Shown here piece by piece: positions 1 through 64,000 of a DNA stretch of 64,000 bases. The stretch is from Mycobacteriales bacterium. Lineage in GTDB: Bacteria > Actinomycetota > Actinomycetes > BP-191. The stretch spans positions 51,859 to 115,858 of the forward strand of contig DASVPJ010000042.1 in assembly GCA_036382875.1 (NCBI GenBank), written 5' to 3'. Under the pieces are notes generated by a model that had not been told where the DNA came from, did not search any database, and saw only the letters and a list, made by a program, of their open reading frames with translations. Numbering within the stretch: the first letter of the stretch is position 1; the number at the start of each line of letters is the position of its first letter. The position numbers were made by a program, and so were the translations under genes.

Positions 1-340
1 CGGCGAGCTCGAGGACGCTGTGGCAGAGCACGATGTCGACGCTGCCGGGCGCCACGACGTCGAGGAGCGTCGCGAGGTCGCCCTGGACGCCGGTGATCGC
101 GGCGCCGGCGCCCTCCTCGGCGGCGCGCTGGGCGAGCGCCGCGAGCGAGTCGGGCGAGGGGTCGACGACGGTGACGCGGTGGCCGAGCCCGGCGAGCGGC
201 ACCGCGAAGCCGCCCGTACCGCCGCCGGCGTCGAGGACCGACAGCGGCCCGTCCCCGAGACCGGCGAGTGCGGCCGTGAGGGCCTCCCAGACGACCGCGT
301 TGCGGACGCGTCCCCAGTGCGTGAGGTACGGCGCGGCCAC
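1..340 (-). CDS. Class I SAM-dependent methyltransferase, 5' part only; the gene continues beyond the window start
   Basis: Minus-strand translation gives VAAPYLTHWGRVRNAVVWEALTAALAGLGDGPLSVLDAGGGTGGFAVPLAGLGHRVTVVDPS..., with the SAM-binding motif LDxGxGxG. A GTG start has GGAGGA 6 nt upstream. Confidence 0.6.
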   Translation of the reverse strand, partial: MAAPYLTHWGRVRNAVVWEALTAALAGLGDGPLSVLDAGGGTGGFAVPLAGLGHRVTVVDPSPDSLAALAQRAAEEGAGAAITGVQGDLATLLDVVAPGSVDIVLCHSVLELA

Positions 341-520
341 GAAGGTCCTCCGGGGACGGGGGCGGCGGGGCGCGAGCGCGCGGGACGGCGTTCGCGTGGT
401 GGGAAGCGTAGTGCGTGGGGGTCGTGGGGCGCCGGGGCGGCGGCGGGTGCCGGGGGTGCGGGTGGGGCGGCGGTGCGGCAGGCGCGGGTCGTGAGGCGGC
501 GGGGGGCGCGGGCGGCGGCG

Positions 521-583
521 CGGGGGCGGGCGGCGCGGGCGGCGCGGGCGGCGCGGGCGGCGCGGGCGGCGACGAGGGTGAGG
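521..583. repeat. GC-rich 9-nt minisatellite (ggcgcgggc, about 7 tandem units) in the intergenic region
   Basis: Direct tandem repetition is visible at 521-583, between the methyltransferase start and the HEPN gene stop. Confidence 0.5.
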
Positions 584-644
584 TAGACCGCCGGCGCCGC
601 GAGCAGCAGCAGCGTCGCGGCGCCGGCGGCGTCCGGGGCGGCCG

Positions 645-1340
645 TCATCCGACCCCGCGGTCGAGCAGGGTGGGGCGGGCGGCGCCGCCGAGCTTGGTCT
701 CCACGACGGCGAGGAACGTCTCGGCGTCGCGCAGCAGGTCGTCGGCCTCGCGGGCGGTGACCGCGCCGGGGAGGTGCGCCTCGGCGGCGGCCCGCTTGCG
801 GGCGCCGGAGGCGAAGAACGCGGCCCACTCGCCGAGCTCGGGCGCGACCGTGGCGAGCAGGACCCACGCGCTGAGCGGCCGGGTGCGGCGGGGCGCGGGC
901 GCGGCGGCGGGGCGGGCGCGGGCGGCGATGACCGCCGCCGCCGCGCGCAGGGCGCTGAGGTGGGCGGCGGCGTAGCGGTCGGCGGGGGTGGTGGCGAGCG
1001 CGGCTTCGGCGAGGCCGTGGCGGGCCAGGTCGAGCAGGTCGGACGCCGAGGTGGACAGGCGCGGGATGTCGGCGGCCTTCGCGGTCGGGAGTGGGGTGGG
1101 GCGGGGCGAGGTGGCAGGCGCCGAGGGCGGGGTGGGCGGCGCGGGGGCGGGCGGCGCGGGGGCGGGCGGCGCGGGTGCGGGCGCGGGGGGCGCGGCGGTG
1201 GGCGCGGGCGCGGCGGTGGGCGCGGGGGCGGCCGGCGCGAGGAGGGCGGGTGCGGGTGCCGCGCGGGTGGGCACGGGGGTGGCCGCGTGGGCGCCGCGGC
1301 GGGCGGGCGTGCGGAACGGCAGCGTCGCGGGGGTGGGCAC
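645..1340 (-). CDS. SAV_6107-family HEPN domain protein with a proline/alanine-rich N-terminal repeat region
   Basis: C-terminal region ...ADRYAAAHLSALRAAAAVIAARARP...LSAWVLLATVAPELGEWAAFFASGARKRAAAEAHLPGAVTAREADDLLRDAETFLAVVETKLG matches the conserved pattern of the actinobacterial SAV_6107 HEPN family (recalled from memory). The N-terminus carries PAPAPP repeats. A GTG start has GGAGG 5 nt upstream. Confidence 0.55.
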   Translation of the reverse strand: MPTPATLPFRTPARRGAHAATPVPTRAAPAPALLAPAAPAPTAAPAPTAAPPAPAPAPPAPAPPAPAPPTPPSAPATSPRPTPLPTAKAADIPRLSTSASDLLDLARHGLAEAALATTPADRYAAAHLSALRAAAAVIAARARPAAAPAPRRTRPLSAWVLLATVAPELGEWAAFFASGARKRAAAEAHLPGAVTAREADDLLRDAETFLAVVETKLGGAARPTLLDRGVG

Positions 1341-1543
1341 GGTCGCTCCTTCCTCGTCGGCGTACGGCACGTACGCGGCCGGGGGAAGGCGGCCGTGGCG
1401 GGCCGGTCCGGCGGGGCGCTTCCCCGCACCCTGCCGGACCGGCGGCCGGTCCGGCCCCGCCGAGGGTCGAGGCTCGGCGCGGGCGCGGACCGGGGTCCTC
1501 CGCCAGCGGGTCGGCGTTCGCGAGTGGCGCCGGCCCGGGTGTT

Positions 1544-1559
1544 CGAACGTGTGTTCGAA
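1544..1559. promoter_or_regulatory. Putative LexA SOS box TCGAACGTGTGTTCGA
   Basis: Exact match to the actinobacterial LexA operator consensus TCGAAC-N4-GTTCGA. It sits about 200 bp upstream of the HEPN gene start in a 350-bp intergenic region. Confidence 0.55.
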
Positions 1560-1693
1560 CGAGAGAAAGGTAACGCGGCGGGGCGGGGAGCGCAAGGGGG
1601 TGGTGTTCGCCGTCGGCGAACGCGCCCCGGGGCGGCCCGGGGCGGCCCGGGGCGGCCCGGGGGGCCGCGGGCCGCCCCGCGCGAGGACGTGCC

Positions 1694-3031
1694 TCAGGAG
1701 GGGCGGACGGTCCGGCGCAGGAGGTAGGCGCCGGCGCCGACGTTCAGCAGCGACCCCAACGGCGTCACGGTGACGACGGCGACCGACGCGGACCGGGTGG
1801 CCAGGTCGGACAGCCCGACCAGCGCGAGGCCGAGGACGCCGGACGCGACGAGCAGCACGCCGGCGACCGCGGCGGCCTGCGAGGCCACCGGCGTCCGCGA
1901 CGGCGACGGGGCGAACGCCACCGGCGCCGGCCGCTCCAGCCGCCCGAAGACCGCGACGAGCCCGGCCAGGAGGGCCAGCAGCACCGCGAACCACAGCGGC
2001 CGGGTCAGCCACCACGCACCGGAGCCGACGGCCGGCTGCGGGAACCACCCGCGCGGCAGCAGCACGAACACGGCCAGCAGCAGCGCGGTCAGGTGCCACA
2101 GGAAGACGGTCATGATGACGCCGTTCAGCGCGACGACGGCGGTCCAGACGCGCGGCCGGGCCAGCCAGCGGGTGACGAGCGGCCGGGCGAGGACTACGAG
2201 CCCGACGAGCCACGCGGTCAGCGCGACGATGCAGACGGTCGGCGGGGCCATGTTCGAGACCTTCTCCCCCGGCATCCCGACCATCGACGTCGGGTACGGC
2301 CCCCACGCGGTCAGCGCGACGAGCGCGCCGAGGCCGGTCGCGGACAGCGCCAGCGCGGCGCGGCGCGAGATGGCGCCGTAGAAGTAGCCGAGCTGGTGCG
2401 CGAGCAGCCAGACGGGGACGACGTTCACCCAGCGCAGCCCGGCCATGCCGAGGCCGAACGACGCGACGTCGACCAGCGCGGCGACGAGCGCGAGCGCCGC
2501 GGGCACCCGCCAGCCGTACCGGCGGTGCAGCCGGATCGTCAACGGCGCCAGCGCGACCATGACGACGTACACGCCGAGGAACCACAGGAGCTGCACGACG
2601 AGCTTCGTGACCCGCGCCGACGGCGAGAGCAGCACCGTCAACGGCACCCAGACGCCGAGCAGCACCGACACCGGGCGGAGCAGCCGGGACAGCCGGCCCT
2701 GCACGAAGTGCACGTACCGGCCGCCGCGCCGCCGCACGCCGTCGTAGGTGACGAGGTGCGCGAACCCGCCCACGAAGAAGAACACCGGCATGACCTGGAG
2801 CACCCAGGTCAGCGGCTGGAGCCACGGCATCGCGGCCAGCGCGTTGCCGGCGTGGAACCCCGACGAGTCGAACGTCACCGCCGCCATCAGCCAGTGGCCG
2901 AGGACGACGACGGAGATCGAGAACGCCCGGAGGAAGTCGACGTAGCGGTCCCGCGTCGCGGGCGTCGCGGCGGCAAGGGTGGCGGCACGGCTCATACCGA
3001 CAAGGTTCGGCGCGAACGAAGGCCGGGCCAT
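1694..3031 (-). CDS. Acyltransferase family 3 (OafA/NolL-like) integral membrane acyltransferase
   Basis: 445-aa polytopic membrane protein with the N-terminal motif FLRAFSISVVVLGHW typical of the AT3 family. Confidence 0.75.
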   Translation of the reverse strand: MARPSFAPNLVGMSRAATLAAATPATRDRYVDFLRAFSISVVVLGHWLMAAVTFDSSGFHAGNALAAMPWLQPLTWVLQVMPVFFFVGGFAHLVTYDGVRRRGGRYVHFVQGRLSRLLRPVSVLLGVWVPLTVLLSPSARVTKLVVQLLWFLGVYVVMVALAPLTIRLHRRYGWRVPAALALVAALVDVASFGLGMAGLRWVNVVPVWLLAHQLGYFYGAISRRAALALSATGLGALVALTAWGPYPTSMVGMPGEKVSNMAPPTVCIVALTAWLVGLVVLARPLVTRWLARPRVWTAVVALNGVIMTVFLWHLTALLLAVFVLLPRGWFPQPAVGSGAWWLTRPLWFAVLLALLAGLVAVFGRLERPAPVAFAPSPSRTPVASQAAAVAGVLLVASGVLGLALVGLSDLATRSASVAVVTVTPLGSLLNVGAGAYLLRRTVRPS

Positions 3032-3073
3032 CCGTCCAGGTACTCAGACGCGACACCCGCGATACTCGACTTC

Positions 3074-4138
3074 GTGCACCCACTCGACGTCGCCGACCTG
3101 CGCGACCGCGTCGACAAGGCGCTCGAGGCGTTCCTCGCGCGGCAGGCGGCGACGCTCGACGCGGTCTCCGACGACCTCGGCCCGGTCGCCGACACGGTCA
3201 CGGAGTTCGTCCTCGACGGCGGCAAGCGGCTGCGCCCGGCGTTCTGCTACTGGGGCTGGCGCGGCGCGGGCGGCGCGGACACCGACGACATCGTGACCGC
3301 GGCGGCGTGCCTGGAGCTGGTGCACGCGTGCGCCCTCATCCACGACGACGTGATGGACGGCTCGGACACCCGGCGCGGGAAGCCGGCGGTGCACCGGCGG
3401 TTCGCGAGCCTGCACCGCGGCGAGCAGTGGCTCGGCGACGCGGAGACGTTCGGGCGCAACGCCGCGATCCTGCTCGGCGACATCTGCCTGGTCTGGGCCG
3501 ACGAGCTCTACGACTCCAGCGGGCTGCCGGCCGAGGCGCTGCACCGCGCGGCGCACACGTACGGCGTGATGCGCGCGGAGGTGATGGCCGGCCAGTACCT
3601 CGACGTGCTGGAGCAGGTCCGCGGCGGTGGCGACGTCGAGCGGGCGCTGCGCGTCGCGCGCTTCAAGAGCGCGAAGTACACGATCGAACGCCCGCTGCAC
3701 CTCGGCGGCGTCCTGGCCGGCGCGGACCAGCGGGTGCTCGACGCGTACAGCGCGTACGGCCTCCCGCTCGGCGAGGCGTTCCAGCTCCGCGACGACGTGC
3801 TCGGCGTGTTCGGCGACCCGCGGCAGACCGGCAAGCCGGCCGGAGACGACCTGCGCGAGGGCAAGCGCACGGTGCTCATCGCCAAGGCCAGCGAGCGCGC
3901 GACGCCGGGCCAGGCCGCGGTGCTGCGCCGCCTGCTCGGCGACCCCAAGCTGGAGCACGCCGGCGTCGAACGCCTCCGCGAGGTCATCGCCGAGACCGGC
4001 GCGCTCGACTACGCCGAGGCCCTGGTCCGCCAGCGCGCGGCCGAGGCGATCGAGGCGATCGAGAACGCCCCCATCGACGGCGAGGCCACGAAGGTCCTGC
4101 GCGCGCTCGCCACCATCGCGACCCAACGCGTGCATTGA
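3074..4138 (+). CDS. crtE: Polyprenyl synthetase, geranylgeranyl diphosphate synthase
   Basis: Polyprenyl synthetase Asp-rich motifs (ALIHDDVMDGSDTRRGKP, FQLRDDVLGVFGD). Lies in a carotenoid context next to crtI. Confidence 0.8.
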   Translation: MHPLDVADLRDRVDKALEAFLARQAATLDAVSDDLGPVADTVTEFVLDGGKRLRPAFCYWGWRGAGGADTDDIVTAAACLELVHACALIHDDVMDGSDTRRGKPAVHRRFASLHRGEQWLGDAETFGRNAAILLGDICLVWADELYDSSGLPAEALHRAAHTYGVMRAEVMAGQYLDVLEQVRGGGDVERALRVARFKSAKYTIERPLHLGGVLAGADQRVLDAYSAYGLPLGEAFQLRDDVLGVFGDPRQTGKPAGDDLREGKRTVLIAKASERATPGQAAVLRRLLGDPKLEHAGVERLREVIAETGALDYAEALVRQRAAEAIEAIENAPIDGEATKVLRALATIATQRVH

Positions 4139-5604
4139 CCCGCGTCGTCGTCGTCGGCGCGGGGCTCGGCGGCCTCGCCTGCGCGCTGCGCCTCGCGGCG
4201 GCCGGCTACGACGTCACGGTCGTGGAGCGCGCGGACGTCCCCGGCGGGCGCGCCGGGCTGCTCGAACGCGACGGCTACCGGTTCGACACCGGGCCCACCG
4301 TGCTGACGATGCCCGACCTGATCCGCGACACGTTCGCGGCGGCCGGCGAGGACATGGCCGACTGGCTGACGCTGGAGCCGCTCGACCCGCTGTACCGGGC
4401 GTTCTTCCCCGACGGCTCGACGCTGGACGTGAAGCCGGGCGTCGACGCGATGGCCGCGGAGGTCGAACGCATCTGCGGAGCGCGCGAGGCGGACGGCTAC
4501 CGCCGCTGGGCCGCGTGGGTGACGCGGCTGTACCGCCTCGAGATGACCGCGTTCATCGACCGCAACGTCGACTCGCCGCTCGACCTGCTCACGCCGAACC
4601 TCGCCCGGCTCGCCGCGCTCGGCGCGTTCCGCCGGCTGGCCCCGAAGGTCGGCGAGTTCCTCGAGGACCCGCGCACCCGGCGGGTGCTGAGCTTCCAGAG
4701 CATGTACGCCGGGCTGTCGCCCTACGACGCGCTCGCCGTCTACGCGGTCATCGCGTACATGGACTCCGTCGCCGGCGTCTACGTCCCGCGGGGCGGGATG
4801 CACGCGGTGTCGCGCGCGCTGGCCGGCGCGGCGGAGAAGCACGGCGCGGCGTTCCGCTACGGCACCTCGGTCACGGCGGTCACGACCCGCGGCGGCCGCG
4901 CGACCGGCGTCGAGACCGACGACGGCGAGCACCTGCCGGCCGACGTCGTGGTCCTCAACCCCGACCTGCCGGTCGCGTACCGGGAGCTGCTGCCGCCGGA
5001 CGCGACGCCGCGCCGGGTCAGGAGCCTGCGGTACTCGCCGAGCTGCTTCCTGCTGCTGGCCGGCTCGACCGCGCGCTACGACCGGATCGCGCACCACAAC
5101 CTGCACTTCGGCCGGGCGTGGCGGCGGACGTTCGACGAGCTGATCGACCGGCGCGTGCTGATGTCCGACCCGAGCGTCCTCGTCACCTGCCCGACGGCGA
5201 GCGACCCGGGGCTCGCGCCGCCCGGCCGGCAGGCGTACTACGTGCTCGTCCCGGTCCCGAACCTCGACGGCCGCGTGGACTGGACGGCGACGCGGGACCG
5301 CTACCGCGACGAGGTCGTCCGGCACCTGGAACGCCTGGGCTACACGGGGTTCGGCGACGCGGTCGAGACCGAGCACGTGACGACGCCGCACGACTGGCGG
5401 GCCCGCGGGATGGAGCGCGGGACGCCGTTCGCGGCGGCGCACACGTTCTTCCAGACCGGCCCGTTCCGGCCGGCCAACGTCGCGCCGAAGGTCGGCAACG
5501 TGGTCTTCACCGGCTCGGGCACGGTGCCCGGCGTGGGCGTCCCGATGGTGCTCGTGTCGGGACGCCTCGCCGCCGAACGGGTGCTGCGGCTACGCCGCCC
5601 CTGA
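4135..5604 (+). CDS. crtI: Phytoene desaturase
   Basis: N-terminal FAD fold VVVVGAGLGGLACALRLAAAGYDVTVVER. Full-length CrtI-like protein (about 489 aa). The TTG start overlaps the crtE stop. Confidence 0.85.
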   Translation: MTRVVVVGAGLGGLACALRLAAAGYDVTVVERADVPGGRAGLLERDGYRFDTGPTVLTMPDLIRDTFAAAGEDMADWLTLEPLDPLYRAFFPDGSTLDVKPGVDAMAAEVERICGAREADGYRRWAAWVTRLYRLEMTAFIDRNVDSPLDLLTPNLARLAALGAFRRLAPKVGEFLEDPRTRRVLSFQSMYAGLSPYDALAVYAVIAYMDSVAGVYVPRGGMHAVSRALAGAAEKHGAAFRYGTSVTAVTTRGGRATGVETDDGEHLPADVVVLNPDLPVAYRELLPPDATPRRVRSLRYSPSCFLLLAGSTARYDRIAHHNLHFGRAWRRTFDELIDRRVLMSDPSVLVTCPTASDPGLAPPGRQAYYVLVPVPNLDGRVDWTATRDRYRDEVVRHLERLGYTGFGDAVETEHVTTPHDWRARGMERGTPFAAAHTFFQTGPFRPANVAPKVGNVVFTGSGTVPGVGVPMVLVSGRLAAERVLRLRRP

Positions 5605-7818
5605 CGACCCCGCGTAGAACGTGTCGCCGGCGAACCGCGCCTCGTAGACCTTGGCGCTCTTCGGCGCGAACGACGCGCGGCCCGTCGCGTCGGTCAGCGA
5701 GGAGCCGACCTGCACGCCGTCCGCCCAGAACGTCACCGGCACGCCCGCCACCGGGCGGGTCGCGTCGTCGGCCTCCCGCAGCGTCGCGGTGAGGGTGCGC
5801 TTGGAGCCGGTGCCGGTGAGCGCCAGCGACAGCGCGCTGTCCTCGCGGACCACCGCGATGGGCTGCGACGCGGCGCTGCTGTCGTACGCGCCGGCCTTGC
5901 CGGAGTAGCCGACGGCCACCCGGTAGTCGCCGGGCACCGCGTCCGCGGCGAGCGTCTGGGTGGCGACGCCGTTCGGGCCGGTGAGCGCGTTGACCTCGCG
6001 GTAGCCCTGCGGCCCGACGAGCTGGAACGTCACCTGCTCGCCGGCCAGCGGCGCGCCGGACGCGTCGGTGAGCCGCGCGGACAGCGGGAGCGCGTCGCCG
6101 TACTGCACCGTCGCGGGGACCTCGTTGGCGATCGACACCGACGTCTTCTGCACGGTCGGCGGCGGGGTCGTGGTGGACGTGCCGGAGCCGCTGGAGTTGG
6201 TCAGCGGCGCGGCCGGCCAGTACTGCACGGCGCCGAGGACGTCGAGGCGGCCGTAGCCCGAGGCGGGGTCGTAGCCGGGCGCGTAGAGGTCCACGGCCGA
6301 GCCGAGCAGCGCCTCGACGACCTTGTCGCGGTTGGCCGGCGAGCGGACGCCGCCGAGGCGGTCGTAGACGAGCGCCGCCGCGCCGGAGACGAGCGGCGTC
6401 GCCATCGACGTGCCGAAGATGGTGGCGTAGCCCGGCAGGCCGTCGCAGTCGCCCTCGCTCGCGTCGACCGAGCGCGAGTACGTCGAGAGGATCTCCGACG
6501 ACGCCCACGCGCAGTCCGGGATGCCCCGGCCGCCGGGCGCGAGCAGCGCCGCGCCGACGTCGCCGAAGCCGTCGAGCTTGACCGGGAAGTTGCCGTACCA
6601 GGAGTTCAGGTCCATCGGGTCGGACGCGCCGACGCAGACGACCTTCGCCGCGATCGCCGGGTAGCCGCAGAGCGGGAACGACTCGTTGCCCGCCGCCGCC
6701 ACGACGACGACGCCCTTGGAGACGGCGTAGTCGATCGCGTCGTCCACGTCGCGGAAGAACGCCGCGAGCGCGACCGCCGAGCCGCTGCCCGGGAGCTGCG
6801 CGATGCCGCCCGGCGCGAGGCCGCCGCCGATGCTCATGTTCACGACGTGCGCGCCGTTGTCGGCCGCGGTGCGCAGGCCCGTGGCGAGGGTGCCGAAGTC
6901 ACTCGTCGCGGAGAGGATCTGGATGGGCAGCAGGGTCGCGTCCGGCGCGACGCCGACGACGCCGGTGTTGTTGTCCGTGCAGGCGCCGATGATGCCGGCG
7001 ACATGCGTGCCGTGGCCCTCGACGTCGTCCTGCGGAACGGTGCTGCCGTCGTTGTCGGGGTCGGCGCCGTTGACGACCTCGACCTTGTCGGCGCAGGCGA
7101 ACTCCGGGTGCCCGAGGTCGAGGCCCGAGTCGAGCACGCCGACGCGGATGCCGGCGCCGGTCGCCCGCTGCTCGGTCCACGCTTGCGGCGCGCGCACCTT
7201 GCGCATGCCCCACTGCCCGCCGAAGAACAGGCTGGTCGTGCCGTCCTGGAGGAACAGCGGGTCGTTCGGCGTGCCGTCGTAGGTGCGGCGGGTGCCGCTG
7301 GTGTTGACGCCCGTGGTCGTGGGGTTGGTGACGTTGGGGTTCGAGGCGACGAGGCTCACCGACACCTGGGCGCCGAGCACGGTGTAGACGGAGAGGAACG
7401 TGTCGCCGGCCAGCAGCGTCAGGGAGAGGTCGTCGGACGCGGTGTCGGAGACGACGCGGTCGTACGTGCAGTCGGCCTTGTAGACGTACGCCGCGAGGTC
7501 GTGCAGCCCGAGGCCGGACGAGCCGGTCACCGAGACGGTCGTGCCGGCGACGGCGTAGTCGCTGGGGAGGCGGAACACCCACGCGTCCAGGCCCTGCTGC
7601 GTCGGCGTCGCCGGGCAGCGCAGCGAGAACTCCGCGTCGGTGGCCGGGTTCCCGCCGGGCGCGGGCTTCTGGATGGTGCCGGACGCGGTGTACGACGCGG
7701 CACTGGCCGGCGTGGCGAGCATCGGCGCGATGACGACGGCGCCGGACAGGCCGACGGCCGCGACGGCGACCGAGGCGAGGAGGTGGCGGTGACGCACGGG
7801 GCTCCCTTTCCGGCCCAC
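5590..7818 (-). CDS. Secreted S8 family serine peptidase (subtilisin-like) with C-terminal Ig-like repeats
   Basis: Signal peptide, then the Asp/His/Ser catalytic motifs VGVLDSGLD, HGTHVAGII and GTSMATPLVSGAAAL. The alternative GTG start at 7797 has an RBS GGAAAGGGAG. Confidence 0.8.
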   Translation of the reverse strand: MGRKGSPVRHRHLLASVAVAAVGLSGAVVIAPMLATPASAASYTASGTIQKPAPGGNPATDAEFSLRCPATPTQQGLDAWVFRLPSDYAVAGTTVSVTGSSGLGLHDLAAYVYKADCTYDRVVSDTASDDLSLTLLAGDTFLSVYTVLGAQVSVSLVASNPNVTNPTTTGVNTSGTRRTYDGTPNDPLFLQDGTTSLFFGGQWGMRKVRAPQAWTEQRATGAGIRVGVLDSGLDLGHPEFACADKVEVVNGADPDNDGSTVPQDDVEGHGTHVAGIIGACTDNNTGVVGVAPDATLLPIQILSATSDFGTLATGLRTAADNGAHVVNMSIGGGLAPGGIAQLPGSGSAVALAAFFRDVDDAIDYAVSKGVVVVAAAGNESFPLCGYPAIAAKVVCVGASDPMDLNSWYGNFPVKLDGFGDVGAALLAPGGRGIPDCAWASSEILSTYSRSVDASEGDCDGLPGYATIFGTSMATPLVSGAAALVYDRLGGVRSPANRDKVVEALLGSAVDLYAPGYDPASGYGRLDVLGAVQYWPAAPLTNSSGSGTSTTTPPPTVQKTSVSIANEVPATVQYGDALPLSARLTDASGAPLAGEQVTFQLVGPQGYREVNALTGPNGVATQTLAADAVPGDYRVAVGYSGKAGAYDSSAASQPIAVVREDSALSLALTGTGSKRTLTATLREADDATRPVAGVPVTFWADGVQVGSSLTDATGRASFAPKSAKVYEARFAGDTFYAGSSGAA

Positions 7819-7973
7819 GCGCGGCGGCCCGTGACCATGGAGGCGCGGGCTCGGAGGGGCGCTGGGACCGCTCCCTGGCCGCCGGTCGGCGGCTCGGCGA
7901 GGGGAATTCGCCGGGTTCGTCCCGGTACCTGCTCACGCAGCGTGATGCGGCCGTTCGGCGGATCATCGCGGTC

Positions 7974-8843
7974 ATGCTCCTGGACGAGGCCCTGGACCGG
8001 GCCTACGCGGCGTGCCGCCGCGTCAACGCGCGGACCGGGCGGACGTTCTACCTCGCCACGCTGCTGCTCCCGCCGGAACGCCGCCGCCACGTGCACGCGC
8101 TCTACGCGTTCGCCCGCTGCGCCGACGAGATCGTCGACGCGCCGGGGGTCCCGGACCGCGCGGAGCGGCTCGCGCGGTGGGGCGCGACGCGCGGCGGCGA
8201 GACGCCGGTGGGCGTGGCGTTCCGCGACACCGTCGCCCGCTGGTCGATCGCGGAGGCGGACGTGGACGCGTTCCTCGCGTCGATGGCGATGGACCTGACG
8301 GTCACGTCCTACCCGACGTACGCCGACCTGCTCCGCTACGCGCACGGCTCGGCCGCCGTCGTCGGCCGCTGGACGGTGCCGGTGCTCGGCGCGCTGGACG
8401 ACGGCGCGTACGCGTACGCCGAGGACCTCGGCGTCGGCTTCCAGCTCGCGAACTTCGTCCGCGACGTCGGCGAGGACCTGCGCCGCGGCCGGCTCTACCT
8501 GCCCGAGGAGGACCTGGCGCACTTCGGCGTCACGCGCGCCGACCTCGCGTCCGGCGTCGTGGACGGGCGGGTGCGCCGGCTCCTCGCGTACCAGGTCGCC
8601 CGGGCCCGCGAGGTGCTGCGCGCCGCCGAGCCCGGCATCCGGCTGCTGCACCCGGCCAGCCGGGACTGCGTGCGCACCGCGCTCGTCCTCTACGGCGGCA
8701 TCCTCGACGCCGTCGAACGCGCCGACTACCGCGTGCTGGACCGGCGGGTCTCGGTCGGGCTCCCCCGCCGCGCGGCCGTGGCGGCGCCCGCGCTGGTGCG
8801 CGCGGGTTTCGCGCGGCGGGCGGGGGCAAGACAACCGGTATGA
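7974..8843 (+). CDS. crtB: Phytoene synthase
   Basis: Squalene/phytoene synthase motifs (YAFARCADEIVD, ANFVRDVGEDLRRGRLYLP). Confidence 0.85.
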   Translation: MLLDEALDRAYAACRRVNARTGRTFYLATLLLPPERRRHVHALYAFARCADEIVDAPGVPDRAERLARWGATRGGETPVGVAFRDTVARWSIAEADVDAFLASMAMDLTVTSYPTYADLLRYAHGSAAVVGRWTVPVLGALDDGAYAYAEDLGVGFQLANFVRDVGEDLRRGRLYLPEEDLAHFGVTRADLASGVVDGRVRRLLAYQVARAREVLRAAEPGIRLLHPASRDCVRTALVLYGGILDAVERADYRVLDRRVSVGLPRRAAVAAPALVRAGFARRAGARQPV

Positions 8844-9034
8844 CGCAGCCGACCGAGACGCCGCCCGCCGAGGGCTCGACCGAGATGGTCCGGCACGAGC
8901 ACAGCAACGACGCGAACTCCGGGCCGGTCGCGGGCAACCGCACGCCGATGGTCGTGGCGTTCGTCGCGCTCGGGCTGCTCCTGCTGCTGATCGTGCTCGC
9001 GATCGTCAGCGGCCTCATCGAGATCTCGCGGTAG
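8840..9034 (+). CDS. Small single-pass membrane protein (64 aa)
   Basis: The ATG overlaps the crtB stop (ATGA). One clear TM helix, MVVAFVALGLLLLLIVLAIVSGLI. Confidence 0.4.
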   Translation: MTQPTETPPAEGSTEMVRHEHSNDANSGPVAGNRTPMVVAFVALGLLLLLIVLAIVSGLIEISR

Positions 9035-9045
9035 CGTCGGCGGCC

Positions 9046-9813
9046 GTGCGGGCCGCGCTGCTCACCCCCCGCCGCGTCGCGGCCGCGCTGGCGCTCGTCC
9101 TGGCCGGCGACGCGTTCCTGCTGTTCGGCGACACCGCGCGGCCGGTGTCCGTGGCGGCCGCCGTCGCGGCGTACCGGCACGGCGAGTACGCGACGTTCGC
9201 GCCGCTGCCCGCGTCCGGCGTGTACGTCTACGACACCACGGGCTACGAGCGGGTGGACCGGCTGTCGATCCGCCGCACGTACCCGGCGGTCACCACGCGG
9301 ACGATCCGCGCGGCGGCGTGCGGGATGCGAGAGACGGTCACCATCTTCCGCGAGCACGTCGAGCAGTACGGCGTCTGCCACGACGGGACCGACATCCGCG
9401 AGTGGGCGTTCGGGACGCGGCTGACGTACTACCGCGTCACGTCGGCCATGTGGCTCGAGTGCGGGCACGGGGGGACGCGGGTCGCGGGCGGCGCGCCGGC
9501 CGGGACGGTGGCGACGTACGAGTGCGCGGGCGACGGGACGTCCGCGACGGTGACCGTGACGGTGCTGGGCGACGGGCTGGTGCCGGTCGGCGACCTGGGC
9601 GAGGTGCCGTGCCGGCGGCTGGCCGTGCAGACCGTGCTGCGCGGCGCGAACGCCGGCGGCGCGACGCGCACGCTGTGCACCGACCCGCGGACCGGGCTGG
9701 TGCTGACGGAGGAACGCTCGGTCGGCGTGACGACGCGGAGCGCGTTCGTGGGCCGGGTGACCTACACCGAGCGGGCGGCGTTCCGGCTGCGGTCGCTGGT
9801 GCCGGAGACGTAG
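9046..9813 (+). CDS. Hypothetical secreted protein (signal peptide; Cys-containing)
   Basis: GTG start. N-terminal signal-like segment AAALALVLAGDAFLL. No recognised domain. Confidence 0.45.
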   Translation: MRAALLTPRRVAAALALVLAGDAFLLFGDTARPVSVAAAVAAYRHGEYATFAPLPASGVYVYDTTGYERVDRLSIRRTYPAVTTRTIRAAACGMRETVTIFREHVEQYGVCHDGTDIREWAFGTRLTYYRVTSAMWLECGHGGTRVAGGAPAGTVATYECAGDGTSATVTVTVLGDGLVPVGDLGEVPCRRLAVQTVLRGANAGGATRTLCTDPRTGLVLTEERSVGVTTRSAFVGRVTYTERAAFRLRSLVPET

Positions 9814-9817
9814 GGCG

Positions 9818-10717
9818 TCACCGCGGGCCGACCGGACGGCCCTTCCAGGTAGCGCGGCCGGGCCACCGCCGGACCGCGACCAGCAGCGCCTCGGCGAACG
9901 GCGCCGCCACCGCCGGCCACACCGGCGCCCGCGCGACGGCGCGGGCGGCGGCGCTCACCGCGACCTGCGCGGCGTAGCCGGCCGGCGTGCAGGCCGCCGC
10001 CAGCCACAGCGCCTCGCGCCACCCCGGGGGCACGGCGCCGCGCGAGCGGTGCAGCCCGCGCAGCGCGGCCGGCAGCGAGCCGTACATCGCCACCGTGAAC
10101 AGGTCCGGCCCGAGCACCGCGCTCGTCGCGTGCCGCGCCGCGACGGCGCGGGCCAGCGCGACGTCCTCGACGACGGCGTACGGCTCGTGGCCGGGGTACG
10201 CGTCGCGGCGGACGAGCAGGCACTGCCCGTTCGCGAACGGCGCCGGGTCGCGCCGCGCCAGCGACAGCCCGACCTCCGGCAGCAGCCACGCGGTCCCGGC
10301 CGTGGGGGTGGCGACGCGGCCGTACGCCGTCACCAGCGCCGCACCCGTGTCGTCGGCCTCGGCGAGCAGCCGGGACAGCGCGTCGGGCGCCACCGTCACG
10401 TCGGCGTCCACGAACCACAGCCACGCCGGCTTCCCGGCGGCCGCCGCGCCCGCCCGGCAGGCCGCCGCCTTCCCCACCTGACCCGGGCGCAACGGCGGCG
10501 CCGCCACCACCCGCGCCCCCGCCTCGCGCGCGACCCGGGCCGTCGCGTCCGACGACACGTCGTCCACCACGACGACCTCGCGCACGCCGGCCGCGAGGAG
10601 CGAACGGACGCAGCCGCCCACGTGGCGTTCCTCGTCCCGCGCCGGCACGACCGCGACGACGCCGGCGGTCACGAAACCGAGGGTGCGCGGCGCCCGCCGC
10701 CGCGCGAACCGCGCCAT
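9818..10717 (-). CDS. Glycosyltransferase family 2
   Basis: GT2 signature VVAVVPARDEERHVGGCVRSLL...VVVVDDVSSD...DADV. Start taken at the internal Met (MARFARRR...) rather than the ORF's upstream Met. Confidence 0.65.
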   Translation of the reverse strand: MARFARRRAPRTLGFVTAGVVAVVPARDEERHVGGCVRSLLAAGVREVVVVDDVSSDATARVAREAGARVVAAPPLRPGQVGKAAACRAGAAAAGKPAWLWFVDADVTVAPDALSRLLAEADDTGAALVTAYGRVATPTAGTAWLLPEVGLSLARRDPAPFANGQCLLVRRDAYPGHEPYAVVEDVALARAVAARHATSAVLGPDLFTVAMYGSLPAALRGLHRSRGAVPPGWREALWLAAACTPAGYAAQVAVSAAARAVARAPVWPAVAAPFAEALLVAVRRWPGRATWKGRPVGPR

Positions 10718-10780
10718 CCGCGACACGCCCCACGCGGTGACGGCGAGGGCGGCGACGTCGCGGCGCTGCACACTCGCAGC

Positions 10781-11392
10781 ATGGACGACCTCGACCGGTG
10801 GTGCGCGCTGCACGCGTTCGAACGCCACCGCGCCGGCCCGATCCTCCGCACGTACGTGCGCGCCACGTACGCGCTCGCCCGCCGGTTGCCGCCGTGGCCC
10901 GCGCTGGTCACCGCGGCGGGCGTCGCGCTCGCCGCTGCCTCCGTCTCCCTCTACGGCTCCGCGCCGGCGGCGGTCGCGATCCTGCTGTCCGGCGCCGCCG
11001 ACGGGCTCGACGGCGCGGTCGCGGCGGTGCGCGGCCGGGCGACGACGTTCGGCGCCGTCCTCGACTCCACCGCCGACCGGGTCGCCGACCTCGCGCTGCT
11101 GCTCGGCCCGGCGCTGCGCGTGCGGGACGCCCGGGCGGCGCTCGTCGCGGCCGGAGCGGGGACGTTCCTGCTGGAGTACGTCCGCGCCCGCTGCCAGGCG
11201 GTCGGCCTCACCACCCGCCAGCCGGTCACGCCCGCCGAGCGGCCGGTCCGCGTCGTCGCGGCGGCGGCGCTCGCGCTCAGCCCGGGGGCCTGGACGTGGG
11301 GCGGCTGGGCGCTCGCGGCGCTCACCGTCCTCAGCGCCGGGTGGCTCCTGACCGACGCCCGAGCCAGGTCCACCACAGCAGCGTCTGGGTGA
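10781..11392 (+). CDS. CDP-alcohol phosphatidyltransferase family membrane protein
   Basis: Motif DGLDGAVAAVRGRATTFGAVLDSTADRVAD fits D-x2-DG-x2-A(R)-x8-G-x3-D-x3-D. Multi-TM. Confidence 0.55.
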   Translation: MDDLDRWCALHAFERHRAGPILRTYVRATYALARRLPPWPALVTAAGVALAAASVSLYGSAPAAVAILLSGAADGLDGAVAAVRGRATTFGAVLDSTADRVADLALLLGPALRVRDARAALVAAGAGTFLLEYVRARCQAVGLTTRQPVTPAERPVRVVAAAALALSPGAWTWGGWALAALTVLSAGWLLTDARARSTTAASG

Positions 11393-11633
11393 CCATCGCC
11401 CACCCGAACGCCAGGTCCTCGACCGGCGCGCACGCGACCCGCGGCCCGAGCGTGGTCCGGTAGTCCGTCACGATGCCGCGGCAGGTCAGCACGCCGTTGA
11501 CGAGGAGCTGGAACGCCACCACGACGGCGTAGGCGACCCAGTACGCCCGCCGGCGCAGCAGGCCGGTCCGCAGCACCGCCTCGAGGCCGACGGTCGCGAG
11601 CAGGCCGAGGGCGGCGAGTGCGGGGTAGCTCAC
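11331..11633 (-). CDS. crtYd: Lycopene cyclase domain protein (heterodimeric lycopene beta-cyclase subunit)
   Basis: About 100-aa membrane protein adjacent to crtYc. Its GTG start overlaps the crtYc stop. Confidence 0.65.
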   Translation of the reverse strand: MSYPALAALGLLATVGLEAVLRTGLLRRRAYWVAYAVVVAFQLLVNGVLTCRGIVTDYRTTLGPRVACAPVEDLAFGWAMVTQTLLWWTWLGRRSGATRR

Positions 11634-11941
11634 TCGCCGTCCCCCAGCACCCGGCGCACCGCCTCGTACGTCAGCAGCGCGCACGTCGGGACCACGACGA
11701 AGAACGCCACCTCCTCCAGCGGCAGGTTCGCGACCGCGACGCCGAGCGTCTGCGCGGGGTCGTAGCGCCAGTGCCGCCGCGCGACGGCGTAGACGTCCCA
11801 GGCGCCGAACGCCACCACCACCGGCAGCAGCGACAGCAGCCACCGCCGCGGCCGCCGGTACACCCGCGCGCGGAACACGAGCTCCAGCGGCAGCGTCACC
11901 GCGACGCAGGCCGCGAGCAGCAGGGCGTAGGACGCTCGCAC
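11630..11941 (-). CDS. crtYc: Lycopene cyclase domain protein (heterodimeric lycopene beta-cyclase subunit)
   Basis: 103-aa membrane protein, MRASYALLLAACVAVTLPLELVFRARVYRR..., typical of actinobacterial CrtYc. Confidence 0.7.
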   Translation of the reverse strand: MRASYALLLAACVAVTLPLELVFRARVYRRPRRWLLSLLPVVVAFGAWDVYAVARRHWRYDPAQTLGVAVANLPLEEVAFFVVVPTCALLTYEAVRRVLGDGE

Positions 11942-11976
11942 GGCCGGTCACGCTAGCCGTAGGTAGAGTCGGCCGC

Positions 11977-12882
11977 GTGACGCCCACCCGCCGCGCCCTG
12001 CTCCGCGCCGCCCTCGCCACGCCGCTGCTCGCCGCCTGCGCCGGCAAGGACAAGCCGAAGGCCGAGCCCACGTCCTCGGCCAACCTGGCGCTCGAGAACG
12101 TCGGCCAGCACGCCGCCCCGGGCCTGCAGATCGGCGAGGCCGAGGCGGAGGTCGTGGCGGGCCAGGCGCGGTACGCGTTCGGGCTCATCGGCCCGGACGG
12201 ACCGCTCGCCGGCGCCACGGTCAAGGTCTACCTGGGCCGCGAGGCGACCGCGCCGCCGGAGGCCACCGTCGACGCGCGCGAGCTGGAGGACGAGGGGCTC
12301 GCCGACCGCGGGCTGTACGCGGCGACGCTGCCGTTCCCGGCGCCCGGCAAGTACCTGCTGGCCATCGTCGCGGAGACGCCGAACGGCGCGTTCAAGGGCG
12401 GCATCGCGGTCGACGTGCTCGCGACGTCGAAGTCGCCGATCCCCGGCCAGAAGGCGGTGTCGGTCAAGACGCCGACGACGAAGGACCCGGCGGGCGCGAG
12501 CCCGCTCTGCTCCCGCCGCCCGAACGCCTGCTCCATGCACGCGATCTCGCTCGACGCGGCCATCGCATCGGGGAAGCCGACGGTCGTGGTGTTCGCGGCG
12601 CCGGCGTTCTGCCAGACCGAGCTGTGCGGGCCGGACGTGGACATCCTGGAGAAGGTCGCGCGGCGGCACGCCGGGAAGGCGAACTTCGTCCACGTCGAGG
12701 CCTACGTCGGCGCCACCACGCCGACCAACGGCAAGCTCGCGCCGGCGCTCAAGGCGTACCGGTTCGACTCCGAGCCGTGGCTGTACTTCATCGACGCGAA
12801 GGGCATCGTGAGCGACCGCATCTCGGCGGCGTTCGTGACCTCAGAGGTCGAGGAGCGGCTCGCGAAGCTCGGCGTCGCGTAG
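11977..12882 (+). CDS. Tat-signal lipoprotein with a thioredoxin-like/TlpA-like domain
   Basis: N-terminus [20 protein letters not shown] has a twin-arginine motif plus a lipobox Cys. A FCQTELC motif is present. Confidence 0.5.
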
Positions 12883-13500
12883 CCGCTCCGACAGCGCGCG
12901 CGCGGCCGCGGCCGGGTCGGCCGCCTCGGTCAGCGCGCGCACCACGACGACCCGCCGGGCGCCGCGGCGCAGCACCTCGTCGAGGTTCGTCGCGTCGATG
13001 CCGCCGATCGCGAACCACGGCCGCGGCGTCCGCAACGACGCCACGTGGTCCACCAGCTCGGGCCCGGCGGCCGGGCGGCCCGGCTTGGTCGGCGTCGCCC
13101 ACATCGGCCCCGCGCAGAAGTAGTCCACGCCCTCCGCCGTCGCCGCGGCGGCGACCTGCGCCGGCGAGTGCGACGACAGCCCGACCAGCGTCTCGTCGCC
13201 GACCACGTCGCGCGCCACGCCCACCGGCAGGTCGCCCTGGCCGAGGTGCAGCACGTCGGCGCCGACCGCGCGCGCGACGTCGGCGCGGTCGTTGACGGCG
13301 AACAGCTTCCCGTGCGCCCGCGCCCGCTCGCGCATGACGGTCAGCAGCTCGATCTCCTCGCGCGCCTCGATGCCCTTCTCGCGGAGCTGCACGACGTCGA
13401 CGCCGTTCGGCAGCACCGCGTCGAGGAACTCGGCGAGGTCCGGCCGCCGGCCGACGCACAGGTACAGCCGGGCGTCCGCCAGCGCCGCCCGCCTATCCAC
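12841..13500 (-). CDS. thiE: Thiamine-phosphate synthase
   Basis: 219-aa protein with typical ThiE sequence ([35 protein letters not shown]). Confidence 0.8.
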
Positions 13501-13693
13501 CCGCCACCGCCCGGACGATCTCCAGCACGTCGCCGTCGGCGAGCGTGGTCCGCTCGGTCTCCGACCGCAGCAGCGCGACGCCGTTGCGCTCGACCACGAC
13601 CCACCCGGCGCCGAGGCCGAGGTCGGCGAGCAGCGCCGGCAACGTCGTGCCGTCGGGCAGGTCGCGGTCGGCGCCGTTCACGCGGACCCGCAT
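13493..13693 (-). CDS. thiS: Sulfur carrier protein ThiS
   Basis: 66 aa, MRVRVNG...[12 protein letters not shown] with a C-terminal Gly-Gly. Overlaps the thiE start. Confidence 0.75.
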
Positions 13694-14142
13694 CAGTACC
13701 GGCCGCCGAGCTTCGCGTGGTCCCACGACACGACCCGCTCCGGCACGAACCGCAGGCCGACGAAGCCCGCCACGCCCCGCGCGCGCGCCGCCTCGCGCCC
13801 GGCGGGCACGTCCTCCGGTCGCACGCCCAGGTACTTCACGGCGAGCGCCGCGCCGAGGTCGAGCAGCTCCTCCACGCCGTCGAACGTCTCCACCCGGCCG
13901 GTGAGCTGCACGCCGCGCATGTCGGCGTACGCCTCGCCGCCCTCCACGAGCACGGCGGCGCGCGGGTCGCGGCGCAGGTTCACCGCCTTCTGCGACTTGG
14001 CGAACGTCCGCATGAGCAGCTCGCCGCCGTCGGCGACGACGTACCACATGGGCAGCGGGTCGGGGACGCCGTCCGGCCCGCTCGTGGCCAGCACCGCGAC
14101 GCGGCCGTTCGCGAGGAACTCCCGGACCTCGGCGTCCGTCAT
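13693..14142 (-). CDS. PPOX-class (pyridoxamine 5'-phosphate oxidase-like) probable F420-dependent oxidoreductase
   Basis: 149 aa, MTDAEVREFLANGRVAVLATSGPDGVPDPLPMWYV..., a hallmark PPOX split-barrel N-terminus. Confidence 0.6.
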   Translation of the reverse strand: MTDAEVREFLANGRVAVLATSGPDGVPDPLPMWYVVADGGELLMRTFAKSQKAVNLRRDPRAAVLVEGGEAYADMRGVQLTGRVETFDGVEELLDLGAALAVKYLGVRPEDVPAGREAARARGVAGFVGLRFVPERVVSWDHAKLGGRY

Positions 14143-14171
14143 CACGATCTCGGGTCGGCGGTTCGGCACGG

Positions 14172-14522
14172 TCAGAAGCCCAGCGCCTGCGCCCGGCGCT
14201 TCACCTCGGTGCCGCGGTTCTCTCGCAGCGCCTCGATCGGCGAGCCCGGCAGGTCGTCGTCGGTGAACAGCCAGCCGATCGCCTCGGCGTCGCCGTAGCC
14301 GTTGTCGCGCAGCAGCGTGATGACGCCCGGCAGGTGCTTCACGATCGCGCCGTCCTGCACGAACGCCGCCGGGATCGTCAGCGGCGCGTCGTCGCCCCGC
14401 CGGATCGCGAGCAGCTTCCCCTCGCGCAGGTGCTGGCGCACCTTCGTCACCTCGACGCCGAGCGCCTCGGCGACGTCGGGCACGGTCGCCCACTCGATCG
14501 CCAGCGCCGTGATGTCGGCCAC
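14172..14522 (-). CDS. Rv2175c-family DNA-binding protein
   Basis: VADITALAIEWATVPDVAEALGVEVTKVRQHLREGKLLAIRRGD... resembles M. tuberculosis Rv2175c. GTG start with a GAGGAG RBS. Confidence 0.6.
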   Translation of the reverse strand: MADITALAIEWATVPDVAEALGVEVTKVRQHLREGKLLAIRRGDDAPLTIPAAFVQDGAIVKHLPGVITLLRDNGYGDAEAIGWLFTDDDLPGSPIEALRENRGTEVKRRAQALGF

Positions 14523-14561
14523 GTCCGCCCTCCTCGTTCCTCCCCTACTAGTCTGCCGCGC

Positions 14562-15089
14562 ATGTACTCCGGCTCGCTCGTCCGGCTGCGCGCGCCGGAG
14601 CCGCGCGACGTGCCGGACCTGCACCGCTGGTCGAACGACCCGGCCGTCGCCTCGCTCGCCGGCGTCCGCTACCCGGTGCCGCTCGGGGCGGAGAGCGACT
14701 GGGTCGAGCGGGCGGGCGTGGGCTCGTACGCCAACTGCCAGTTCGCCGTGGAGACCCTCGACGGCGGCGTGCTGCTCGGCACCTGCTGGCTGTCGGAGAC
14801 GGCGTTGCCGGAGAACCGCTGCGCGCAGCTCGGCATCTTCCTCGGCGACCCCGCGCGGCACGGCCGCGGCTACGGCACCGACACGGTGCGGACGCTGTGC
14901 CGCTTCGGGTTCGACGAGATGAACCTGCACCGCATCGAGCTGCTGGTGTTCGCCCACCACGCCGCCGCGCGGCGGGTGTACGAGAAGGCCGGCTTCGTCG
15001 AGGAGGCGTACTCGCGCGAGGCGCACTGGGGCGACGGCGCGTGGTGGGACGACGTGCTGATGTCCCTGCTCGAGGGCGAGCTGCGGTGA
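14562..15089 (+). CDS. GNAT family N-acetyltransferase (RimJ/RimL-like), paralog 1 of 4
   Basis: Acetyl-CoA-binding motif RHGRGYGT. The N-terminal motif RLRAPEPRDVPDLHRWSNDP is conserved among the four paralogs. Confidence 0.75.
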   Translation: MYSGSLVRLRAPEPRDVPDLHRWSNDPAVASLAGVRYPVPLGAESDWVERAGVGSYANCQFAVETLDGGVLLGTCWLSETALPENRCAQLGIFLGDPARHGRGYGTDTVRTLCRFGFDEMNLHRIELLVFAHHAAARRVYEKAGFVEEAYSREAHWGDGAWWDDVLMSLLEGELR

Positions 15090-15604
15090 ACGGCGCCCTC
15101 GTCCGGCTGCGCCCGATGGAGCCGGCCGACGCCGAGGCGCAGCACCGCTGGCGCAACGACCCGGACGTGACGGTGTGGACCGGCTGGCGCTACCCGATCG
15201 CGCGGGCGGCGATCGCGCAGCGGATCGTCGGGCCGATGTCGTTCGCGAACCCGCGGTTCTCCGTCGAGCGCCTCGACACCGGCGAGCTGGTCGGCTACAC
15301 CGCGCTGCGCGACGTCACGCCCGAGTCGCGCAACGGCGAGCTCGACCTGGTGATCGGCGAGCGTTCGGCGTGGGGGCAGGGCTTCGGCACGGACACGGCG
15401 CGGACGATCTGCGCGTACGCGTTCGAGCGGATCGGGCTGCACCGCGTGCAGCTCTGGGTCGTCGCGTCGCACGCGCCGGCGATCCGGGCGTACGAGAAGG
15501 CCGGCTTCGTGCCCGAGGGCGTGGCGCGGCAGCGGTTCTACAAGCGCGGCGCCTGGCACGACGCGCTGCTGATGGCCCGGCTGGCGCCGGGACCGCGCCC
15601 GTGA
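15086..15604 (+). CDS. GNAT family N-acetyltransferase, paralog 2 of 4
   Basis: GTGA overlap with the previous gene. RLRPMEPADAEAQHRWRNDP...WGQGFGT. Confidence 0.75.
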   Translation: MNGALVRLRPMEPADAEAQHRWRNDPDVTVWTGWRYPIARAAIAQRIVGPMSFANPRFSVERLDTGELVGYTALRDVTPESRNGELDLVIGERSAWGQGFGTDTARTICAYAFERIGLHRVQLWVVASHAPAIRAYEKAGFVPEGVARQRFYKRGAWHDALLMARLAPGPRP

Positions 15605-16110
15605 TCGCCGGGTCGCTCGTCGCGCTGCGCGAGCGCCGCCCGGCGGACGTGCCGGTCGCGCGCGCGTGGTTCGCCGACCCCGAGGCGATGCGCTGGACGC
15701 TGCGGACCTACCCCGGCGGCGAGTACGACGTGCCGCGCGAGCCGCTCGGCTGGGGCACCGTCCCGCTGACCGTCGTGGACCTCGCGTCGGGCACGCCGAT
15801 CGGGCACTGCGGGCTCGGCGAGATGTCCGCCGAGCACCGCCGGGCGCTGGCCTGGCTCACCATCGGCGAGGCGGCGTACCGCGGCCGCGGCTACGGCACC
15901 GACGCGATGCGCACCCTGTGCCGGTGGGCGTTCGACAGCGTGAACCTCGCCAAGGTGGAGCTCGAGGTGATCGCCGACAACGCCGCCGCCGTCGCGGTCT
16001 ACGAGCGCGTCGGCTTCGTCCGCGAGGTCGTGCGGCGGCGGGCGCTGTGGGTGGACGGCGCGTGGCGCGACGAGTACCTCATGGGCCTGTTCCCCGAGGA
16101 GCTGCGGTGA
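15601..16110 (+). CDS. GNAT family N-acetyltransferase, paralog 3 of 4
   Basis: GTGA overlap. ALRERRPADVPVARAWFADP...RGRGYGT. Confidence 0.75.
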   Translation: MIAGSLVALRERRPADVPVARAWFADPEAMRWTLRTYPGGEYDVPREPLGWGTVPLTVVDLASGTPIGHCGLGEMSAEHRRALAWLTIGEAAYRGRGYGTDAMRTLCRWAFDSVNLAKVELEVIADNAAAVAVYERVGFVREVVRRRALWVDGAWRDEYLMGLFPEELR

Positions 16111-16613
16111 CCGTCGTGCTGCGGGCGCGCGAGCCCGCCGACGCGGCGCTGCTGGCGTCGTGGTTCGGCGACGCGGAGACGATGCGCTGGTGGGACCGCG
16201 TGTACCCGCCGCTGCCCGCCGAGGTCATGGCGGAGCGCATCGCGGCGGAGCCGCCGGTGGGGTTCGGCTCGCTGTCGTTCATGGTCGACGCGGGCCGCGA
16301 GACGGTCGGCTGGGGCGGGCTGCACCACCCGTCGCCGGAGCACCGGCACTGCGGGCTCGGCGTGCTGGTCGGGCCGGGGCACCGCGGCCGCGGCCACGGC
16401 GAGGCGGCGACGCGGGCGCTGTGCCGGTTCGCGTTCGACCGGATGAACCTGGTCCGGGTGTCGCTCACGGTCTTCCCCGGCAACGACGTCGCGCGGCGGG
16501 TCTACGAACGCGTCGGCTTCGTCGAGGAGGGCGTGCAGCGGCGGGCGTTCTGGAAGCGCGGCGAGTGGCACGACCTCGTGCACATGGCGGCGTTCCCGGA
16601 CACGCTGCGCTAG
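16107..16613 (+). CDS. GNAT family N-acetyltransferase, paralog 4 of 4
   Basis: GTGA overlap. [22 protein letters not shown]...RGRGHGE. Confidence 0.75.
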
Positions 16614-17593
16614 ATCGCCACCGGGGTGCCGGTGGCCGCCGACTCGAACGCCGCGTCCAGCACCTGCGCGGTGGCCCGCGACTCGGCAAGCGGCAGCACC
16701 CAGGCGTCGCGCCCCTCGGCGGCGGCGGAGACGTTCTCGACCATCAGCCGGTACGCGTTCGCCGGCGCGATCCGCTCCGTGCCGCGCGAGACGGCCAGCT
16801 CGGTCTCCTCGCCGTCCCACGCGGTGAACGGGTGCCCGCGCAGCTCCAGCTCGCCGCGGGCGCCGACCACGACGAGCCACTGCCGCGGCTCCTCGGCGAT
16901 CGACGCGCGGACGTCGGCCGCGCCCCCGTCGAACGCGATCGTCACCGTCGCGGTGCGGTCGACGCCGGTGGGCCCGAGCTCGCACGTCGCGGTGACCTCG
17001 CGCGGCGGCGTGCCGAACGCCCACAGGGCGGCCGACACGGCGTAGCAGCCGACGTCGTAGAGCGCGCCGCCGCCCTTCGCCGGGTCGAGGCGGTAGTTGC
17101 CGTCCGCGACGCCGGCGAACGTGAAGCCGGCCGAGACGTAGCGCGCCGCGCCGACCGCGTCGACCTCGTGCAGCAGCCGGTGCGCGAGCCGGACCCGCGG
17201 GTGCCAGCGGTACCACGACGCCTCCACCAGCAGCCGGTCGTTGGCGACCGCGGCCTTCGCCATCTCGTCGACCTCCGCGACGGACAGCGCGAGCGGCTTC
17301 TCGCAGAGCACGTGCTTGCCGGCCTCCAGCGCGGCGATGGCGTACGGCGCGTGGGCGTCGTTGGCGAGCGCGACGTAGACCGCGTCGACGTCGTCGTCGG
17401 CGAGCAGCGCCTCGTAGTTCGGGTGCGCGACCGCGGCGCCGAAGTCGTCGCGGGCCGCGCGGGTGCGCGACGGGTCGCGGCTCGCGACGGCGTGCAGCGC
17501 CGCGCCGTCCGCCGTCGCGATCGCGTGCAGCATCGCGTTGCGCGCGATCATCCCGGCGCCGAGGACGCCCCACCGTACGGTCACGGGCGTCAC
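16610..17593 (-). CDS. Gfo/Idh/MocA family oxidoreductase
   Basis: N-terminal Rossmann fold [12 protein letters not shown]...EKPLALS. Confidence 0.75.
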
Positions 17594-17650
17594 CCTAGGC
17601 GGGCGCGGCGACGCGCCGCGGCGCGCGACGCTGGCGCACGCGCGCCAGGG

Positions 17651-18178
17651 TCACGTCTGGGTCCGCAGCCACTCCTCGTACGCCGCCTCGTTGTCCCGCT
17701 CCTCGTCCAGCCGGCGGTGCACCACGTCCCACAGCGCGACGGTCCGCCACTCGCGGAACGCCCGCCGCGCGGCCAGCAGCATGATCGCCGCGCCCGCGAC
17801 GACGAGCAGCGCGACCGGCCCGAGGTACGCCGCCTGCGCCGCGTTCGACGGCGCGCCCAGCGCGAGCAGCGGCAGCACGACGCCGACGCCGAACACCAGC
17901 CCGACCAGCGCGAACACCGCCGGGATCTCGCGCGGGAACCGCTCGGCCTGCCGGCGGTCGTCCAGCACGCGCAGCTCCCACAGCGCCTCGTACGCCCGCT
18001 CGTGCAGCCCGGACGTGTGGGCGATCGACCACGAGCGTTGCAGCCGGTCGAGCGCGCTCGCGGCGTCGCGCCAGTCCGCGATGTAGGAGGAGAGGCGGAC
18101 CAGCAGGAACGCGCCGAGGAAGCCGACGAGGCTCGCGGTGACCTGCGCGAGGCTCGAGTAGAACCACTCCGGGCTCAT
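17651..18178 (-). CDS. Hypothetical membrane protein (175 aa)
   Basis: The ATG overlaps the thiH stop (ATGA). Two or three predicted TM segments. Confidence 0.45.
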   Translation of the reverse strand: MSPEWFYSSLAQVTASLVGFLGAFLLVRLSSYIADWRDAASALDRLQRSWSIAHTSGLHERAYEALWELRVLDDRRQAERFPREIPAVFALVGLVFGVGVVLPLLALGAPSNAAQAAYLGPVALLVVAGAAIMLLAARRAFREWRTVALWDVVHRRLDEERDNEAAYEEWLRTQT

Positions 18179-19287
18179 CGCGAGACCAGGGGGAACGCGT
18201 CCTTCCAGACCGGCTCGTAGCCGGCCTCCTCGAGCATCCGCGCGACGTCGGCCGGCGAGCGCTCGTCCGAGACGGCGAACTGCTCCTGCGCCTCGCCGGG
18301 GTGCGAGTAGCCGCCCGGCTCGGTCGAGGAGCCGGCGCTCAGGTGGGTGACCGCGATGCGGACGAGCCCGTCGCGCAGCGCGGCCGGCTCGCGGGTGGAC
18401 AGCACGATGCCGGCCTCGGGCTCGTAGAGGCGCAGCGCGGCGAGCGCCTGCACGTACTGCCGGTCGGTGACCGGCACCAGCGGCTGGTAGCCGGACGCGC
18501 TCGGCTTGATGCGCGGCAGCGCGACCGTCACCTCGGTGCGCCACCAGCGCCGGACGAGGAACGCCGCGTGCGCGCCGACCGCGAGGACGTCGGCGCGCCA
18601 GTCCTCGGCGAGGCCGAGCAGCGCGCCGAGGCCGAGCCGGCGGACGCCCGCGTCGGCGGCGCGTTCGGTGGAGGCGAGGCGGCGGTCGAAGTCGCGCTTC
18701 CAGCCCGCGACGTGGACCTCGCGGTAGCGCGCCCGGTCGTACGTCTCCTGGTAGTGCACGACGCCCTCGACGCCCGCCGCGACCAGGCGGGCGTAGGTGT
18801 CGTCGCTCCACGTCTGGGTCTCGATCGAGATGCTCGGGACGAACGCCGCCAGCCGCTCGACGACCTCCACGAGGTAGTCCTGGCTCACCTCCAGCCGGTG
18901 CTCGCCGGCGACGAGCAGCAGGTGCCGGAAGCCGCGTTCCGTGAGCAGCCGCGCCTCCGCCTCGACCTCGTCGGGCGTCAGCGTGCGGCGGGTCACGTCG
19001 AGGCCCTTGGCGAAGCCGCAGTACGTGCACGTGGACAGGCAGGCGTTGGAGACGTAGAGCGGCGCGAACAGCCGCACCGCCTTGCCGAACCGCGTCGTCG
19101 TCAACGCCGCCGCCGCCTGGGCCAGCTCCTCGACCCGCTCCTCCGCGCGCGGCGAGAGCAGCGCGGCGAGGTCGCGCAGGTCACGCCGCTCGCGGCGCAG
19201 CGCGGCGGTGACGTCGGCGTCGGTGGCGTCGAGCGCGGAGAGCGTGCCGAGGTCGAGGCCGGCCAGCTCGGCGGCGAACTCCGTCAC
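18175..19287 (-). CDS. thiH: 2-iminoacetate synthase (radical SAM tyrosine lyase)
   Basis: Radical-SAM motif [16 protein letters not shown], typical of ThiH. Adjacent to thiG. 370 aa. The GTG start overlaps the thiG stop. Confidence 0.7.
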
Positions 19288-20060
19288 GACAGGAACCCGG
19301 TCAGCGGGCTGCTCGCCTCCGCCTCGCCGCGTACCGCGGCGCGGCCGGCGTGCCAGGCGAGGCGGCCGGCCTCGACGCCCTGGGCGAACGCCCGCGCCAT
19401 CAGCACCGGGTCGCGCGCCACCGAGATCGCGGTGTTGACCAGGCACGCGTCGGCGCCGATCTCCATCGCGGCCGCCGCGTCGCTCGGCACGCCGAGCCCG
19501 GCGTCCACGACCACCGGCACGGTCGCCTGCGCGACGATGATCTCGATCGCGTCGCGGGTCCGCAGGCCGCGGTTCGAGCCGATCCACGAGCCGAGCGGCA
19601 TGACCGTGGCGCAGCCCGCCTCCTCCAGCCGCTTGCAGAGCACCGGGTCGGCGGAGCAGTACGGGAGGACGGTGAACCCGTCGTTCACCATCAGCTCGGC
19701 GGCCCGCAGCGTCTCGATCGGGTCGGGCGCGAGCCAGCGCGGGTCCGGGGTGACCTCCAGCTTCACGAAGTCCGGCATCCCGCCGGCCCGGGCGAGCCGG
19801 GCCAGCCGCAGCGCCTCCTCGGCGTTGACCGCGCCGGAGGTGTTCGGGAGGAGGAGCACGTGCTCCGGCAGGAAGTCGAGGATGTCGCCCTCGCCGGCCT
19901 TGGTGACGTCCACCCGGCGCAGCGCGACCGTGACGATCTCGGTGCCGCTCGCCTCGACCGCCGCGCGCATCACGGCGTGCGACGGGAACTTGCCCGTGCC
20001 GAGCAGCAGCCGCGACGCGAACGAGCGCGTGCCGATGACGAGCGGGTCGTCGGGGGTCAC
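19284..20060 (-). CDS. thiG: Thiazole synthase
   Basis: 257-aa protein with typical ThiG sequence ([28 protein letters not shown]). Confidence 0.85.
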
Positions 20061-20071
20061 GACTGACCAGC

Positions 20072-20185
20072 CTACGCGTCGGGTCCGCGGCCCCGGACGC
20101 GACGGAGCAGGACGGCCGCGACGACGAGGAGCACGGCGACGACGCCGACCGTCTGGGGCAGGCCGGTGCTCGCGAGGACGTCCAT
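20072..20185 (-). CDS. Possible small hydrophobic peptide (37 aa) upstream of thiG
   Basis: ATG-initiated [40 protein letters not shown]. No RBS or homology support. Confidence 0.2.
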
Positions 20186-20195
20186 GGCCGCCACG

Positions 20196-20531
20196 CTAGA
20201 TGCCCGGGTCGGCGAGCCGCAACGAGTTGAGCCGGGTCTCCGTCGCGTCGATCTGCGCGACGACCGACGCGACGCTCGGCGGGACGGCCACGTCGGCGTC
20301 GCTGTACAGGAAGATGTTGAGGACGTCGTTCGCGCCGACCTGCAGGCCGCGGGTCACGCAGTACTCCCCCAGCGCGAACTCCCACGAGAACACCCCGCCC
20401 GACTCGTCGTCGGCGACGTGGCAGTAGTACGTGAGGAACCGGTTGCCCTGCAGCGCGTAGTGGCGCACGCCGCCGCGGCCCTCCGACTGGAAGACGAACC
20501 CGATCGACTCCAGGTCGTCGACGAACGCCAC
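20196..20531 (-). CDS. Hypothetical protein (111 aa)
   Basis: GTG start with a strong RBS AGGAGGTA. Non-biased amino-acid composition, unlike the GC-frame artefacts. Confidence 0.5.
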   Translation of the reverse strand: MAFVDDLESIGFVFQSEGRGGVRHYALQGNRFLTYYCHVADDESGGVFSWEFALGEYCVTRGLQVGANDVLNIFLYSDADVAVPPSVASVVAQIDATETRLNSLRLADPGI

Positions 20532-20534
20532 GCG

Positions 20535-21485
20535 CTACCTCCTGCGGACGACCGGATCCACGCCGTTCACCACATCCTGCACGGGCTCGCCGGAGACCGC
20601 CCGGCGGAGGTTCGCCTGGACGGCGAGCGCGATCCGCAGCCGGGCCTGCGCCGTCGCGCCGGCCACGTGCGGCGACAGCAGCACCCGGTCGTGCGCGCGC
20701 AGCGGGGAGCCCTCCGACAGGGGCTCGCTGTCGTAGACGTCGAGCGCGGCGCCGAGCAGGTGCCCGTCGTCCAGCAGCCGGAGCAGCGCGTCCTCGGAGA
20801 CGATGCCGCCGCGCGCGGCGTTGACCACCACCGCGCCGGGCGGCAGCCGCCGCAACGCCTCCTCGCCGAGCAGCCCACGGGTCGTCTCGCCGAGCGCGAT
20901 GACGACGACGAGCACGTCGCTGCGCGCGAGCAGCTCGTCCAGCTCTGGCAGGCAGGCCGGGTCGCCCGGGCGCGGGGTGCGCGTCCAGTACGCGACGTCG
21001 CAGCCGAACGCGCGGAACCGTTCGGCGCACAGCGCGCCGATGGCGCCGTAGCCGACGATGCCGACCCGCCGCCCGGCCAGCTCCAGGCAGCCGCGGGCGG
21101 CCAGGTCGAGCTGCGGCCACCGCCCGGCGCGCACCTCGGCGTCGGCCCACAGCAGGCTGCGGCTCGCGGCGAGCGCGGCCATGACGCACCACTCGGCGAC
21201 GGCGACGGCGTTGACGCCCGCGGTGTTGGCGACGGGGATGCCGGCCGCCGCGCACGCGGCGAGGTCGAGGTGCTCGACGCCGACCGTCGGCTGCTGCACG
21301 AACGCCAGCCGCGGCGCCGCGGCCACCAGCGCCGCGTCCACCTTCAGCAGGCCGGTGAAGTCGCCCAGCAGCAGGTCGGCGTCGGCGACGGCCGCGCGGG
21401 CGGCCTCGGAGGTCCGTTCCTCGGGCACGACGACCGAGACGGGCAGGTCCGGGGCGAAGCCGCGCACCGCCTCGGCGGGCATCGG
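20535..21485 (-). CDS. D-isomer-specific 2-hydroxyacid dehydrogenase
   Basis: NAD-binding motif GIVGYGAIG plus a catalytic His region. About 316 aa from the internal Met. Confidence 0.7.
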   Translation of the reverse strand, partial: PMPAEAVRGFAPDLPVSVVVPEERTSEAARAAVADADLLLGDFTGLLKVDAALVAAAPRLAFVQQPTVGVEHLDLAACAAAGIPVANTAGVNAVAVAEWCVMAALAASRSLLWADAEVRAGRWPQLDLAARGCLELAGRRVGIVGYGAIGALCAERFRAFGCDVAYWTRTPRPGDPACLPELDELLARSDVLVVVIALGETTRGLLGEEALRRLPPGAVVVNAARGGIVSEDALLRLLDDGHLLGAALDVYDSEPLSEGSPLRAHDRVLLSPHVAGATAQARLRIALAVQANLRRAVSGEPVQDVVNGVDPVVRRR

Positions 21486-21709
21486 GACCAACGCGGCCAG
21501 CCGCCACTCGCGGTCGGGGTCGGGGTCGGGCTGCACGCCCGCACCGTACGACGCGCGCGGCCCTGCCCGGAGCGGTTGCCGTCCCAGGAGCACCACTTGT
21601 CACATCTGTCCCACGTCGCGTACCGTCCTCGGGTGCGGCAGGGGAAGGCCGCCTCGCGTCCGCGCGCGATCAGTCCGGGTCGCGCCGCTGCCCAGAGGCA
21701 CTACCGCTG

Positions 21710-22636
21710 ATGACCGAGCCGACCGACACCACGACCGTCCACGCGCCCGCCCCGTCGCGGGGCGCCGCGCGGCCGACCGCGCCGCGCCGCCGCGCGCTGC
21801 GCGTCCTCCTCGTGCCGCTCCTCCTCGCGCTCGTCGCGGGCGCGTCGGCGAGCGGGTGGGTCCGGGTGCGCCGCGGCGACACGCTGAGCGAGCTCGCCCG
21901 CGAGCACGGCACGACGGTCGAGGCGCTGCGCACGCTCAACAAGCTGCCCGGCAACAACCTCATCTACGAGGGCCAGCTCCTGCGCGTCGGCACCGTCCCG
22001 ACCGTCGCGACGAGCGCCCCGAAGGCGCGGCCGACGAGCAGGCGGGTGGACGTGACGTACGTCGTCCGCCCGGGCGACGGCGTGTACCGCATCGCCAGCC
22101 GCTACCGCGCCGACCCGAAGTGGATCGCGCGGATCAACCACCTCCCGAGGTCGTGGATGGTCCACCCCGGGCAGCGCCTCGTCGTGGGCTTCGCGTACGT
22201 ACGGATCGCCGCGCCCGCGACGCGGCAGGCGGGCCGGCGGGTGCCGAAGCCGTACGTTCGCGACCTCGTCGTGCGCAACGCCCGCCGCTACGGCGTCGAC
22301 CCGGCGCTCGCGCTGGCGCTGGCGTACAACGAGTCGGGCTGGCAGCAGCACGTGGTGTCCAGCGTCGGCGCGCTCGGCGTCATGCAGGTGATGCCCGGCA
22401 CCGGCGAGTGGGTGTCGCGCTACCTCGCCGGGCGGCGGCTCGACCTGCGCGACGTGGAGGACAACGTCGAGGCGGGCGTGCGGTACTTCGCGCTGCTGCG
22501 GCGGGTGGCCGGGCGCGACGACCTCGCGCTGGCCGGCTACTACCAGGGCCTGGCGAGCGTCCGGAAGCGCGGGATGTACGACGACACCAAGGCGTACGTC
22601 CGCAACATCCTCGCGCTGCGCGGGCGCTTCGCCTGA
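21710..22636 (+). CDS. LysM-domain lytic transglycosylase (two LysM plus an SLT domain)
   Basis: LysM repeats (RRGDTLSELAREHGTTVEALRTLN; VRPGDGVYRIASRY) and the SLT motif AYNESGWQ...GALGVMQVMP. Confidence 0.75.
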   Translation: MTEPTDTTTVHAPAPSRGAARPTAPRRRALRVLLVPLLLALVAGASASGWVRVRRGDTLSELAREHGTTVEALRTLNKLPGNNLIYEGQLLRVGTVPTVATSAPKARPTSRRVDVTYVVRPGDGVYRIASRYRADPKWIARINHLPRSWMVHPGQRLVVGFAYVRIAAPATRQAGRRVPKPYVRDLVVRNARRYGVDPALALALAYNESGWQQHVVSSVGALGVMQVMPGTGEWVSRYLAGRRLDLRDVEDNVEAGVRYFALLRRVAGRDDLALAGYYQGLASVRKRGMYDDTKAYVRNILALRGRFA

Positions 22637-22666
22637 GCCGTACACACGGAAGCGGCACCTAGACTC

Positions 22667-24553
22667 GTGAGCGTGGACACCTCGACCGCCGACCCGTTGA
22701 TCGGGACGGTGCTCGACGGCCGTTACCGGCTCGACGCGCGCATCGCGCGGGGCGGCATGGCCACCGTCTACGCGGGCTTCGACCTGCGGCTGGACCGCGC
22801 GGTCGCGGTGAAGGTGATGCACGCGTCGCTGGCCGAGGACGAGGCGTTCGTCGAACGGTTCCGCAGCGAGGCGAAGTCGGCCGCCCGGCTCAGCCACCCC
22901 GGCGTCGTCGCGATCTACGACCAGGGCGAGGACGCCGGGCGGGTGTACCTCGTCATGGAGCACGTCACCGGCACGACGCTCCGCGCGCTGCTGCGCGAGC
23001 ACGGCCGGCTCTCCCCCGCGCAGGCGCTGGAGATCGCCGAAGGCGTGCTGCTCGCGCTCGCCGCCGCGCACGAGGCCGGCCTGGTGCACCGCGACGTGAA
23101 GCCGGAGAACGTCCTGGTGACCACCGGCGGCGCGGTCAAGGTCGCCGACTTCGGGCTGGCCCGGGCGATCGAGGCGACGCACCACACGGTCGCCGACGGC
23201 ACGCTGCTCGGCACCGTGGCGTACCTCGCGCCCGAGCAGGTCGCGACCGGCGCGGCCGACCCGCGCGCGGACCTGTACGCGCTGGGCGTCGTGCTGTTCG
23301 AGATGCTGACCGGGCGGGTGCCGTTCGAGGGCGGCACGCCGCTCGCGGTGGCGTACCGGCACGTCAACGAGGACGTTCCCGACGCGATCGAGGTCGAGCC
23401 CACCGTGCCGCGCGTCGCGGCCAACGTCGTGCGCGCCGCGACCCGCCGCGACGTGGACGAGCGCTACCCCGACGCGCAGGCGATGCTCTCCGCCGTCCGC
23501 CGCGCGCGCGGCGCGCTCGGCAACGCCGACACCGCGGTCGTCGACCTGACCGAGGCGCCGACGCTCGTCACCCGGCTGCCCGCGACGCCGCCGCCGGCGC
23601 CGCCCAAGGCGGCCAAGTCCGCCACGGCGAAGCCGCCGCCGAAGCCGGAGGGCCAGCCCGAACGCGCCCGGCGCCGCCTGCTCGTCTTCGCGGCGATCGC
23701 GGCCGTCGTGCTGCTGGTCTCCGGCGTCACCGGCTGGGTGCTCGCCCGGTCGGCCGCCGACGGACCGGTCGGCGCGCCGCGCCTGGTCGGCCTGAGCCAG
23801 GCCGACGCGATGCGGGTGGCCGGCGAGGCCGGGCTCACCGTCAAGGTCGGCCAGCCGGTGAACAGCGACACGGTCAAGGCCGGCGACGTCGTCTCGCAGG
23901 ACCCGCCGCCCGGCACCGAGCTCGGCAAGGGCGGGGTCGTCACGATCCGCGTCTCCGCGGGCGTGCGGATGGTCACCGTGCCCGGCGTGCTCGGCAAGAC
24001 CGAGGCGCAGGCGCGGTCGCTGCTGGAGAAGGCCGACCTGAAGGTGGCGGTGACCAGGCAGCACTCGGAGCAGGTCGCCAAGGGGATCGTCGTCTCGTCG
24101 TCGCAGCCGGCCAACGCCCGCCTCCCGCACGGCACGACGGTGACGCTCGTCGTCAGCGACGGCCCGCCGCCGGTCAGCGTGCCGAACGTCGTCGGCAAGA
24201 ACGTCGAGGACGCGCGCGCGGCGCTGCGCAAGGCCGGGCTCGACCCCAAGGTGACGCTGGAGTTCAGCGAGACCGTGCCGAAGGACCAGGTCATCGCGCA
24301 GACGCCGACCGGCGGGCAGCTCCCCAAGGGCTCGACGGTGACGTTGCGGGTCTCCAAGGGCCCGCCGGTCGTGACGGTCCCGGACGTGCGCGGCGAGCGC
24401 GAGGCCGAGGCGCGGCGCAAGCTGGAGGCGCTGGGCCTGGTGGTGCAGGTGCAGCACGTCCGCAACGGCCAGGGCCAGATCGTGCTCGACCAGGACCCGC
24501 GCGGCGGCACCGTCGTCCGGGTCGGCAGCACGGTCACGCTCGCGCTGTTCTGA
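22667..24553 (+). CDS. Ser/Thr protein kinase with four C-terminal PASTA domains (PknB-like)
   Basis: Kinase motifs (VAVKVM, HRDVKPEN, DFGLA), a TM segment, then four PASTA repeats. Confidence 0.85.
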   Translation: MSVDTSTADPLIGTVLDGRYRLDARIARGGMATVYAGFDLRLDRAVAVKVMHASLAEDEAFVERFRSEAKSAARLSHPGVVAIYDQGEDAGRVYLVMEHVTGTTLRALLREHGRLSPAQALEIAEGVLLALAAAHEAGLVHRDVKPENVLVTTGGAVKVADFGLARAIEATHHTVADGTLLGTVAYLAPEQVATGAADPRADLYALGVVLFEMLTGRVPFEGGTPLAVAYRHVNEDVPDAIEVEPTVPRVAANVVRAATRRDVDERYPDAQAMLSAVRRARGALGNADTAVVDLTEAPTLVTRLPATPPPAPPKAAKSATAKPPPKPEGQPERARRRLLVFAAIAAVVLLVSGVTGWVLARSAADGPVGAPRLVGLSQADAMRVAGEAGLTVKVGQPVNSDTVKAGDVVSQDPPPGTELGKGGVVTIRVSAGVRMVTVPGVLGKTEAQARSLLEKADLKVAVTRQHSEQVAKGIVVSSSQPANARLPHGTTVTLVVSDGPPPVSVPNVVGKNVEDARAALRKAGLDPKVTLEFSETVPKDQVIAQTPTGGQLPKGSTVTLRVSKGPPVVTVPDVRGEREAEARRKLEALGLVVQVQHVRNGQGQIVLDQDPRGGTVVRVGSTVTLALF

Positions 24554-24586
24554 ACGCTCCCCCGGCGGCTTGCTAGCCTGCCGGAC

Positions 24587-25462
24587 GTGCCGCCCCGCAA
24601 GCCTTCCCCGGTCGGGGCCCACATCTTCGTCGGCGGGGGACTCGCGAAGGTCGGGCTGCCGTACGCGCGCGACATCGGCGCCGAGGTCGTCCAGGTGTTC
24701 GTCTCGAACCCGCGCGGCTGGGCGCTGGGCCCCGGCGACCCCGCGCAGGACCGCGCGTTCCGCGACGGCTGCGACGCCGGTGGCATCGGCGTCTACGTCC
24801 ACGCGCCGTACCTCATCAACTTCGGCTCCCCCACCCCGGCGACGCTGGAGAAGTCCGCGGAGTGCTTGCGGCACTCGATCCGCCGCGGCCGCGAGATCGG
24901 CGCGCTCGGCGTCGTCGTGCACGCCGGCTGCGAGGTCGTCGGCAACGGCTACGACGCCGCGATGGCGCAGGTCCGCGAGCACCTGCGCCCCATCGCCGAG
25001 GAGCTGCGCGACGGCGACCCCGACCTGCTGGTCGAGCTCACCGCCGGCGCGCGCGGCAGCCTCTGCGCGTCGCCGGAGTCGATCCCGGCGTACCTCGACG
25101 CGCTCGACCACCACCCGCGCGTCGGCCTCTGCATCGACACCTGCCACGCGATGGCGGCGGGGCACGACGTGGCCAAGCCCGGCGGCCTGCGGACGTTCCT
25201 CTCCGCGGTCGCCAAGCACGGCGGGCGCGGCCGGCTGCGACTCGTGCACGCGAACGACTCCAAGGACCCGGTGGGCTCCGGCCGCGACCGGCACGAGGTG
25301 CTCGGCAAGGGCACGATCGGGCTGGACGCGTTCCGCGAGCTGTTCGTGCACCCGGCCATGAAGGGCGTCCCGGTCCTCATGGAGACGCCCGGCGTCGTCG
25401 CCGAGCACCGGCGCGACGTGCGCGCGCTGAAGCGGCTGCGTTCCGAGGCGCTCGCCCGGTGA
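24587..25462 (+). CDS. nfo: Deoxyribonuclease IV (endonuclease IV)
   Basis: AP endonuclease family 2 / TIM-barrel motifs (VHAPYLINFGSP, CIDTCHAMAAGHD). Confidence 0.8.
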   Translation: MPPRKPSPVGAHIFVGGGLAKVGLPYARDIGAEVVQVFVSNPRGWALGPGDPAQDRAFRDGCDAGGIGVYVHAPYLINFGSPTPATLEKSAECLRHSIRRGREIGALGVVVHAGCEVVGNGYDAAMAQVREHLRPIAEELRDGDPDLLVELTAGARGSLCASPESIPAYLDALDHHPRVGLCIDTCHAMAAGHDVAKPGGLRTFLSAVAKHGGRGRLRLVHANDSKDPVGSGRDRHEVLGKGTIGLDAFRELFVHPAMKGVPVLMETPGVVAEHRRDVRALKRLRSEALAR

Positions 25463-25878
25463 CGGTCTGGAAGCGCTTCGCGGACCTGACGCCGTACGAG
25501 GTCTACGCGATCCTCCGGCTGCGGATCGACGTGTTCGCGGTCGAGCAGTGGTGCGTCTACCAGGACCTCGACGGCCGCGACCTCGAGCCCTCGACCTGGC
25601 ACGGGTGGGCCGAGGAGGGCGGCGAGATCGTGTCGTACCTGCGCGTCCTCAACGACCCGCCGCGCGAGGTGATCGGCCGGGTCGTCACGACTCCGGCCGC
25701 GCGCGGCCGCGGGCTGGGCGCGGCGCTGATGCGCGAGGCGCTGGACCGCACGTCGCGGCCGGTGCGGATCGAGGCGCAGTCGTACCTGCGGGACTGGTAC
25801 GGGGCGTTCGGGTTCGTGCCCTGCGGGCCGGAGTACCTGGAGGACGGGATCCCGCACACGCCGATGGTGGTTGAGTAG
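25459..25878 (+). CDS. GNAT family N-acetyltransferase (ElaA-like)
   Basis: GTGA overlap with nfo. RGRGLGAALM motif. Confidence 0.7.
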   Translation: MTVWKRFADLTPYEVYAILRLRIDVFAVEQWCVYQDLDGRDLEPSTWHGWAEEGGEIVSYLRVLNDPPREVIGRVVTTPAARGRGLGAALMREALDRTSRPVRIEAQSYLRDWYGAFGFVPCGPEYLEDGIPHTPMVVE

Positions 25879-25883
25879 GGCTC

Positions 25884-26900
25884 ATGGTCGTGGTGATGAA
25901 GGGCGACGCCGCGCCCGAGCACATCCAGGCGGTCGTCGACGTCGTGAGCGAGGCGGGCGGCTCGGCGTTCGTGTCGCGCGGCGTGACGCGAACGATCGTC
26001 GGGCTCGTCGGCGACGTGGCGCTGTTCCAGACGCTGAACCTCGGCGCGCTCCCCGGCGTGCAGGACGTCATCCGCATCTCGCAGCCGTACAAGCTCGTCT
26101 CCCGCGAGTCGCACCCGACGCCGTCCACCGTGCTCGTCGGCGGCGTCCCGATCGGTCCGGAGACCGCGACGCTGATCGCCGGGCCGTGCGCGGTCGAGAC
26201 GCCGGAGCAGACGCTGGCCGCGGCCGAGATGGCCAAGCGGGCCGGCGCGGCGCTGCTGCGCGGCGGGGCGTACAAGCCGCGGACGTCGCCGTACGCGTTC
26301 CAGGGGCTCGGCGAGAAGGGGCTGCGGATCCTCGCCGAGGTACGCGACGAGGTCGGCCTCCCCGTCGTGACCGAGGTGGTCGAGGCGGCCGACGTGGACC
26401 TGGTGGCGACGTACGCCGACATGCTCCAGATCGGCACCCGCAACATGCAGAACTTCTCGCTGCTCCAGGCCGTCGGGACCGCCGGCAAGCCGGTGCTGCT
26501 CAAGCGCGGCCTCAACGCCACCATCGAGGAGTGGCTGATGGCGGCGGAGTACGTCGCCCAGCGCGGCAACCTGCACATCGTGCTGTGCGAGCGCGGCATC
26601 AGGACGTTCGAGCCGGCCACCCGCAACACGCTCGACGTGAGCGCCGTGCCGCTCGTGCACTCGCTCTCGCACCTGCCGGTGATCGTCGACCCGTCGCACG
26701 CGGCCGGCCGCCGCGACCTCGTCGTGCCGCTCGCCCGCGCGGCGCTCGCCATCGGCGCGGACGGCGTGATCGTGGACGTGCACCCGCACCCCGAGCAGGC
26801 GCTGTGCGACGGGCCGCAGGCGCTGGTCGACACCGACCTCGCCGAGCTCGCGGAGGCGATGCGTACGCTGCCGCCGCTGCTCGGCCGCCGTACGTCCTAG
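25884..26900 (+). CDS. 3-deoxy-7-phosphoheptulonate synthase, type I-beta (with an N-terminal regulatory extension)
   Basis: DAHP/KDO8P synthase family core (GPCAVE, KPRTSPYAFQGLGEKGL, VDPSH). Confidence 0.8.
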   Translation: MVVVMKGDAAPEHIQAVVDVVSEAGGSAFVSRGVTRTIVGLVGDVALFQTLNLGALPGVQDVIRISQPYKLVSRESHPTPSTVLVGGVPIGPETATLIAGPCAVETPEQTLAAAEMAKRAGAALLRGGAYKPRTSPYAFQGLGEKGLRILAEVRDEVGLPVVTEVVEAADVDLVATYADMLQIGTRNMQNFSLLQAVGTAGKPVLLKRGLNATIEEWLMAAEYVAQRGNLHIVLCERGIRTFEPATRNTLDVSAVPLVHSLSHLPVIVDPSHAAGRRDLVVPLARAALAIGADGVIVDVHPHPEQALCDGPQALVDTDLAELAEAMRTLPPLLGRRTS

Positions 26901-26910
26901 CGCGGCCGGC

Positions 26911-27299
26911 TCACGGCGCGGCCCAGGTCACCTGGACCGTCGTCTCCGCGGTCTCCCCGCCCGGCGTCCGCGCGGTCACCCGGACGGCCATCGTGTCGCC
27001 GGGCTGGAGCGGCACCGCGGGGCCGTTGCCGACCTTGACGACGGGATGCGTCGCCGGACCCGCGGGCACGGTCGCGGGCGGTGGCTGCACCCGCGCGGTG
27101 TCCGCCTCCACGTTGAGGGTGATGCCGGTCGCCGACAGCCGCTGCTCGCCGGCCAGCCGGGGCAGGAGGGCGCCGGCCAGCAGGAGACCCGCCCCGACGA
27201 CCATCGCGGCCACCGAGAACGCGCCGTCGCGGTGCAGCACGACGGCGACGACGACCAGGCCGGCGCCGGCCACCCTGATCGGCCACGCCGCGGCCTGCA

Positions 27300-27300
<1 letters not shown>
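26911..27300 (-). CDS. Hypothetical membrane-anchored protein (about 130 aa)
   Basis: The GTG start abuts the ltaE stop. One TM segment, then a Pro-rich extracytoplasmic region. Confidence 0.4.
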
Positions 27301-28328
<1,028 letters not shown>

Positions 28329-28372
28329 CGATCTAAGGTAGTACGCGTTCCTCGAAGGGGGGCTCCCGGCCC

Positions 28373-31025
<2,653 letters not shown>

Positions 31026-31094
31026 CTACGGGTGTGCGCCCGCCCCGGCCGGGTATCGCGACCTGAGGACACCGAACGTTCGGAAGGAGCCGAG

Positions 31095-31418
31095 ATGGCG
31101 CAGGGCCAGAGCGAGGTCACCAGCAACCTGTTCTACGACCTGGTGAGCATCCAGTACCACGCCCTCAAGGGGCAGGAGCTGTACCAGCGCTTCGCCAAGG
31201 ACGCGCAGGGCAACACGGAGGTCACGCAGTTCTTCGACGAGATCCGCCAGCAGGACATCCAGCGCGCGCAGCGCTGCCACCAGCTCCTCGCGACGCTGAG
31301 CGGCACCGGCACGGGCGGCACCGGCGGCACGGGCGGCGGCACGGCGGAGCCGTACCCGGCCGACGGCCAGACGACGGGCCAGACCACCGGCCAGACGTCG
31401 GGCGCCGGCATCGGCTAG
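31095..31418 (+). CDS. Hypothetical small protein (107 aa) with a Gly/Thr-rich C-terminal tail
   Basis: ATG with a strong RBS GGAAGGAG. Non-biased N-terminal 70 aa, then GTGTGGTGGTGGGT...TTGQTTGQTSG. Confidence 0.5.
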   Translation: MAQGQSEVTSNLFYDLVSIQYHALKGQELYQRFAKDAQGNTEVTQFFDEIRQQDIQRAQRCHQLLATLSGTGTGGTGGTGGGTAEPYPADGQTTGQTTGQTSGAGIG

Positions 31419-31433
31419 CTCGCCTGTCACCTC

Positions 31434-31465
31434 GACGGCCGGGTCCCTCGCGGGCCCGGCCGTCG
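31434..31465 (+). terminator. GC-rich hairpin (gacggccgggtccc-tcgc-gggcccggccgtc) downstream of the small gene; possible intrinsic terminator without a U-tract
   Basis: Near-perfect 13-14-bp inverted repeat seen directly, 16 nt after the stop codon. Confidence 0.3.
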
Positions 31466-31617
31466 TCGCGTTCCGGGGACCCGCCGCGCCGCCGCCGCGC
31501 CGCCGCGCCCCGCCGTCGCTCCACCGCCGCGCCGCCGCCGCCTCCCTCCCCTCCCCTCCGTCCACAGATTCGCCGTCGGCCCGTTCTCCACAGCCCGCGG
31601 CCGGTTTCCTGTGACGG

Positions 31618-31995
31618 GTGAGACACCTACGACTGCTCGTCTTCGGCGCCGGAGCCGCGCTGCTGCCGTTCGCGGTGGTGGCGTTCTTCACCTGGGCGCG
31701 CGACGGCGTGGCCGCCGGCCTCCCGGTCCTGCTCGGCCACGGCGAGCTCGCCCCGGCCACCACCCTCATGGCGGCCCAGGCCATCGCCACCTCCTATGGC
31801 GCGCCCATGCCACTCCGCACCCCTCACTGGGTTTTCGCGGTAGCCATCTCGTGGGGCCTGCTCGCCCTGACGTCCCTCTCGCTGGTCGTCCCGTACGCGG
31901 GTCGCGGTGGCTACGAGCGGCGGCTGGCGGCGGCCTCCGGGGTGCTGTTCGCGGCGAGCGTCGGCGCCCGCGGTTGGGCGATCCGGTTCGAGTGA
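31618..31995 (+). CDS. Hypothetical membrane protein (125 aa)
   Basis: GTG start. Three or four hydrophobic segments. Weak support. Confidence 0.35.
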   Translation: MRHLRLLVFGAGAALLPFAVVAFFTWARDGVAAGLPVLLGHGELAPATTLMAAQAIATSYGAPMPLRTPHWVFAVAISWGLLALTSLSLVVPYAGRGGYERRLAAASGVLFAASVGARGWAIRFE

Positions 31996-32011
31996 AGGAG
32001 GTGCGGCGACG

Positions 32012-32200
32012 ATGGTGGGCGAGGTCCTGCTCGACTTCATCTGGTACGTCGGCCTGCCCGTGATCCTGCTGCTGTTCCTGGGGCTGTGCATCACGGGCTG
32101 GCGCGAGGAGCGCGCGTACAAGCGGCTCTGCGACGAGGCCCGCGCGCGGGGAGAGGAGGTGCCCGACTTCTACCCGAAGAAGACCTCGGCCTCGGCGTAG
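32012..32200 (+). CDS. Small membrane protein (62 aa)
   Basis: ATG with an RBS GAAGGAGG. One TM helix, LPVILLLFLGLCITGW. Confidence 0.45.
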   Translation: MVGEVLLDFIWYVGLPVILLLFLGLCITGWREERAYKRLCDEARARGEEVPDFYPKKTSASA

Positions 32201-33195
32201 AGGTCCGGCGTCACGAGCTTCAGCTCCTTCGTCGCCTCCTCCAACGGCACCTGGACGATCCGCGTCCCCTGCAGCGCGGTCATCGTCCCCCACTCGCCGT
32301 GGTGGGCGGCGTCGATGGCGTGCAGCCCGAAGCGCGTGGCCAGGACCCGGTCGTACGCCGTGGGCGTGCCGCCGCGCTGGATGTGCCCCAGCACGGTCGC
32401 GCGCGCCTCGCGGCCGGTCCGGGCGCGGATCTCCTCCTCGAGCCGCTGCCCGATGCCGGCCAGGCGGACGTGCCCGAACGCGTCGAGCTCGCCCTCCTTG
32501 ACGGCCATCGTGCCCTCGACCGGCGTGGCGCCCTCCGCCACGACGACGATCGGCGCGTAGTGCGTCTGGTAGCGGTGCTCGATGTACGCGCACACCTGCT
32601 CGACGTCGAACGGCCGCTCCGGGATGAGGATCACGTTCGCGCCGCCCGCGAGACCGGCGTGCAACGCGATCCACCCGGCGTGCCGGCCCATGACCTCGAC
32701 GATGAGCACCCGGTGGTGCGACTCGGCCGTGGTGTGCAGCCGGTCGATCGCCTCCATCGCGATGTTCACGGCGGTGTCGAAGCCGAACGTGTAGTCGGTC
32801 GCGTTGAGGTCGTTGTCGATCGTCTTCGGCACGCCGACCACCTGCACGCCCTCGTCGTGCAGGCGCTTCGCCACGCCCAGCGTGTCCTCGCCGCCGATCG
32901 CGATCAGCGCGTCGATGCCCTCGCCGGCCAGCGTCTCCTTGATGCGCTCGACGCCGTTGTCGACCTTGAACGGGTTCGTGCGCGACGAGCCGAGGATGGT
33001 CCCGCCGCGCGGCAGGATGCCGCGCACGTCGGCGACGCCGAGCGGCGCGGAGTCGTTCTCCAGCGGCCCGCGCCACCCGTCGCGGAAGCCGACGAACTCG
33101 TGCCCGTACGTCTCCACGCCCTTGCGGACGACGGCGCGGATGACGGCGTTGAGACCGGGGCAGTCACCGCCGCCGGTGAGGACTCCGATGCGCAT
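32170..33195 (-). CDS. pfkA: ATP-dependent 6-phosphofructokinase
   Basis: MRIGVLTGGGDCPGLNAVIRAVV...GGDGS-like and MGR motifs. 341 aa. Confidence 0.85.
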   Translation of the reverse strand: MRIGVLTGGGDCPGLNAVIRAVVRKGVETYGHEFVGFRDGWRGPLENDSAPLGVADVRGILPRGGTILGSSRTNPFKVDNGVERIKETLAGEGIDALIAIGGEDTLGVAKRLHDEGVQVVGVPKTIDNDLNATDYTFGFDTAVNIAMEAIDRLHTTAESHHRVLIVEVMGRHAGWIALHAGLAGGANVILIPERPFDVEQVCAYIEHRYQTHYAPIVVVAEGATPVEGTMAVKEGELDAFGHVRLAGIGQRLEEEIRARTGREARATVLGHIQRGGTPTAYDRVLATRFGLHAIDAAHHGEWGTMTALQGTRIVQVPLEEATKELKLVTPDLYAEAEVFFG

Positions 33196-33352
33196 GGGGC
33201 CGACCCTACCCACGCCGCCGCCACTGACGCGGCGGGCCGGCGCGCGGCCGGCCGCCCCCGGCCGCGGCCCCGCGCCCCACCACGAGCCCGGCCCGGCGGC
33301 CGGCCTGCACCCGGCCCCACGCGCGGCGCCGGGTGCGTCGTAGGGTCCGGCC

Positions 33353-34177
33353 ATGACGTTCTCGATCGTGGCCAGGGACGGCGCGCAGTGGGGCGTCGCC
33401 GTGGCGTCGAAGTTCCTCGCCGTCGGCGCGTACGTCCCCGCCGCCCGGGCCGCCGCCGGTGCGCTCGCCACCCAGGCGATGGCCAACCTCGCCTACAAGG
33501 CCGACGGCCTCGCGCTGCTCGCCGAGGGCCGCGAGGCGGCGGCGGTCGTGGCCGCGCTGACCGCGCCCGACGACGAGCGCGACCACCGCCAGGTCGGCGT
33601 CGTCGCGAGTGGCACGGCGGCGAGCTTCACCGGCGCGAAGTGCATCCCGTGGGCGGGGCACCGCACCGGGGACGACTACGCGATCCAGGGCAACTGCCTG
33701 ACCGGGCCGGAGGTCGTCGAGGCGGCGGAGAAGGCGCTCAACGCCGCCACCGGACCGCTCGCGCGGCGGCTGTTCGCCGCGCTGGAGGCGGCGGACGAGG
33801 CGGGCGGCGACAAGCGCGGGCGGCAGAGCGCGGCGCTGCTCGTCGTGGAGGCGGCCGGGGGCTACGGCGGCGGCAGCGACGTGCTGCTCGACCTGCGGGT
33901 GGACGACGCCGCGCGCCCGGTGCCCGAGCTGGCCCGGCTGCTCGACCTGCACGACCTGTACTTCGGCAAGCCCGACCCGGCGACGCTGATCCCGCTGGAC
34001 GAGGTGCGCGACGAGATCGCCGCGCTGCTGGGGACGCTGGGCTACGACGGCGCGGACGCCTGGCGCGAGTGGGTCGGCACCGAGAACTACGAGGAGCGCG
34101 ACGTCCCCGGCGCGGTCGACCCGCTGGTGCTCGGCAAGCTCCGCGAGCAGGCGGGCGCGGCCCGGACCGGCGCGTGA
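33353..34177 (+). CDS. DUF1028 (Ntn-hydrolase-like) family protein
   Basis: MTFSIVARDGAQWGVAVASKFLAVGAYVP..., a typical DUF1028 N-terminus. Confidence 0.55.
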   Translation: MTFSIVARDGAQWGVAVASKFLAVGAYVPAARAAAGALATQAMANLAYKADGLALLAEGREAAAVVAALTAPDDERDHRQVGVVASGTAASFTGAKCIPWAGHRTGDDYAIQGNCLTGPEVVEAAEKALNAATGPLARRLFAALEAADEAGGDKRGRQSAALLVVEAAGGYGGGSDVLLDLRVDDAARPVPELARLLDLHDLYFGKPDPATLIPLDEVRDEIAALLGTLGYDGADAWREWVGTENYEERDVPGAVDPLVLGKLREQAGAARTGA

Positions 34178-35631
34178 GCGCTGTCCTCGCGATCGACGCC
34201 GGGACCACCGGCGTCACCGCGCTGGTCGTGGACCGCGGGGCGAACGTCGTCGCGCGCGGCTACCGCGAGTTCGCGCAGCACTTCCCCGAGCCGGGCTGGG
34301 TCGAGCACGACCCAGACGACATCTGGCACGCCGTGCTCGCCGCCTGCCGCCAGGCACTGGCCGCCAGCCCGGTCGAGCCGGTCGCGGTCGGCGTCACCGA
34401 CCAGCGCGAGACGGCGGTGCTGTGGGACCGGGAGACGCTGACGGCGCCGCGCACCGCGATCGTCTGGCAGGACCGGCGCACCGCCGCGATCTGCGACCGC
34501 CTGCGGCCGCACGAGGACCGGGTTCGCGAGCTGACCGGCCTGCGGCTCGACCCGTACTTCACCGGGACGAAGCTGACCTGGCTGGCCGAGCACGACCTCG
34601 CCGCCTGGGCCGGCGTCACCCGCGGCGAGACGGCGGTCGGCACGGTCGACTCGTACGTCCTCGCCCGGCTCACCGCCGGCGCCGCCCACGCGACCGAGCC
34701 GAGCAACGCCTCTCGCACGCTGCTCTACGACCTCGCCGCCGGCGCCTGGTCGCCGGAGCTGTGCGACCTGCTCGGCGTGCCGGTCGGGGCGCTGCCGGAG
34801 ATCCGGCCGTCCAGCGGGGAGTTCGGGCGGACCGACCCGGCGGCGTTCCTCGGCCTGGACCTGCCCGTCACCGGGATCGCGGGCGACCAGCAGGCGGCGC
34901 TGTTCGGGCAGGCCTGCTTCGAGCCGGGCGAGAGCAAGTGCACGTACGGCACCGGCTCGTTCGTGCTCGTCAACACCGGACGCACGATCGTCCGCTCGGA
35001 CGCCGGCCTGCTCACGACCGTCGCCTGGGACCTCGGCGACGGGCTCGTGTACGCGCTGGAGGGGGCGGTGTTCGTCACCGGGGCGGCGGTCCAGTGGCTG
35101 CGCGACGGCCTCGGCGTCGTCGCCACCGCCGCCGAGTCGGAGGCGCTCGCGCAGAGCGTGCCGGACACCGGCGACGTCTACTTCGTCCCCGCCCTGACCG
35201 GCCTCGGCGCACCGGACTGGGATCCGGGCGCGCGCGGCGCGATCGTCGGCATCACCCGCGGCACGACGGCGGCGCACCTGGCACGGGCGACGCTGGAGGC
35301 GATCGCGTTCCAGGTGCGCGACGTCGTGGACACCCTCGATGTGCCGCTGACCGAGCTGTCCGCGGACGGCGGCGCGAGCGCGAACGCGCTGCTCATGCAG
35401 CTCCAGGCCGACCAGCTCGGCGTCCCGGTCCGGCGCCCGCAGGTGCTGGAGACGACGGCACTCGGCGCGGCGTTCCTCGCCGGGCTCGGCGCGGGTGTCT
35501 GGGAGTCGACCGCCGAGCTGCGCGACACGTGGCGGCTGGACGCGCGGTTCCACCCCACCGAGGGCGCGCGCGAGGACGGCCGGCACGCCCGGTGGCGCGC
35601 GGCGGTGGACCGCGCGCGCGGGTGGGCGTAG
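34174..35631 (+). CDS. glpK: Glycerol kinase
   Basis: FGGY kinase motifs (AIDAGTTGV, DQRETAV, YGTGSF). The GTGA start overlaps the upstream stop. Confidence 0.9.
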   Translation: MSAVLAIDAGTTGVTALVVDRGANVVARGYREFAQHFPEPGWVEHDPDDIWHAVLAACRQALAASPVEPVAVGVTDQRETAVLWDRETLTAPRTAIVWQDRRTAAICDRLRPHEDRVRELTGLRLDPYFTGTKLTWLAEHDLAAWAGVTRGETAVGTVDSYVLARLTAGAAHATEPSNASRTLLYDLAAGAWSPELCDLLGVPVGALPEIRPSSGEFGRTDPAAFLGLDLPVTGIAGDQQAALFGQACFEPGESKCTYGTGSFVLVNTGRTIVRSDAGLLTTVAWDLGDGLVYALEGAVFVTGAAVQWLRDGLGVVATAAESEALAQSVPDTGDVYFVPALTGLGAPDWDPGARGAIVGITRGTTAAHLARATLEAIAFQVRDVVDTLDVPLTELSADGGASANALLMQLQADQLGVPVRRPQVLETTALGAAFLAGLGAGVWESTAELRDTWRLDARFHPTEGAREDGRHARWRAAVDRARGWA

Positions 35632-35633
35632 CC

Positions 35634-36323
35634 GTGCCGAACGCCGCCGTGCGCCTGCTGCGCCAGACCGAGGTCTTCTCCGCCGTGGACCCGGACACCG
35701 CCGCGCAGGTCGCGCAGCGGATGGTGCGCCGGACCTACCGGCGCGGCGAGGCGCTGTTCCACCAGGGCGACCCCGGCGACGCCCTCTACGTCGTCGCCGA
35801 CGGCACGGTTGCGGTCGTCGTGACGAGCGAGAACGGCGACCGCATGGTCCTCACCACGCTCGCCCCGCCCGACGTGCTCGGCGAGATCGCGCTGCTCGAC
35901 GGCGGCCCCCGCTCGGCGAGCGCCGAGGCGGTCGAGGACACCGCCGCGCTGATGCTGTCGCGGGCGGCGTTCGTGGAGCTGCTGCGCGACCACCCGCCGT
36001 TCGCCGAGCAGCTCCTCCGCTCGCTCGGCGGCCTGGTCCGGCGGCTGTCGGAGCAGGCGAGCGACTTCGTGTTCCTTGACCTGCCCGGCCGCGTCGCGAA
36101 GGCCGTCGTGCGGCTCGCGGACGACACCGGGCGGTCGGTCGCCGGCATCCCGGTCGAGGTGGCGGTGACCCAGCAACGCCTCGCCGAGATGGTCGGCGGG
36201 TCGCGGCAGTCGGTGAACCAGATCCTGCACGCGTTCGCCGCGCGCGGGCTGATCGAGCTGCACGGCCGCCGGCTGCTCGTCTCCAACCCCGACCAGCTCC
36301 GCCGCCGCGCCGGCCTCGGCTAG
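35634..36323 (+). CDS. Crp/Fnr family transcriptional regulator
   Basis: cNMP-binding domain (LGEIALLDGGPRSASAEAV) and a C-terminal HTH (RQSVNQILHAFAARGLI). Confidence 0.75.
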   Translation: MPNAAVRLLRQTEVFSAVDPDTAAQVAQRMVRRTYRRGEALFHQGDPGDALYVVADGTVAVVVTSENGDRMVLTTLAPPDVLGEIALLDGGPRSASAEAVEDTAALMLSRAAFVELLRDHPPFAEQLLRSLGGLVRRLSEQASDFVFLDLPGRVAKAVVRLADDTGRSVAGIPVEVAVTQQRLAEMVGGSRQSVNQILHAFAARGLIELHGRRLLVSNPDQLRRRAGLG

Positions 36324-36351
36324 CCGGCGGGGCCGGGTCGCGCCCCAACTG

Positions 36352-36397
36352 TGAAGATCGCCACGCGGGGCGGCGCGCTCCGGGCTTCACAGTTGGG
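36352..36397. repeat. REP-like palindromic element, family B copy 1 (ccccaactgtgaag ... cttcacagttgggg)
   Basis: 14-bp perfect inverted repeat with an 18-nt spacer in a convergent intergenic region. A near-identical copy is at 48044-48100. Confidence 0.6.
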
Positions 36398-36415
36398 GGG
36401 AAGCCTCGCCGCGGC

Positions 36416-37049
36416 CTACGACGGCTCCGCGTCGAGGCCCTTCTTCACCGCGTAGCGGACCAGCTCGTAGCGGGTGTGGAGCTGGAGCTTGTTGAGGACG
36501 TTCTGCACATGGTTCTGCACGGTGCGGTGCGAGAGCACGAGGCGTTCGGCGATCTGCTTGTACGTCAGCCCCTTGGCGACGAGCCGCAACACCTCGGTCT
36601 CCCGGTCGGTGAGCCGCACCTCCGGCTCCCCCGTCGTCATGGCCCGGAACGCCCCCAGCACCAGCCCGGCGAGCCCCGGCGTGAACACCGGGTCACCCGC
36701 CGCGGTCCGTTCCACGGCGGAACGCAGCTCCTCCGCGCTCGCCGACTTGACCAGGTAGCCGCTCGCGCCGGCCTTGACCGCGTCGAGCACGTCGGCGTGC
36801 TCGCCGGACGCGGAGAGCACGAGCACCCGCGCGGCCGGCACCGCCTCGGCGATCAGCCGGGTCGCGTCCACGCCGCCCATGACCGGGAGCTGGAGGTCCA
36901 TCACGACGACGTCGGGCCGGGTGGCCTTCACGACGTCGACGGCAGCCCGGCCGTCGCCGGCCGTCCCGACGACGGAGAGCCCCGCCTCGGACAGGTCGCG
37001 GGCCACCCCGTCGCGCCACATCGGGTGGTCGTCGACCACCACGACGCGG
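36416..37049 (-). CDS. LuxR/NarL-family response regulator
   Basis: Receiver domain (VVVVDDHPM...VMDLQLP) plus a LuxR HTH (LTDRETEVLRLVAKGLTYKQIAERLVLSHRTVQNHV). Confidence 0.75.
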
Positions 37050-37068
37050 ATCGGCGCGTCGGGCGAGC

Positions 37069-37461
37069 TCAGCGGGCGGGCACCAGGTCGAGCACGGCGG
37101 CGACGACGTCGCGCTGCGGCACGGTCTTCTCCAGCACGAGCGAGGCACCGGCCTCCAGCGCCTGCTGGACGATCGGGACCGTCGCGTACGCGCTGAACAC
37201 GATGATCTTCGAGTCCGGGCTCACCTCGCGGATGCGCGGCAGCGCCTCCAGGCCGTCGGTGCCCGGCATCATCACGTCGAGGATCACGGCGTGCGGCTGG
37301 TGCTCCTCGGCGGCGATCACGGCGTCGGAGCCGTTCGCCGCCTCGGCCAGCACCTCGAACTCCGGGTGCAGCTCGAACGTCAGCCGGAGCAGGTCGCGCA
37401 TCGACGCGTCGTCGTCGACGATCAGCAGGCCGACCCGCCGCTCGCCGGACTCCGTGGTCAT
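37069..37461 (-). CDS. Single-domain CheY-like response regulator (receiver only)
   Basis: 130 aa, LLIVDDDASMRDLL...ILDVMMPGTDG...KIIVFSAY. No output domain. Confidence 0.7.
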   Translation of the reverse strand: MTTESGERRVGLLIVDDDASMRDLLRLTFELHPEFEVLAEAANGSDAVIAAEEHQPHAVILDVMMPGTDGLEALPRIREVSPDSKIIVFSAYATVPIVQQALEAGASLVLEKTVPQRDVVAAVLDLVPAR

Positions 37462-37518
37462 GCGCCCTCCCTTGCGTGCTGGGACCGTCAGCGTAGCGAC
37501 AAGCGGGCCCCAACGTGG

Positions 37519-38616
37519 TCACTTCGGGCGAGGCACCCGGAGCTCGACCTCCGTGCCGCCCGGGCCGCTGTCGATCCGGGCGTCCCCGCCGAGCGCGGCG
37601 GCCCGCCCGCGGATCGACTGCGCCACCCCCAGCCGCCCGGCCGAGGCGGCGGCGCCGAGCGTGCCGACGTCGAACCCCCGGCCGTCGTCGCGCACCGACA
37701 CGGTCACCGCGTCCGGCTCGTCCTCGACCAGCACCCAGGCCCGCGCGCCGTCGCCGGCGTGCCGGGCGACGTTGTCCAGCGCCGCGGCCACCGCGGCGGC
37801 CAGCTCCTCGGCGTCCCCGGCCGGGAGCAGCACCGGCTCGTTCGGCGTCGCCACCTCGGCCGGCACGGCGGCCGAGCGGACGGCGGCCTCCACCGCCTCC
37901 CGCACGTCGGCCATCCCGGCCGGCGAGGCCGAACGCGGCCGCGCCACCAGCTCCCGCAGCGCCGCCTCCTGCTCCGCGGCGAGCGCGGCCAGCTCCGCGG
38001 CCTCGCCACCGAGCGCCGCGCCGCGGCGGTGGATCAGCGCGAGGGCCTGGAGCACGCCGTCGTGGATCTGCCGCGCGAGGCGTTCGCGCTCGGTCGTCGC
38101 GCCGCGCAACGCCACCGCCTCGGCCAGCCGCGCCTGCGCGTCGAGCGCGAGGCGGACGACGTAGCCGGCGACCGCGCCGGTCAGCACGAGCAGCACGAGG
38201 CTGCCGCCGGTGGACTGGCCGAGGTAGCCCTTCGTCAGGATCGTGGCGGCGCCGAGCACCCCGCCCGCCGCGACCCCGCCCCAGACACCCCAGACGATCG
38301 CCCACGCGATGACGGGCGCCGACGACCACGTCACGGTCAACGTCGGCGTGTCCGGCAGCCGGGCCCCCGTCTCGACGAACCTCGTCAGCACCAGCAACGC
38401 CGTGCACACCGCGAGGTCCGAGACGAGCCAGCGCTTCCGCGACGGGCGCCGCGTGGTGACCGCGACGGTCCACGCGCCCATGAACGCGAGCCCCGCCCAG
38501 GCGAGCAGCGGGCGGCGGTAGTGCGAGTCGTTCGCGACGACGAGCACGACCGCGTACGGCAGCGACAGCCACCGCAACGCCGCGACGGCCCGCCAGAGCG
38601 AGCCCTCGACCCCCAC
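37519..38616 (-). CDS. Sensor histidine kinase (HisKA_3/NarL-type) with an N-terminal membrane domain
   Basis: H-box RERLARQIHDGVLQAL. An ATPase domain. Four or five N-terminal TM segments. Confidence 0.7.
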   Translation of the reverse strand: MGVEGSLWRAVAALRWLSLPYAVVLVVANDSHYRRPLLAWAGLAFMGAWTVAVTTRRPSRKRWLVSDLAVCTALLVLTRFVETGARLPDTPTLTVTWSSAPVIAWAIVWGVWGGVAAGGVLGAATILTKGYLGQSTGGSLVLLVLTGAVAGYVVRLALDAQARLAEAVALRGATTERERLARQIHDGVLQALALIHRRGAALGGEAAELAALAAEQEAALRELVARPRSASPAGMADVREAVEAAVRSAAVPAEVATPNEPVLLPAGDAEELAAAVAAALDNVARHAGDGARAWVLVEDEPDAVTVSVRDDGRGFDVGTLGAAASAGRLGVAQSIRGRAAALGGDARIDSGPGGTEVELRVPRPK

Positions 38617-38644
38617 GGCGGCGCCGCCCCGCGTCAGCCCGGCG

Positions 38645-39445
38645 TCAGCCGGCGCGGCGGGTCGGCGCGGCCGAGACGAGCGACTCGTCGGCGGCGGCGC
38701 GCGCCTCCTCGATGTCGGCCTTCGCCTTGGTGGCGTACGTGTCCACGTACTCCTGGCCGGACAGCAGCATCAGCTCGTACATGATCTCGTCGGTCATCGA
38801 CCGCAGCACGAACCGGTCGTCCGCGAGCCCCTGGTAGCGCGAGAAGTCGAGCGGCCGGCCGATCCGGATGACCACCGGCATGATCTTGGGAACGACCTGG
38901 CCGGGCGGCTGGATCTCGTACGTGTTGACCATCGCGCAGGGGATGACCGGCACCCCGGCCTCCAGCGCCATCCGCGCGACGCCGGTCTTGCCGCGGTAGA
39001 GGCGGCCGTCAGGCGAGCGGGTGCCCTCCGGGTAGATGCCGAGCAGCTTGCCCTCGGAGAGCACGCGCAGGCCGGTCTCCAGCGCCGCCTGCGACGCGCG
39101 GCCGCCGGAACGGTCGACCGGGAGCTGCCCGACGCCCTTGAAGAACCCGGCCTTGAGCCGGCCCTTGAGCCCGCGGCCCTTGAAGTAGTCGCTCTTGGCC
39201 AGGAACGTGATCCGCCGGCTGACCACCAGCGGCAGGAAGATCGAGTCGGAGAACGACAGGTGGTTGCTCGCGAGGATCGCGGCGCCCTCCTCGGGGATGT
39301 TCTCCAGCCCCTCGACCCTGGGCCGGAACAGCAGTCGCAGGATGGGGCTCAGGATCGCCTTGACAATCCAGTACCACACCCGGCGTGCCCCGCTTTCGCT
39401 CGCGTCAGCGACGAACCCTACGGAACGACCACCCGTCGCGTCCAC
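38645..39445 (-). CDS. plsC: 1-acyl-sn-glycerol-3-phosphate acyltransferase
   Basis: HxxxxD motif (ASNHLSFSDS) and IYPEGTRS motif. Confidence 0.8.
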   Translation of the reverse strand: MDATGGRSVGFVADASESGARRVWYWIVKAILSPILRLLFRPRVEGLENIPEEGAAILASNHLSFSDSIFLPLVVSRRITFLAKSDYFKGRGLKGRLKAGFFKGVGQLPVDRSGGRASQAALETGLRVLSEGKLLGIYPEGTRSPDGRLYRGKTGVARMALEAGVPVIPCAMVNTYEIQPPGQVVPKIMPVVIRIGRPLDFSRYQGLADDRFVLRSMTDEIMYELMLLSGQEYVDTYATKAKADIEEARAAADESLVSAAPTRRAG

Positions 39446-39504
39446 ACCGCCCCCATGCGACGATGGGGTTGCTTCGAGGTGACGCCGCAGGCGAGGAGGT
39501 ACCG

Positions 39505-40260
39505 GTGCCGGTCCAGCCCGGGTGCGAGGCGTTCTCGTTCGACGGCGGTGCCGTCGGCGCGCTGATGGTGCACGGGTTCACCGGGTCGCCGTTCTCGATG
39601 CGCCCCTGGGGCGAGTACCTCGCCCAGCACGGCCTCACCGTCGCGGGGCCGCGGCTGCCCGGCCACGGCACCCGCTGGCAGGAGATGAACCTCACCCGCT
39701 GGCAGGACTGGTACGGCGAGGTCGAGCGGGCGTTCGACGCGCTGCGCGGCCGCTGCGACCAGGTGTTCGTCATGGGCCTGTCGATGGGCGGGACGCTGAC
39801 GTTGCGGCTCGGCGAGGAGCGCGGCGACGACGTCGCGGGCCTGGTGACCGTCAACGCGTCGCTGCTGACCGAGCGCAAGGACGCGAAGCTGCTCCCCTAC
39901 GTCTCCAAGGTCGTGCCGTCGCTCAAGGCGATCGGCGACGACATCAAGCTGCCCGGCGTCACCGAGCGCGCGTACGACCGCACGCCGCTGCGCGCCGCGG
40001 CGTCGCTCGCGCAGCTCTGGCGCGTCGTCCGCGAGGACCTGTCCAAGATCACTCAGCCGCTGCTGGTCTTCCGCTCGGCCGAGGACCACGTGGTCGAGCC
40101 GGCGTCGGGCGCGTTGCTGATGCGCTCGGTGTCGTCGACGGACGTGCGCGAGATCGTGCTGACGGACTCGTACCACGTGGCCACGCTGGACAACGACGCG
40201 CCGCTGATCTTCGCGGAGAGCCTGGCGTTCGTGCGGGCGCACGCGGAGGCGAAGGCGTGA
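39505..40260 (+). CDS. Alpha/beta hydrolase (carboxylesterase/lysophospholipase-like)
   Basis: GxSxG nucleophile elbow GLSMGG. GTG start with a GAGGAGG RBS. Confidence 0.7.
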   Translation: MPVQPGCEAFSFDGGAVGALMVHGFTGSPFSMRPWGEYLAQHGLTVAGPRLPGHGTRWQEMNLTRWQDWYGEVERAFDALRGRCDQVFVMGLSMGGTLTLRLGEERGDDVAGLVTVNASLLTERKDAKLLPYVSKVVPSLKAIGDDIKLPGVTERAYDRTPLRAAASLAQLWRVVREDLSKITQPLLVFRSAEDHVVEPASGALLMRSVSSTDVREIVLTDSYHVATLDNDAPLIFAESLAFVRAHAEAKA

Positions 40261-40910
40261 CCGGCGACACGGCTCCCGAGGGGGCGCGGTCCAACGCCGT
40301 GCCCCCCGCCGCCACCTGGAGCGACCTGCTGGACGTGGATCCGCGGGTGACCGCGGCGCTGCTCGACTCGCTGGAGGACGCCGGCGTCGCCGCGTACGCG
40401 ACCCGGTCCGACGGCGGCGACCGGGTCGCCGTCGACGCGTCGCTGCGCGACGTGGCCGAGGCGGTCGTCGCGGCCGAGCTGCCCGGGCTGCTCGCCGAGC
40501 TGGGCGAGCCCGAGCCCGAGGTGGACCCGTTCGAGGCGATCGTCGCGGCGTGGGACGAGGTGCCGGCGGAGCGTTCGTGGCCCGCCGAGGAGGACGTCGT
40601 ACGTCCCGCGCGGCGCGACGAGGAGTCGTGGAAGCCGCGGCCGGCGAAGATCGTGCCGCCGGAGGACCACTTCGTGCCGCCGCCGGCGCCGATCCCGCCG
40701 GCGCCGCAGACGGTGACGCGGTTCGCGATCGCGGCGATCGCGGGCGGGCTGTTCGTGATCCTGGGCCTCCCGCTGCTCGGCACCGAGCCGTCGCAGGCGG
40801 CGCTGGTGCTCGCCACGATGGCGATCGTGGGCGGCGTCGGGACGCTGGTGTGGCGGATGCGCGATGCTCCGTCCGTGGACGACGGCCCCGACGACGGAGC
40901 GGTGGTGTGA
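40257..40910 (+). CDS. Hypothetical acidic/Pro-rich protein with two C-terminal TM segments
   Basis: GTGA overlap with the upstream gene. No recognised domain. Confidence 0.4.
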   Translation: MTGDTAPEGARSNAVPPAATWSDLLDVDPRVTAALLDSLEDAGVAAYATRSDGGDRVAVDASLRDVAEAVVAAELPGLLAELGEPEPEVDPFEAIVAAWDEVPAERSWPAEEDVVRPARRDEESWKPRPAKIVPPEDHFVPPPAPIPPAPQTVTRFAIAAIAGGLFVILGLPLLGTEPSQAALVLATMAIVGGVGTLVWRMRDAPSVDDGPDDGAVV

Positions 40911-42157
40911 GCCAGCAGCACAGCGAGACGGTGGAGATCAGCGGTCACCTGATGGACTCCGGCGTGCTCGCCCGCGTGCTCGACGACGTGCTCGACTACG
41001 GCGGCGACTACGTCATCGACCGGCTCGACCTCGGGCGTACGCACGACGACGAGTCGCACGCGCGGATCCGCGTCGGCGCCGACTCGGAGGACGTCCTCCA
41101 GCGCATCCTCATGCGCATCCAGATCCACGGCGTCAACCAGGTCGACCCGGGCGAGGCGACGCTGCGCCCGGCGGACCGCGACGGCGTGTTCCCCGAGGAC
41201 TTCTACTCGACCACCAACCTGGAGACGCTCGTCCGCGTCGACGGGAAGTGGCTGCGGGTCGAGCAGCCGGAGATGGACTGCGGCCTCGTCGTCGCCGACG
41301 GGCGGGTGCGCACCGTTCCGGTGTCCGACGTGAAGGCCGGCGACCTCGTCGTGTGCGGGGCGAACGGCGTCCGCGTCGTGCTCCCGCACCAGGAGCACTC
41401 GGCGAAGACGTCGGGGCACTTCGAGTTCATGGCGTCGACCGTGTCGAGCGAGAAGCCGCAGGCCTTGCTGGTCCGCCAGATCGCCGCGCACCTGCGCGAG
41501 GTCAAGGCCGCGGGCAAGCGCATCCTCTGGGTCGCCGGGCCGGCCGTCGTGCACACCGGCGCGTCGCCCGCCATGGTGGCGCTGGTCAACGCCGGCTACG
41601 TCGACGTGCTGTTCGCCGGCAACGCGCTGGCGACGCACGACATCGAGTCCGCGCTGTTCGGCACGTCGCTCGGCGTCGACCTCACGATCGGCTCCGGCGT
41701 CGAGCACGGCCACGAGCACCACATCCGCGCGATCAACACGATCCGCCGCGCCGGGTCGATCGCCGACGCGGTGAAGCAGGGCGTGCTCAACGGCGGCGTC
41801 ATGCACGCGCTGGTGGAGGCCGGGAAGCCGTTCGTGCTCGTCGGGTCGGTGCGCGACGACGGGCCGTTGCCCGACGTGTACACCGACGTCATCGAGGGGC
41901 AGCGGGCGATGCGCGCCGAGCTCCACGACGTCGGCTACGCGATCATGGTCGCGACGATGCTGCACTCGATCGCGACCGGGAACATCCTTCCCGCCTCGAT
42001 CCCGCTGGTGTCGGTCGACATCAACCCCGCGACGGTGACGAAGCTCGCCGACCGCGGGTCCGCGCAGGCGGTCGGCATCGTGACCGACATCGGGCTGTTC
42101 CTGGAGCAGCTCGCCGGGGAGCTCTGCCCCGGCTACCGCCGCCCCGGCCCCGAGTAG
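40906..42157 (+). CDS. TIGR00300-family protein (archaeal-type ornithine cyclodeaminase-like; LOR/SDH N-terminal-domain homolog)
   Basis: N-terminus VEISGHLMDSGVLARVLDDVLDYGGDYVIDRLDLG matches the conserved start of TIGR00300 proteins (recalled from memory). Confidence 0.55.
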
Positions 42158-42193
42158 CCCGACGCCCGCCCCACCCGCGCCCCCGCCGTGGTG

Positions 42194-42245
42194 AGCGTTT
42201 CCTGCAGCGAACGTTCTCCCGTGACGCTTCGCTGCAGGAAACGCT
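42194..42245. repeat. REP-like palindromic element, family A copy 1 (agcgtttcctgcagcgaa - 16 nt - ttcgctgcaggaaacgct)
   Basis: Perfect 18-bp inverted repeat in a convergent intergenic region. A second copy is at 61088-61138. Confidence 0.6.
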
Positions 42246-42288
42246 CGCGGCACGGGCGGCCGGGGGGCGGCGGGCGGGGCGGCGGGGG

Positions 42289-45200
42289 CTAGGCGGGCAG
42301 CATCGAACGCAGCCTCACGTCGAGGCCCGGGGGCGCGTCGAGGTCGGCCAGCAACGCCGCCACCGGCTCCTCCACCCGCGCCGCGGCCGGCTCCTCCCCC
42401 GCGCGGCGCAGCGACTCGGCCTGCCACACCAGCGCCCGCGCCAGCCAGACGGTGGCGCCGAGCTCCGCCCAGGCCGTCGCCGCGCGCTCGAACGCCGCCG
42501 CCGCGTCGGCCGGCGACGACGCGCGCAGCAGGCGCAGGCCGTCGTTCTCGGCGGCCGTCGCGTGCGTCTCGGCCAGGTCGCCCGACGTGGGCGCCAGCGT
42601 CGCGGAGCCGGCGACGCCACCGAGCAGCGAGAGCTGCTCCAGGCAGGCCGCGGCCAGCGCGCCGTACCGCGCGGTGTCGTGCCGGCGCGCGGCGTCCATC
42701 GCCTCGGCGACGAGCGACTCGGCGCGGTCCGAGCCGTCGGCGACCGCGCAGCGCGCCTGCACGATCCGCATGCCGGTAGCCGAGAGCGACCAGCCGCTCG
42801 ACTCGGCGCGGTCGACGGCGCGGTCGGCGAGCGCCGCGCCCTCGGCCCAGCGGCCCGAGTCCATGAGCAGCTCGGCCTCGTAGAAGAGCACGGTGAGCTC
42901 GGCGGTGCGCTCCCCGATCCGGGCCAGCGCGGCGCGGCCGTCGCCGAGCTGCTGGCGGGCCAGCGCGGCCCGCCGCGAACGCAGCGCGGCGCGCGAGGCG
43001 TTGACCAGCGCGACCGCGCGCAGCCGCGCCGAGCCGAGCGAGTCGGCCCGCGCGAGCAGCTCGCCGAGCACCCGGTCGCTCTCGTCCAGCCGGCCCAGCG
43101 CGGACAGGCACTCCTGCTGGATCAGCAGCCCGTCGATCTCCCGCCACCGCGCGCCCGACTCGGTGGCGTCGGCCTGCGCCAGCACGGCCGCCTCCAACGC
43201 GGCGCCGAGGTCGCCGCGGTACTGCAGGTGGAACGCCAGCGCGCAGCGCACCTCCGCCCGCCCCCGCAGCTCCGCCTCGCTGCGCGCGGAGGCCTCGGCG
43301 AGGCCGTACCAGCGGCGGAACTCCGCGCCACCGGCCGGCGACAGCAGGTACGCGAGGAACCGCGCGACCGCCGCCTGCCCCGCCTCGTCGCCGGCCTGCC
43401 GGTACAGGTCGTACGCCTCCCGCAGCAGCCTGGTCATCTGCGGCAGGTCGTCGAAGCGGAGGTTCTCCGCCGCCTGGAACGTCGCCGCCGCCAGCAGCCC
43501 CACGTCGCCCGCCCGCTGGAGCAGCGCCACCGCCTCCGCGTGCAGCTCGCGCGCCCGGTCCAGCCGCGACACGTGCGACAGCGACACCGAGTGCGCGAGC
43601 AGCGCGCGGGCGCGCAGCACGCCGTCGCCGACCGCGTCGGCCAGCGCCTCGGCGGCCTGCAGGTCCTCGATGGCGTCGCCGAAGCGGAGCAGCTCGTTCA
43701 ACGCCGTCGCCCGCTCCACGAGCAGCGTCGCGTAGACGTCGTCGGAGATGCACTGCCGCGACGACTGCGCGACGTCCACCGCCTGCGACAGCGCCGCCTC
43801 GGCCGCGCGCGCCTGGTGCCGGTAGAGCGAGCGCCCCCAGGCGAGCAGGTGCCGCACCGCGAGCCGGGCGAGGTCGCAGGACGGCTGCACGCCGGCCGTG
43901 TCCGAGCGGGCCAGCGAGTACGCCTGGTGGTAGTGGTACGCGAGCAGCGCGACCGGCGGGCTCGCCCCGGCCGACAGCCACTCGGCGACCACCGTGTGCA
44001 GCGCGGACCGGTCGCGGCGGGACAGCGACTCGTACGCCACGTCGCGGATGAGCACGTGCTTGAAGACGTACTCGTCGCCGGACACCCGGCGCAGCAGGCC
44101 GCGGTCGACCAGCGCGTCGAGCGCGTCGCCGAGGTGCGGCTCGTCCGACATCGCCGCGAGCACCCCGGCGGCGAACGTGTCGCCGGCCACGGAGGCGCGT
44201 TGCAGCAGGCGCTTCTCGGCCGGCGAGAGGCTGTCGAGGCGCGCGGCGATGAACATGCGCATGGAGTTCGGGACGCGGCGGACCTGCGTCGCGTCGGCGT
44301 CGACCCCGCCGACGCCGCGCGAGATGCCGCCGGTCTCCAGCAGCATCCGGGTGCACTCCTCGAGGAACAGCGGGTTGCCGCCGGCCCGGTTCAGCAACGC
44401 CGCGGCGAGCCAGTCCGGCGGCTCCACGCCGAGCAGGTCGGCGAGCAGCGTCCGCATGTCCTCGTCCGGCAGCGCGCCAAGCTCGCGGGACGGCAGCGGC
44501 CGCGGCGGCTCGAGCTCGGGCCGGGCCAGCGCGAGGACGAGCACGGGCGCGTCGAGCGGCGCGGCGTCGAGCGCGCAGACCGCGTCGACCAGCTCCTGGT
44601 CGGCCCACTGCAGGTCGTCCACCAGCAGGATCACCGGCTGCGCCGCGGCGGCCGCGACGAGCACCGCGCGCAGCGCCGCGACCTCCGCCTCGGCGGAACG
44701 TTCGCCGGCCGAGCCGAGCAGGTACGCCACCCGGGCGGCGAGCGCCGGCGAGTCGCCGAACACCCGCCGGACCGCCGCCGTGACCTCGGGCTCCGGCGCG
44801 TCCGGCGGCACGCCGAGGTGCGTCGCGACCGCGTCCACGACCGCCTGCAACGGCCGCCGCCGCCCGTACGGCGTGCACCGCCCGCGCAGCGCGGTGACGC
44901 CCGCCCGCCGGGACAGGAACTCCGCGGCGAGCCGGCTCTTCCCCTGCCCCGCCTCGCCGCTGACGACGAGCACCCGCGAACGCCGCGCGGCCACCATGTC
45001 GTCCAGTGCCGCGTGCAGGTGACCGAGCGCGTCGCGGCGGCCGACGAACACCCCGGTCGGCGGCCGCGCGACGGCGCGGGCGTCCAGGCCGAGCAGCTCG
45101 TGCACCACGACCTTGTCCGCGAGCCCGCGCAGCCGGACCGCCCGGCCGGGCCCGAACCGCAGCCCCGGCCCGGCCAGCTCCACCGTCCGCTCGCCGACGA

Positions 45201-45735
45201 GCGTCTGCCCGGGCTCGGCCTCGGAGCACAGCCGCGAGGCGGTGTTCACGGTCTCGCCCGCGACCGAGAACCCGCCCACCTCGCGCGACGCGGCGACGAG
45301 CACCTCGCCGGTGTTCACGCCGACGTGCAGCGCGGGGACGCGGAGGCGGTCGTTCGACCGGTTCACCGCGGCGACCTCGGCGTGCAGCGCCACGGCCGCG
45401 TGCAGCGCGCGCGCCGCGTCGTCCTCGTGGCCGACCGGCGCGCCGAACACCGCCATGAACCCGTCGCCGAGCATCTGCGGGACCGACCCGCCGAACGACT
45501 CCACGACCCGGCGCAGCGCGGTCATCGCCGGCCGCAGGAAGTCGTGCACGTCCTCCGGGTCGAGCCGGCTCACCAGCTCGGCGTAGCCGGTCATGTCCGT
45601 GAACAGCACCGTCACGAGCTTGCGCTCCGGCGGCGCCGTCGGCTCGCCGCAGTCGCCGCACACCGCCGCGCCGCCGGGCACGCCCGCCCCGCAGCTCCGG
45701 CACCGCGCCGTCTCGTCCGCCCCCCGCACGTCCAT
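42289..45735 (-). CDS. Adenylate/guanylate cyclase (CHD) - AAA/STAND ATPase - TPR multidomain protein with an N-terminal zinc ribbon
   Basis: CRSCGAGV...CGDCG, then a class III cyclase domain (LVTVLFTDMTGYAEL...GVNTGEV), a Walker A motif GEAGQGKS and long TPR-like helical repeats. The architecture is like mycobacterial Rv0386/Rv1358 but lacks a C-terminal LuxR HTH. Confidence 0.8.
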   Translation of the reverse strand: MDVRGADETARCRSCGAGVPGGAAVCGDCGEPTAPPERKLVTVLFTDMTGYAELVSRLDPEDVHDFLRPAMTALRRVVESFGGSVPQMLGDGFMAVFGAPVGHEDDAARALHAAVALHAEVAAVNRSNDRLRVPALHVGVNTGEVLVAASREVGGFSVAGETVNTASRLCSEAEPGQTLVGERTVELAGPGLRFGPGRAVRLRGLADKVVVHELLGLDARAVARPPTGVFVGRRDALGHLHAALDDMVAARRSRVLVVSGEAGQGKSRLAAEFLSRRAGVTALRGRCTPYGRRRPLQAVVDAVATHLGVPPDAPEPEVTAAVRRVFGDSPALAARVAYLLGSAGERSAEAEVAALRAVLVAAAAAQPVILLVDDLQWADQELVDAVCALDAAPLDAPVLVLALARPELEPPRPLPSRELGALPDEDMRTLLADLLGVEPPDWLAAALLNRAGGNPLFLEECTRMLLETGGISRGVGGVDADATQVRRVPNSMRMFIAARLDSLSPAEKRLLQRASVAGDTFAAGVLAAMSDEPHLGDALDALVDRGLLRRVSGDEYVFKHVLIRDVAYESLSRRDRSALHTVVAEWLSAGASPPVALLAYHYHQAYSLARSDTAGVQPSCDLARLAVRHLLAWGRSLYRHQARAAEAALSQAVDVAQSSRQCISDDVYATLLVERATALNELLRFGDAIEDLQAAEALADAVGDGVLRARALLAHSVSLSHVSRLDRARELHAEAVALLQRAGDVGLLAAATFQAAENLRFDDLPQMTRLLREAYDLYRQAGDEAGQAAVARFLAYLLSPAGGAEFRRWYGLAEASARSEAELRGRAEVRCALAFHLQYRGDLGAALEAAVLAQADATESGARWREIDGLLIQQECLSALGRLDESDRVLGELLARADSLGSARLRAVALVNASRAALRSRRAALARQQLGDGRAALARIGERTAELTVLFYEAELLMDSGRWAEGAALADRAVDRAESSGWSLSATGMRIVQARCAVADGSDRAESLVAEAMDAARRHDTARYGALAAACLEQLSLLGGVAGSATLAPTSGDLAETHATAAENDGLRLLRASSPADAAAAFERAATAWAELGATVWLARALVWQAESLRRAGEEPAAARVEEPVAALLADLDAPPGLDVRLRSMLPA

Positions 45736-45739
45736 GGCG

Positions 45740-46268
45740 CTACGACGTCGTGAACCCGGCGCCGCCGGACACCGGCCCGGAGCCGCGGGCGACCTCGGAG
45801 GCGTTCGTCAGGCCGGCGACCGTGTCGAGGATCCCGGTGAGCGTGGTGGAGCTGTCGGAGGTCGCCTCCACCACGATCGTCACCGTCCCCGTTCCGGACA
45901 CCATCGCCGCGCCGACGACGCCCGTGACCTCGAGCGCCGCCTCGTAGACCGACACGGTGTTCGCGGCCGCCGTGGCCAGCAGCACGAACCCGACGTAGTC
46001 GGCGACGACACCGTAGGTCGGGAACGGCGCCTCCGTCGACGTGGAACCGTACGCGAGGTACGACACCGGCGACGTGAGGCCGCTGATCGTGAGGGTCGTC
46101 ACGATCTTGCTCATCAGGCCGATCGCGCTGCTGTCCGAGAGCGCGACGTAGAGCTCGCGCCCGCCGGTCATCGGCAGGACGGCGCGCGCCGTCGCGGGCA
46201 CGAGCTCGAGCGCGTCGTCCGTCGCGGACTGGGTGGCGTCGGAGGCGAAGACGTAGGCGTCCAAGGCA
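45740..46268 (-). CDS. Hypothetical Thr/Ser/Val-rich protein (175 aa)
   Basis: TTG start with a GAAGGA RBS. Non-biased composition. Sits immediately upstream of the cyclase-STAND gene. Confidence 0.4.
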
Positions 46269-46392
46269 GGGGTCCTTCGGGGGTCGGCGGCTCGGCGCCG
46301 CACAGGGGGGTGAGTGCTGCGCCCCGATCCTGCTGGCGTGAACGCGCCGCGCGGCGGGAGTGTCGGAAACCCGACTGTTGCGGCGGCACCCG

Positions 46393-47076
46393 CTACGGCA
46401 GGCGCAGAACGGCCACCAGCGGCCGGTGGTCGCTCGCCTCGGCCAGCCCGGGGACGTCGTCGGGGACGCCGCAGCGCACCACCTCCAGCCGCCGGTCGGC
46501 GAACACCGCGTCGATCCGCCGCCGCGGGCGCGCCGCCGTGCTGGTCAGCCCGTCGCCGACGGGCGCGGCGGCGTAGGCGTCCTGGAACACCCCCGCGAGG
46601 TGGGCGAACGCCGGGCCGTCCGGGTCCTCGTTGACGTCGCCGGCGAGCACCGCGGGGGCGGCGTACGCGGTGAGCAGCGCGGCGATCTCGCGGGCCTGGC
46701 CGGGGCGTTCGTCGTCGTCCAGCGACAGGTGCGTGGACGCGACGACGACCGGCGTGCCGGCGACGTCGAACACCCCGATCGCGACGCCGCGCCGGTGCAG
46801 CGGCGGCTGCCAGCGCAGCCGTACCGACCGCCCCTCGACCACGCGCAGGTCGGGGCGGGCGAGCAGCAGGTTCGCGGCGGCCGGGCGGCCGCCGGTGACG
46901 ATGCGCAGCCCGGCGGCGAGCGCCAGGTCGGCGCAGCGCGCCCGCCAGCCCCAGAACCGCGGCGCCTCCTGCACGCACACGACGTCGGGCGCGCAGGCCC
47001 GGATCACCGCCGCGACCCGGTCGAGCCCCAGCCGCAGCGAGAGGACGTTGTACGACAGCACGCGCAGGTCGGTCAC
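46393..47076 (-). CDS. Endonuclease/exonuclease/phosphatase (EEP) family protein
   Basis: LRVLSYNVLS...VVCVQE...SDHRPLVAVLRL, the EEP signatures. The GTG start overlaps the arcC stop. Confidence 0.7.
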   Translation of the reverse strand: MTDLRVLSYNVLSLRLGLDRVAAVIRACAPDVVCVQEAPRFWGWRARCADLALAAGLRIVTGGRPAAANLLLARPDLRVVEGRSVRLRWQPPLHRRGVAIGVFDVAGTPVVVASTHLSLDDDERPGQAREIAALLTAYAAPAVLAGDVNEDPDGPAFAHLAGVFQDAYAAAPVGDGLTSTAARPRRRIDAVFADRRLEVVRCGVPDDVPGLAEASDHRPLVAVLRLP

Positions 47077-48008
47077 GCCGGCACCACCTCGGTGCCGGCG
47101 TCGCCGTCCAGCGCCGCGCGGGCGGCGGCGAGCGACGTGATGACCGCGCGCGGGCCGCCGTTCTCCACGAACGTGCACGCCGCGTCGACCTTCGGGCCCA
47201 TGCTGCCCTCGGGGAACTCCCCCGCCCGCAACAGCTCCCGCGCCTCGGCCGTCGTCAGCCGCGGCAGCGGCGCCGCGTCGGGCGTGCCGAAGCCGCGCTG
47301 CACGACGTCGACCTCGGTGAGGATCAGCAGCAGGTCGGCGCCGACGATCTTCGCCAGCAACGCCGCGCTGCGGTCCTTGTCGACGACCGCGTCGACGCCG
47401 CGCAGGTCGCCGTCCACGTCCACGACCGGAACGCCCCCGCCGCCGGCCGCGACGACGCAGTGCCCCGAGTCGACGATCTGCAGCAGCGGCCCCTCCTCCA
47501 CGAACCGCACCGGGCTCGGCGACGCGACCACGCGGCGCCACCGCTTGTCCGGCTGGATCGTGAACACCTGGCCGGTCTCGTGCGCGATGCGCTGCGCGGT
47601 GGGGCGGTCGTAGAACGGCCCCACGGGCTTCGTCGGCCGCCGGAACGCCGGGTCGCGGCCGTCCACGACGACCTGCGTCACGAGGCAGAGCGCGCGGACG
47701 TCGGAGCCGCGGGCGCGCAGGGCGTTGTCGAGGGCCTGGGCGAGCAGGTAGCCGATCTGGCCCTGCGACTCCGCGCCGCAGACGTCCATCGGCATCGCCG
47801 GGATGTCCGGTGCCGCCGCCTCCTGCTGGAGCAGGATGCGGCCGACCTGCGGGCCGTTGCCGTGGGTGATGACGACCTCGACGCCGGTGGTGACGAGGTC
47901 GGCGAGGTGCCGGCAGGCGACCGCGAGCGCGCCGCGCATCTCGTCGGCGGTGCCCGTGCCGCGCGGCGGCGAGAGGGCGTTGCCCCCCAGCGCGACGACG
48001 GCTCTCAC
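47073..48008 (-). CDS. arcC: Carbamate kinase
   Basis: MRAVVALGGNAL...ITHGNGPQVG... and GGGGVPVV motifs. Confidence 0.8.
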   Translation of the reverse strand: MRAVVALGGNALSPPRGTGTADEMRGALAVACRHLADLVTTGVEVVITHGNGPQVGRILLQQEAAAPDIPAMPMDVCGAESQGQIGYLLAQALDNALRARGSDVRALCLVTQVVVDGRDPAFRRPTKPVGPFYDRPTAQRIAHETGQVFTIQPDKRWRRVVASPSPVRFVEEGPLLQIVDSGHCVVAAGGGGVPVVDVDGDLRGVDAVVDKDRSAALLAKIVGADLLLILTEVDVVQRGFGTPDAAPLPRLTTAEARELLRAGEFPEGSMGPKVDAACTFVENGGPRAVITSLAAARAALDGDAGTEVVPA

Positions 48009-48043
48009 ACGCCGACCCTAGAGTTGCGAGGCCACCGGCCGCT

Positions 48044-48100
48044 CCCCAACTGTGAAGATCACCACGCGGGAACGGCGCGGCCCGGGCTTCACGGTTGGGG
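48044..48100. repeat. REP-like palindromic element, family B copy 2
   Basis: ccccaactgtgaagatcaccacgcggg...ggcttcacggttgggg. Its right arm encodes the last codons and stop of the upstream LLM oxidoreductase gene. Confidence 0.6.
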
Positions 48101-48898
48101 CTCGGCCCGCACCAGCGGCAGCACCTCGCGGGCGAACACCCGCCGCTGCCCGTCCGCGTCCCCGCCCACGAACGCCACGATCGCCTCCGCCACCCCCGCC
48201 GCCGCCAGCCCGCGCAGCCGCTCCGCCACCTCGGCCGGCGTCCCGGTCAGGGCCCGCTCGCGTTCGGCCGGGTCGCGCCCGGGCGACCACGACGCGAGCC
48301 GCGCGGCCGCCTCCTCCGCCGAGCCGCCGAGGACCACCTGCCCGCCCCACGTCACCTCGACCCCGAGCCGCGGCACCTCGCCGGCGAGCAGCGCCCAGCC
48401 GTTCCAGCCGTCCGCGACGTCCTCGGCCAGCGCCTGCGTCAGCCGGCCGTTCCCGCCGACCCACACCCGCAGGTCCGGAACGACCTCCCGCAGCACGCCG
48501 ACGGTCGTGCGCACCGCGTCGCGCCGCGCGGGGCCGGGCAGGTGCGGCAGGCCGAGCAGCGCGTCCTCGCGCGCGCTGCTCGCGTCGCCGGTGCCGAGCC
48601 CGAGCACGAACCGGTCGCCGGCCACCGCCCGCACCGTCCGCGCCAGGTGCGCGGTGAGGAACGCCGGCCGCATCGGCGCGCGCACGACGAGCGTCCGCAG
48701 CCCGATCCGCGACGTCGCGGCGGCGACCGCGGCCAGCGCCGTGAACGCCTCCAGCACCGGCGTGCCGTCCGGCGCGCCGAGCGGCACCAGGTGGTCGTAG
48801 ACGGACAGCGAGTCGTAGCCCAGGTCCTCGGCCTCGCGCGCGACGTCGAGGAACGTCCGGTCGAGGCGGCGTTGCGGCAGCGCGGTGCCGACCCTCAC
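48089..48898 (-). CDS. LLM-class (luciferase-like monooxygenase) probable F420-dependent oxidoreductase
   Basis: VRVGTALPQRRLDRTFLDVAREAEDLGYDSLSVYDH..., a typical LLM N-terminus. GTG start. Confidence 0.7.
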   Translation of the reverse strand: MRVGTALPQRRLDRTFLDVAREAEDLGYDSLSVYDHLVPLGAPDGTPVLEAFTALAAVAAATSRIGLRTLVVRAPMRPAFLTAHLARTVRAVAGDRFVLGLGTGDASSAREDALLGLPHLPGPARRDAVRTTVGVLREVVPDLRVWVGGNGRLTQALAEDVADGWNGWALLAGEVPRLGVEVTWGGQVVLGGSAEEAAARLASWSPGRDPAERERALTGTPAEVAERLRGLAAAGVAEAIVAFVGGDADGQRRVFAREVLPLVRAEPQP

Positions 48899-49782
48899 GA
48901 GCGGGCCAGGTCCGCGGCGCCGACGACGCCGGCCACGTTGCCGAGCCGGGCGAGGCGGACGTCGGCGAGCGGCCGGTGCCCGCGCCCCGACAGGTGCGCC
49001 TCGAACGACTCCCGGGCCGGCGCCAGCAGCAGGTCGCCCGCGTCCGCGACCCCGCCGCCGAGCACGAACACCCCCGGGTCCAGCAACGACGCCATGTCGG
49101 CGAGCCCGCGCCCGAGCCACCGCCCGACGAGCCCGAACGCCTCCAGCGCCACCTCGTCACCGGCCCGCGCCAGGTCGGTGATCTCGGCGCCGGTCGCGGT
49201 GCCGCCGCGCTCCTTCACGTAGCGGGCGAGCGCGGTGCCGGACGCGTACTGCTCCAGGCACCCGGCGTTGCCGCAGCCGCACGGCTCGCCGTCGCACACC
49301 ACGCACACGTGTCCGGGCTCGCCGGCGATGCCGAACCGGCCGCGGTACAGCCGGCCGTCCAGCACGATGCCCGCGCCGATGCCGGTGCCGACGGTGAGGC
49401 AGACGAGGTCCGGCTCCCCCGCGCCGGCGCCGAAGCGGTACTCGGCCCACGCGGCGGCGTTGGCGTCGTTCTCCACGACGACCGGCAGGCCGACGCGCGC
49501 GGCGACCTCGTCGCGGACCGCGACGTCGCGCCAGGGCAGGTTCGGGGCGAACAGCATCCGCGTGCGGTCGGCGCTGACGTAGCCGGCCGCGGCGATGCCG
49601 ACCGCGCGCACGTCGTGCGCCCCGCGCAGCTCCTCGACGACCGCGACCACCGCGTCGAGCGCGGCGTCCCCGTCGCCCGCCGGGGTGTCGCGCCGGGTCT
49701 CGGCGAGGACCGTGCCGTCCGCGTCGACCACGCCACCGGCGACCTTCGTGCCGCCGATGTCGACGCCGACCGCGAGCGCCAT
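48895..49782 (-). CDS. ROK family glucokinase
   Basis: MALAVGVDIGGTKV... and the zinc motif CGCGNAGCLE. Confidence 0.8.
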   Translation of the reverse strand: MALAVGVDIGGTKVAGGVVDADGTVLAETRRDTPAGDGDAALDAVVAVVEELRGAHDVRAVGIAAAGYVSADRTRMLFAPNLPWRDVAVRDEVAARVGLPVVVENDANAAAWAEYRFGAGAGEPDLVCLTVGTGIGAGIVLDGRLYRGRFGIAGEPGHVCVVCDGEPCGCGNAGCLEQYASGTALARYVKERGGTATGAEITDLARAGDEVALEAFGLVGRWLGRGLADMASLLDPGVFVLGGGVADAGDLLLAPARESFEAHLSGRGHRPLADVRLARLGNVAGVVGAADLARS

Positions 49783-50091
49783 CAGGTGATGTCGATCCGC
49801 TCGACCGGCACGCCGGACCGCCGCGGCGCCGCCCACGTCTCGGCCGCCACCCGCACCGCCTGCGCGAACGCGTCCGCCGCCACCACGAGGTGCTCGAACA
49901 CCTCGGGCTGCGCGGTCCGCACCACCGCGAGCACCTGGCACAGCGGGCAGACGCGGCACTCCGGCCCCTGGTGCGCGGCCGCCGCGGCCGCCGCGGCCGG
50001 CGCGTGCGTGCGCCACCACTCCTCGGCCGCGCCGAACAGCTTCGCGGCCTCCTCGGCCAGCGAGCCGACGGCCTCCGTCACGCGTCCCTCC
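49782..50091 (-). CDS. Small conserved hypothetical protein with a CxxCxxC motif (102 aa)
   Basis: GTG with a GGAGGGA RBS. CRVCPLCQ motif. Overlaps the 3' end of the ArsA-like ATPase gene by 14 nt. Confidence 0.45.
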
Positions 50092-51250
50092 AGAGGTCGG
50101 GGTCGGGCACGAACGACACCACGAGCCGCCCGTCCGCGAGCGACGCGCCGCCGACGGTGCAGCGGCGCAGCGCGCCCGGCAGCGCGAGCACCCGGCGGCG
50201 CGAGCCGACGGTCACGACCAGCTCGTCGCCGCGGCGGACCAGGTCGAGGTCGGTCCTCTCGGCGAACGGCAGGTCCAGCGCGAGGTCGTAGCCGCTGTCG
50301 GTACGGGTCACGGTCAGCGCCTCGCGCGGCGGCGGCAGCGCCAGCGGGTCGTCGGCGCCGTACGCCGACGCGCCGAACGCCGCCAGCTCGCCGAGCCCGA
50401 CCGGCTCGCCCGCGCGGTAGGCCGAGCGCCACACCGGCAGCGGCGCGAACGACTGCTCCACCTCCGCGAGCTGGATGGCCTGCGCCGCCACCCACCCGGC
50501 GCGCCAGGCGTCGTCGCCCTTCGGGAACACGCGGTTCGCCACGACGCCGTCGACGCGGTAGCCGTAGAGGCTCAGCGACGTGAGGGTGCGGCGCGCCTCC
50601 GCGACGACGACCGCCTCCGGCGTCAGCACCAGCCGCACGCTGGCCTCCGGCGCGGTCAGCAGCGCGCGGACGTCGCCGAGGTCGGCGTGCAGACGTTCGA
50701 CCGCGTCGAAGACCCGGTCGTGCGGCAGCGGCGCCGAGCGGACGAACGGCCGCATCGCCCGGGCCACCCGCCGCGACGCCGGGAACACCCGGTCCATGTA
50801 CCAGGACAGCGCCTCGGGCAGCGCGAGCAGCCGCAACGTCTCCGCCGTCGGCGCGCAGTCCACGACGACGAGGTCCCACGTGCCGGAGGTGACCTGGCGG
50901 CGTACCTCCAGCAGCGCCAGCACCTCCTCGGCGCCGGGCAGCACGGTCAGCTCCTCGGCCGCCATCGGGTCCACGCCCGAGCGGTCGAGCAGCGCCATCA
51001 GGTAGTCCTGCACCTCGCGCCACGAGCGTTCGAACTCCCGCTGCGCGTCGATCTGCTGGCCGAACAGGTTCGCGTCGACCTCGGTCGGCTCCGGGCCGAG
51101 GGGGGTGTCGAGCGTGTCGGAGAGCGAGTGCGCGGGGTCCGTGGAGACGACGAGCGTCTTCAGCCCGCGCCCGGCGGCGAGGGTCGCGGTCGCGGCCGAC
51201 GCGGTGGTCTTGCCGACGCCGCCCTTGCCGGTGAACAGGAGGACGCGCAC
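50078..51250 (-). CDS. ArsA/Get3-family anion-transporting ATPase homolog
   Basis: P-loop FTGKGGVGKTT. About 390 aa. Comparable to M. tuberculosis Rv2184c / Rv3679-3680. Confidence 0.8.
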   Translation of the reverse strand: MRVLLFTGKGGVGKTTASAATATLAAGRGLKTLVVSTDPAHSLSDTLDTPLGPEPTEVDANLFGQQIDAQREFERSWREVQDYLMALLDRSGVDPMAAEELTVLPGAEEVLALLEVRRQVTSGTWDLVVVDCAPTAETLRLLALPEALSWYMDRVFPASRRVARAMRPFVRSAPLPHDRVFDAVERLHADLGDVRALLTAPEASVRLVLTPEAVVVAEARRTLTSLSLYGYRVDGVVANRVFPKGDDAWRAGWVAAQAIQLAEVEQSFAPLPVWRSAYRAGEPVGLGELAAFGASAYGADDPLALPPPREALTVTRTDSGYDLALDLPFAERTDLDLVRRGDELVVTVGSRRRVLALPGALRRCTVGGASLADGRLVVSFVPDPDLWRDA

Positions 51251-51260
51251 CAGGCAGAGG

Positions 51261-51956
51261 CTAGTGCGGCGGCGACGGCGGGCCCAAACGAGCGCGTACG
51301 GCGGGCCACCCCGGGTGCGCGCGCAGCGGCGCCAGGGCGTCGTCGGCGTCCAGCGCGGCCGGGTCGTCCCAGCCGCGGTCGATCGCCGTCGCGACCCAGC
51401 GCAGCGCGCGGTCGAGGTCTCCGGCCCGTGCCCAGCAGCCCGCCGCGTCGAACGCGGCCACCCGACCGGTGCCGCGCTCGGCGAACGCCGCCGCCTCGGC
51501 GAACGCGCCCTCGAAGTGCAGCCCCGACGCGAGGCCGACGAGCACGTGGTCGGTCAGCACGTCCCCGAACGCCTCGCGCACCACCGCGCCGACGTCGGCC
51601 CCGTGCCGGTGCAGCACGGCGGCCAGGGTCATCGCGCCGAGCACGTCGACCTCCTCCTGCCTGGCCCGGGCGAGCAGGTGGCGCGCGTGGCGCTCCTGAC
51701 CCGACGCCCACCACACCGCGGCCGCGACGCCCGGGTTGACCCAGCCGCGCACGCCGCGCAGCGCGAACCGCGCGCCCCGCACGTCGCCCTTGCGGACGAG
51801 CGCCGCCGCGACGGTGACGCCGGTGTACGGCCCGCGCCGCGTGCCGACCAGCGCGAGCGCCGCGTCCATGTCGCCCTTCGCCGCCATGACGCCCATGGCG
51901 TCGTGGACGTAGTCCGGCATCGCGGTGGGGTCCCCCTCGCGCCACCGCCGGAACAT
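51261..51956 (-). CDS. TPR-like repeat protein (231 aa), paralogous to the C-terminal domain of the adjacent M50 protease
   Basis: Ends ...LAPLRAHPGWPAVRARLG, while the upstream gene ends ...LAALRAHPGWAAVRTRIG. The ATG overlaps the upstream stop (TGATG). Confidence 0.5.
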   Translation of the reverse strand: MFRRWREGDPTAMPDYVHDAMGVMAAKGDMDAALALVGTRRGPYTGVTVAAALVRKGDVRGARFALRGVRGWVNPGVAAAVWWASGQERHARHLLARARQEEVDVLGAMTLAAVLHRHGADVGAVVREAFGDVLTDHVLVGLASGLHFEGAFAEAAAFAERGTGRVAAFDAAGCWARAGDLDRALRWVATAIDRGWDDPAALDADDALAPLRAHPGWPAVRARLGPPSPPH

Positions 51957-53284
51957 CAGCCGATCCTCGTTCGCACCGCCGCCCAGCCGGGGTGCGCGCG
52001 CAGCGCGGCGAGGTCGTCGTCGGTGTCGGCGACCGCGCCGTCGCGGAAGCCGAGCAGCACCGCGTGGTCGAGCATGCGCAGCCCCCGGTCGGCGTCGCCG
52101 GCGCGCGCGTAGGAGCACGCCGCGTTGTACGCGTGGTGCCAGTCGTCGAGCCCCGCGCCGAGGCCGCGTTCGTACCAGCGCGCCGCGTCGGCGTAGCGGC
52201 CGGAGTGGAACAGCGCGGTCGCCGCGCCCACGGCGCCGCGCGGCCCGACCGGCGCGAGCAGCGCGTCCACGTCGTCGCCACGCGCGATCAGCAACGCGGC
52301 CAGCTCGCGCACCGCCCACGTCTGCGGGTCCGCCGGCAACGACGTGGCGAGGATGTCGCGGGCGAGCGCCTCCTGGCCGTTGGCCAGCAGCACCGCGGCC
52401 TCGAACGTCCGGTCGATGCGGACGTTCCGCGGCAGGTCCAGCAGCCGCTCCTGCGCCTCGCGCGGGCGGCCGAGCCGCAGCAGCGCGGCGGCCGAGACGA
52501 TCCGCGCGACCGGGTCGTCGGCGCCGCGGGCGAGGGCGTACGCCTCCTCGGCGCGACCCTCGCCGAGCGCGGTGTCGGCGCGTTCCAGCAGCGGCCGGGT
52601 CCGCGCGTCGTGCCGGGTCAGGCGGCGGACCGACAGCACGGTGCGGACGTTGCCGACGCCGAAGAACAGCACGAACGCCGCCGCGATCACGTACCCCGCG
52701 CGCGCCGCGGCGACCGCGACCGCGGCGCCGACCACGACCGAGACCCACGACGTGCGGACGACGCGGACGACGTCGTCGCGGCCGGGCATCACCGCCAGCA
52801 CGACCTGGCCGCCGTCGAGCGGCAGCATCGGCAGCAGGTTGAGCAGCCCCCAGCCGAGGTTCGCGAAGAAGGCCGCCCGGAACGCGTACTCCAGGAGCGT
52901 GCCGCGCCCGGGGTCCACCGCGTGGTACAGCGGCACGAGCGCGAGGCCGAGCGCCACGCCGCCGGCCACCCCGGAGAGGCTCACCATCACGCGCCGGGCG
53001 CGGCTCGCGCGGGCCGCGTCCCACCGGGTCAGCCCGGCCATCGCGAACAGGTCGATCCGCGGGTCCCCGCCGACCGGCCGCGCCACGAGCGCGTGACCGA
53101 GCTCGTGCGCGACGACCGACACCGTGACGACGACGACCCAGACGAGCGCCGCGTCGATCCCCTGGCCGCTGGCGCCGATGAGGAACGCGATGACGAGGAA
53201 GCTCGCGTGGATGTCGACCGGGATGCCGAGGAGCCGGAACGACACCAGCCCCCGGCTGCCCGCGCCGGGGACCGGAAGAGCCAC
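51956..53284 (-). CDS. Site-2 protease (M50) family membrane metalloprotease with a C-terminal TPR domain
   Basis: HExxH in a TM context (VVAHELGHALV), multiple TM segments, and a C-terminal TPR. Confidence 0.75.
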   Translation of the reverse strand: MALPVPGAGSRGLVSFRLLGIPVDIHASFLVIAFLIGASGQGIDAALVWVVVVTVSVVAHELGHALVARPVGGDPRIDLFAMAGLTRWDAARASRARRVMVSLSGVAGGVALGLALVPLYHAVDPGRGTLLEYAFRAAFFANLGWGLLNLLPMLPLDGGQVVLAVMPGRDDVVRVVRTSWVSVVVGAAVAVAAARAGYVIAAAFVLFFGVGNVRTVLSVRRLTRHDARTRPLLERADTALGEGRAEEAYALARGADDPVARIVSAAALLRLGRPREAQERLLDLPRNVRIDRTFEAAVLLANGQEALARDILATSLPADPQTWAVRELAALLIARGDDVDALLAPVGPRGAVGAATALFHSGRYADAARWYERGLGAGLDDWHHAYNAACSYARAGDADRGLRMLDHAVLLGFRDGAVADTDDDLAALRAHPGWAAVRTRIG

Positions 53285-53287
53285 GCC

Positions 53288-53719
53288 CTACCTACCCTCG
53301 ACGCGCTTCTTGAGGTCCTTCAGCGCGGTGTCCATGACGACCTTCTCGGCCTTGCGCTTGAACATGCCGAGCATCGGGATGCCCGCGTCGATCGTGAGCT
53401 CGTACGTCACGTGCGTGCCGCCGTCCTGGGGCTTCAGCGTGTACGAGCCGCGGTTCTCCTTCAGCGTCCCGGACTCGAGGTCCCACGAGATCCTCTGGTC
53501 GCCGTCGTAGGTGTAGCGCAGCGTGTAGTCGGCCTTCATGACGCCCGCGTCGACCACGAACCGCGCCTTGTCCGCCCGGCCGTCCGCGCCGGTCGACAGC
53601 ACCTCGGCGGTCTTGATGAACCCGGCCCACTCGGGGTACGCCGCGAAGTCCGAGATGACCGCCATCACGTCGGCCGGCGCCGCGTCGATGACGATGGAGC
53701 TGCTCGCCTGGTCCGCCAT
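53288..53719 (-). CDS. SRPBCC (polyketide cyclase/dehydrase-like) family protein
   Basis: 143 aa with an SRPBCC fold pattern. Comparable to M. tuberculosis Rv2185c (TB16.3). Confidence 0.7.
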   Translation of the reverse strand: MADQASSSIVIDAAPADVMAVISDFAAYPEWAGFIKTAEVLSTGADGRADKARFVVDAGVMKADYTLRYTYDGDQRISWDLESGTLKENRGSYTLKPQDGGTHVTYELTIDAGIPMLGMFKRKAEKVVMDTALKDLKKRVEGR

Positions 53720-53728
53720 GCGCCGAGC

Positions 53729-54496
53729 CTACGGGAGGTCGAGGACGTACGGCTCGCCGCGCCCGCGGAAGTGGCCGACGTTGACGCACTGCGTCCGCCC
53801 GAGCCGGACCGCCGGCAGCAGCGGGCTGTGCACGTGGCCGAACAGGCAGTACGCCGGCTGCGTCGTGCGGATCGCGTCGAGCACCGCCTCGCTGCCGCGT
53901 TCGAAGCGCCGCGCGGCGGTGTCGTAGACCAGCCACGGCAGGTGCGGCGGGATGTGGCAGCACAGCACGTCCACCGCGCCGACCGCCGCGACCTTGGCGG
54001 CGTACTCCTCGTCGGAGATCTCGAACGGCGTCCGCATCGGCGTGCGCAGCCCGCCCCCCACGAAGCCGAACGTCAGCCCGCCGATCTCGACCGTCTCGCC
54101 GTCCAGCAGCGTGATGCCGTCGCGCAGGTAGTCGGCGTAGAGGTGCGGCAGGTCGACGTTGCCGTACGTCAGGTACGTCGGCGTCGGGAACGCCGCGAAC
54201 AGCTCCGCGTACTGCGCGCGGATCGCCCGCTCCATGACCGCGAACCGGTCCTCCGCGATCGACGACCACAGCTCCTGCGACCACGCGCGCGCGTCGTCGA
54301 AGCGGCGCGCGGTGCGCAGCTCGACCAGCTTCGCGACCGCGGCCACGCCGAACAGGTCGGCCATGATCCCGGAGTAGTCGTCGTAGTCGATGAAGTGGAT
54401 GAGGTCGCCGAGGCAGACCAGCGCGTCGGCGCCGTCGCCGGCCCGGGCGAGCGCGTCGGCGCGGCCGTGGACGTCGCTCACCACGTGCACGCGCAT
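53729..54496 (-). CDS. Metallophosphoesterase
   Basis: MRVHVVSDVHG...LVCLGDLI...GNVD, the calcineurin-like phosphoesterase motifs. Confidence 0.75.
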   Translation of the reverse strand: MRVHVVSDVHGRADALARAGDGADALVCLGDLIHFIDYDDYSGIMADLFGVAAVAKLVELRTARRFDDARAWSQELWSSIAEDRFAVMERAIRAQYAELFAAFPTPTYLTYGNVDLPHLYADYLRDGITLLDGETVEIGGLTFGFVGGGLRTPMRTPFEISDEEYAAKVAAVGAVDVLCCHIPPHLPWLVYDTAARRFERGSEAVLDAIRTTQPAYCLFGHVHSPLLPAVRLGRTQCVNVGHFRGRGEPYVLDLP

Positions 54497-54562
54497 GGCC
54501 CGAGCGTAGACAACCTTCGCCGCGCCCCACACCGTTGGCACGGCAGAGGGGAGGCCGCGCCG

Positions 54563-55051
54563 ATGGAGTTCGCCGAGTTCGTCGCCGCCCGGCAGCGTGC
54601 CCTCCTGCGCGCCGGGTGGCTGCTCACCGGCGACTGGGCGTCGGCCGAGGACCTCGTGCAGACCGCGCTCGTGCGCACCTGGCCGCACTGGCACCGGCTG
54701 CCGGACGCCGACCGGGCCGAGGCGTACGTGCGGCGGGTGATGTTCACGACGTACGCGTCGTGGTGGCGCCGCCGCTGGCGCGGCGAGACGCCGACCGCCG
54801 ACCTGCCGGACCGGGCCGCGGGCGCCGCCGACACCGACCTGCGCGCCGCGCTCGTCGCCGCCGTGCTCCGGCTGCCGAGGCGGCAGCGCGCCGTCGTCGT
54901 GCTGCGCTTCCTCGACGACCTGACCGAGGCGCGCGCCGCCGAGGTGCTCGGCTGCTCTGTCGGCACCGTGAAGAGCCAGACCGCCAAGGCGCTGGCCACC
55001 CTGCGCCGGGACCCTCGCCTCGCCGGCCTCTCTCTGGTGGAGACCCGATGA
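54563..55051 (+). CDS. ECF (sigma-70 family) RNA polymerase sigma factor
   Basis: Region 2 (EDLVQTALVRTW) and region 4 (LTEARAAEVLGCSVGTVKSQ). RBS AGAGGGGAGG. Confidence 0.75.
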   Translation: MEFAEFVAARQRALLRAGWLLTGDWASAEDLVQTALVRTWPHWHRLPDADRAEAYVRRVMFTTYASWWRRRWRGETPTADLPDRAAGAADTDLRAALVAAVLRLPRRQRAVVVLRFLDDLTEARAAEVLGCSVGTVKSQTAKALATLRRDPRLAGLSLVETR

Positions 55052-55827
55052 ACGACCTCTCCCGGCTCCTCGACAGCGCGGTGCCCGAGCCGCCGCGCCC
55101 GCTCGCCGCCGCCGTGCTCGTCGCGCGCGCGCGCCGCCGCCGCGCGGCCCGCACCGCGGCGTTCGCGGGGGTCGTCGCCACGGCGGTGGTGGCGGGCGTC
55201 GCGGTCGCCGGCGGCACCGTCCGCGACCCCGGCCGTCCCGCCGCGCCCGTCGCCACCGTCTCCCCCGGTGTGGCCGGCGCGTGGCCGGTTCTGCCGGCGG
55301 CGGGGACCTGCGCGCGGACCTACCCGGACGTCATCGAGGGGTTCGACATCGCGGTCGACGCGACGGTGGTCGGCGTGCGGCACGGCGAGCGGACCGAGGT
55401 CGACCTCGCGGTGCACCACGTCTACCGCGGCCCCCAAGGCGGCACGCTGACGCTGACCGCGCGGCCCGGCGAGGTGCCCGACACCGCCGTGGGGCTGCGC
55501 GGGCTGTTCGCCGTCTACGCCGACCGCGCGCTGACGACGTGCGGCTACTCGCGGCCGTACTCCGTCTCGGACGCGGCGGCGTGGCACCACGTGTTCGAGG
55601 CGCCGGACACGTGCGGCCTGTGGCGCGACCGCGCGTTCGGCGTCGGCTACGACGAGCCGTCGTACGTCGGGCTCACCGTGGCCGACGCGACGGCGCGCGC
55701 GCGGCGGGAGGGGTGGTCGGTAAGGCTGGTGGGCGACGCGGCGCTCGGCCTGACGAAGGACTTCGACCCGGGCCGGCTGAACCTCTGCGACCGCGACGGC
55801 GTCGTGACATCCGCGCTGCGGGCCTAG
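55048..55827 (+). CDS. Putative anti-sigma factor / membrane-anchored protein
   Basis: ATGA overlap with the sigma gene. N-terminal cytoplasmic segment, one TM segment, then an extracytoplasmic domain with four Cys. Confidence 0.5.
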   Translation: MNDLSRLLDSAVPEPPRPLAAAVLVARARRRRAARTAAFAGVVATAVVAGVAVAGGTVRDPGRPAAPVATVSPGVAGAWPVLPAAGTCARTYPDVIEGFDIAVDATVVGVRHGERTEVDLAVHHVYRGPQGGTLTLTARPGEVPDTAVGLRGLFAVYADRALTTCGYSRPYSVSDAAAWHHVFEAPDTCGLWRDRAFGVGYDEPSYVGLTVADATARARREGWSVRLVGDAALGLTKDFDPGRLNLCDRDGVVTSALRA

Positions 55828-55830
55828 CCG

Positions 55831-56388
55831 CTACGGCACCATGATCGTGGGGCCCGGCGCCGGCTGCCCCTTCGGGGGCTCCTTGGTCGTCGCGAGCGTG
55901 AACGCGCCGAGCAGCACGAGGAACGCCGCCAGGCAGGCCACCGCGATGACCATCCGTCGCTGGCGCAGCGCGCGCACGTCGTCGAGCCGCGTGATCCGGC
56001 CGCCGAACGGCGTGCCGCACGTCGTGCACGCCGCCGCCTCGATCGGCGAACGGCCCCCGCAGTCGACGCACGGCCACGTCACGGTGGAGGGGGCGCCGGG
56101 GTCGGCGGCGAGCGGCTGCGCGAGCACCGCGGACAGCGGCGCGGTGAGCGGGTCGACGGGGGCGGCGGGCACCACCGGAGCCGGCGCCGCGACCGCGACC
56201 TCGGGAGCCGCGGCCGCGATCTCGGGAGCCGCGGCGGGCGCGGCCGCCACCAGCACGTCCAGCGGTGCCGTCAACGGGTCGACGGCCGGGGGCGCGGGCG
56301 GCTTCGGGCGCAGGTCCGCGTAGCACAACGTGCACCACGGGTCGCCGGCGCGCACGGTGGCGCCGCACGACGGGCAGGAGCCGGTCAC
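55831..56388 (-). CDS. Zinc-ribbon protein with two CxxC pairs and a C-terminal TM anchor
   Basis: CPSCG...CTLC and CVDCG...CTTCG motifs. A Pro/Ala-rich linker. A TM segment near the C-terminus. Confidence 0.5.
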   Translation of the reverse strand: MTGSCPSCGATVRAGDPWCTLCYADLRPKPPAPPAVDPLTAPLDVLVAAAPAAAPEIAAAAPEVAVAAPAPVVPAAPVDPLTAPLSAVLAQPLAADPGAPSTVTWPCVDCGGRSPIEAAACTTCGTPFGGRITRLDDVRALRQRRMVIAVACLAAFLVLLGAFTLATTKEPPKGQPAPGPTIMVP

Positions 56389-56411
56389 ACCCGGGCTATC
56401 GGCCGTTCGGC

Positions 56412-56844
56412 CTAACGGCTTGAGCCCTCCGGCGGCATCCCGACGACCCGCCCCGCCTCCAGCCGGTCCTTCAACGCGTTCAGCCCGGCCTTGACCCGGA
56501 CGCGGTGCCGCTCGCGGGCGCGGATCAGCCGCCTCGGCGACAGCTCCCGCGCCGGGTCGGCGCGCAGGTAGTAGTGCACGATCGCGCCGTCGCCCCACGG
56601 CTCGACCCAGAACTCGCTCGTCCCCACCAGCGCGCCGGAGACCCGCAGCCGCACGCCCTCGTCGCCGCGGTCCTCGTACGCCGCGCACTCCAGGTCCGGG
56701 AACAGCCGCCGCCACAGCTCCGGCGACTTCAGCTCGGCGGCGACGGCGGCGGGCGGCGCGACGAGGAACGTCTCGTCGATCACGTCGACCAGCGGCACCC
56801 GCGCAGTCTCACACGGCGTCTCGCGGCGCTGTTGCACATGCCTT
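56412..56844 (-). CDS. SRPBCC family protein
   Basis: About 140 aa. LVDVIDETFLVAPPAAVAAELKSPELWRRLFPDLE... Start uncertain. Confidence 0.5.
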
Positions 56845-56866
56845 GCAGTTACCAGAATTGCGAAAG

Positions 56867-56986
56867 ATGGACATGCCCAATTCGACCCCTTACCCTGCGG
56901 CCATGTCCTTCGCGGTCCTCTACGCACGGCTGCATGTCGACCTGCAGCGCGTGAGCACCGCCCTGTGTCTGCCCTGTCCCTGTTAG
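56867..56986 (+). CDS. Candidate leader peptide (39 aa) ending CLPCPC, in the lower-GC leader upstream of cysH
   Basis: The ATG ORF was translated by hand. Three Cys codons lie among the last six codons. Only a weak RBS-like GAAAG is present. Confidence 0.2.
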   Translation: MDMPNSTPYPAAMSFAVLYARLHVDLQRVSTALCLPCPC

Positions 56987-57099
56987 GACCGGCAGACCCC
57001 TTCGCACCTCCGCATCGGGACGCCGCGTCCGGCGTCCCCGGCCTGGAGCCGTAGGCAACGCCGTCGCGCGAGCGTCCCCCGTTCTCCAGGACGCCGCAC

Positions 57100-57774
57100 A
57101 TGACGATCTCCGCCGCAGAGGACCTCCGTGAGGTCGCGCTGCGCGCCGGGCGCGACCTCGAGGGCGCGCCGGCGGGCGAGATCCTGCGCTGGGCGCACGA
57201 GACGTTCGGCGACCGGTTCGCGCTCACGTCGTCGATGGAGACCGGCCTGCTCGCCCACCTGGCGAGCAGCGTGGCGCCGGGCGTGCGCGTGCTGTTCCTC
57301 GACACCGGCTACCACTTCGCCGAGACGATCGGCACCCGCGACGCGATCGCGAGCGTCTACGACGTCACGGTCCTGACGATCACCAACGACCTGCCCGACG
57401 ACCGCCTCTACGAGCGCGACGTCGACGCGTGCTGCCAGGCCCGCAAGGTGGACCCGCTCGACGCGGCGCTGGCGCCGTACCTCGCGTGGGGCAGCGGCGT
57501 CCGCCGCGACGAGAGCCCGTCCCGCGCGGCCACCCCGGTCGTCGGGTGGGACGCCAAGAGAAGCAAGGTCAAGGTCAACCCGATCGCGGCCTGGACGCAG
57601 GCCGACGTCGACGCGTACGTCGCCGAGCACGGCGTGCTCGTCAACCCCCTCCTCACCGACGGCTACCTCTCGATCGGGTGCGCGCCGTGCACCCGCCGCG
57701 TGGCCCCCGGCGAGGACCCCCGCAGCGGCCGCTGGGCGGGGACCGGCAAGACGGAGTGTGGTCTGCATGTCTGA
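57100..57774 (+). CDS. cysH: Phosphoadenosine phosphosulfate / adenylyl-sulfate reductase
   Basis: PAPS reductase fold. C-terminal CC...CxxC cluster (ACCQ...GCAPCTRR), typical of Fe-S APS reductases. Confidence 0.85.
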   Translation: MTISAAEDLREVALRAGRDLEGAPAGEILRWAHETFGDRFALTSSMETGLLAHLASSVAPGVRVLFLDTGYHFAETIGTRDAIASVYDVTVLTITNDLPDDRLYERDVDACCQARKVDPLDAALAPYLAWGSGVRRDESPSRAATPVVGWDAKRSKVKVNPIAAWTQADVDAYVAEHGVLVNPLLTDGYLSIGCAPCTRRVAPGEDPRSGRWAGTGKTECGLHV

Positions 57775-59584
57775 CGTACGTACGTTCGCGTCGTTCGGGG
57801 GCGCGGTGGACGCCGACACCTCGCCGCGGCTGCTCGCGGACGACGAGCTCGCGCCGAGCCTGCGCGACGCCCCGGCGTTCTCCGACCTGGACGAGCTCGA
57901 CCGCTTCGAGGTCGCGGTCAAGTCCTACCTCGCCGGGGAGATGGACCCGGAGGAGTTCCGCCGGATGCGGCTGTGGCACGGCGTGTACGGCCAGCGCCAC
58001 CTCGTCGACGTGCACATGGTCCGCACCAAGCTGCCCGGCGGCTCGCTGACCCCGCAGGCGCTCGACGCGATGGCCGACGTCGCCGAGCAGTACAGCCGCG
58101 GCTGGGGCCACATCACGACCCGGCAGAACGTGCAGTTCCACTTCGTCGCGCTCGCCGACGTGCCGGCCGCGCTCAAGCGGCTCGCGGAGGCCGGCGTCAC
58201 GAGCCGCGAGGCGTGCGGCGACACCGTCCGCAACGTCACCGCGTGCCACCTCGCGGGCGTCTGCCCGATGGAGGTGCTCGACGTCAACGCCGCCGCCGAG
58301 GCCGTCGCCCGGCACTTCCTGCGCAACCCGCTCGCGCAGAACCTCCCCCGCAAGTTCAAGGTCGCGGCGTCCGGCTGCGCCATCGACTGCGCCCTCACCG
58401 GCATCCACGACATCGGCATCATCGCGACCGAGGTCGACGGGGTGAAGGGCTTCCGGCTCGTCGTCGGCGGCGGCCTCGGCACCGACCCGCACGCCGCGCA
58501 GCCGCTCGAGCCGCTCACCGCGCCGGACGAGCTGATCGTCACGGCCGAGGCGATCCTGCGGGTCTGGGACCGCGAGATGCCGCGGCACCAGCGGGCGCGG
58601 GCGCGGATGAAGTTCCTCGTCGCCAAGATGGGCATCGAGACGTTCCGCGAGAAGGTCTTCGCCGAGCGCGAGAAGCTGCGCTGCTCCGCGGACTACCGCA
58701 AGCAGGACCCGGAGGCGTTCCTCCCGGCCCGGCAGCCGCGGCCCGCCGTCGTCGCCGCCGAGGACCCGTCGTACGAGTCGGCCGACCCGTTCGGCTACGC
58801 CCTGTGGCGCGAGACGAACGTCATCGAGCAGCGCCAGCGCGGCCGCTACGTCGCGTACGTCTCGGTGCGGATGGGCGACGTCACGACCGAGCAGTTCCGG
58901 ACGCTGGCGAAGGCCGCGCGCGAGCTCGGCATCGAGTGGCGCACGACGGTCCGGCAGAACCTCGTCGCCCGCGACCTGCGCCCGGGCGACGTGCCGCGCC
59001 TCTACGACGTCCTCGCCGCCGCGGGCCTGAACGACACCGGCGCCGAGCGCGCGTCGAACGTCGTGAGCTGCCCCGGCGCCGAGACGTGCAACCTCGCGCT
59101 CGTCGCCTCGCGCGGCGTCGCGTCCGCGACGATCGACGCGCTCAAGGTCGCCGGGCTCGGCGACGTGCCGCTGTCCATCAACGTGTCCGGCTGCCCGAAC
59201 TCCTGCGGCCAGCAGCAGATGGCCGACATCGGCCTGTCCGGCCAGGTCCGCCGGGTCGGCACCGACGAGGCGCCCGGCTACCGCATCCTGCTCGGCGGCC
59301 GGGTCACCGAGGGCGGCGCGCGGTTCGGCCAGTACGTCGCCAAGGCGCCGGCCAAGCTCACGCCCGCCGCAGTGGTCAACGTGGTCGGCCGCTTCAAGGA
59401 GGAGCGCCGCGACGGCGAGCGGTTCGGCGACTGGGTGGACCGCATCGGCGCCGAGGAGATCGGCGCGTCGCTGTCGGAGTTCGACGTCAAGCGCACCCGC
59501 GACGAGGCGCCCGAGGACTTCACCGACTGGGGCGACACGGCGCCGTTCCAGGTCATCTTGGGGCGTGGCGAATGCGCGGGCTGA
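57767..59584 (+). CDS. sir: Ferredoxin-dependent sulfite reductase (nitrite/sulfite reductase family)
   Basis: Two NiR/SiR ferredoxin-like half-domains and sirohaem/4Fe-4S Cys motifs (SCPGAETCNLA, SGCPNSCGQQ). Confidence 0.85.
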   Translation: MSDVRTFASFGGAVDADTSPRLLADDELAPSLRDAPAFSDLDELDRFEVAVKSYLAGEMDPEEFRRMRLWHGVYGQRHLVDVHMVRTKLPGGSLTPQALDAMADVAEQYSRGWGHITTRQNVQFHFVALADVPAALKRLAEAGVTSREACGDTVRNVTACHLAGVCPMEVLDVNAAAEAVARHFLRNPLAQNLPRKFKVAASGCAIDCALTGIHDIGIIATEVDGVKGFRLVVGGGLGTDPHAAQPLEPLTAPDELIVTAEAILRVWDREMPRHQRARARMKFLVAKMGIETFREKVFAEREKLRCSADYRKQDPEAFLPARQPRPAVVAAEDPSYESADPFGYALWRETNVIEQRQRGRYVAYVSVRMGDVTTEQFRTLAKAARELGIEWRTTVRQNLVARDLRPGDVPRLYDVLAAAGLNDTGAERASNVVSCPGAETCNLALVASRGVASATIDALKVAGLGDVPLSINVSGCPNSCGQQQMADIGLSGQVRRVGTDEAPGYRILLGGRVTEGGARFGQYVAKAPAKLTPAAVVNVVGRFKEERRDGERFGDWVDRIGAEEIGASLSEFDVKRTRDEAPEDFTDWGDTAPFQVILGRGECAG

Positions 59585-60090
59585 CCGTCTGGCTCACCGG
59601 CCTCCCCTGCGCCGGCAAGACCACGATCGCGCGCGCCGTCGCCGAGCGGCTCGACGGCCCCGTCGAGATCCTCGACGGCGACGAGGTGCGCGCGTACCTG
59701 TCGAACGACCTCGGCTTCTCGAAGGCCGACCGCGACACCCAGGTGCTGCGCGTCGGCTGGGTCGCCGCGACGCTCGCCAAGCACGGCGTCACCGTTCTCG
59801 TCTCGCTCGTGTCGCCGTACGCCGCCGCCCGCGACAAGGTGCGCGCGCTGCACGGTGAGCTCGGCGCCGAGTTCCGCGAGGTGCACGTCGCGACGCCGGT
59901 CGAGGTGACCCGCGAGCGCGACGTGAAGGGCATGTACGCCAAGGCGCTGGCCGGCGAGATCACCGGCTTCACCGGCGTCGACGACCCGTACGAGCCGCCG
60001 GCCGCCCCCGACCTCGTGATCCGCACCGAGACCGAGTCGGTCGCCGACTCCGCCGCCCGAGTGCTCGCCCTCCTGGAGGCCCGCGCATGA
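59572..60090 (+). CDS. cysC: Adenylyl-sulfate kinase
   Basis: P-loop GLPCAGKTT. APS kinase length and motifs. Confidence 0.85.
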   Translation: MRGLTVWLTGLPCAGKTTIARAVAERLDGPVEILDGDEVRAYLSNDLGFSKADRDTQVLRVGWVAATLAKHGVTVLVSLVSPYAAARDKVRALHGELGAEFREVHVATPVEVTRERDVKGMYAKALAGEITGFTGVDDPYEPPAAPDLVIRTETESVADSAARVLALLEARA

Positions 60091-61016
60091 CGCTCCTCGA
60101 CCCCGGCACCCGGCACACGCCGTACGCCCTCTCGCACCTCGACGTCCTCGAGTCCGAGGCCATCCACGTCATGCGCGAGGTCGCCGCGGAGCTGGAGCGC
60201 CCGGCGCTGCTGTTCTCCGGCGGCAAGGACTCGATCGTCATGCTGCGGATCGCCGAGAAGGCGTTCTGGCCGGCGCCGATCCCGTTCCCGCTCATGCACG
60301 TGGACACCGGCCACAACTTCGACGAGGTCATCGACTACCGCGACCGCCGGGTCGCCGAGCTCGGCGCGCGGCTCGTGGTCGCGAGCGTGCAGGAGTCGAT
60401 CGACACCGGCCGCGTCCGCGAGCGGCCCGGCCAGTCGCGCAACCCGCTGCAGACCGTGACGCTGCTCGACGCGATCGCCGCGAACAGGTTCTGCGCCGTC
60501 TTCGGCGGCGCCCGCCGCGACGAGGAGAAGGCGCGGGCCAAGGAGCGGGTGTTCTCGTTCCGCGACGAGTTCGGCCAGTGGGACCCGAAGAACCAGCGCC
60601 CCGAGCTGTGGAGCCTCTACAACGGCCGGCACAACCCCGGCGAGCACATCCGCGTCTTCCCGCTGTCCAACTGGACCGAGCTCGACATCTGGCAGTACAT
60701 CGAGCGCGAGGGGCTCGAGGTCCCGTCGATCTACTTCGCGCACGAGCGCGCGGTGTTCGAGCGCGACGGGATGCTGCTCGCCGTCTCGCCGTACGTGACG
60801 CTCCGGCCGGGCGAGACGCCGTCGGTGCGCACGGTGCGCTACCGGACCGTCGGTGACGCCTCCTGTACGGGAGCGGTCGAGTCGACCGCCGCCACCGTCC
60901 AGGACGTCATCGCCGAGATCGCGGCGACCCGCATCACCGAACGCGGCGCCACCCGCGCCGACGACAAGGTGAGCGAGGCCGCGATGGAGGACCGGAAGCG
61001 AGAGGGCTACTTCTAA
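60087..61016 (+). CDS. cysD: Sulfate adenylyltransferase subunit 2
   Basis: PAPS-reductase-like fold (LFSGGKDS). 309 aa. ATGA overlap with cysC. Confidence 0.9.
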   Translation: MTLLDPGTRHTPYALSHLDVLESEAIHVMREVAAELERPALLFSGGKDSIVMLRIAEKAFWPAPIPFPLMHVDTGHNFDEVIDYRDRRVAELGARLVVASVQESIDTGRVRERPGQSRNPLQTVTLLDAIAANRFCAVFGGARRDEEKARAKERVFSFRDEFGQWDPKNQRPELWSLYNGRHNPGEHIRVFPLSNWTELDIWQYIEREGLEVPSIYFAHERAVFERDGMLLAVSPYVTLRPGETPSVRTVRYRTVGDASCTGAVESTAATVQDVIAEIAATRITERGATRADDKVSEAAMEDRKREGYF

Positions 61017-61087
61017 GTGACCACCACCACCGCGCGCCCCCCGGCCCCCGCAGCCGCCGCCCCCCGCCCAGCCCCCCGGCCCGTGCG

Positions 61088-61138
61088 GCGTTTCCTGCAG
61101 GGAACGTTCGCCGGCGCGACTTCGCTGCAGGAAACGCT
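61088..61138. repeat. REP-like palindromic element, family A copy 2 (between cysD and cysN)
   Basis: gcgtttcctgcagggaa-16 nt-ttcgctgcaggaaacgc, with one mismatch relative to a perfect 17-bp inverted repeat. Confidence 0.6.
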
Positions 61139-61156
61139 CACCGCCGGGGGCGCCGC

Positions 61157-62374
61157 GTGACCACGGAACTCCTCCGGCTGGCGACCGCGGGGTCGGTCGA
61201 CGACGGCAAGAGCACGCTCATCGGGCGGCTGCTCTGGGACTCGAAGAGCGTCTTCGAGGACCAGGCCGCGGCCGTCGAGGACGCGTCCGCGCGGCGCGGC
61301 GAGGCGACCAACCTCGCGCTGCTCACCGACGGCCTCCGCGCCGAGCGCGAGCAGGGCATCACGATCGACGTCGCGTACCGGTACTTCGCCACGCCGAAGC
61401 GGAAGTTCATCGTGGCCGACACCCCCGGCCACATGCAGTACACCCGCAACATGGTCACCGGAGCCTCGACTGCCGACCTCGCGGTGATCCTGGTGGACGC
61501 GCGGAAGGGCCTCGTCGAGCAGTCGTTCCGGCACGCGTTCCTGTCCACCCTGCTGCGTGTCCCGCACCTCGTCCTCGCGGTCAACAAGATGGACCTGGTC
61601 GGCTGGGACGAGGGCGTGTTCCGGGCCATCGCGGAGGCGTTCCCGTTCCCCGCGACGGCCATCCCGATCTCCGCGCTGCACGGCGACAACGTCGTCACGC
61701 GGTCGGCGAACGCGCCCTGGTACGCCGGCCCCTCGCTGCTGGAGCACCTGGAGTCGGTGGACGTCGCGACGAGCCACCACCTGGGCGACGCGCGGTTCCC
61801 CGTCCAGTACGTCGTCCGCGACCACCGCAGCGACTACCGCGGCTACGCCGGCCAGGTCGCGAGCGGCGTGCTGCACGCCGGCGACGAGGTCGAGATCCTG
61901 CCGAGCGGCGTGCGGACGACGATCGCGTCGATCGACACGTACGACGGCCCGGTGGACGAGGCGTTCGCGCCGATGTCGGTGACGATCCGCCTCGCCGACG
62001 ACGTCGACGTGTCGCGCGGCGACATGATCGTCGGCCTCGGCGGCCGCCCGAACGTCACGCAGGACGTCGAGGCGACGGTCTGCTGGATGACCGACGAGCC
62101 GCTGCGGGCGGGCAGCCGCTACCTGGTCAAGCACACGACCCGCACCGCGAAGGCGGTCGTGAAGACCGCCGACGAGCGGCTGGACGTGACGACGTTGACG
62201 CCGGTGCCGGCGGACGGCCTCGGCCTCAACGACATCGGCCGCGTCACGCTGCGGACCGCGCAGCCGCTGTTCGCCGACGACTACGCGGAGAACCGCGCGA
62301 CCGGGTCGTTCATCCTCGTGGACGAGCTGACCGGCGCGACCGCCGGCGCCGGGCTGATCGGGGCGCGCGCGTGA
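61157..62374 (+). CDS. cysN: Sulfate adenylyltransferase subunit 1 (GTPase)
   Basis: GTP-binding motifs GSVDDGKST, DTPGH and NKMD. 405 aa. Not fused to cysC. Confidence 0.9.
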   Translation: MTTELLRLATAGSVDDGKSTLIGRLLWDSKSVFEDQAAAVEDASARRGEATNLALLTDGLRAEREQGITIDVAYRYFATPKRKFIVADTPGHMQYTRNMVTGASTADLAVILVDARKGLVEQSFRHAFLSTLLRVPHLVLAVNKMDLVGWDEGVFRAIAEAFPFPATAIPISALHGDNVVTRSANAPWYAGPSLLEHLESVDVATSHHLGDARFPVQYVVRDHRSDYRGYAGQVASGVLHAGDEVEILPSGVRTTIASIDTYDGPVDEAFAPMSVTIRLADDVDVSRGDMIVGLGGRPNVTQDVEATVCWMTDEPLRAGSRYLVKHTTRTAKAVVKTADERLDVTTLTPVPADGLGLNDIGRVTLRTAQPLFADDYAENRATGSFILVDELTGATAGAGLIGARA

Positions 62375-63411
62375 AGCGCCTTCTCGCCGCCGCGCTGTCG
62401 GTCGTCGCGCTCGCGACGGCGGCCGGCTGCGCGACCAAGCCGTCCGCGTCCGCGCTGGGCGGCGACGCCGTCCGGCTCGGCTACTTCGCCAACGTCACCC
62501 ACGCGACCGCCCTGGTCGGCGTCCAGCGCGGGACGTTCGCGGCGCGGATCGGCCGGGTCGAGACGCAGGTGTTCAACGCTGGCCCCGCCGCCGTCGAGGC
62601 CATCTTCGCGGGCGCGATCGACGCGGCGTACGTAGGCCCGAACCCCGCGATCAACGCGTACGTGAAGAGCAAGGGCGACGCGATCCGCATCGTCGCGGGC
62701 GCGACCAGCGGCGGCGCGCAGCTCGTCGTCAAGCCGGGCATCACGAGCGCCGCGGACCTGCGCGGCAAGACGCTTGCGACGCCGCAGCTCGGCAACACGC
62801 AGGACGTCGCGCTGCGTGCCTGGCTGAAGGCCAACGGCCTCAAGACCGACCCGCAGAAGGGCGGCGACGTCACGATCGCGCCGCAGGAGAACGCCACCTC
62901 GCTCGACCTGTTCAAGAAGGGCGAGATCGCGGGCGCCTGGCTGCCGGAGCCGTGGGCGAGCCGGCTCGTCCTCGACGGCGGCGGCCAGGTGCTCGTGGAC
63001 GAGGCGACGCTGTGGCCGCGGGGCACGTTCGTCACGACGCACCTGATCGTGGCGACGCCGTTCCTCGAGGACCACCCCGACGTCGTGCGGAAGCTGCTCG
63101 AGGCGCACGTCGAGACCACCGACTGGATCGTCAAGAACCCGGCCGAGGCGAAGACCGTCGTCAACGCCGCGCTGGAGCGGCTGACCACCAAGAAGCTCGC
63201 CGCGGCCGTCCTCGACCGCGCGTTCTCGCACCTCACCGTCACCTACGACCCGGTCGCGACGTCCCTCGTCGCGTCCGCCACGCACGCCGCCGAGGCGGGG
63301 CTGCTCGCGAAGCCGGACCTCGCCGGCATCTACGACCTGCGCCCGCTCAACGCCGTGCTCGCCGCGCAAGGCCGACCCGCCGTCTCCGACGCCGGGCTAG
63401 GGAGGAAGTAG
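62371..63411 (+). CDS. ABC transporter substrate-binding lipoprotein (SsuA/NrtA/TauA-like)
   Basis: Lipobox LATAAGC. Fold pattern of a sulfonate/nitrate/taurine-type SBP. GTGA overlap with cysN. Confidence 0.7.
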   Translation: MKRLLAAALSVVALATAAGCATKPSASALGGDAVRLGYFANVTHATALVGVQRGTFAARIGRVETQVFNAGPAAVEAIFAGAIDAAYVGPNPAINAYVKSKGDAIRIVAGATSGGAQLVVKPGITSAADLRGKTLATPQLGNTQDVALRAWLKANGLKTDPQKGGDVTIAPQENATSLDLFKKGEIAGAWLPEPWASRLVLDGGGQVLVDEATLWPRGTFVTTHLIVATPFLEDHPDVVRKLLEAHVETTDWIVKNPAEAKTVVNAALERLTTKKLAAAVLDRAFSHLTVTYDPVATSLVASATHAAEAGLLAKPDLAGIYDLRPLNAVLAAQGRPAVSDAGLGRK

Positions 63412-63413
63412 CC

Positions 63414-64000
63414 ATGGCCGTCCAGGACATCGCCTACGGCGCGCTCGCCACGACGCCCCACGTCCGCGCGTCGCACGCCGTGTCGCTGCGCGACGTCAGC
63501 AAGTCGTTCGACAACGGGCCGGCCGTGCTCGACCGCATCGACCTGGAGGTGCGCCCCGGCGAGTTCGTCTGCCTCGTCGGCGCGAGCGGCTGCGGCAAGT
63601 CGACGCTGCTCTCCCTGGTGGCCGGCCTGGACGAGCCGACCGCCGGGCGGGTGCACCACCACGGCAACGGCGCCGCGCTGATGTTCCAGGAGCCCGCGCT
63701 GTTCCCGTGGCTCACCGCCGGCCAGAACGTCGAGCTCGCGCTGCGCCTGCGCGGCGTCCCGCGCGGGGCGCGCAAGGCCGAGGTCGAGCGGCTGCTCGCG
63801 GTCGTGCGCCTGGAGGGCCAGGCGAAGAAGCGCGTGCACGAGCTCTCCGGCGGCATGCGCCAGCGCGTCGCGCTGGCCCGCGCGCTCGCGCAGGACTGCT
63901 CCGTGCTGCTGATGGACGAGCCGTTCGCGGCCCTCGACGCGATCACCCGCGACGCGCTGCACGAGGAGCTGACCCGCGTCTGGACCGAGGTCGGGTTGAC
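63414..64000 (+). CDS. ABC transporter ATP-binding protein (SsuB/NrtD-like), 3'-truncated by the window end
   Basis: Walker A GASGCGKST, signature LSGGMRQR and Walker B LLMDEP. RBS GGAGGAAG. Confidence 0.8.
   Translation, partial: MAVQDIAYGALATTPHVRASHAVSLRDVSKSFDNGPAVLDRIDLEVRPGEFVCLVGASGCGKSTLLSLVAGLDEPTAGRVHHHGNGAALMFQEPALFPWLTAGQNVELALRLRGVPRGARKAEVERLLAVVRLEGQAKKRVHELSGGMRQRVALARALAQDCSVLLMDEPFAALDAITRDALHEELTRVWTEVGL

What the first reader, a model, noticed from the sequence alone, without database searches (positions are those of the whole stretch)
1340..1694. Perfect LexA SOS box upstream of a SAV_6107-family HEPN gene
The 350-bp region upstream of the HEPN-domain gene (645..1340, minus strand) contains TTCGAAC-GTGT-GTTCGAA at 1543-1560. 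This matches exactly the LexA operator consensus of mycobacteria and streptomycetes, TCGAAC-N4-GTTCGA. HEPN domains are typically RNases used in toxin-antitoxin and abortive-infection systems. A DNA-damage-inducible HEPN protein would be a candidate stress-triggered RNase, possibly linking the SOS response to dormancy or phage defence. I am not aware of the SAV_6107 family being described as part of the LexA regulon. The box lies about 200 bp upstream of the GTG start, so an unannotated leader or a different start codon is possible.
Basis: partly seen in the sequence, partly recalled or inferred. Interest (0 to 1): 0.65.

Follow-up and report, generated by a model that had tools for sequence, protein, structure and literature searches.

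The report
SOS-regulated HEPN–polymerase operon with RNA leader
The perfect LexA box is real and conserved across actinobacteria. [quoted passage not shown]

Summary
TCGAACGTGTGTTCGA lies at 1543-1558 and is the only perfect box in the window (0.01 expected by chance). A box with at most two mismatches lies upstream of the orthologous gene in all 73 non-Streptomyces genome loci that have upstream sequence. It follows a -10 element directly, and in most relatives a PafBC -26 element as well. LexA control is therefore well supported, though not shown experimentally.

The "stress RNase / toxin / phage defence" reading is not supported. The family is reported to lack the conserved Rx4-6H motif. 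There is no MNT or antitoxin partner, and no homologue on 72,556 plasmids or 50,697 phages.

Instead, in 65 of 80 loci a translesion-type polymerase gene (DnaE2-like PolIIIα or DinB) lies downstream on the same strand, and the HEPN gene is usually preceded by a DUF6504 gene. On the window's own contig the order is HEPN, methyltransferase, DinB, and this is the only SOS box in 10.7 kb.

The 200-bp gap is a conserved structured leader RNA. It has hairpins with invariant loops (UCGACC, GGGGAA), strong covariation, and a CUUCCCCC element complementary to the ribosome-binding site. Rfam has no match. I found no literature on this gene association or on the leader.

The parts
1590..1595 (-). -35-like hexamer TTGCGC
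   Evidence: Read directly from the sequence. It lies 17 nt upstream of the -10. CTTGC(G/A)C is conserved in the six closest relatives. The E. coli-type consensus scan does not score it.
1567..1572 (-). -10 hexamer TACCTT (TAnnnT type)
   Evidence: It sits at a near-fixed offset, 8-10 nt before the box, in the box-anchored alignment of 79 loci. In 40 of 64 relatives it is paired with a PafBC -26 element, TGTC[AGC][GC]-N10-TAnnnT (motif as given in PMC8151990). The window has lost that element.
1543..1558 (.). LexA SOS box TCGAAC-N4-GTTCGA (perfect palindrome)
   Evidence: unique in the window, 0.01 expected by chance. It is conserved in all 73 informative non-Streptomyces orthologous loci. It is the only box with at most two mismatches in 10.7 kb of the source contig.
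1507..1537 (-). Leader hairpin P0 (loop ACUCGCGAA)
   Evidence: MFE fold. It is conserved at the DNA level in the window clade. A similar CUCGCGG loop is seen in L003, L025, L035 and L042.
1446..1493 (-). Leader hairpin HP1 with loop CCUCGACC (1465-1472)
   Evidence: In 60 of 64 loci the motif sits in the loop of a long stem in single-sequence folds. On the seed alignment 97.7% of cells are paired, with 107 two-sided changes against 30.5 in shuffles (0/500). On 46 distinct model-aligned sequences 96.9% are paired, with 241 against 64 (0/500). UCGACC is invariant in 48 of 48. The window's own copy is diverged and scores 15.6 bits with model R1.
1402..1443 (-). Leader hairpin HP2 with loop GGGGAA (1420-1425)
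   Evidence: All 31 loci with the motif fold into this hairpin. On the plain sequence alignment A7, 75.6% of cells are paired against 62.1% in shuffles, with 86 two-sided changes against 38 (0/500).
1375..1394 (-). HP3 / anti-Shine-Dalgarno element; CUUCCCCC at 1381-1388
   Evidence: It is present downstream of HP2 in 27 of 36 loci. It is complementary both to the HP2 loop GGGGAAG and to the SD core GGAAGG. It lies mostly 43-50 nt upstream of a strong SD and start codon in 14 of the 22 loci where the scan found an SD; the window is at +33. The MFE fold pairs CCUUCC with the SD.
1375..1505 (-). Whole three-hairpin leader RNA motif (closing stem UGGCGG/CCGCCA, HP1, HP2, HP3)
   Evidence: Covariance model R2 was built from 14 loci and excluded the window clade. 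It matches this stretch full-length at 33.2 bits, E 0.0023, and this is its only hit in the window. Independent loci L087-L089 score 72-91 bits. The 222-nt leader folds to -140.2 kcal/mol, z -4.69. Rfam 15 has no match.
1346..1355 (-). Shine-Dalgarno GAGGAAGGAG
   Evidence: It lies 5 nt before the GTG start. It is identical in L001, L002, L082, L083 and L085.
645..1340 (-). SAV_6107-family HEPN gene, 231 aa: Pro/Ala-rich disordered N-terminus (residues 1 to about 98) plus a HEPN domain
   Evidence: Pfam PF18726, E 3.9e-33. AlphaFold model: the domain is mostly pLDDT >90, and the best PDB fold matches are HEPN domains 1wol, 2hsb and 3o10, though weakly (E 0.13-0.4). The N-terminus is built on tandem repeats. 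The same gene model appears on the source contig.
1..342 (-). Start of the downstream class I SAM methyltransferase gene; it runs off the window, and DinB follows on the contig
   Evidence: phmmer match to the relatives' methyltransferase. On the source contig L090 the order is HEPN, 304 bp, MT (249 aa), 27 bp, IMS/DinB (425 aa), DUF3040. The start GTG at 340-342 is read.

Best explanation
The box is a genuine LexA operator that overlaps the transcription start of a conserved DNA-damage-response promoter on the minus strand. In undamaged cells LexA sits just downstream of the -10 element and blocks transcription. After RecA-stimulated LexA cleavage the promoter fires.

The transcript begins with a leader of about 200 nt that folds into a conserved three-hairpin RNA. 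It then encodes the SAV_6107-family HEPN protein and, most probably on the same transcript, a methyltransferase and DNA polymerase IV (DinB).

Across Actinomycetota the same promoter, box and leader head operons of the form DUF6504, HEPN, then a DnaE2-like polymerase or DinB. The HEPN protein is therefore best read as a non-RNase accessory or regulatory partner of translesion polymerases.

The leader most likely sets translation or stability of the first gene. Its CUUCCCCC element can pair either with the ribosome-binding site (off) or with the GGGGAA loop of HP2 (on).

Shown by sequence and comparison: the box, its conservation and its position; the gene order; the RNA hairpins and their covariation.
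Inferred: LexA binding and induction; co-transcription through the 304-bp spacer to dinB; the protein's role; the switching mechanism of the leader.
For: The box is unique and not a chance match. It is conserved in all 73 informative non-Streptomyces loci.

It sits at a fixed offset of 8-10 nt after the -10 element. An exact PafBC -26 element, TGTC[AGC][GC]-N10-TAnnnT, is present in 40 of 64 relatives (motif from PMC8151990, and PMC8635444). Dual LexA and PafBC control is established for mycobacterial dnaE2 and imuA'/imuB (PMC8682763).

Gene order among the 80 genome loci:
- a PolIIIα homologue downstream in 42;
- methyltransferase then DinB in 13;
- DinB directly after or nearby in 10.

The DinB homologue of the close relative L081 passes the NCBIfam Pol IV cut-off (406 bits against 367). 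The PolIIIα homologue hits 'error-prone DNA polymerase' best. The window's own contig reads HEPN, MT, DinB, with a single SOS box in 10.7 kb. In Propionibacteriaceae the HEPN gene and dinB each have their own box, so the HEPN gene is itself a target.

Leader evidence: HP1 covariation. G·U pairs outnumber A·C 63 to 13, which points to a sense-strand RNA. HP2 covariation. Spacing of the anti-SD element and the SD. Model R2, built without the window clade, finds the window's leader.
Against: - There is no experimental evidence for LexA binding or induction in any of these organisms, and lexA was not looked for in the window.
- The E. coli-type promoter scan finds nothing, so the promoter call rests on actinobacterial TAnnnT logic and on conservation.
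- The window lacks both the DUF6504 gene and the PafBC element found in most relatives. It is therefore an atypical member.
- A 304-bp repeat-rich spacer separates the HEPN and MT genes, so co-transcription with dinB is uncertain.
- The window's HP1 scores only 15.6 bits and its full leader 33 bits.
- The loops proposed to pair with each other are invariant, so that interaction has no covariation support.
- An invariant R-x4-H (RYAAAH, residues 122-127) exists in the first domain helix. Catalytic activity therefore cannot be excluded.
Confidence: 0.75

Rival explanations
1. The HEPN protein is an SOS-induced toxic RNase (toxin-antitoxin, abortive infection or dormancy effector), and the box links DNA damage or prophage induction to RNA cleavage.
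For: - HEPN fold and Pfam membership.
- An invariant R-x4-H string at residues 122-127.
- A weak hit to PADLOC defence candidate PDC-M05B (E 9e-5, 20.5 bits).
- From my own knowledge: the E. coli dinB operon also carries the yafNO toxin-antitoxin pair, a loose precedent.
Against: - The family is listed as lacking a conserved Rx4-6H motif (PMC3710099).
- The R-x4-H here is in the first helix of the domain, not the last, which reads READDLLRD.
- There is no MNT or other antitoxin-like neighbour. The usual partner is DUF6504, and the downstream genes are polymerases.
- No homologue on 72,556 plasmids or 50,697 phages.
- It sits in conserved chromosomal synteny across many families, between idsA-like and DUF3040 genes in the window clade.
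Confidence: 0.12
2. The box exists only to regulate dinB or dnaE2. The HEPN gene (and DUF6504) is a passenger with an unrelated function that happens to lie between promoter and polymerase.
For: Only one SOS box serves the whole HEPN-MT-DinB block on the window's contig. SOS control of dnaE2-dinB2 is known in Streptomyces (PMC3273824) and in mycobacteria.
Against: - The pairing persists whichever polymerase follows (DnaE2-like, MT-DinB or DinB alone), across many actinobacterial families.
- In Propionibacteriaceae the HEPN gene keeps its own box although dinB has a second perfect one.
- Streptomyces HEPN genes, now separated from the polymerases, still keep a PafBC-type damage promoter.
- HEPN domain sequences are very conserved, with 49 invariant columns in 26 sequences.
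Confidence: 0.1
3. The leader hairpins are not a functional RNA. They would be GC-rich palindromes, terminator remnants of the upstream acyltransferase gene, or repeat elements, and the box would be a chance palindrome.
For: The window is 75% G+C and rich in tandem repeats and hairpins. Model R1 also scores unrelated GC hairpins.
Against: - The hairpins lie downstream of the promoter and box, not next to the upstream gene. The upstream gene differs among loci.
- Loops are invariant while stems covary. No shuffle in 500 reaches the observed values, and slid controls stay near 45% paired.
- The G·U excess is strand-specific.
- The leader is more conserved than the adjacent coding N-terminus.
- A chance box is expected 0.01 times per window.
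Confidence: 0.03

Closest known systems
Actinobacterial LexA regulon (mycobacterial/streptomycete SOS box TCGAAC-N4-GTTCGA)
   Same: Exact match to the consensus. The site overlaps the promoter and start site as at recA, dnaE2 and imuA'. The downstream genes include a translesion polymerase (PMC9380542; PMC8682763).
   Different: The first gene is a SAV_6107-family HEPN protein. It does not appear in the text or the held supplementary tables of the S. venezuelae LexA study I searched, and I found no paper linking it to LexA. The Streptomyces orthologues lack the box.
imuA-imuB-dnaE2 mutagenesis cassette and the Streptomyces dnaE2-dinB2 SOS operon
   Same: A damage-inducible operon in which small accessory genes precede an error-prone polymerase. 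Dual SOS and PafBC control resembles that of mycobacterial dnaE2 and imuA'/imuB.
   Different: The upstream genes are DUF6504 and a HEPN protein, not ImuA/ImuA' or the Y-family-like ImuB. In the window DUF6504 is absent, and the polymerase is DinB behind a methyltransferase. Whether the proteins act on the polymerase is untested.
PafBC-dependent (RecA-NDp) promoters of mycobacteria
   Same: 40 of 64 relatives carry TGTC[AGC][GC]-N10-TAnnnT exactly as described, immediately upstream of the box.
   Different: The window itself has lost the -26 element. It has TTGCGC-17 nt-TACCTT instead, so here LexA appears to be the only damage input.
HEPN-MNT type II toxin-antitoxin modules and other HEPN RNases
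   Same: The same superfamily fold, a four-helix bundle. The best PDB matches are HEPN domains.
   Different: No MNT partner, no Rx4-6H at the canonical helix, not on mobile elements, and vertically conserved synteny.
Shine-Dalgarno-sequestering 5' leaders (riboswitch expression platforms, RNA thermometers)
   Same: A pyrimidine-rich anti-SD element at a conserved distance from a strong SD, with an alternative partner (the GGGGAA loop) that could free the SD.
   Different: No known ligand or aptamer class, and no Rfam match. The most conserved element, the UCGACC loop of HP1, has no assigned partner in the window clade.

Membership tests
LexA (SOS) regulon, actinobacterial type | Operator matching TCGAAC-N4-GTTCGA | tested here: met
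   Perfect 16-mer at 1543-1558. It is unique in the window, with 0.01 expected by chance.
LexA (SOS) regulon, actinobacterial type | Operator placed so that it occludes the promoter or start site of the regulated gene | tested here: met
   The box starts 8 nt after the -10 TACCTT. The same geometry is seen in 79 loci. The start site itself is inferred, not mapped.
LexA (SOS) regulon, actinobacterial type | Operator conserved upstream of orthologues | tested here: met
   58 perfect, 14 with one mismatch and 1 with two mismatches, out of 73 informative non-Streptomyces loci. Absent in 5 Streptomyces loci.
LexA (SOS) regulon, actinobacterial type | LexA binding and RecA-dependent induction by DNA damage | not testable with these tools
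   Needs EMSA or ChIP and expression data. The organism is known only from a metagenome contig.
HEPN superfamily (PF18726 HEPN_SAV_6107) | Profile match above the curated threshold | tested here: met
   114.3 bits against a cut-off of 27.2, E 3.9e-33, full profile 1-98.
HEPN superfamily (PF18726 HEPN_SAV_6107) | Four-helix HEPN fold | tested here: met
   The AlphaFold model of the domain is mostly pLDDT >90. The top PDB matches are 1wol, 2hsb and 3o10, all HEPN domains, but weakly: E 0.13-0.4, target-normalised TM-score (TMt) 0.51-0.66.
Catalytic HEPN RNases | Conserved Rx4-6H motif at the start of the last core helix | tested here: not met
   The last helix (196-216) begins READDLLRD and has no His. 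The family is listed as 'No' for the motif in PMC3710099. An invariant RYAAAH occurs in a different helix; its meaning is unknown.
HEPN-MNT toxin-antitoxin module | Adjacent minimal nucleotidyltransferase (MNT) or other antitoxin gene | tested here: not met
   Neighbours are acyltransferase and methyltransferase in the window, and DUF6504 and polymerases elsewhere.
Anti-phage defence systems (PADLOC) | Significant match to a defence-system component, and location on mobile elements or defence islands | tested here: inconclusive
   The only hit is to candidate PDC-M05B, at 20.5 bits, E 9e-5. There are no plasmid or phage homologues.
PafBC (RecA-NDp) promoters | -26 element TGTC(G/A)(G/C)-N10-TAnnnT | tested here: not met
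   Absent in the window (TTGCGC-17-TACCTT). Present in 40 of 64 related loci, and in modified form in all 5 Streptomyces loci.
imuA-imuB-dnaE2 mutagenesis cassette | ImuA/ImuA' and ImuB genes upstream of DnaE2 | tested here: not met
   The upstream genes are DUF6504 and HEPN. The Y-family protein of the window clade has the DMDAFYASVE catalytic motif in L081. That L081 protein scores as Pol IV, not ImuB. The window's contig has DinB, not DnaE2.
Any Rfam 15 RNA family | Covariance-model match to the leader | tested here: not met
   No credible hit at E up to 10 on window 1000-2000, nor at E up to 1 on 8 related loci.

The most novel reading that the evidence does not exclude
DUF6504 and the SAV_6107-type HEPN protein are previously unrecognised accessory subunits or gatekeepers of actinobacterial translesion polymerases (DnaE2-like and DinB). 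They would play the part that ImuA/ImuB or UmuD play elsewhere. Their synthesis would be gated twice: transcriptionally by LexA and PafBC, and post-transcriptionally by a new class of structured leader RNA whose invariant UCGACC and GGGGAA loops sense a protein or a small damage-related signal.
Probability: 0.3. Interest if true: 0.85.

Novelty: new variant of a known kind. Interest (0 to 1): 0.66.

Why it matters
Damage-induced mutagenesis by DnaE2 and DinB-type polymerases drives drug resistance in actinobacteria, including mycobacteria. Its accessory factors are only partly known.

A protein pair that travels with these polymerase genes across the phylum gives concrete candidates for missing parts of that machinery. 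It sits behind a promoter carrying both known damage-response signals and behind a conserved folded leader. This also turns two "unknown function" families (PF18726, PF20114) into testable hypotheses.

The leader is a strong candidate for a new cis-regulatory RNA class with clear covariation.

For the original finding, the HEPN label should not be read as "RNase toxin".

Tried and rejected
- NCBIfam gave no hit for the HEPN protein or for DUF6504.
- The first metagenome pattern for the leader was too strict and found nothing. The second gave three loci, one of which (L086) was a chance match.
- RNAalifold on the plain MAFFT alignment of 64 HP1 segments predicted no pairs, because the stems were out of register. 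I solved this with an ungapped seed and a covariance model.
- The AlphaFold model of DUF6504 was unusable (pLDDT 47.8), so I ran no fold search on it. Profile searches of both families against PDB sequences found nothing meaningful.
- The E. coli-type promoter and terminator scan found nothing in 1250-1750.
- I searched for a DUF6504 remnant in the window in all frames and over the whole 64 kb and found none.
- The supplementary tables of the S. venezuelae LexA study could not be searched for the orthologue, because they do not name it.
- I considered that the HP1 loop pairs with a downstream GGUCGAGG. It does occur in 30 loci, but often inside the DUF6504 coding sequence (codons for PVEV), and it is absent in the window clade. 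It therefore cannot explain HP1 here.
- The other two near-boxes in the window (39722, 52401) lie in stretches covered by long ORFs, and their number is at chance level.
Full report
**1. The observation**

The sequence TCGAACGTGTGTTCGA is at window 1543-1558. It is the only perfect match to TCGAAC-N4-GTTCGA in the 64 kb. Dinucleotide-preserving shuffles give 0.01 perfect matches per window. Looser matches with up to two mismatches are at chance level, with 3 found and 2.42 expected.

The box lies in the 353-bp gap between two minus-strand genes. Upstream is an Acyl_transf_3 gene (1694..3031). Downstream is the gene at 645..1340, whose product matches Pfam PF18726 HEPN_SAV_6107 at E 3.9e-33. 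The GTG start at 1340 follows GAGGAAGGAG. The gene caller on the source contig chose the same start, and the closest relatives share this start region. The 200-bp distance is therefore real and not a mis-called start.

**2. Conservation of the box**

I aligned 26 homologues and used the alignment to fetch 80 orthologous loci from one-genome-per-species bacterial contigs. They include Frankiaceae, Geodermatophilaceae, Pseudonocardiaceae, Nocardioidaceae, Propionibacteriaceae, Kineosporiaceae, Streptomyces and many uncultured Actinomycetota.

- A perfect box lies upstream of the HEPN gene in 58 loci.
- A one-mismatch box lies there in 14 loci, and a two-mismatch box in 1.
- Together these are all 73 non-Streptomyces loci that have upstream sequence.
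- The five Streptomyces loci have none, and two loci are truncated.

Away from this site and from the dinB boxes described below, only two boxes with at most one mismatch occur in the remaining sequence, about 650 kb.

**3. The promoter**

When the loci are aligned on the box, a TAnnnT -10 hexamer ends 8-10 nt before it. In 40 of 64 loci it is preceded by TGTC[AGC][GC]-N10. This is the PafBC motif as given for mycobacteria, TGTCGG-N10-TA-N3-T (PMC8151990). [quoted passage not shown]

The ancestral module thus carries both known actinobacterial damage inputs. The same is established for mycobacterial recA, dnaE2 and imuA'/imuB (PMC8682763; PMC8223512).

The window and its nearest relatives have lost the -26 element. 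They have TTGCGC (1595-1590), 17 nt, then TACCTT (1572-1567). Streptomyces went the other way. It has no box but keeps a conserved TGTCAGTGG-N7-CACGAT 60-80 nt upstream of the HEPN start codon.

With the box beginning 8 nt after the -10, bound LexA would cover the start site. That is inference from geometry; no start site has been mapped.

**4. What the box controls**

In 52 of the 80 loci a DUF6504 gene (PF20114, E 1.8e-16 for the L067 example) sits between the box and the HEPN gene. The window clade lacks it in every frame and anywhere in the 64 kb. Its HEPN proteins instead carry a Pro/Ala-rich, repeat-built N-terminal extension.

Downstream of the HEPN gene, on the same strand, the 80 loci fall into these groups:
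- 42 loci have a PolIIIα homologue. Its best NCBIfam hit is 'error-prone DNA polymerase', at 653 bits, below that model's cut-off.
- 13 loci have a methyltransferase followed by DinB.
- 10 loci have DinB directly after or nearby.
- 10 loci have only the methyltransferase. These include the five Streptomyces loci.
- 5 loci are uninformative.

An exact-sequence look-up recovered the window's own contig (ENA ERZ27253064, 149 kb). Its order is HEPN, a 304-bp spacer, a methyltransferase (249 aa), a 27-bp gap, an IMS/DinB protein (425 aa), then DUF3040. The DinB homologue of the close relative L081 passes the NCBIfam Pol IV cut-off. The box is the only SOS box with at most two mismatches in those 10.7 kb.

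In Propionibacteriaceae the HEPN gene and dinB each have their own box. The HEPN gene is therefore a target in its own right and not merely upstream of one.

**5. The protein**

The AlphaFold model is confident for the domain. Its best PDB matches are HEPN domains (1wol, 2hsb, sacsin), though weakly.

- The HEPN survey lists SAV_6107 under HEPN-M. It marks the family 'No' for conservation of Rx4-6H and gives no gene-context association (PMC3710099).
- In my alignment the last helix begins with the invariant READDLLRD and has no histidine.
- An invariant RYAAAH (R122-H127) sits in the first helix of the domain. Its significance is unknown.
- No homologue was found on 72,556 plasmids or 50,697 phages.
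- PADLOC gives only a 20.5-bit hit to a candidate component, PDC-M05B.

Taken together, the toxin, defence and RNase readings are weakly supported. A role tied to translesion polymerases is the better-supported inference, but it rests on gene neighbourhood alone.

**6. The 200-bp "gap" is a structured leader RNA**

Among the window and its relatives the stretch after the box is better conserved than the adjacent coding N-terminus. Its indels are not multiples of three. It folds to -140.2 kcal/mol, z -4.69.

*HP1.* Across the phylum the leader contains a long hairpin whose loop carries an invariant UCGACC.
- In single-sequence folds 60 of 64 loci present the motif in the loop.
- On an ungapped 20-sequence seed, 97.7% of cells are paired against 57% in shuffles. 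All 15 pairs show two-sided changes.
- On 46 distinct model-aligned sequences, 96.9% are paired, with 241 two-sided changes against 64 (0/500). Slid controls stay near 45%.
- G·U pairs outnumber A·C 63 to 13, so the sense transcript is the folded strand.

*HP2 and the anti-SD element.* A second hairpin, HP2, has the loop GGGGAA. It folds in all 31 loci that have the motif and covaries even on a plain sequence alignment. In 27 of 36 of these loci it is followed by a small hairpin or single strand carrying CUUCCCCC. That element is complementary to the HP2 loop and to the Shine-Dalgarno core. It lies mostly 43-50 nt before a strong SD and start codon (+33 in the window). The window's MFE fold pairs it with the SD.

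*Membership of the window.* Covariance model R2 was built from 14 loci and excluded the window clade. It matches window 1375-1505 (minus strand) full-length at 33.2 bits, E 0.0023, which is its only hit in the window. It finds three independent loci at 72-91 bits.

Rfam 15 has no match in the window or in eight related loci.

The modules are used in different combinations. 65 of 79 loci have the HP1 loop motif. A minority, including the window, have all three hairpins. Pseudonocardiaceae-type loci have only HP2 and HP3. A few loci have none.

**7. Mechanism**

Best supported: LexA represses a damage-response promoter. On induction the cell makes a transcript with a folded leader, followed by the HEPN gene and probably the methyltransferase and dinB genes.

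The leader probably controls translation or stability of the first gene through competition for the CUUCCCCC element between the SD and the GGGGAA loop. The role of the most conserved element, the UCGACC loop, is unknown. A protein-binding site is plausible, possibly for the encoded proteins themselves.

These last steps are inference. The proposed loop-loop pairing involves invariant bases and so has no covariation support.

**8. Comparison with what is known**

SOS control of dnaE2-dinB2 in Streptomyces is published (PMC3273824). So is dual SOS/PafBC control of the mycobacterial mutasome genes (PMC8682763).

I found nothing on the following:
- DUF6504: 0 papers.
- DnaE2 together with HEPN: 0 papers.
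- SAV_6107: only the 2013 survey.
- The leader RNA.

The finding is therefore a new variant of a known kind. It is a damage-inducible polymerase cassette with different accessory genes and a new candidate cis-regulatory RNA. The window holds an atypical, reduced form of it, with no DUF6504, no PafBC element, and DinB rather than DnaE2.

**9. Limits**

- Everything is comparative. The organism is known only from a metagenome contig.
- I could not determine whether Mycobacterium or Corynebacterium carry the module.
- The 80 loci are the best-scoring of 522 confirmed relatives, so the percentages describe that sample.
- The model-based alignments lean towards the modelled structure. The single-sequence folds and the plain sequence alignments are the independent checks.

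Noticed in passing
window 427-571 (and the whole 345-645 spacer): A period-9 tandem repeat, GCGGGCGGC x13, fills the 304-bp spacer between the HEPN and methyltransferase genes. On the sense (minus) strand it is C-rich and G-poor. An ORF overlapping the HEPN stop (ATGA) would encode MTAAPDAAGAATLLLLAAPAVYLTLVAARAARAAR..., but the gene caller did not call it.
   Followed up: partly
window 1622-1679: A period-10 repeat, GCGGCCCGGG x5.8, lies directly after the acyltransferase stop codon (1694). It forms GC hairpins without a T tract. It may be a terminator for the upstream gene that insulates the SOS promoter.
   Followed up: no
window 44285-44321 (+): A hairpin, GCGUCGGCG-UCGACCC-CGCCGACGC, carries the same UCGACC loop as HP1. 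Model R1 scores it at 23.7 bits (E 0.038). It lies inside a long ORF and may be chance.
   Followed up: no
L031, L038, L040, L041, L048, L066, L079 (about +420 from the HEPN match start): Propionibacteriaceae loci carry a second perfect SOS box, TATCGAACA-N3-GTTCGATA, between the HEPN stop and dinB. The two adjacent genes therefore each have their own LexA site.
   Followed up: partly
L005, L039, L046, L054, L065 (about 3806-3880): Streptomyces orthologues, the name-giving SAV_6107 lineage, have no SOS box, no DUF6504 and no leader motif. They share TGTCAGTGG-N7-CACGAT, a PafBC -26-like promoter, 60-80 nt upstream of the start codon. They are followed by the methyltransferase but not by a polymerase.
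   Followed up: partly
P0212, P0213 (DUF6504 homologues): Public gene calls for some DUF6504 genes are extended upstream across the SOS box and HP1. This gives spurious N-termini such as MAFEHMFEVWPGGGCFDPILHRA, where FEHMFE is the translated box.
   Followed up: no
L087:4529-8470 and about 42 other loci: The PolIIIα homologue downstream of the HEPN gene (1,258-1,314 aa in the three loci with gene calls, L087-L089) scores below the NCBIfam cut-offs of both the DnaE2 model (653 of 939) and the DnaE1 model (644 of 1002). It may be a distinct subgroup. In L004 and L055 a DinB follows it, as in the Streptomyces dnaE2-dinB2 arrangement.
   Followed up: partly
L006, L012, L016, L018, L033, L034, L047, L084 (DUF6504 N-terminal codons): The conserved DUF6504 N-terminus ...DDPVEV... 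is encoded by CCGGUCGAGGUG, which is complementary to the HP1 loop CCUCGACC. In other loci a GGGGUCGAG copy lies just 3' of HP1, which could form a pseudoknot. The window clade has neither.
   Followed up: partly
window 1129-1309: The Pro/Ala-rich N-terminal extension of the HEPN protein is encoded by nested tandem repeats of period 15, 27, 51 and 81. Its length varies among close relatives, and most family members lack it (about 140 aa in total).
   Followed up: partly

Follow-up and report, generated by a model that had tools for sequence, protein, structure and literature searches.

A conserved, putatively leaderless operon of four paralogous GNAT genes beside an Rv2175c-like gene in uncultured Mycobacteriales

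Few kinds of unassigned enzyme are as numerous in actinobacterial genomes as the GNATs, most of which are called only "GNAT family protein". A stretch of 64,000 nucleotides from a MAG of Mycobacteriales (the window) contains four such genes directly in a row. The account that we consider best, with a probability of roughly 85%, is that they form a conserved chromosomal operon of four cistrons, which is divergent from an Rv2175c-like gene, most likely leaderless and probably translationally coupled. The operon is mostly ordinary, save for a loss of catalytic motifs among relatives of its second gene. That such motif-defective copies are retained hints that the encoded proteins work together.

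Four overlapping genes of one GNAT subfamily

The array and its surroundings comprise the following features, in window coordinates:

14172..14522, minus strand: Rv2175c-like winged-HTH gene, 116 aa, GTG start preceded by GGAGG
14523..14561, no strand: divergent intergenic region of 39 nt between the Rv2175c-like gene and GNAT1
14549..14554, plus strand: TAGTCT, a -10-like hexamer (TANNNT), 7 nt upstream of the GNAT1 ATG
14562..15089, plus strand: GNAT1, 175 aa, ATG start, first cistron (HEX8004308.1)
15086..15604, plus strand: GNAT2, 172 aa, GTG start in a GTGA overlap with GNAT1
15601..16110, plus strand: GNAT3, 169 aa, GTG start in a GTGA overlap
16107..16613, plus strand: GNAT4, 168 aa, GTG start in a GTGA overlap
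16610..17593, minus strand: GFO/IDH/MocA oxidoreductase gene (PF01408, 99 bits), convergent with GNAT4, 4-nt overlap

When re-read from the window sequence, the array consists of four consecutive ORFs on the plus strand, with exactly the coordinates given in the preliminary description, and they are separate genes rather than a single mis-split one. Their products are listed in NCBI as HEX8004308.1-HEX8004311.1, named simply "GNAT family protein". All three internal junctions are GTGA, a GTG start over a TGA stop (15086-15089, 15601-15604 and 16107-16110). The preliminary description had given every gene a GTG start that overlaps the previous stop; this holds for genes 2-4, but GNAT1 starts with an ATG (14562-14564) and has no preceding gene on the plus strand. 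At the other end, the stop codons of GNAT4 (TAG) and of the convergent MocA gene share the sequence CTAG (16610-16613).

The four proteins are 39-45% identical in pairwise comparisons, and their alignment has 38 invariant columns. At the DNA level, four copies of a 240-nt segment, 60-72% identical, follow each other every 503-512 nt. Together, these similarities place the paralogy of the genes far beyond chance. The N-terminal motif RLRxxEPxDxxxxxxWxNDP, previously ascribed to all four, is exact in genes 1 and 2 and inexact in genes 3 and 4; the core that is invariant across the four is L-R-x3-P-x-D-x6-W-x2-D. GC content is flat over the locus (0.73-0.77), and thus gives no sign of recent transfer. 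A tRNA search of the window found none, and an Rfam search of positions 8000-24000 returned no match, including no TPP riboswitch.

The assignment of all four proteins to one GNAT subfamily is borne out by the Pfam family PF13302 (Acetyltransf_3), whose cut-off of 25.4 bits is exceeded by each of GNAT1-4 (81.4, 82.2, 66.6 and 77.4 bits). The acetyl-CoA site is likewise intact in each window protein, as had been claimed. The glycine-rich loop reads HGRGYG, WGQGFG, RGRGYG and RGRGHG in GNAT1-4, and a motif B tyrosine (YEK/YER) that aligns with SpeG Y134 is present in all four; the two motifs of GNAT2 are WGQGFGT and YEKAGF. Structure models cover GNAT2 and one orthologue only. The AF2 model of GNAT2 (pLDDT 88, pTM 0.86) has the GNAT alpha/beta fold, and Foldseek matches it to GNAT enzymes in the PDB at TM 0.75-0.86, with 9iy3 at the top, followed by SpeG at about 0.8. 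Given that both the loop for the pyrophosphate of acetyl-CoA and the general-acid tyrosine are kept, each window protein is expected to use acetyl-CoA to acetylate an amine, be it on a small molecule, a peptide or a protein.

Conservation, transcription and the divergent neighbour

We found the array in the same order, and with the Rv2175c-like neighbour, at nine further distinct loci (L003, L005, L007-L010, L012, L019 and L020), which belong to MAGs of uncultured Frankiaceae/Mycobacteriales. Most neighbourhood data for the other loci come from exact look-ups; profile scans for GNAT2 orthologues account for four loci on genome contigs and one on metagenome contigs. All 25 internal junctions across ten distinct loci are overlaps of -4 (RTGA) or -1 (TGATG). 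Beyond the window, seven distinct four-gene loci have the same set of positional orthologues, and the array is old. Two loci, L004 and L006, have only two of the genes, genes 3 and 4 having been lost together on two occasions. In the related array L018, a 371-aa gene that had looked like a two-domain fusion is really an over-extended ORF with one GNAT domain.

The GNAT genes are under purifying selection. Their dN/dS values are 0.22-0.79 and those of neighbouring genes 0.08-0.52, with dS compressed by the high GC. The fairly high values of the GNAT genes may reflect weak constraint. We considered and rejected two other origins for the array: a horizontally acquired island does not fit the flat GC and conserved synteny, and recent or decaying duplicates do not fit dN/dS values below 1 and the orthology of each position between loci.

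The sequence upstream of GNAT1 suggests how the array could be transcribed. A TAG(T/G)(C/G)T box followed by 6-7 nt and then ATG or GTG is found at all ten aligned loci, while the remaining upstream region is unconserved. No Shine-Dalgarno sequence lies between TAGTCT and the start codon of GNAT1. The conserved box 7 nt upstream of the start codon and the lack of a Shine-Dalgarno suggest that TAGTCT is a putative promoter of a leaderless operon transcript. Its position also fits mycobacterial promoters, which have ANNNT at -6 to -13 from the transcription start site (PMC6448022), and this supports the leaderless reading. Scans of positions 14100-17700 found neither intrinsic terminators nor promoters of the E. 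coli sigma-70 consensus type. We read the array as an operon of four paralogous Acetyltransf_3 N-acetyltransferases, conserved across one lineage and probably transcribed divergently from the Rv2175c-like winged-HTH gene. GNAT1 most likely starts at the 5' end of the transcript, and ribosomes would re-initiate at the RTGA stop/start overlaps to translate cistrons 2-4, which would yield the four proteins together.

The preliminary description placed the array between an Rv2175c-like gene and a MocA oxidoreductase gene. Both are present in the window, but they differ as partners. The MocA gene is separated from the array or replaced at L003, L005, L008, L009, L010 and L012, whereas the Rv2175c-like gene is adjacent and divergent at each of the 11 other distinct loci for which sequence is available on that side, with the copy of L007 deduced solely from conserved upstream sequence. 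An alpha/beta-hydrolase gene is inserted between this gene and the array at L006, L012 and L020, and probably also at L019, where the contig ends inside the inserted gene. Around the array, the window carries thiamine, carotenoid and oxidoreductase genes. The Rv2175c-like protein (PF18367, 93 bits; PF21531, 58 bits) is a candidate regulator of the GNAT operon. In mycobacteria, the gene divergent from Rv2175c is not a GNAT gene but pknL, whose product, by modifying Rv2175c, weakens its binding to DNA (PMC8408660).

Origin of the paralogues and closest known systems

The four genes had been described as diverged tandem duplicates. In a tree extended with 40 outside relatives, each position forms its own orthologue group (bootstrap 100%, 92%, 100% and 99% for GNAT1-4), and GNAT3 and GNAT4 are sister groups at 94%, so for genes 3 and 4 the description is clean. 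It is less apt for genes 1 and 2, which on this tree are older paralogues with relatives elsewhere, GNAT1 being the paralogue nearest to the wider family. Once the outside relatives are included, an exclusive clade of GNAT1 and GNAT2, or of all four, has 0% bootstrap. A single local duplication burst, which our first small tree had backed, is rejected on the same ground. The duplications are ancient rather than a local burst, given that the same positional orthologues recur at the other four-gene loci.

No named NCBIfam family (SpeG, RimJ/RimI or AAC(6')) reaches its cut-off for any of GNAT1-4, and the best matches, all sub-threshold, are AAC(6') of Streptomyces, SpeG and PseH. Among solved structures, the best sequence matches are to SpeG (4jjx, 6vfn, 3tth and 8fv0; profile E = 3.5e-22). 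SpeG has the same fold as the GNAT2 model, with 24-26% identity, and resembles GNAT1-4 in its length (about 170 aa), in the glycine-rich loop for acetyl-CoA and in the tyrosine (Y134). However, the SpeG model PRK15130 scores 23.4, 35.1, 40.7 and 39.8 bits for GNAT1-4 against a cut-off of 218. SpeG has acceptor glutamates E72, E75 and E84 and allosteric E33, E34, E37 and E41 (PMC13212360). By pairwise HMMER alignments carried across the GNAT1-4 alignment, and thus in an alignment-dependent way, GNAT1-4 have W, A, G and G at E72, E, D, E and H at E75, and Q, E, L and G at E84, and GNAT1 has R, Y, P and E at the four allosteric sites; most of the SpeG glutamates are thus missing. SpeG is encoded by a single gene and forms a homododecamer with polyamine allostery, whereas here there are four coupled paralogues.

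The top structural match of the GNAT2 model is a lasso-peptide iterative acetyltransferase from an actinomycete (9iy3; bioRxiv 10.1101/2024.12.31.630886), with a TMq of 0.86 and a profile E of 4e-17. The identity, 28%, is too low to infer orthology. Pfam families of lasso cyclases or proteases are absent from the neighbours called within about 6 kb of the array.

RimJ, RimL, RimI and YdaF (1nsl) share the Pfam family Acetyltransf_3 with GNAT1-4, which JGI names "RimJ/RimL family", and YdaF is the best PDB match of GNAT4 (E = 5e-13). The earlier label "RimJ/RimL-like" holds as this Pfam family name only; RimJ (PRK10809) scores 19-23 bits against 190 and RimI (TIGR01575), where listed, 27-33 against 86.4, and the SpeG and AAC(6') scores are also far below their cut-offs. 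RimJ, RimL and RimI are normally encoded by single, dispersed genes, in contrast to the four adjacent genes here. The AAC(6') model NF000225 (AAC_6p_Strep) is the best NCBIfam match for GNAT1, GNAT2 and GNAT3, but with 40-69 bits against 250 they are not members. Across NF000225, NF012165 and TIGR04431 (cut-offs 250, 280 and 260 bits), the best score is 68.6, for GNAT2 with NF000225. Two structures that carry the label AAC(6') on the basis of sequence, 6erd and 8q6u, are deposited in the PDB as "putative acetyltransferase".

Fused tandem-GNAT proteins carry paralogous modules side by side, of which one may lose catalysis. MshD, for example, is a two-domain GNAT with one non-catalytic domain. 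Fusions of 2 to 5 GNAT domains make up 39 of the best 150 family representatives. Unlike in these fusions, the modules here are separate, coupled genes, and none is degenerate in the window.

Motif loss at the second position and the function of the array

The acetyl-CoA loop or the catalytic tyrosine is missing in 20 of the 48 orthologue clusters of position 2, compared with none of the 120 clusters of positions 1, 3 and 4 (Fisher p = 4e-13), where the motifs are intact throughout (40/40 for GNAT1, 24/24 for GNAT3 and 56/56 for GNAT4). The losses comprise ten loop deletions, one G-to-N change and eleven losses of the tyrosine. They arose independently several times, in L010-type, L012-type and L006-type copies and in separate tyrosine losses. 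Loop-less GNAT2 copies are still uninterrupted ORFs that overlap their neighbours, and their dN/dS (0.29-0.44) falls in the range of the catalytically intact GNAT3. One of them, P0033, is confidently predicted to take the GNAT fold (pLDDT 93), with its beta4-alpha3 loop down to 2 residues. A beta3-beta4 segment, LRDVTPESRxAELDL, is nearly invariant in position 2. In both two-gene loci, an intact GNAT1 stands alongside a motif-defective GNAT2. The retention of motif-defective copies points to a partly non-catalytic role of GNAT2 as a partner.

A tentative reading, to which we give rather less than even odds, is that the array encodes a hetero-oligomeric GNAT made of separately encoded paralogous subunits, for example GNAT1-GNAT2 and GNAT3-GNAT4 modules. 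GNAT2 would serve mainly as a partner that lends structure or binds the substrate, could do without catalysis of its own and could become a pseudoenzyme: its loop or tyrosine would be gone, yet it would still fold, be under selection and be coupled to a catalytic GNAT1. Translational coupling would set the subunit stoichiometry. The confinement of the repeated losses to position 2, the intact and constrained loop-less ORFs, the predicted fold of P0033, the near-invariant segment and the pairing of an intact GNAT1 with a defective GNAT2 all fit such an assembly, as do the joint loss of genes 3 and 4 and the natural multi-GNAT fusions. Several of these observations have other explanations, however. 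The joint loss of genes 3 and 4 may be one deletion of adjacent genes, overlaps of 4 nt occur frequently in high-GC operons regardless of whether the products assemble, and the fused relatives are distant rather than orthologues of GNAT1-4. The motifs of GNAT2 are intact in the window itself, and relaxed selection on a redundant enzyme could also remove them elsewhere. In our literature search, we met no report of a bacterial GNAT heteromer that is encoded by several genes and includes a pseudo-GNAT subunit. A heteromer would refine the four-cistron operon account and does not exclude it.

Alternatively, the four proteins could be independent enzymes that have diverged toward several related acceptors, such as antibiotics (aminoglycosides or streptothricin), polyamines or ribosomal proteins, which is plausible without being probable. 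The intact catalytic motifs of all four window proteins agree with this. Each positional group also has its own conserved N-terminal and acceptor-side sequences (position 4, for example, has a conserved stretch of 12 residues, and position 3 lacks 3 residues), and both the best sub-threshold NCBIfam matches and the nearest solved structures (SpeG, YdaF and the lasso-peptide acetyltransferase) would fit this view. On the other hand, the scores against AAC(6') (40-69 of 250 bits), SpeG (23-41 of 218) and RimJ (19-23 of 190) are low, and the acceptor glutamates of SpeG are not conserved. A simple scan for group-specific positions gave only 5 clear ones in the GNAT1-4 groups, too thin a basis from which to infer pockets, and separate acceptors leave the retention of motif-defective GNAT2 copies unexplained. 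It is improbable that the GNATs acetylate the neighbouring Rv2175c-like regulator, in place of the mycobacterial PknL. The divergent layout at all 11 further loci, including the distant L015, and the modification of Rv2175c by PknL (PMC8408660) would fit this, but what ties the enzymes to the regulator is gene position, and divergent neighbours are more often a regulator and its target operon than an enzyme and its substrate. Moreover, one clade tolerates the hydrolase gene between the two, and the related four-gene array L018 has no Rv2175c-like neighbour. Least credible, and very improbable, is that the array encodes GNAT toxins (TacT/AtaT-like, acetylating aminoacyl-tRNA) with an HTH antitoxin, or a phage-defence module. 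A small HTH gene does adjoin the array, and its product weakly matches PADLOC "mad1" (E = 1.7e-6) in the HTH region only, but none of the four GNAT proteins has a PADLOC match. The HTH gene is divergent rather than co-transcribed upstream, and its family is conserved across Actinobacteria. The locus is chromosomal and syntenic among thiamine genes with flat GC, and four copies in fixed order are unlike toxin-antitoxin architecture.

The locus is a clean natural experiment, with four old paralogues in a fixed, coupled order and one position that repeatedly loses its catalytic motifs while selection on it persists. If the heteromer reading is false, this is an ordinary acetyltransferase operon of an uncultured soil lineage, and its value would lie mainly in correcting name transfers of the "RimJ/RimL" and "AAC(6')" type. 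If a heteromer with a pseudo-GNAT subunit is true, tandem GNAT genes would be read as subunits rather than as a redundant or multi-substrate set, and the loss of motifs at one position would offer a simple sequence rule for recognising similar cases.

The acetyltransferase array and its conservation

The array of four consecutive GNAT genes claimed in the preliminary description is real and its genes are genuine. All four match Pfam Acetyltransf_3 (PF13302) with scores of 66.6-82.2 bits (cut-off 25.4 bits).

14562-15089, + strand: GNAT1, ORF with ATG start at 14562, PF13302 match
15086-15604, + strand: GNAT2, ORF with GTG start, PF13302 match
15601-16110, + strand: GNAT3, ORF with GTG start, PF13302 match
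16107-16613, + strand: GNAT4, ORF with GTG start, PF13302 match

At each of the three internal junctions, a GTG start overlaps a TGA stop (GTGA). The statement that every gene starts with GTG applies only to genes 2-4, because gene 1 has an ATG and no gene upstream on its own strand. Long ORFs are also numerous in other frames, a by-product of the GC content of ~75%. The same DNA occurs on an ENA metagenome contig (L001). The NCBI records of the four proteins (HEX8004308.1 to HEX8004311.1) read "MAG TPA: GNAT family protein [Mycobacteriales bacterium]", and JGI names them "RimJ/RimL family protein N-acetyltransferase".

GNAT1 is 39-45% identical to the other three proteins, and the four-protein alignment has 38 invariant columns. 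In the DNA, a 240-nt segment occurs in four copies with a period of 503-512 nt and 60-72% identity. The acetyl-CoA glycine loop is, as described, intact in all four aligned proteins (GRGYG, GQGFG, GRGYG and GRGHG, in order), and all four have the motif-B tyrosine. The proposed N-terminal motif is matched exactly by genes 1 and 2, and in degenerate form by genes 3 and 4.

Orthologues of GNAT2 form a sharply bounded group with 54-82% identity, the next relatives reaching at most 40%. Within the species-representative genomes, the only carriers are four uncultured "Frankiaceae bacterium" MAGs. We compared nine further distinct loci of the lineage (L003-L006, L007, L008, L009, L010 and L012; L011 and L013 duplicate L010 and L012 over a shorter length). 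Four GNAT genes in identical order are present in seven of these nine, and L019 and L020 are two more such loci. In four-gene loci, each gene is closest to the window gene of equal position; identities to window genes 1-4 are 75, 81, 73 and 84% in L003, and 64, 56, 63 and 61% in L005. In L004 and L006, the array consists of the genes of positions 1 and 2 alone. All 25 internal junctions in ten distinct loci (window included) overlap, by a 4-nt RTGA or a 1-nt TGATG. Given the flat GC content along the array and the synteny of flanking thiamine, carotenoid and other genes between loci, the array is native and old.

Neighboring genes and expression signals

Of the two neighbors originally named, one is conserved. 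The Rv2175c-like gene (14172-14522, - strand) is divergent from the array in all 11 further distinct loci with DNA covering that side, inferred in L007 solely from conserved upstream sequence. The MocA gene is no fixed neighbor, and other genes come next downstream of the array: an SGL/strictosidine-synthase-like gene in L008, a GH15 gene and a DUF2254 gene in L010, and a pair of hypothetical genes (~200 and ~60 aa) in six related loci. The pair is 37-67% identical between loci, is absent from the window and has no match in Pfam or PADLOC.

Hypothetical gene pair, array strand:
L003 9595-10155
L006 8593-9377
L009 7564-8363
L012 7559-8340
L019 2500-3281
L020 4586-5385

In one clade (L006, L012 and L020), an alpha/beta-hydrolase (Peptidase_S9/Abhydrolase) gene lies between the Rv2175c-like gene and GNAT1. 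L019 probably shares this insertion, its contig ending within that gene. The insertion is confined to exactly the clade in which GNAT2 has lost its acetyl-CoA loop.

Inserted alpha/beta-hydrolase gene:
L006 6619-7428
L012 4347-5219
L020 1596-2465
L019 3-356 (probable)

The two-gene locus L004 has ~540 extra bases at this location (6930-7470), with a small ORF of protein-like composition (…MLGKTVGDVRGQSISTRILPD…).

The mycobacterial Rv2175c gene is divergent from pknL, and the PknL kinase phosphorylates the Rv2175c protein (PMC8408660). In the window lineage, the GNAT operon occupies the position of pknL. The Rv2175c-like protein weakly matches PADLOC "mad1" (E = 1.7e-6, residues 12-46); the match covers only the HTH region and probably reflects generic HTH similarity.

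The array also splits a set of thiamine genes (window 12841-14522 and 17651-20000, both - strand; L001 3756-5437 and 8566-10975). On one side are thiE, thiS, a PNPOx-like gene (absent in L005, L006, L008, L009 and L010) and the Rv2175c-like gene; on the other are a 175-aa membrane-like hypothetical gene, thiH (radical SAM/BATS) and thiG. All of these are on the - strand; only the GNAT genes are on the + strand. No TPP riboswitch was found in window positions 8000-24000.

The only strongly conserved element upstream of GNAT1 across all loci is a TAGTCT sequence (TAGGGT or TAGTGT in three loci), which is followed after 6-7 nt by the start codon.

14549-14554, upstream of GNAT1: TAGTCT, conserved element, candidate -10 box

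This placement agrees with that of the actinobacterial -10 motif (T)ANNNT, which lies at -6 to -13 relative to the transcription start site (PMC6448022). Since the aligned loci have no Shine-Dalgarno sequence between the element and the start codon, GNAT1 would be a leaderless first cistron. The Rv2175c-like gene, which has a GGAGG, starts 39 nt from GNAT1. No intrinsic terminator was found around the array. The GNAT4 stop and the convergent MocA stop share a CTAG (16610-16613; TAG on each strand), which leaves no space for a terminator; the 3' ends of the two transcripts must therefore overlap in antisense.

Enzyme identity and history of the paralogs

Sequence comparison with solved structures places SpeG enzymes, B. 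subtilis YdaF and a B. cereus "putative acetyltransferase" nearest to the array proteins (E = 1e-11 to 1e-22). A predicted GNAT2 model (pLDDT 88) best matches the fold of the lasso-peptide acetyltransferase 9iy3 (TM 0.86, 28% identity), with SpeG next. No NCBIfam model matches GNAT1-4 at its cut-off: AAC(6')-Strep scores 40-69 bits (cut-off 250), SpeG 23-41 (218), RimJ 19-23 (190) and RimI 27-33 (86.4), and the proposed RimJ/RimL likeness is not borne out. Unlike SpeG, the proteins do not keep the acceptor glutamates, and at E72 they carry W, A, G and G in the alignment. In V. cholerae SpeG, an E72Q mutant loses >300-fold in kcat for spermine (PMC13212360). With named families below cut-off and these glutamates gone, the proteins are Acetyltransf_3 GNATs of an uncharacterized subfamily.

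An exhaustive profile search supplied 40 relatives from outside the array, which we combined with array members and two further arrays in a neighbor-joining tree. Positional groups 1-4 have bootstraps of 100, 92, 100 and 99%, and positions 3 and 4 are sisters (94%). Bootstrap is 0% both for a clade of positions 1 and 2 alone and for one of all four alone, and outside relatives interleave, ruling out a local duplication burst. The suggestion of tandem duplicates thus holds insofar as the genes are paralogs of one subfamily; genes 3 and 4 are an in-situ duplicate pair, and genes 1 and 2 are older paralogs. The two-gene loci branch within four-gene relatives, which means two losses of the gene 3-gene 4 pair.

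A more distant syntenic locus, L015 (4470-5525; Rv2175c-like, MocA and thiH context), has two GNAT genes in opposite type order, GNAT2-like first (55% identity) and GNAT1-like second (49%). The unrelated contig L018 (1968-4726; GC 68%) has its own coupled array of four GNAT1-like genes with GTGA/ATGA overlaps, without an Rv2175c-like neighbor. Its first gene, called at 371 aa, probably has an over-called start, because the GNAT domain spans only residues 197-365. Such separate arrays make tandem amplification a habit of the subfamily. Natural fusions of two to five GNAT domains occur in 39 of the subfamily's 150 best representatives. Relatives of the subfamily with three to five tandem domains in one polypeptide include P0161 (857 aa), P0124 (754 aa), P0123, P0139 and P0168; P0124, with long low-complexity linkers, may be eukaryotic.

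Selection and motif loss at position 2

All four GNAT genes are under purifying selection. Between close loci, Nei-Gojobori dN/dS is 0.22-0.79 for GNAT genes and 0.08-0.52 for neighboring genes, all ratios being inflated because extreme GC3 compresses dS to ~0.25-0.45. The thiamine genes are more strongly constrained, and other accessory genes are under selection of similar strength.

When orthologs are clustered at 90% identity, the glycine loop and tyrosine are both kept in every cluster at positions 1 (40/40), 3 (24/24) and 4 (56/56), whereas 20 of 48 position-2 clusters lack one or both (Fisher p = 4e-13). The window's own GNAT2 has intact motifs. The loop is lost in ten clusters by a deletion of 1 to 5 residues and in one by G -> N; eleven clusters have C, G, A or F in place of the tyrosine, and both defects coincide in one cluster. 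Since the kinds of defect differ between sub-lineages, the losses arose repeatedly.

These losses may alternatively reflect relaxed selection on an enzyme that is partly redundant. The defective genes are still full-length, overlapped ORFs, and the loop-less GNAT2 genes of L006, L012, L019 and L020 have dN/dS of 0.29-0.44 (six comparisons), the range of intact GNAT3. A beta3-beta4 segment of position 2 (LRDVTPESRxAELDL) is nearly invariant, and a loop-less ortholog (P0033) is predicted to keep the GNAT fold (pLDDT 93) with its beta4-alpha3 loop reduced to two residues. In each of the two-gene loci, GNAT1 is intact and GNAT2 is defective. These sequence and model data fit a position-2 protein that is retained for something other than catalysis, the simplest option being a role as putative partner of a catalytic paralog. 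This pattern of decay at position 2 is the array's one feature worth an experiment.

Follow-up and report, generated by a model that had tools for sequence, protein, structure and literature searches.

Dispersed palindromic repeats at the ends of genes of an uncultured Frankiaceae lineage, with features of REP and REPIN elements

Introduction

REP-type repeats have been studied mainly in Proteobacteria. The REP literature that we surveyed held no account for Frankia/Frankiales or other major actinobacterial genera, with one table listing three Actinomycetota genomes. Here we consider a 64,000-nt stretch of actinobacterial DNA (the window, meaning the whole of the sequence analysed), the source of which is an uncultured Frankiaceae/Mycobacteriales MAG. 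Two closely similar palindromes stand in it at the ends of unrelated genes, and one of them runs into the reading frame of a conserved enzyme. What are these palindromes, how did the same hairpin come to lie in two places, and how does a repeat come to spell the end of a protein? We call the family B, its window copies W1 and W2, and the window genome W.

Results

Two copies of one hairpin in the window

Both copies consist of 14-nt arms, CCCCAACTGTGAAG and CTTCACAGTTGGGG, around a loop (Table 1). The W1 stem is perfect over 14 bp, while the right arm of W2 carries a single mismatch, an A-to-G change at 48093 that turns the arm-encoded CTG (Leu) into CCG (Pro). The copies share their chromosomal orientation and are 88% identical across the entire element, loop included. 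A search of the window with the 14-mer arm, allowing up to two mismatches, returned exactly four matches, namely the four arms of W1 and W2, a number attained by none of 100 shuffles. Folded as RNA, the hairpins reached −38 to −47 kcal/mol (z of −3.9 to −5.4 relative to shuffles); folded as DNA, their z scores were −3.3 to −5.1. The identical window sequence was found in independent ENA, JGI and Logan assemblies, and the JGI contig Ga0334905_000014 (L022) matches window positions 25622–46323 at 100% identity, W1 included. Chance would give 0.08 arm matches where we count four, and the same sequence was assembled independently; we therefore regard coincidence or an assembly artefact as a scarcely credible source of the W1/W2 similarity.

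W1 sits in the middle of a 92-nt convergent gap, between a Crp/Fnr-family gene and a response regulator gene. The right arm of W2 reaches into an LLM-class oxidoreductase gene, whose reading frame ends GAG CCC CAA CCG TGA, with the Pro-Gln-Pro codons and the TGA (48089–48091) inside the arm. On its other side, W2 precedes an arcC-like carbamate kinase gene. A first-pass annotation of the window had placed both copies in this gene context, with copy 2 in the 5' region of arcC and its right arm encoding the last LLM codons and stop, and had described a 14-bp stem; all of this agrees with our results, as do its span for copy 2 and its view of family B as a genuine dispersed palindromic repeat distinct from a second window family, A. 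Two of its figures needed correction: the first copy, placed at 36352–36397, starts 9 nt earlier, so that part of the left arm had been cut off, and the identity of about 85% was slightly low.

Table 1. Coordinates of the genes and palindromes discussed. Sites are the gene-end gaps numbered in the text.
Feature	Locus	Span	Strand	Details
Crp/Fnr-family regulator gene	window	35634–36323	+	stop 36321–36323, 19 nt before W1
Family B copy W1	window	36343–36398		site 1; arms 36343–36356 and 36385–36398, 28-nt loop; 82.6 bits (covariance model)
Asymmetric core GAAG-ATCGCCACGCGGGG	window	36353–36370	+	end of left arm and 5' part of loop in W1
LuxR/GerE-type response regulator gene (Response_reg+GerE)	window	36416–37042	−	stop 36416–36418, 17 nt past W1
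Family A copy 1	window	42193–42246		19-bp arms GAGCGTTTCCTGCAGCGAA, 16-nt loop; ArgZ-like/guanylate cyclase convergent gap (site 4)
arcC-like carbamate kinase gene (AA_kinase)	window	47073–48008	−	GTG start; W2 lies 36 nt upstream
TAGGGT, −10-like TANNNT hexamer	window	48015–48020	−	6 nt upstream of arcC GTG
Family B copy W2	window	48044–48100		site 2; arms 48044–48057 and 48087–48100, 29-nt loop; 79.9 bits (covariance model)
LLM-class oxidoreductase gene (Bac_luciferase)	window	48089–48898	−	269 aa; ends within W2 right arm
Family A copy 2	window	61088–61137		13-bp arms GCGTTTCCTGCAG, 24-nt loop; between CysD-like (PAPS_reduct) and CysN-like (GTP_EFTU) genes
Family B copy Z1	L024	10681–10746		Crp/response regulator gap (site 1)
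Family B copy Z4	L024	16465–16530		ArgZ-like/guanylate cyclase gap (site 4)
Family B copy Y2	L004	10838–10903		LLM/arcC gap (site 2)
Family B copy V2	L028	10785–10850		LLM/arcC gap (site 2); 46 bits, E = 5e-9
Family B copy V5	L030	6963–7028		FGGY/small-gene gap (site 5); 20.8 bits
Family B' copy	L027	2952–3022		site 1; 18–19-nt arms GCCTACTGGTGAGTAGCG, 35-nt loop
Family B' copy	L007	10810–10880		site 2; arms and loop length as above
Family B' copy	L026	5081–5153		site 3; arms and loop length as above
Family C palindrome	L011	4985–5045		arms CTTCGTGATCTTGGCGAGGTCT; LLM 3' end
Family C palindrome	L029	10812–10865		arms GTGATCTTGGCGACGTT; LLM 3' end
Another palindrome	L009	10816–10870		12–14 bp, CAACTTCCAGTG; LLM 3' end

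Between W2 and arcC stands a −10-like TANNNT hexamer, and TANNNT followed after 6–8 nt by the start codon recurred in five of five arcC-bearing orthologous loci checked (L004, L007, L009, L028 and L029). From general actinobacterial knowledge we take it to be a leaderless promoter just downstream of W2. The same kind of hexamer (TAGGCT, TAGGGT or TACGGT) lies 6–8 nt before the start of a Polyketide_cyc2-family gene at eight orthologous loci (~53720–53735 in the window), at times overlapping the stop codon of the upstream gene. The spacing at the arcC and cyclase genes, read in the window and in L004, L007, L009, L010, L026, L028 and L029, suggests leaderless transcripts.

No U/T-tract follows W1 or W2 on either strand, and a consensus scan detected neither a canonical terminator nor a canonical promoter around either copy. 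No Rfam family matched the window at its gathering score; in searches by E-value nothing but generic microRNA-hairpin models came up, with 13–25 bits against thresholds of 50–140. Pfam searches of 27 window ORFs and of the gene calls of the fetched loci gave no transposase of any kind, Y1_Tnp included.

Family B in related species

The LLM and Crp orthologues led us to syntenic loci in eight other species, at 75–86% DNA identity to the window. Four of these species are denoted here by letters: Z (L024 and L026), Y (L004 and L023), V (L028 and L030) and X (L007 and L027, two contigs that were obtained from separate samples and possibly represent two genomes); the others are L009, L010, L011 and L029. 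With a covariance model and manual reading, we recognized seven copies of family B in four gene-end gaps of four species, W, Z, Y and V (Table 1). The model was made from five copies and recovered V2 and V5 although they were absent from it; across 444 kb of fetched sequence it returned no copies beyond the seven. The species that carry B share just 78–86% DNA identity across the compared loci, a time depth that marks the family as old. The density amounts to about one copy per 15–30 kb, counted over 64 kb of this genome, with its two copies, and 14–34 kb per related genome. All seven copies occupy gaps at gene 3' ends, either convergent or leading from a stop codon to the next promoter, and for W2 and V2 the overlap with a stop codon amounts to 12 nt.

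We also scanned wider collections. An exact two-arm scan of GTDB genome representatives gave no match, and an exact-pattern scan of JGI metagenomes gave no further B copies. The JGI scan is demonstrably incomplete: it did not return L022, which is identical to the window and includes W1, and so the negatives from these collections, including the correspondingly weak GTDB result, cannot mean absence. Exact-pattern scans of viral contigs, which were not exhaustive, returned nothing for B, for its core or for the related family B' described below, and a BLAST search of PLSDB plasmids with B and B' gave only partial matches at chance level. One candidate from JGI, a 15-bp perfect palindrome (TCCAACTGTGAAGCG...CGCTTCACAGTTGGA, 14-nt loop) at 1556–1599 of Ga0208980_10006992 (L002), has 12 nt in common with the B arm and lies on an unrelated contig of about 55% G+C; we judged it a chance match because it scored only 19.9 bits with the B model, and in very large databases 12-nt arm matches can come about by coincidence.

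In the seven-copy alignment the best conserved part is an asymmetric core, G[A/G]AG-ATCGCCACGCGGGG, made up of the end of the left arm and the first half of the loop, whereas the other half of the loop is variable. The 14-nt loop part of the core is identical in W1, Z1 and Z4, and retains 12 of 14 positions in W2 and Y2, 11 of 14 in V2 and 10 of 14 in V5. The arms are relatively A+T-rich. Pairing has been kept across the family: 80.6% of stem cells are paired, 5 of the 14 stem positions have changed on both sides, and the covariation score of 0.255 compares with 0.141 in shuffles (reached by 8 of 500). Sliding the partner collapses the pairing. In V2 the outer, distal arm has become CGAG, which pairs with the LLM codons CTC-G. 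Stem mismatches comprised five G.T and three A.C, and they thus give no signal as to which strand folds, or whether it folds as RNA or as DNA.

Copies of one genome resembled each other at least as much as they resembled their positional counterparts. Identity within genomes was 88% for W1–W2, 80% for Z1–Z4 and 70% for V2–V5; between orthologous copies it was 77% for W1–Z1, 70% for W2–V2 and 67% for W2–Y2. The arms have genome-specific forms, GAAG/CTTCACAG in W, GGAG/CTCCACTG in Z and TGAAG/CTTCAGGG in V. On the basis of three copy pairs, the B copies thus appear to group by genome and not by site. The reading that we favour, at roughly two chances in three, is that B is a lineage-restricted family of ~56-nt non-coding dispersed palindromes in an uncultured Frankiaceae clade, similar to REP and REPIN elements and mobilised or homogenised in trans.

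Occupancy of the gene-end gaps

B copies persist at the same sites across species and have decayed in some lineages. At the Crp/response regulator gap (site 1), W has a perfect B, Z a decayed B, X a B' element, Y a glyoxalase-family gene (L023 3880–4323) and V only 24 nt. At the LLM/arcC gap (site 2), B is present in W, decayed in V and stripped of its gene-proximal arm in Y. X has B' arms there, around a loop with a 12-mer, CCACGCGGGAAC, in common with W2; L009 has another palindrome, L011 and L029 have members of a family C, and L010 has a 13-nt gap. In Z, site 2 has taken up a 158-aa gene without a Pfam match, on the opposite strand (L026 10795–11271). The Metallophos/cyclase gap (site 3) holds B' in Z only and is a palindrome-free 9–34 nt in seven other species. 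Family A fills the ArgZ-like/guanylate cyclase gap (site 4) in W and a decayed B in Z, and the gap measures 7 nt in Y and 33 nt in V. The FGGY/small-gene gap (site 5) holds B in V only.

Most of the species examined have a long palindrome, of one family or another, in these gaps, and the gaps, filled by palindromes in some species and by small genes in others, appear to be general insertion hot spots. Their recurrent filling could also reflect selection for any hairpin at these positions.

Two oddities in species Z may be recorded here. The asymmetric loop of Z1 is inverted relative to that of W1 in the orthologous gap, which could be the product of recombination from arm to arm or of an independent insertion. 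Next to the decayed Z4, at L024 16530–16585, lie four tandem copies of the 14-mer GGGATCGGCCGGGC.

Sibling families

The arms of the B' copies, which lie on three metagenome contigs at three different sites, contain an identical 18-nt stretch. They are mini-palindromes in themselves, CTAC-TGGTGA-GTAG, and they enclose loops that differ apart from an internal ACTGGTGAC, a repeat of part of the left arm. B' and B arms are similar (CCAACTG-TGA--AG against CCTACTGGTGAGTAG); we treat B' as a separate family because the B covariance model misses its copies. Two B' copies stand at the sites that hold B in the window, and the third is at a new site in species Z. Since that gap is empty of palindromes in W, X, Y, V, L009, L010 and L029, the L026 copy is by parsimony a new insertion. 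The L007 copy looks as if B' arms had replaced B arms around an older loop, whose 12-mer it shares with W2.

The palindromes at the LLM 3' end of L011, L029 and L009 belong to more distant species, and families C and B have a motif, AAGATCAC/GTGATCTT, in common. Family A was found in none of the other fetched loci apart from the window duplicate L022. Its second copy likely lies inside a cysD-cysN operon.

Insertion at an otherwise empty gap, terminal inverted repeats and genome-specific arms are what one would see if the copies were MITEs, with the 14–19-nt arms serving as the terminal inverted repeats of an IS elsewhere in the genome. At 56–73 nt, however, they would be very small MITEs, their best conserved segment is internal and asymmetric instead of terminal, and the fetched loci contained no IS element. 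The flanks of W1, W2, Z1, Z4, V5 and the three B' copies showed no consistent target-site duplication, and for this reason we set the MITE reading aside as improbable.

Integron attC sites offer another precedent for recombining palindromes. Their boxes read RYYYAAC (R'') and GTTRRRY (R'), and they carry extrahelical bases and stand in cassette arrays next to intI. The outer 7 nt of B, CCCCAAC and GTTGGGG, match this consensus at six of seven positions per box, and both the palindromic architecture and the length of 56–57 nt are attC-like. The window copies are nevertheless singletons, 11.7 kb apart among conserved syntenic housekeeping genes, their stems include no extrahelical bases, and the AAC/GTT ends are missing from B', C and A. 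With neither a cassette array nor an integrase nearby, an attC-like origin is hardly tenable.

Function as transcript hairpins or operators

The copies are all found at the 3' ends of genes, in a convergent gap or just before the −10-like hexamer of the next gene. This position, together with the very stable predicted hairpins, the compensatory changes (V2 pairing with coding sequence among them) and the presence of some long palindrome in these gaps in most species, would suit functional transcript hairpins (terminators that act with or without a factor, stabilisers of the 3' end, or insulators) that selection retains where transcription units end and that resemble one another through occasional copying. 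Intrinsic termination by mycobacterial RNA polymerase requires a U-tract (PMC3993855), and no B copy is followed by a T/U-tract; canonical terminators, G+C-rich hairpins whose short loop contrasts with the 28–29 nt of the window copies, were undetected and no Rfam family matched. Nor is the orientation of the core fixed relative to transcription, as Z1 and W1 show at one site, and the mismatch counts bear no strand signal. Some species make do with 7–24 nt or with another gene in the same gap, and the family A copy at 61088–61137 sits within the cysD-cysN pair. The absence of U-tracts, the inconsistent orientation, the empty sites and this family A copy all weaken the idea that the elements exist as transcript hairpins, which we consider possible though unlikely as the explanation in its own right; as a role for the hairpins it is compatible with a dispersed repeat family.

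Hairpin-only ('I-shaped') terminators have been proposed for actinobacteria. Like B, they are stable hairpins that lack a U-tract and stand where transcription units end, also in convergent gaps. In contrast, 88% identity at unlinked loci, a conserved loop and insertion polymorphism are not expected of terminators.

The neighbouring Crp/Fnr regulator made operators for a transcription factor a further candidate. The arms contain the CRP half-sites TGTGA and TCACA, one copy adjoins the crp-family gene and the other precedes arcC, and Crp-family ArcR proteins regulate arcC in some bacteria. However, the half-sites stand 31 nt apart, not 6 as in TGTGA-N6-TCACA. Whereas such a dyad should keep a fixed distance from its promoter, the element and the arcC −10 hexamer are separated by 23 to 37 nt, and the spacing at a different site is 16 nt. 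W, X, Z and Y differ in their arms but share one and the same Crp recognition helix region, GGSRQSVNQILHAF. W1 lies downstream of crp, not upstream, and the remaining copies adjoin unrelated genes. We rejected a Crp operator because of the half-site spacing, the changing position and a recognition helix that does not vary, and we rate the operator reading as very improbable.

The LLM C-terminus and the age of its palindrome

The orthologues of the LLM oxidoreductase share a conserved ...FAREVLPL[LV] followed by 0–15 variable residues, and these short tails track whichever palindrome is present. The first-pass annotation had pointed to the C-terminus of LLM orthologues as a check, as an identical end in relatives without a flanking palindrome would speak for chance similarity; we found the EPQP tail in none of them.

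Comparison of the site across species gives the overlap a history. The V protein has LVP* at its end, specified by CTC GTT CCC TGA-AG, which is the gene-proximal arm of the decayed B. V and Y have an older form of this arm, CTCGTTCC(C/T)TGAAG, which in Y survives as a non-coding relic, CTCGTTCCTTGCAGC. W has 15 extra nt, which convert its arm to the W1 type, CCCCAAC(C)GTGAAG, and produce the tail RAEPQP*. An arm of another family supplies the LLM stop in X (…GPTGE*) and L011 (…RPS*).

Because B-type elements are found in this gap in Y (L004) and V (L028) and in chimeric form in X (L007), and because the in-arm TGA of V is the LLM stop, both the site and the stop overlap are old. The alignments indicate that the LLM/arcC gap has been occupied since before these species split, and that the element overlapping the LLM stop is older than the separation of V from W, Y and Z. 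On the same comparison, what is derived in this lineage is the W2 arm next to the gene, together with the RAEPQP tail that it encodes, probably through re-homogenisation or re-insertion. Recent mobility or recombination, which the first-pass annotation had read from the repeat at the C-terminus, thus stands in part: the C-terminus is repeat-derived and the arm appears to have been converted recently, whereas the site is old and not the product of a recent insertion.

Discussion

Comparison with known repeat systems

Family B has much in common with REP and REPIN elements, which are mobilised by RAYT, a Y1, IS200-like transposase (Nunvar 2010, PMC2817692; Bertels & Rainey 2011, PMC3116915). Both are short, non-coding extragenic palindromes found mostly at gene 3' ends, without target-site duplication and with an occasional stop-codon overlap, and in both several families coexist per genome. 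REP/REPIN populations persist vertically, with a genome-specific master sequence and older copies that decay (PMC3116915; bioRxiv 10.1101/2021.07.10.451892), and B likewise combines likeness within a genome with long vertical persistence at orthologous sites, genome-specific sequences and decayed older copies.

There are also differences. A GTAG tag, conserved as GT[A/G]G at the 5' end of the hairpin, defines REPs (PMC2817692, PMC3733652), whereas GTAG or GTGG stands at either hairpin boundary in none of the seven B copies, which begin CCCCAAC and end GTTGGGG; in B', CTAC...GTAG falls inside each arm and not at the tag position. RAYT-associated REPs are present in tens to hundreds of copies per genome, and their cognate RAYT gene is single-copy and usually has REPs on its flanks; we found no RAYT gene within the ~64 kb of this genome that is visible or in the fetched loci. 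The architecture also differs, in that a REPIN pairs two inverted REP hairpins of 20–25 nt, whereas B has one 14-bp stem around a 28-nt, half-conserved loop. The label 'REP-like' given to the window copies at first pass is therefore apt as an analogy, with the defining GTAG tag and RAYT gene not found.

Neisserial Correia/NEMIS, enterobacterial ERIC and Stenotrophomonas SMAG elements and the GTAG- and CGTC-tagged repeats (Di Nocera 2013, PMC3733652) are likewise intergenic and hairpin-forming. They constitute species-specific families that can be co-transcribed and affect mRNA ends. B is unrelated to them in sequence and carries neither GTAG nor CGTC.

How the copies may have arisen

We propose that a process acting in trans generates or homogenises the B copies within each genome. 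The agent could be an enzyme of the RAYT/IS200 type that recognises single-strand hairpins and would read the arm together with the asymmetric core; the conservation of this core points to a site of recognition or cleavage such as these enzymes use. Alternatively, the process may be gene conversion or template switching between hairpins. The host would either tolerate the hairpins or exploit them as insulating or transcript 3'-end structures. This lineage would have re-homogenised an old element at the LLM gene, remaking its gene-proximal arm and giving the protein a new five-residue tail and stop.

A broader proposal, which we hold tentatively and judge unlikely as it stands, takes B, B', C and A together as vertically persistent, REPIN-like replicators of Actinomycetota that operate without GTAG or RAYT, or else sees in the conserved half of the loop a protein-bound RNA motif of the 3' ends of many mRNAs. 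If the former were true, an undescribed enzyme would recognise the arm plus ATCGCCACGCGGGG and direct the copying or conversion of elements mainly to hairpins already present at gene ends, and the same 'landing pads' would be overwritten again and again, sometimes rewriting protein C-termini.

Significance

Under the favoured reading of a dispersed repeat family acted on in trans, B is a newly described family in an actinobacterial lineage, and would extend REPIN-like population behaviour (orthologous persistence, genome-specific variants and decay) to high-G+C Gram-positives lacking the canonical GTAG. Since it fits a known kind of element, the result is useful and not surprising. It offers a concrete case in which a repeat seems to have remade the last codons and stop of a conserved enzyme gene, and one in which different repeat families and inserted genes reuse the same intergenic gaps. 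For annotation, such hairpins can account for C-terminal tails that vary from one orthologue to the next, and show where transcription units end.

The window contains repeats of other kinds as well. Four tandem paralogues of a GNAT acetyltransferase (Acetyltransf_3), each of ~170 aa, occupy 14559–16613 on the plus strand with a period of ~510 nt and 60–72% DNA identity. At 464–1292, extremely G+C-rich tandem repeats with a 9-nt period, of the (GGCGGCGCG)n type, lie in a long minus-strand ORF in which they would encode a Pro/Ala-rich stretch.

Follow-up and report, generated by a model that had tools for sequence, protein, structure and literature searches.

Family A, a short palindromic repeat that occurs twice in the stretch of DNA analysed here (64,000 nt, hereafter the window), is probably a small non-autonomous mobile element of the REPIN/MITE type. 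Its host would be, judging by the database names of the MAGs, a clade of uncultured soil Frankiaceae/Mycobacteriales. The evidence comprises a dispersed repeat family, a covarying hairpin, intergenic positions, sites that are filled in one genome and empty in another, an 8-bp direct repeat at one copy, and an open reading frame (ORF) that bridges the interrupted gene pair. From this evidence, we infer mobility in the strict sense, an enzyme that recognises the element, and any effect of the element in RNA. To our knowledge, palindromic repeats of this kind have rarely been described in actinobacteria outside Mycobacterium. Family A adds one lineage-specific palindromic repeat to a long list; what makes it notable is mainly that one operon junction has been colonised convergently while translational coupling was kept. 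Moreover, the filled and empty sites in near relatives provide a natural comparison set for how hairpin elements enter operons.

Anatomy and distribution of family A

The core hairpin of copy 1 was located at 42193..42246, with no strand assigned, and has the sequence GAGCGTTTCCTGCAGCGAA-CGTTCTCCCGTGACGC-TTCGCTGCAGGAAACGCTC, in which a 19-bp perfect stem (GAGCGTTTCCTGCAGCGAA / TTCGCTGCAGGAAACGCTC) is closed by a 16-nt loop; it scored 71 bits with the covariance model of the family. Copy 2 was located at 61086..61139, likewise without strand, and has the sequence GCGTTTCCTGCAGGGAA-CGTTCGCCGGCGCGAC-TTCGCTGCAGGAAACGC(TC). It repeats the arms of copy 1 with one internal G/G mismatch, carries a 16-nt loop and scored 63.9 bits. 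A first-pass annotation of this DNA had described two near-identical hairpins of about 52 nt with perfect or near-perfect stems and with 16-nt loops that both open with CGTTC. This description holds: the hairpin placed at 42194-42245 is copy 1 minus one pair, the stem is perfect in copy 1 and has a single mismatch in copy 2, and the CGTTC opening was read directly in both copies. The gene context, i.e., a convergent region after a TIGR00300 gene for one copy and the gap between cysD and cysN for the other, was confirmed by gene tables.

When the cores were folded as RNA, copy 1 gave −44.7 kcal/mol (z = −8.5) and copy 2 gave −35.4 kcal/mol (z = −5.2). The GC content of the cores was 61–67%, compared with 75.5% for the window. 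The two copies agree at just 10 of the 16 loop bases; thus, neither is a recent copy of the other. The window is identical to contig Ga0334905_000014 of JGI metagenome 3300034687 (L002). A second, independent assembly from another sample (ENA ERZ27253064, L003) was 99.7% identical and contained copy 2 unchanged. Accordingly, the hairpin of copy 2 is not an assembly artefact.

Outside the core, both copies are bordered by low-complexity DNA, C-rich to the left and G-rich to the right. The similarity between the flanks of copies 1 and 2 was not clearly above that of composition-matched shuffles (in the best comparison, 8 of 300 shuffles did as well), and the earlier statement that the flanks are unrelated is therefore essentially right. 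An attempt to describe the two copies as elements of 130–160 nt in opposite orientation was dropped for the same reason, as the flank homology was not significant against these shuffles. Since the GC-rich outer sequence differs between copies and its homology is not demonstrable, the true ends of the mobile unit are undefined.

With the covariance model, eight copies were found in five related genomes within approximately 351 kb, at 48–77 bits compared with at most 16 bits elsewhere. Six of them lie beyond the window, in four related genomes and at unrelated intergenic sites, as expected from the earlier proposal of a dispersed family and not of a local duplication. Three relatives (L005, L006, and L013) came from metagenome Ga0190268, where they lie on three large contigs of 71–74% GC. 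They were obtained by a pattern scan of metagenomes in which gaps of 14–40 were allowed between the arms; the scan returned 17 loci, of which 3 were true relatives. The remaining matches fell in coding DNA or were due to chance, or belonged to arrays of the 16-bp palindrome GTTTCCTGCAGGAAAC that precede a gene in other organisms. In L034, a tandem pair of diverged hairpins was exposed by a BLAST match in syntenic loci, and the covariance model found one more copy in L025, with GTCGAC replacing CTGCAG. All eight copies are intergenic and near gene ends, five of them within approximately 70 nt downstream of a stop codon. The 71 kb of the source genome that were read contained two copies, and this low density (two copies per 64–71 kb) counts against the mobile reading. 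Extrapolated from about one copy per 30–80 kb, a genome would contain tens to a few hundred copies; REPs typically exceed 100 copies within one genome.

A search with the two-arm pattern in 185,579 species genomes, a collection outside which the source species falls, found no related copy, and its sole match was an unrelated palindrome from Lachnospiraceae. Plasmids, phages, and viral contigs were also searched and contained no copy of family A. A 22-nt match in a Sinorhizobium plasmid, apparently coding, and another in a viral contig were attributed to chance, as neither was palindromic. The absence of copies from all these collections counts against mobility. A profile of the peptides encoded in the three frames of the element, compared with a collection of 5.8 billion proteins, gave nothing at E ≤ 10, with low power because the motifs were 20 residues long.

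The common unit has a length of approximately 54–60 nt and consists of inverted arms of 19–24 nt around a 16-nt spacer that is the same length in eight of eight copies. The base of the stem, GCGTTT on the 5' side and AAACGC on the 3' side, was invariant in all eight aligned copies. Each arm, CGTTTCCTGCAGCGAACG, is itself an imperfect palindrome, in which 14 of 18 positions match its own reverse complement, and is centred on the 6-bp palindrome CTGCAG, or GTCGAC in one variant. Thus, the unit looks like two inverted REP-like sequences with a spacer.

Filled and empty sites, and comparison with REPINs and MITEs

The genes on either side of copy 2 are cysD (sulfate adenylyltransferase subunit 2; 60087..61016, plus strand) and cysN (sulfate adenylyltransferase subunit 1, a GTPase; 61157..62374, plus strand), which are separated by 140 nt in the window. 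No start of cysN upstream of 61157 is possible, as this is the first start codon following an in-frame stop. Compared with the empty junctions of relatives, the window contains an insert of 132 nt (61025..61156, no strand assigned), in which a C-rich stretch of 61 nt precedes the core hairpin and a G-rich tail of 17 nt follows it. On either side of the insert stands the 8-bp direct repeat GTGACCAC, whose left copy (61017..61024, plus strand) matches the single ATGACCAC of the empty sites and whose right copy (61157..61164, plus strand) is the current cysN start codon with the five bases after it. The window junction therefore reads TAA-GTGACCAC, 132 nt, GTGACCAC-GGAACT, compared with TAG-AG-ATGACCACC in L024, TAA-CC-ATGACCACC in L032, and TAATG in L034, where the genes are spaced by 2 nt (L024 and L032) or overlap by 1 nt (L034). 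Since either copy of GTGACCAC can be aligned with the one ATGACCAC present in the empty sites, the repeat has the signature of a target duplication.

In the case of copy 1, the neighbours are a TIGR00300-family (LOR/SDH-like) gene on the plus strand (40913..42157, start approximate), whose stop is 36 nt upstream of the hairpin, and a convergent gene on the minus strand for an adenylate/guanylate-cyclase and AAA_16 regulator (42289..45735), whose stop is 43 nt from it. The segment 42138..42285 (no strand assigned), in which the core hairpin is bordered by a C-rich arm to its left and a G-rich arm to its right, is replaced by 15 nt in the closest relative, L026; the insert is thus approximately 148 nt compared with 15 nt. 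In L026, the stops of the two genes are 7 nt apart. The segment provides the TIGR00300 gene with new last codons and a new stop, changing PPR* to RRPGPE*. The region 42131-42291 folds into a hairpin of approximately 70 bp (−129.8 kcal/mol, z = −6.9). When the window was compared with L026, no target duplication was recognisable at copy 1, which counts against the mobile reading.

Synteny around both loci is kept in relatives with 86–94% identical proteins, and both window copies are insertions relative to close relatives. Among the options raised by the first-pass annotation, that of a non-autonomous mobile element is accordingly favoured, as both window sites are empty in close relatives.

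Family A resembles bacterial MITEs such as Correia/NEMIS, ERIC, and RUP in its length below 200 bp, its lack of transposase coding capacity, and its long stable stem-loop; the inserts of 132 and approximately 148 nt fall within the size of a MITE (under approximately 400 bp). It also shares with them the filled and empty sites, the direct repeat at one insertion, and a position inside operons with co-transcription (MITE features according to PMC3184786). However, the conservation of family A is central, in the hairpin, and not terminal. Its outer arms are GC-rich inverted repeats within a copy that vary from copy to copy and show no significant similarity between copies. Furthermore, no parent IS with matching ends is known, and the direct repeat was present at one copy only. 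If family A is a MITE, a parent IS would be expected whose terminal repeats contain GCGTTTCC...GGAAACGC.

Neisseria DUS and Haemophilus USS are conserved short sequences that occur as inverted pairs with variable loops 3' of genes, where they act as terminators. Family A is similar in that a conserved short sequence forms inverted pairs with varying loops downstream of genes, but it differs in its fixed spacer, in arms that are always together, and in insertion behaviour with empty sites.

In PMC3733652, a REP is described as a short (20–40 bp) imperfect palindrome, and most described REPs carry a GTAG or CGTC tag. The same paper and PMC3337134 place REPs in extragenic DNA, mostly 3' of ORFs, with convergent or co-directional neighbours. 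Family A corresponds to this description in its arms and in its location, all eight copies being extragenic, downstream of genes, and between convergent or co-directional genes. It also has the architecture of a REPIN, as two inverted imperfect palindromes (14/18 each), separated by a short spacer that always measures 16 nt, fold together into a single long hairpin. The invariant stem base suggests that the hairpin is recognised in a sequence-specific manner, and, as with the RAYT-mobilised REPs and REPINs of gamma-proteobacteria, lineage-specific families occur and several coexist in one genome. Even so, it is unlikely that family A is a true REPIN, in which two inverted REPs are moved by a single-copy RAYT (Y1/HUH) via a single-stranded hairpin intermediate. 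Neither end carries an unpaired GTAG or CGTC tag, and no conserved GTAG or CGTC was present next to the palindrome in the eight aligned copies. IS200/IS605-type Y1 transposition is not known to make a target duplication, but copy 2 has an 8-bp direct repeat on its two sides. None of the genome fragments that were read showed a RAYT gene. Moreover, the host is an actinobacterium, and the REP survey paper names no actinobacterial example (0 occurrences).

The preferred reading, a small mobile palindromic element, can be outlined as follows. A putative trans-acting enzyme would recognise the folded element via the invariant GCGTTT/AAACGC stem base and would insert copies into intergenic DNA. Copies would then persist only where they are harmless, either between convergent gene ends, as for copy 1, or at the rare operon junctions without gene overlap, as for copy 2. 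The Pfam tables of the retrieved loci, which amount to a minor fraction of each genome, listed no transposase domain. When complete genomes of the clade become available, the mobilising enzyme may be traced with the help of the covariance model and the invariant stem base.

Translation across the cysD–cysN junction and turnover of hairpin elements

The gap between cysD and cysN in the window is bridged by an ORF of 47 codons (61017..61160, plus strand). Its GTG directly follows the TAA of cysD (TAAGTG), and its TGA overlaps the GTG of cysN (GTGA). This GTG represents the left-hand member of the duplicated cysN start and thus takes over the ribosome-binding context that was originally present at the 3' end of cysD. 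Across the window and its relatives, four of four different inserts at this junction were translatable into cysN: two contain a mini-ORF ending on the cysN start and two are fused in frame. The probability that all of them are translatable by chance was approximately 0.03, which is a rough shuffle estimate and becomes less extreme if the two family-E inserts represent one event. Given the bridging ORF and the four translatable inserts, the sequence looks selected to keep translational coupling. The first-pass annotation had suggested that copy 2 may decouple cysN from cysHCD; the 47-codon ORF and the translatability of every insert found here are contrary to this suggestion. The junction is a small but clear example of how selection screens insertions and thereby maintains translational coupling. 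It also carries a warning for annotation, as such inserts can be fused onto CysN as N-terminal extensions: gene callers annotate the two in-frame inserts as extensions of 29 and 37 residues.

No bridging ORF was found for the family-A copies that lie between co-directional genes in L025 and L034. For family A, the bridging ORF therefore belongs to the cysD–cysN site and not to the element. In an unrelated family, X, a bridging ORF of 53 codons is conserved at three independent junctions. These features are close to those of MIRUs, which have a length of 40–160 nt, lie between genes of operons, contain a small ORF overlapping the stop and start of the neighbours, and have insertion sites that may be filled or empty and carry short direct repeats (PMC3184786). 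The host order is also Mycobacteriales, and copy 2, with its small ORF, fits this description, as does family X more consistently; at the co-directional L025 and L034 copies the ORF is absent. On the other hand, MIRUs are direct tandem repeats used in VNTR typing, whereas family A is a single inverted repeat with one tandem hairpin pair (L034); this comparison was made by description only.

In another explanation, family A is a functional RNA module kept by selection. It would act as a bidirectional, U-tract-independent terminator or 3'-end stabiliser and as an intercistronic regulator of cysN, and its likeness between loci would come from recombination or convergence and not from transposition. 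The core hairpins are very stable across the family (−35 to −53 kcal/mol), their pairing is preserved by compensatory changes, and five of the eight copies are within about 70 nt 3' of a stop codon. Furthermore, the same two sites hold other hairpin-forming inserts elsewhere, as if a hairpin were wanted there. However, several close relatives have no hairpin at either site, and function alone would not account for near-identical arms of 17–19 nt at loci that are unrelated and belong to different genomes. The products of cysD and cysN are the two subunits of one enzyme, and a strong terminator between these genes would be harmful; the bridging ORF suggests that ribosomes melt the hairpin. Neither the window nor 120 kb of related loci matched an Rfam family at the gathering score, and the E-value mode returned only sub-threshold matches to generic hairpins (miRNA precursor). 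No site resembling an intrinsic terminator was found on either strand at either locus, the sequence after the hairpins being G/C-rich. As the U-tract is absent on both strands, the hairpins are not canonical intrinsic terminators; a Rho-independent terminator of this form was rejected, and the terminator option of the earlier annotation is not borne out in its canonical form at either copy. Taken together, an RNA module in place of a mobile element seems improbable.

Under the mobile-element reading, an inserted copy would be transcribed within the mRNA. At copy 1, this would provide a very stable 3' hairpin to both convergent transcripts, which may protect the 3' end or cause pausing or termination independently of a U-tract. 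In the cysD–cysN gap, ribosomes may use the duplicated start and the open frame to cross, and thereby melt, the hairpin and to reinitiate at cysN, so that coupling would be kept.

Family A is not the only family at these sites. The cysD–cysN junction contains a 160-nt element of family X in L021/L022, which is also present at a further two to three sites in other genomes, and copies of family E in L025 and, in the opposite orientation, in L023. Thus, three unrelated element families occupy the junction in four lineages. Between the TIGR00300 and cyclase genes, family E was found in L028, which is from the same genome as L025, and family D in L029; the latter family is present also in L013. Hairpin family C is common to Ga0190268 and several relatives, and the window itself contains family B at 36343-36399 and 48044-48100. 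The presence of families B, C, D, E, and X at the same kinds of site, including both window sites, points to ongoing turnover. Small palindromic elements thus form a rapidly changing population in this clade. In the cys operon, gene tables showed inserts only at the two non-overlapping junctions, cysD–cysN and NMT1/ABC, which fits survival at permissive sites.

The variety of these inserts allows a broader explanation, to which we assign a low probability: families A, X, E, C, D, and B may together form an undescribed system of interchangeable hairpin elements. Their insertion would depend on an enzyme distinct from both RAYTs and classical DDE transposases, which may work through fold-back or hairpin priming, and they would repeatedly colonise the same stop/start junctions. 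Their mini-ORFs would keep coupling, and the elements would act as MIRU-like tunable intercistronic spacers that set the CysD:CysN ratio. The direct repeats at the ends of the inserts of the clade measure 8, 5–6, 4, and 3 nt, and such varying lengths, which are not expected of one classical transposase, count against the preferred mobile-element reading. In addition, the outer GC-rich arms are complementary within a copy and different between copies, in families X and E as in family A, which fold-back or hairpin-primed insertion would explain.

Compensatory change in the stem

The middle of the stem varies in step on its two sides, from TTTCC/GGAAA to TTTGC/GCAAA and TTTCA/TGAAA, and from CTGCAG to GTCGAC. 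In the eight copies, including one that was found with a structure-aware model, 11 of the 24 stem pairs were altered on both sides (22 cells). Paired cells amounted to 87%, compared with 34–45% when the partner was slid, and none of the covariation measures was reached in shuffles (0/500). Covariation among five copies was uninformative and became informative after the diverged L034 and L025 copies were added. The hairpin is thus maintained by compensatory change.

The same data bear on the possibility that a dimeric DNA-binding protein, nucleoid-associated or regulatory, uses the two arms as a pair of double-stranded binding sites and that the hairpin is a by-product. The two 18-bp near-palindromes would then lie 35 bp apart from centre to centre. 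Each arm is near-palindromic around a CTGCAG or GTCGAC hexamer, the spacing between the arms is strictly constant, and the arms are AT-richer than the genome, all of which favours this reading. However, covariation was observed between the arms and not within them, and the asymmetry of TTTC and GTTC within an arm was kept in all copies, which points to intrastrand pairing. The window copies are also away from promoters, one lying between convergent stops and the other inside an operon, and the site is missing in close relatives. Protein-binding sites are therefore a very unlikely explanation. Chance resemblance, or a piece of a larger segmental duplication, could be thought of because the window contains only two copies, each in GC-rich low-complexity DNA, but it is scarcely credible, as a 19-mer arm with at most three mismatches gave four matches in the window (both arms of both copies) compared with 0.02 in shuffles, the covariance model scored at every window position gave 48–71 bits for copies 1 and 2 compared with 14.5 for the next best, the flanking genes are unrelated, and further copies exist in four other genomes. 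A filter-free search with the covariance model found exactly two family-A copies in the window.

The loops are less conserved than the arms, with a mean identity of 0.52 compared with 0.84, and they differ among the five near-identical copies. An initial description of the arms as constrained and the loops as free was softened, as some loops are well conserved once orientation is considered. With orientation allowed for, the loops of L005 and L006 agree at 13 of 16 positions, and those of L025 and the second L034 copy (L034b) at 14 of 16. The conservation of these loop pairs points to common descent and not to independent invention.

Repeats at the family A sites in related genomes

Family A, the palindromic hairpin repeat, occupies the TIGR00300/cyclase spacer (copy 1, 42193-42246) and the cysD|cysN junction (copy 2, 61086-61139) of the window. 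Both sites were held by another repeat, family E, in one related genome, which was represented by the loci L025 (10928-11045) and L028 (11234-11330). Family E was also found in reverse orientation in the relative L023 (10928-11020). Its centre was a conserved 32-nt stretch, TCGCTAGGGCTCnTTCnTCGCTTnAGTCGCTC, and the GC-rich inverted arms on either side varied among the copies. In the annotations of L023 and L025, CysN carried family E as an N-terminal extension. At the TIGR00300/cyclase site, occupied by family A in the window, the relative L029 carried family D (11312-11380). Family D, which was also present in the Ga0190268 contig L013 (43-111), consisted of GTTACTGGTGAGTAGCGGC, a loop of approximately 31 nt, and GCCGCTACTCACCAGTAAC.

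The 3' end of the TIGR00300 gene

At window 42138-42157, the copy 1 insert had replaced the stop codon and the three codons before it in the TIGR00300 gene, and the C-terminal end, ELCPGYPPR* in relatives, was changed to ELCPGYRRPGPE* in the window. Downstream of this gene, a conserved intergenic motif, GCGCAACCGGG..GCGG..GCGAAAAGCGCA(A/C)AACGCACCCCGAAGG, was present in three relatives (L027 11231-11575; L028 11330-11394; L029 11234-11300), and it was missing from the window and from L026, the closest relative at this site. The motif gave no match in Rfam; it may encode a small RNA or serve as a terminator.

Additional repeat families

Family X, an element of approximately 160 nt, was located in the relatives L021 (10931-11090), L025 (13297-13458), L028 (7503-7665 and 1226-1309), L029 (7377-7539), and L027 (7365-7528). 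At three independent operon junctions, it contained a conserved 53-codon ORF, which started 2-3 nt past the upstream stop and ended on the downstream start codon. This bridging from the upstream stop to the downstream start codon was a feature like that of the mycobacterial interspersed repetitive unit (MIRU). The interior of family X was conserved, while its outer inverted repeats varied among copies.

Family C, a hairpin of approximately 60 nt with the arms CGTGATCTTGGCGACGTT...AACGTCGCCAAGATCACG, was common to the Ga0190268 organism (L005 6013-6072; L013 3275-3334) and several Frankiaceae relatives, and the window lacked it. The loci of relatives L025 (15088-15149), L027 (18373-18432), and L033 (18376-18435) each carried one hairpin, and two were present in L028 (5114-5174 and 17188-17228) and L029 (5121-5178 and 17204-17268).

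The window itself contained a second palindromic repeat, family B (36343-36399 and 48044-48100), with the layout CCCCAACTGTGAAG, a loop of approximately 28 nt, and CTTCACAGTTGGGG. The two copies showed 89% identity over a 57-nt alignment, the conservation including the loop, and the first copy was flanked by convergent ORF ends. A partial match was found in L026 (15863-15893).

Palindrome arrays and other repeats

The perfect 16-bp palindrome GTTTCCTGCAGGAAAC was unrelated to family A. Unrelated organisms with a GC content of 67-69% carried two to three copies of it directly upstream of a gene that began with MSRANRSFIDGQFDLF (L007 4399-4448; L015 2444-2493 with another site approximately 42 nt downstream; L019 4883-4943 with another site approximately 24 nt downstream), and these arrays look like operators or iterons.

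Four copies of a unit of approximately 510 nt, 60-77% identical to one another, were arranged in tandem at window 14570-16609. Their translated start, GSLVRLR.PEP.D...HRW.NDP, suggests GNAT-type acetyltransferase paralogues in tandem. G-rich arrays of degenerate short repeats with GGGCGGCGCGGG-like units were present at window 464-575 and 1100-1292, and similar G-rich or C-rich runs flanked both family A copies and the cyclase stop of L029.
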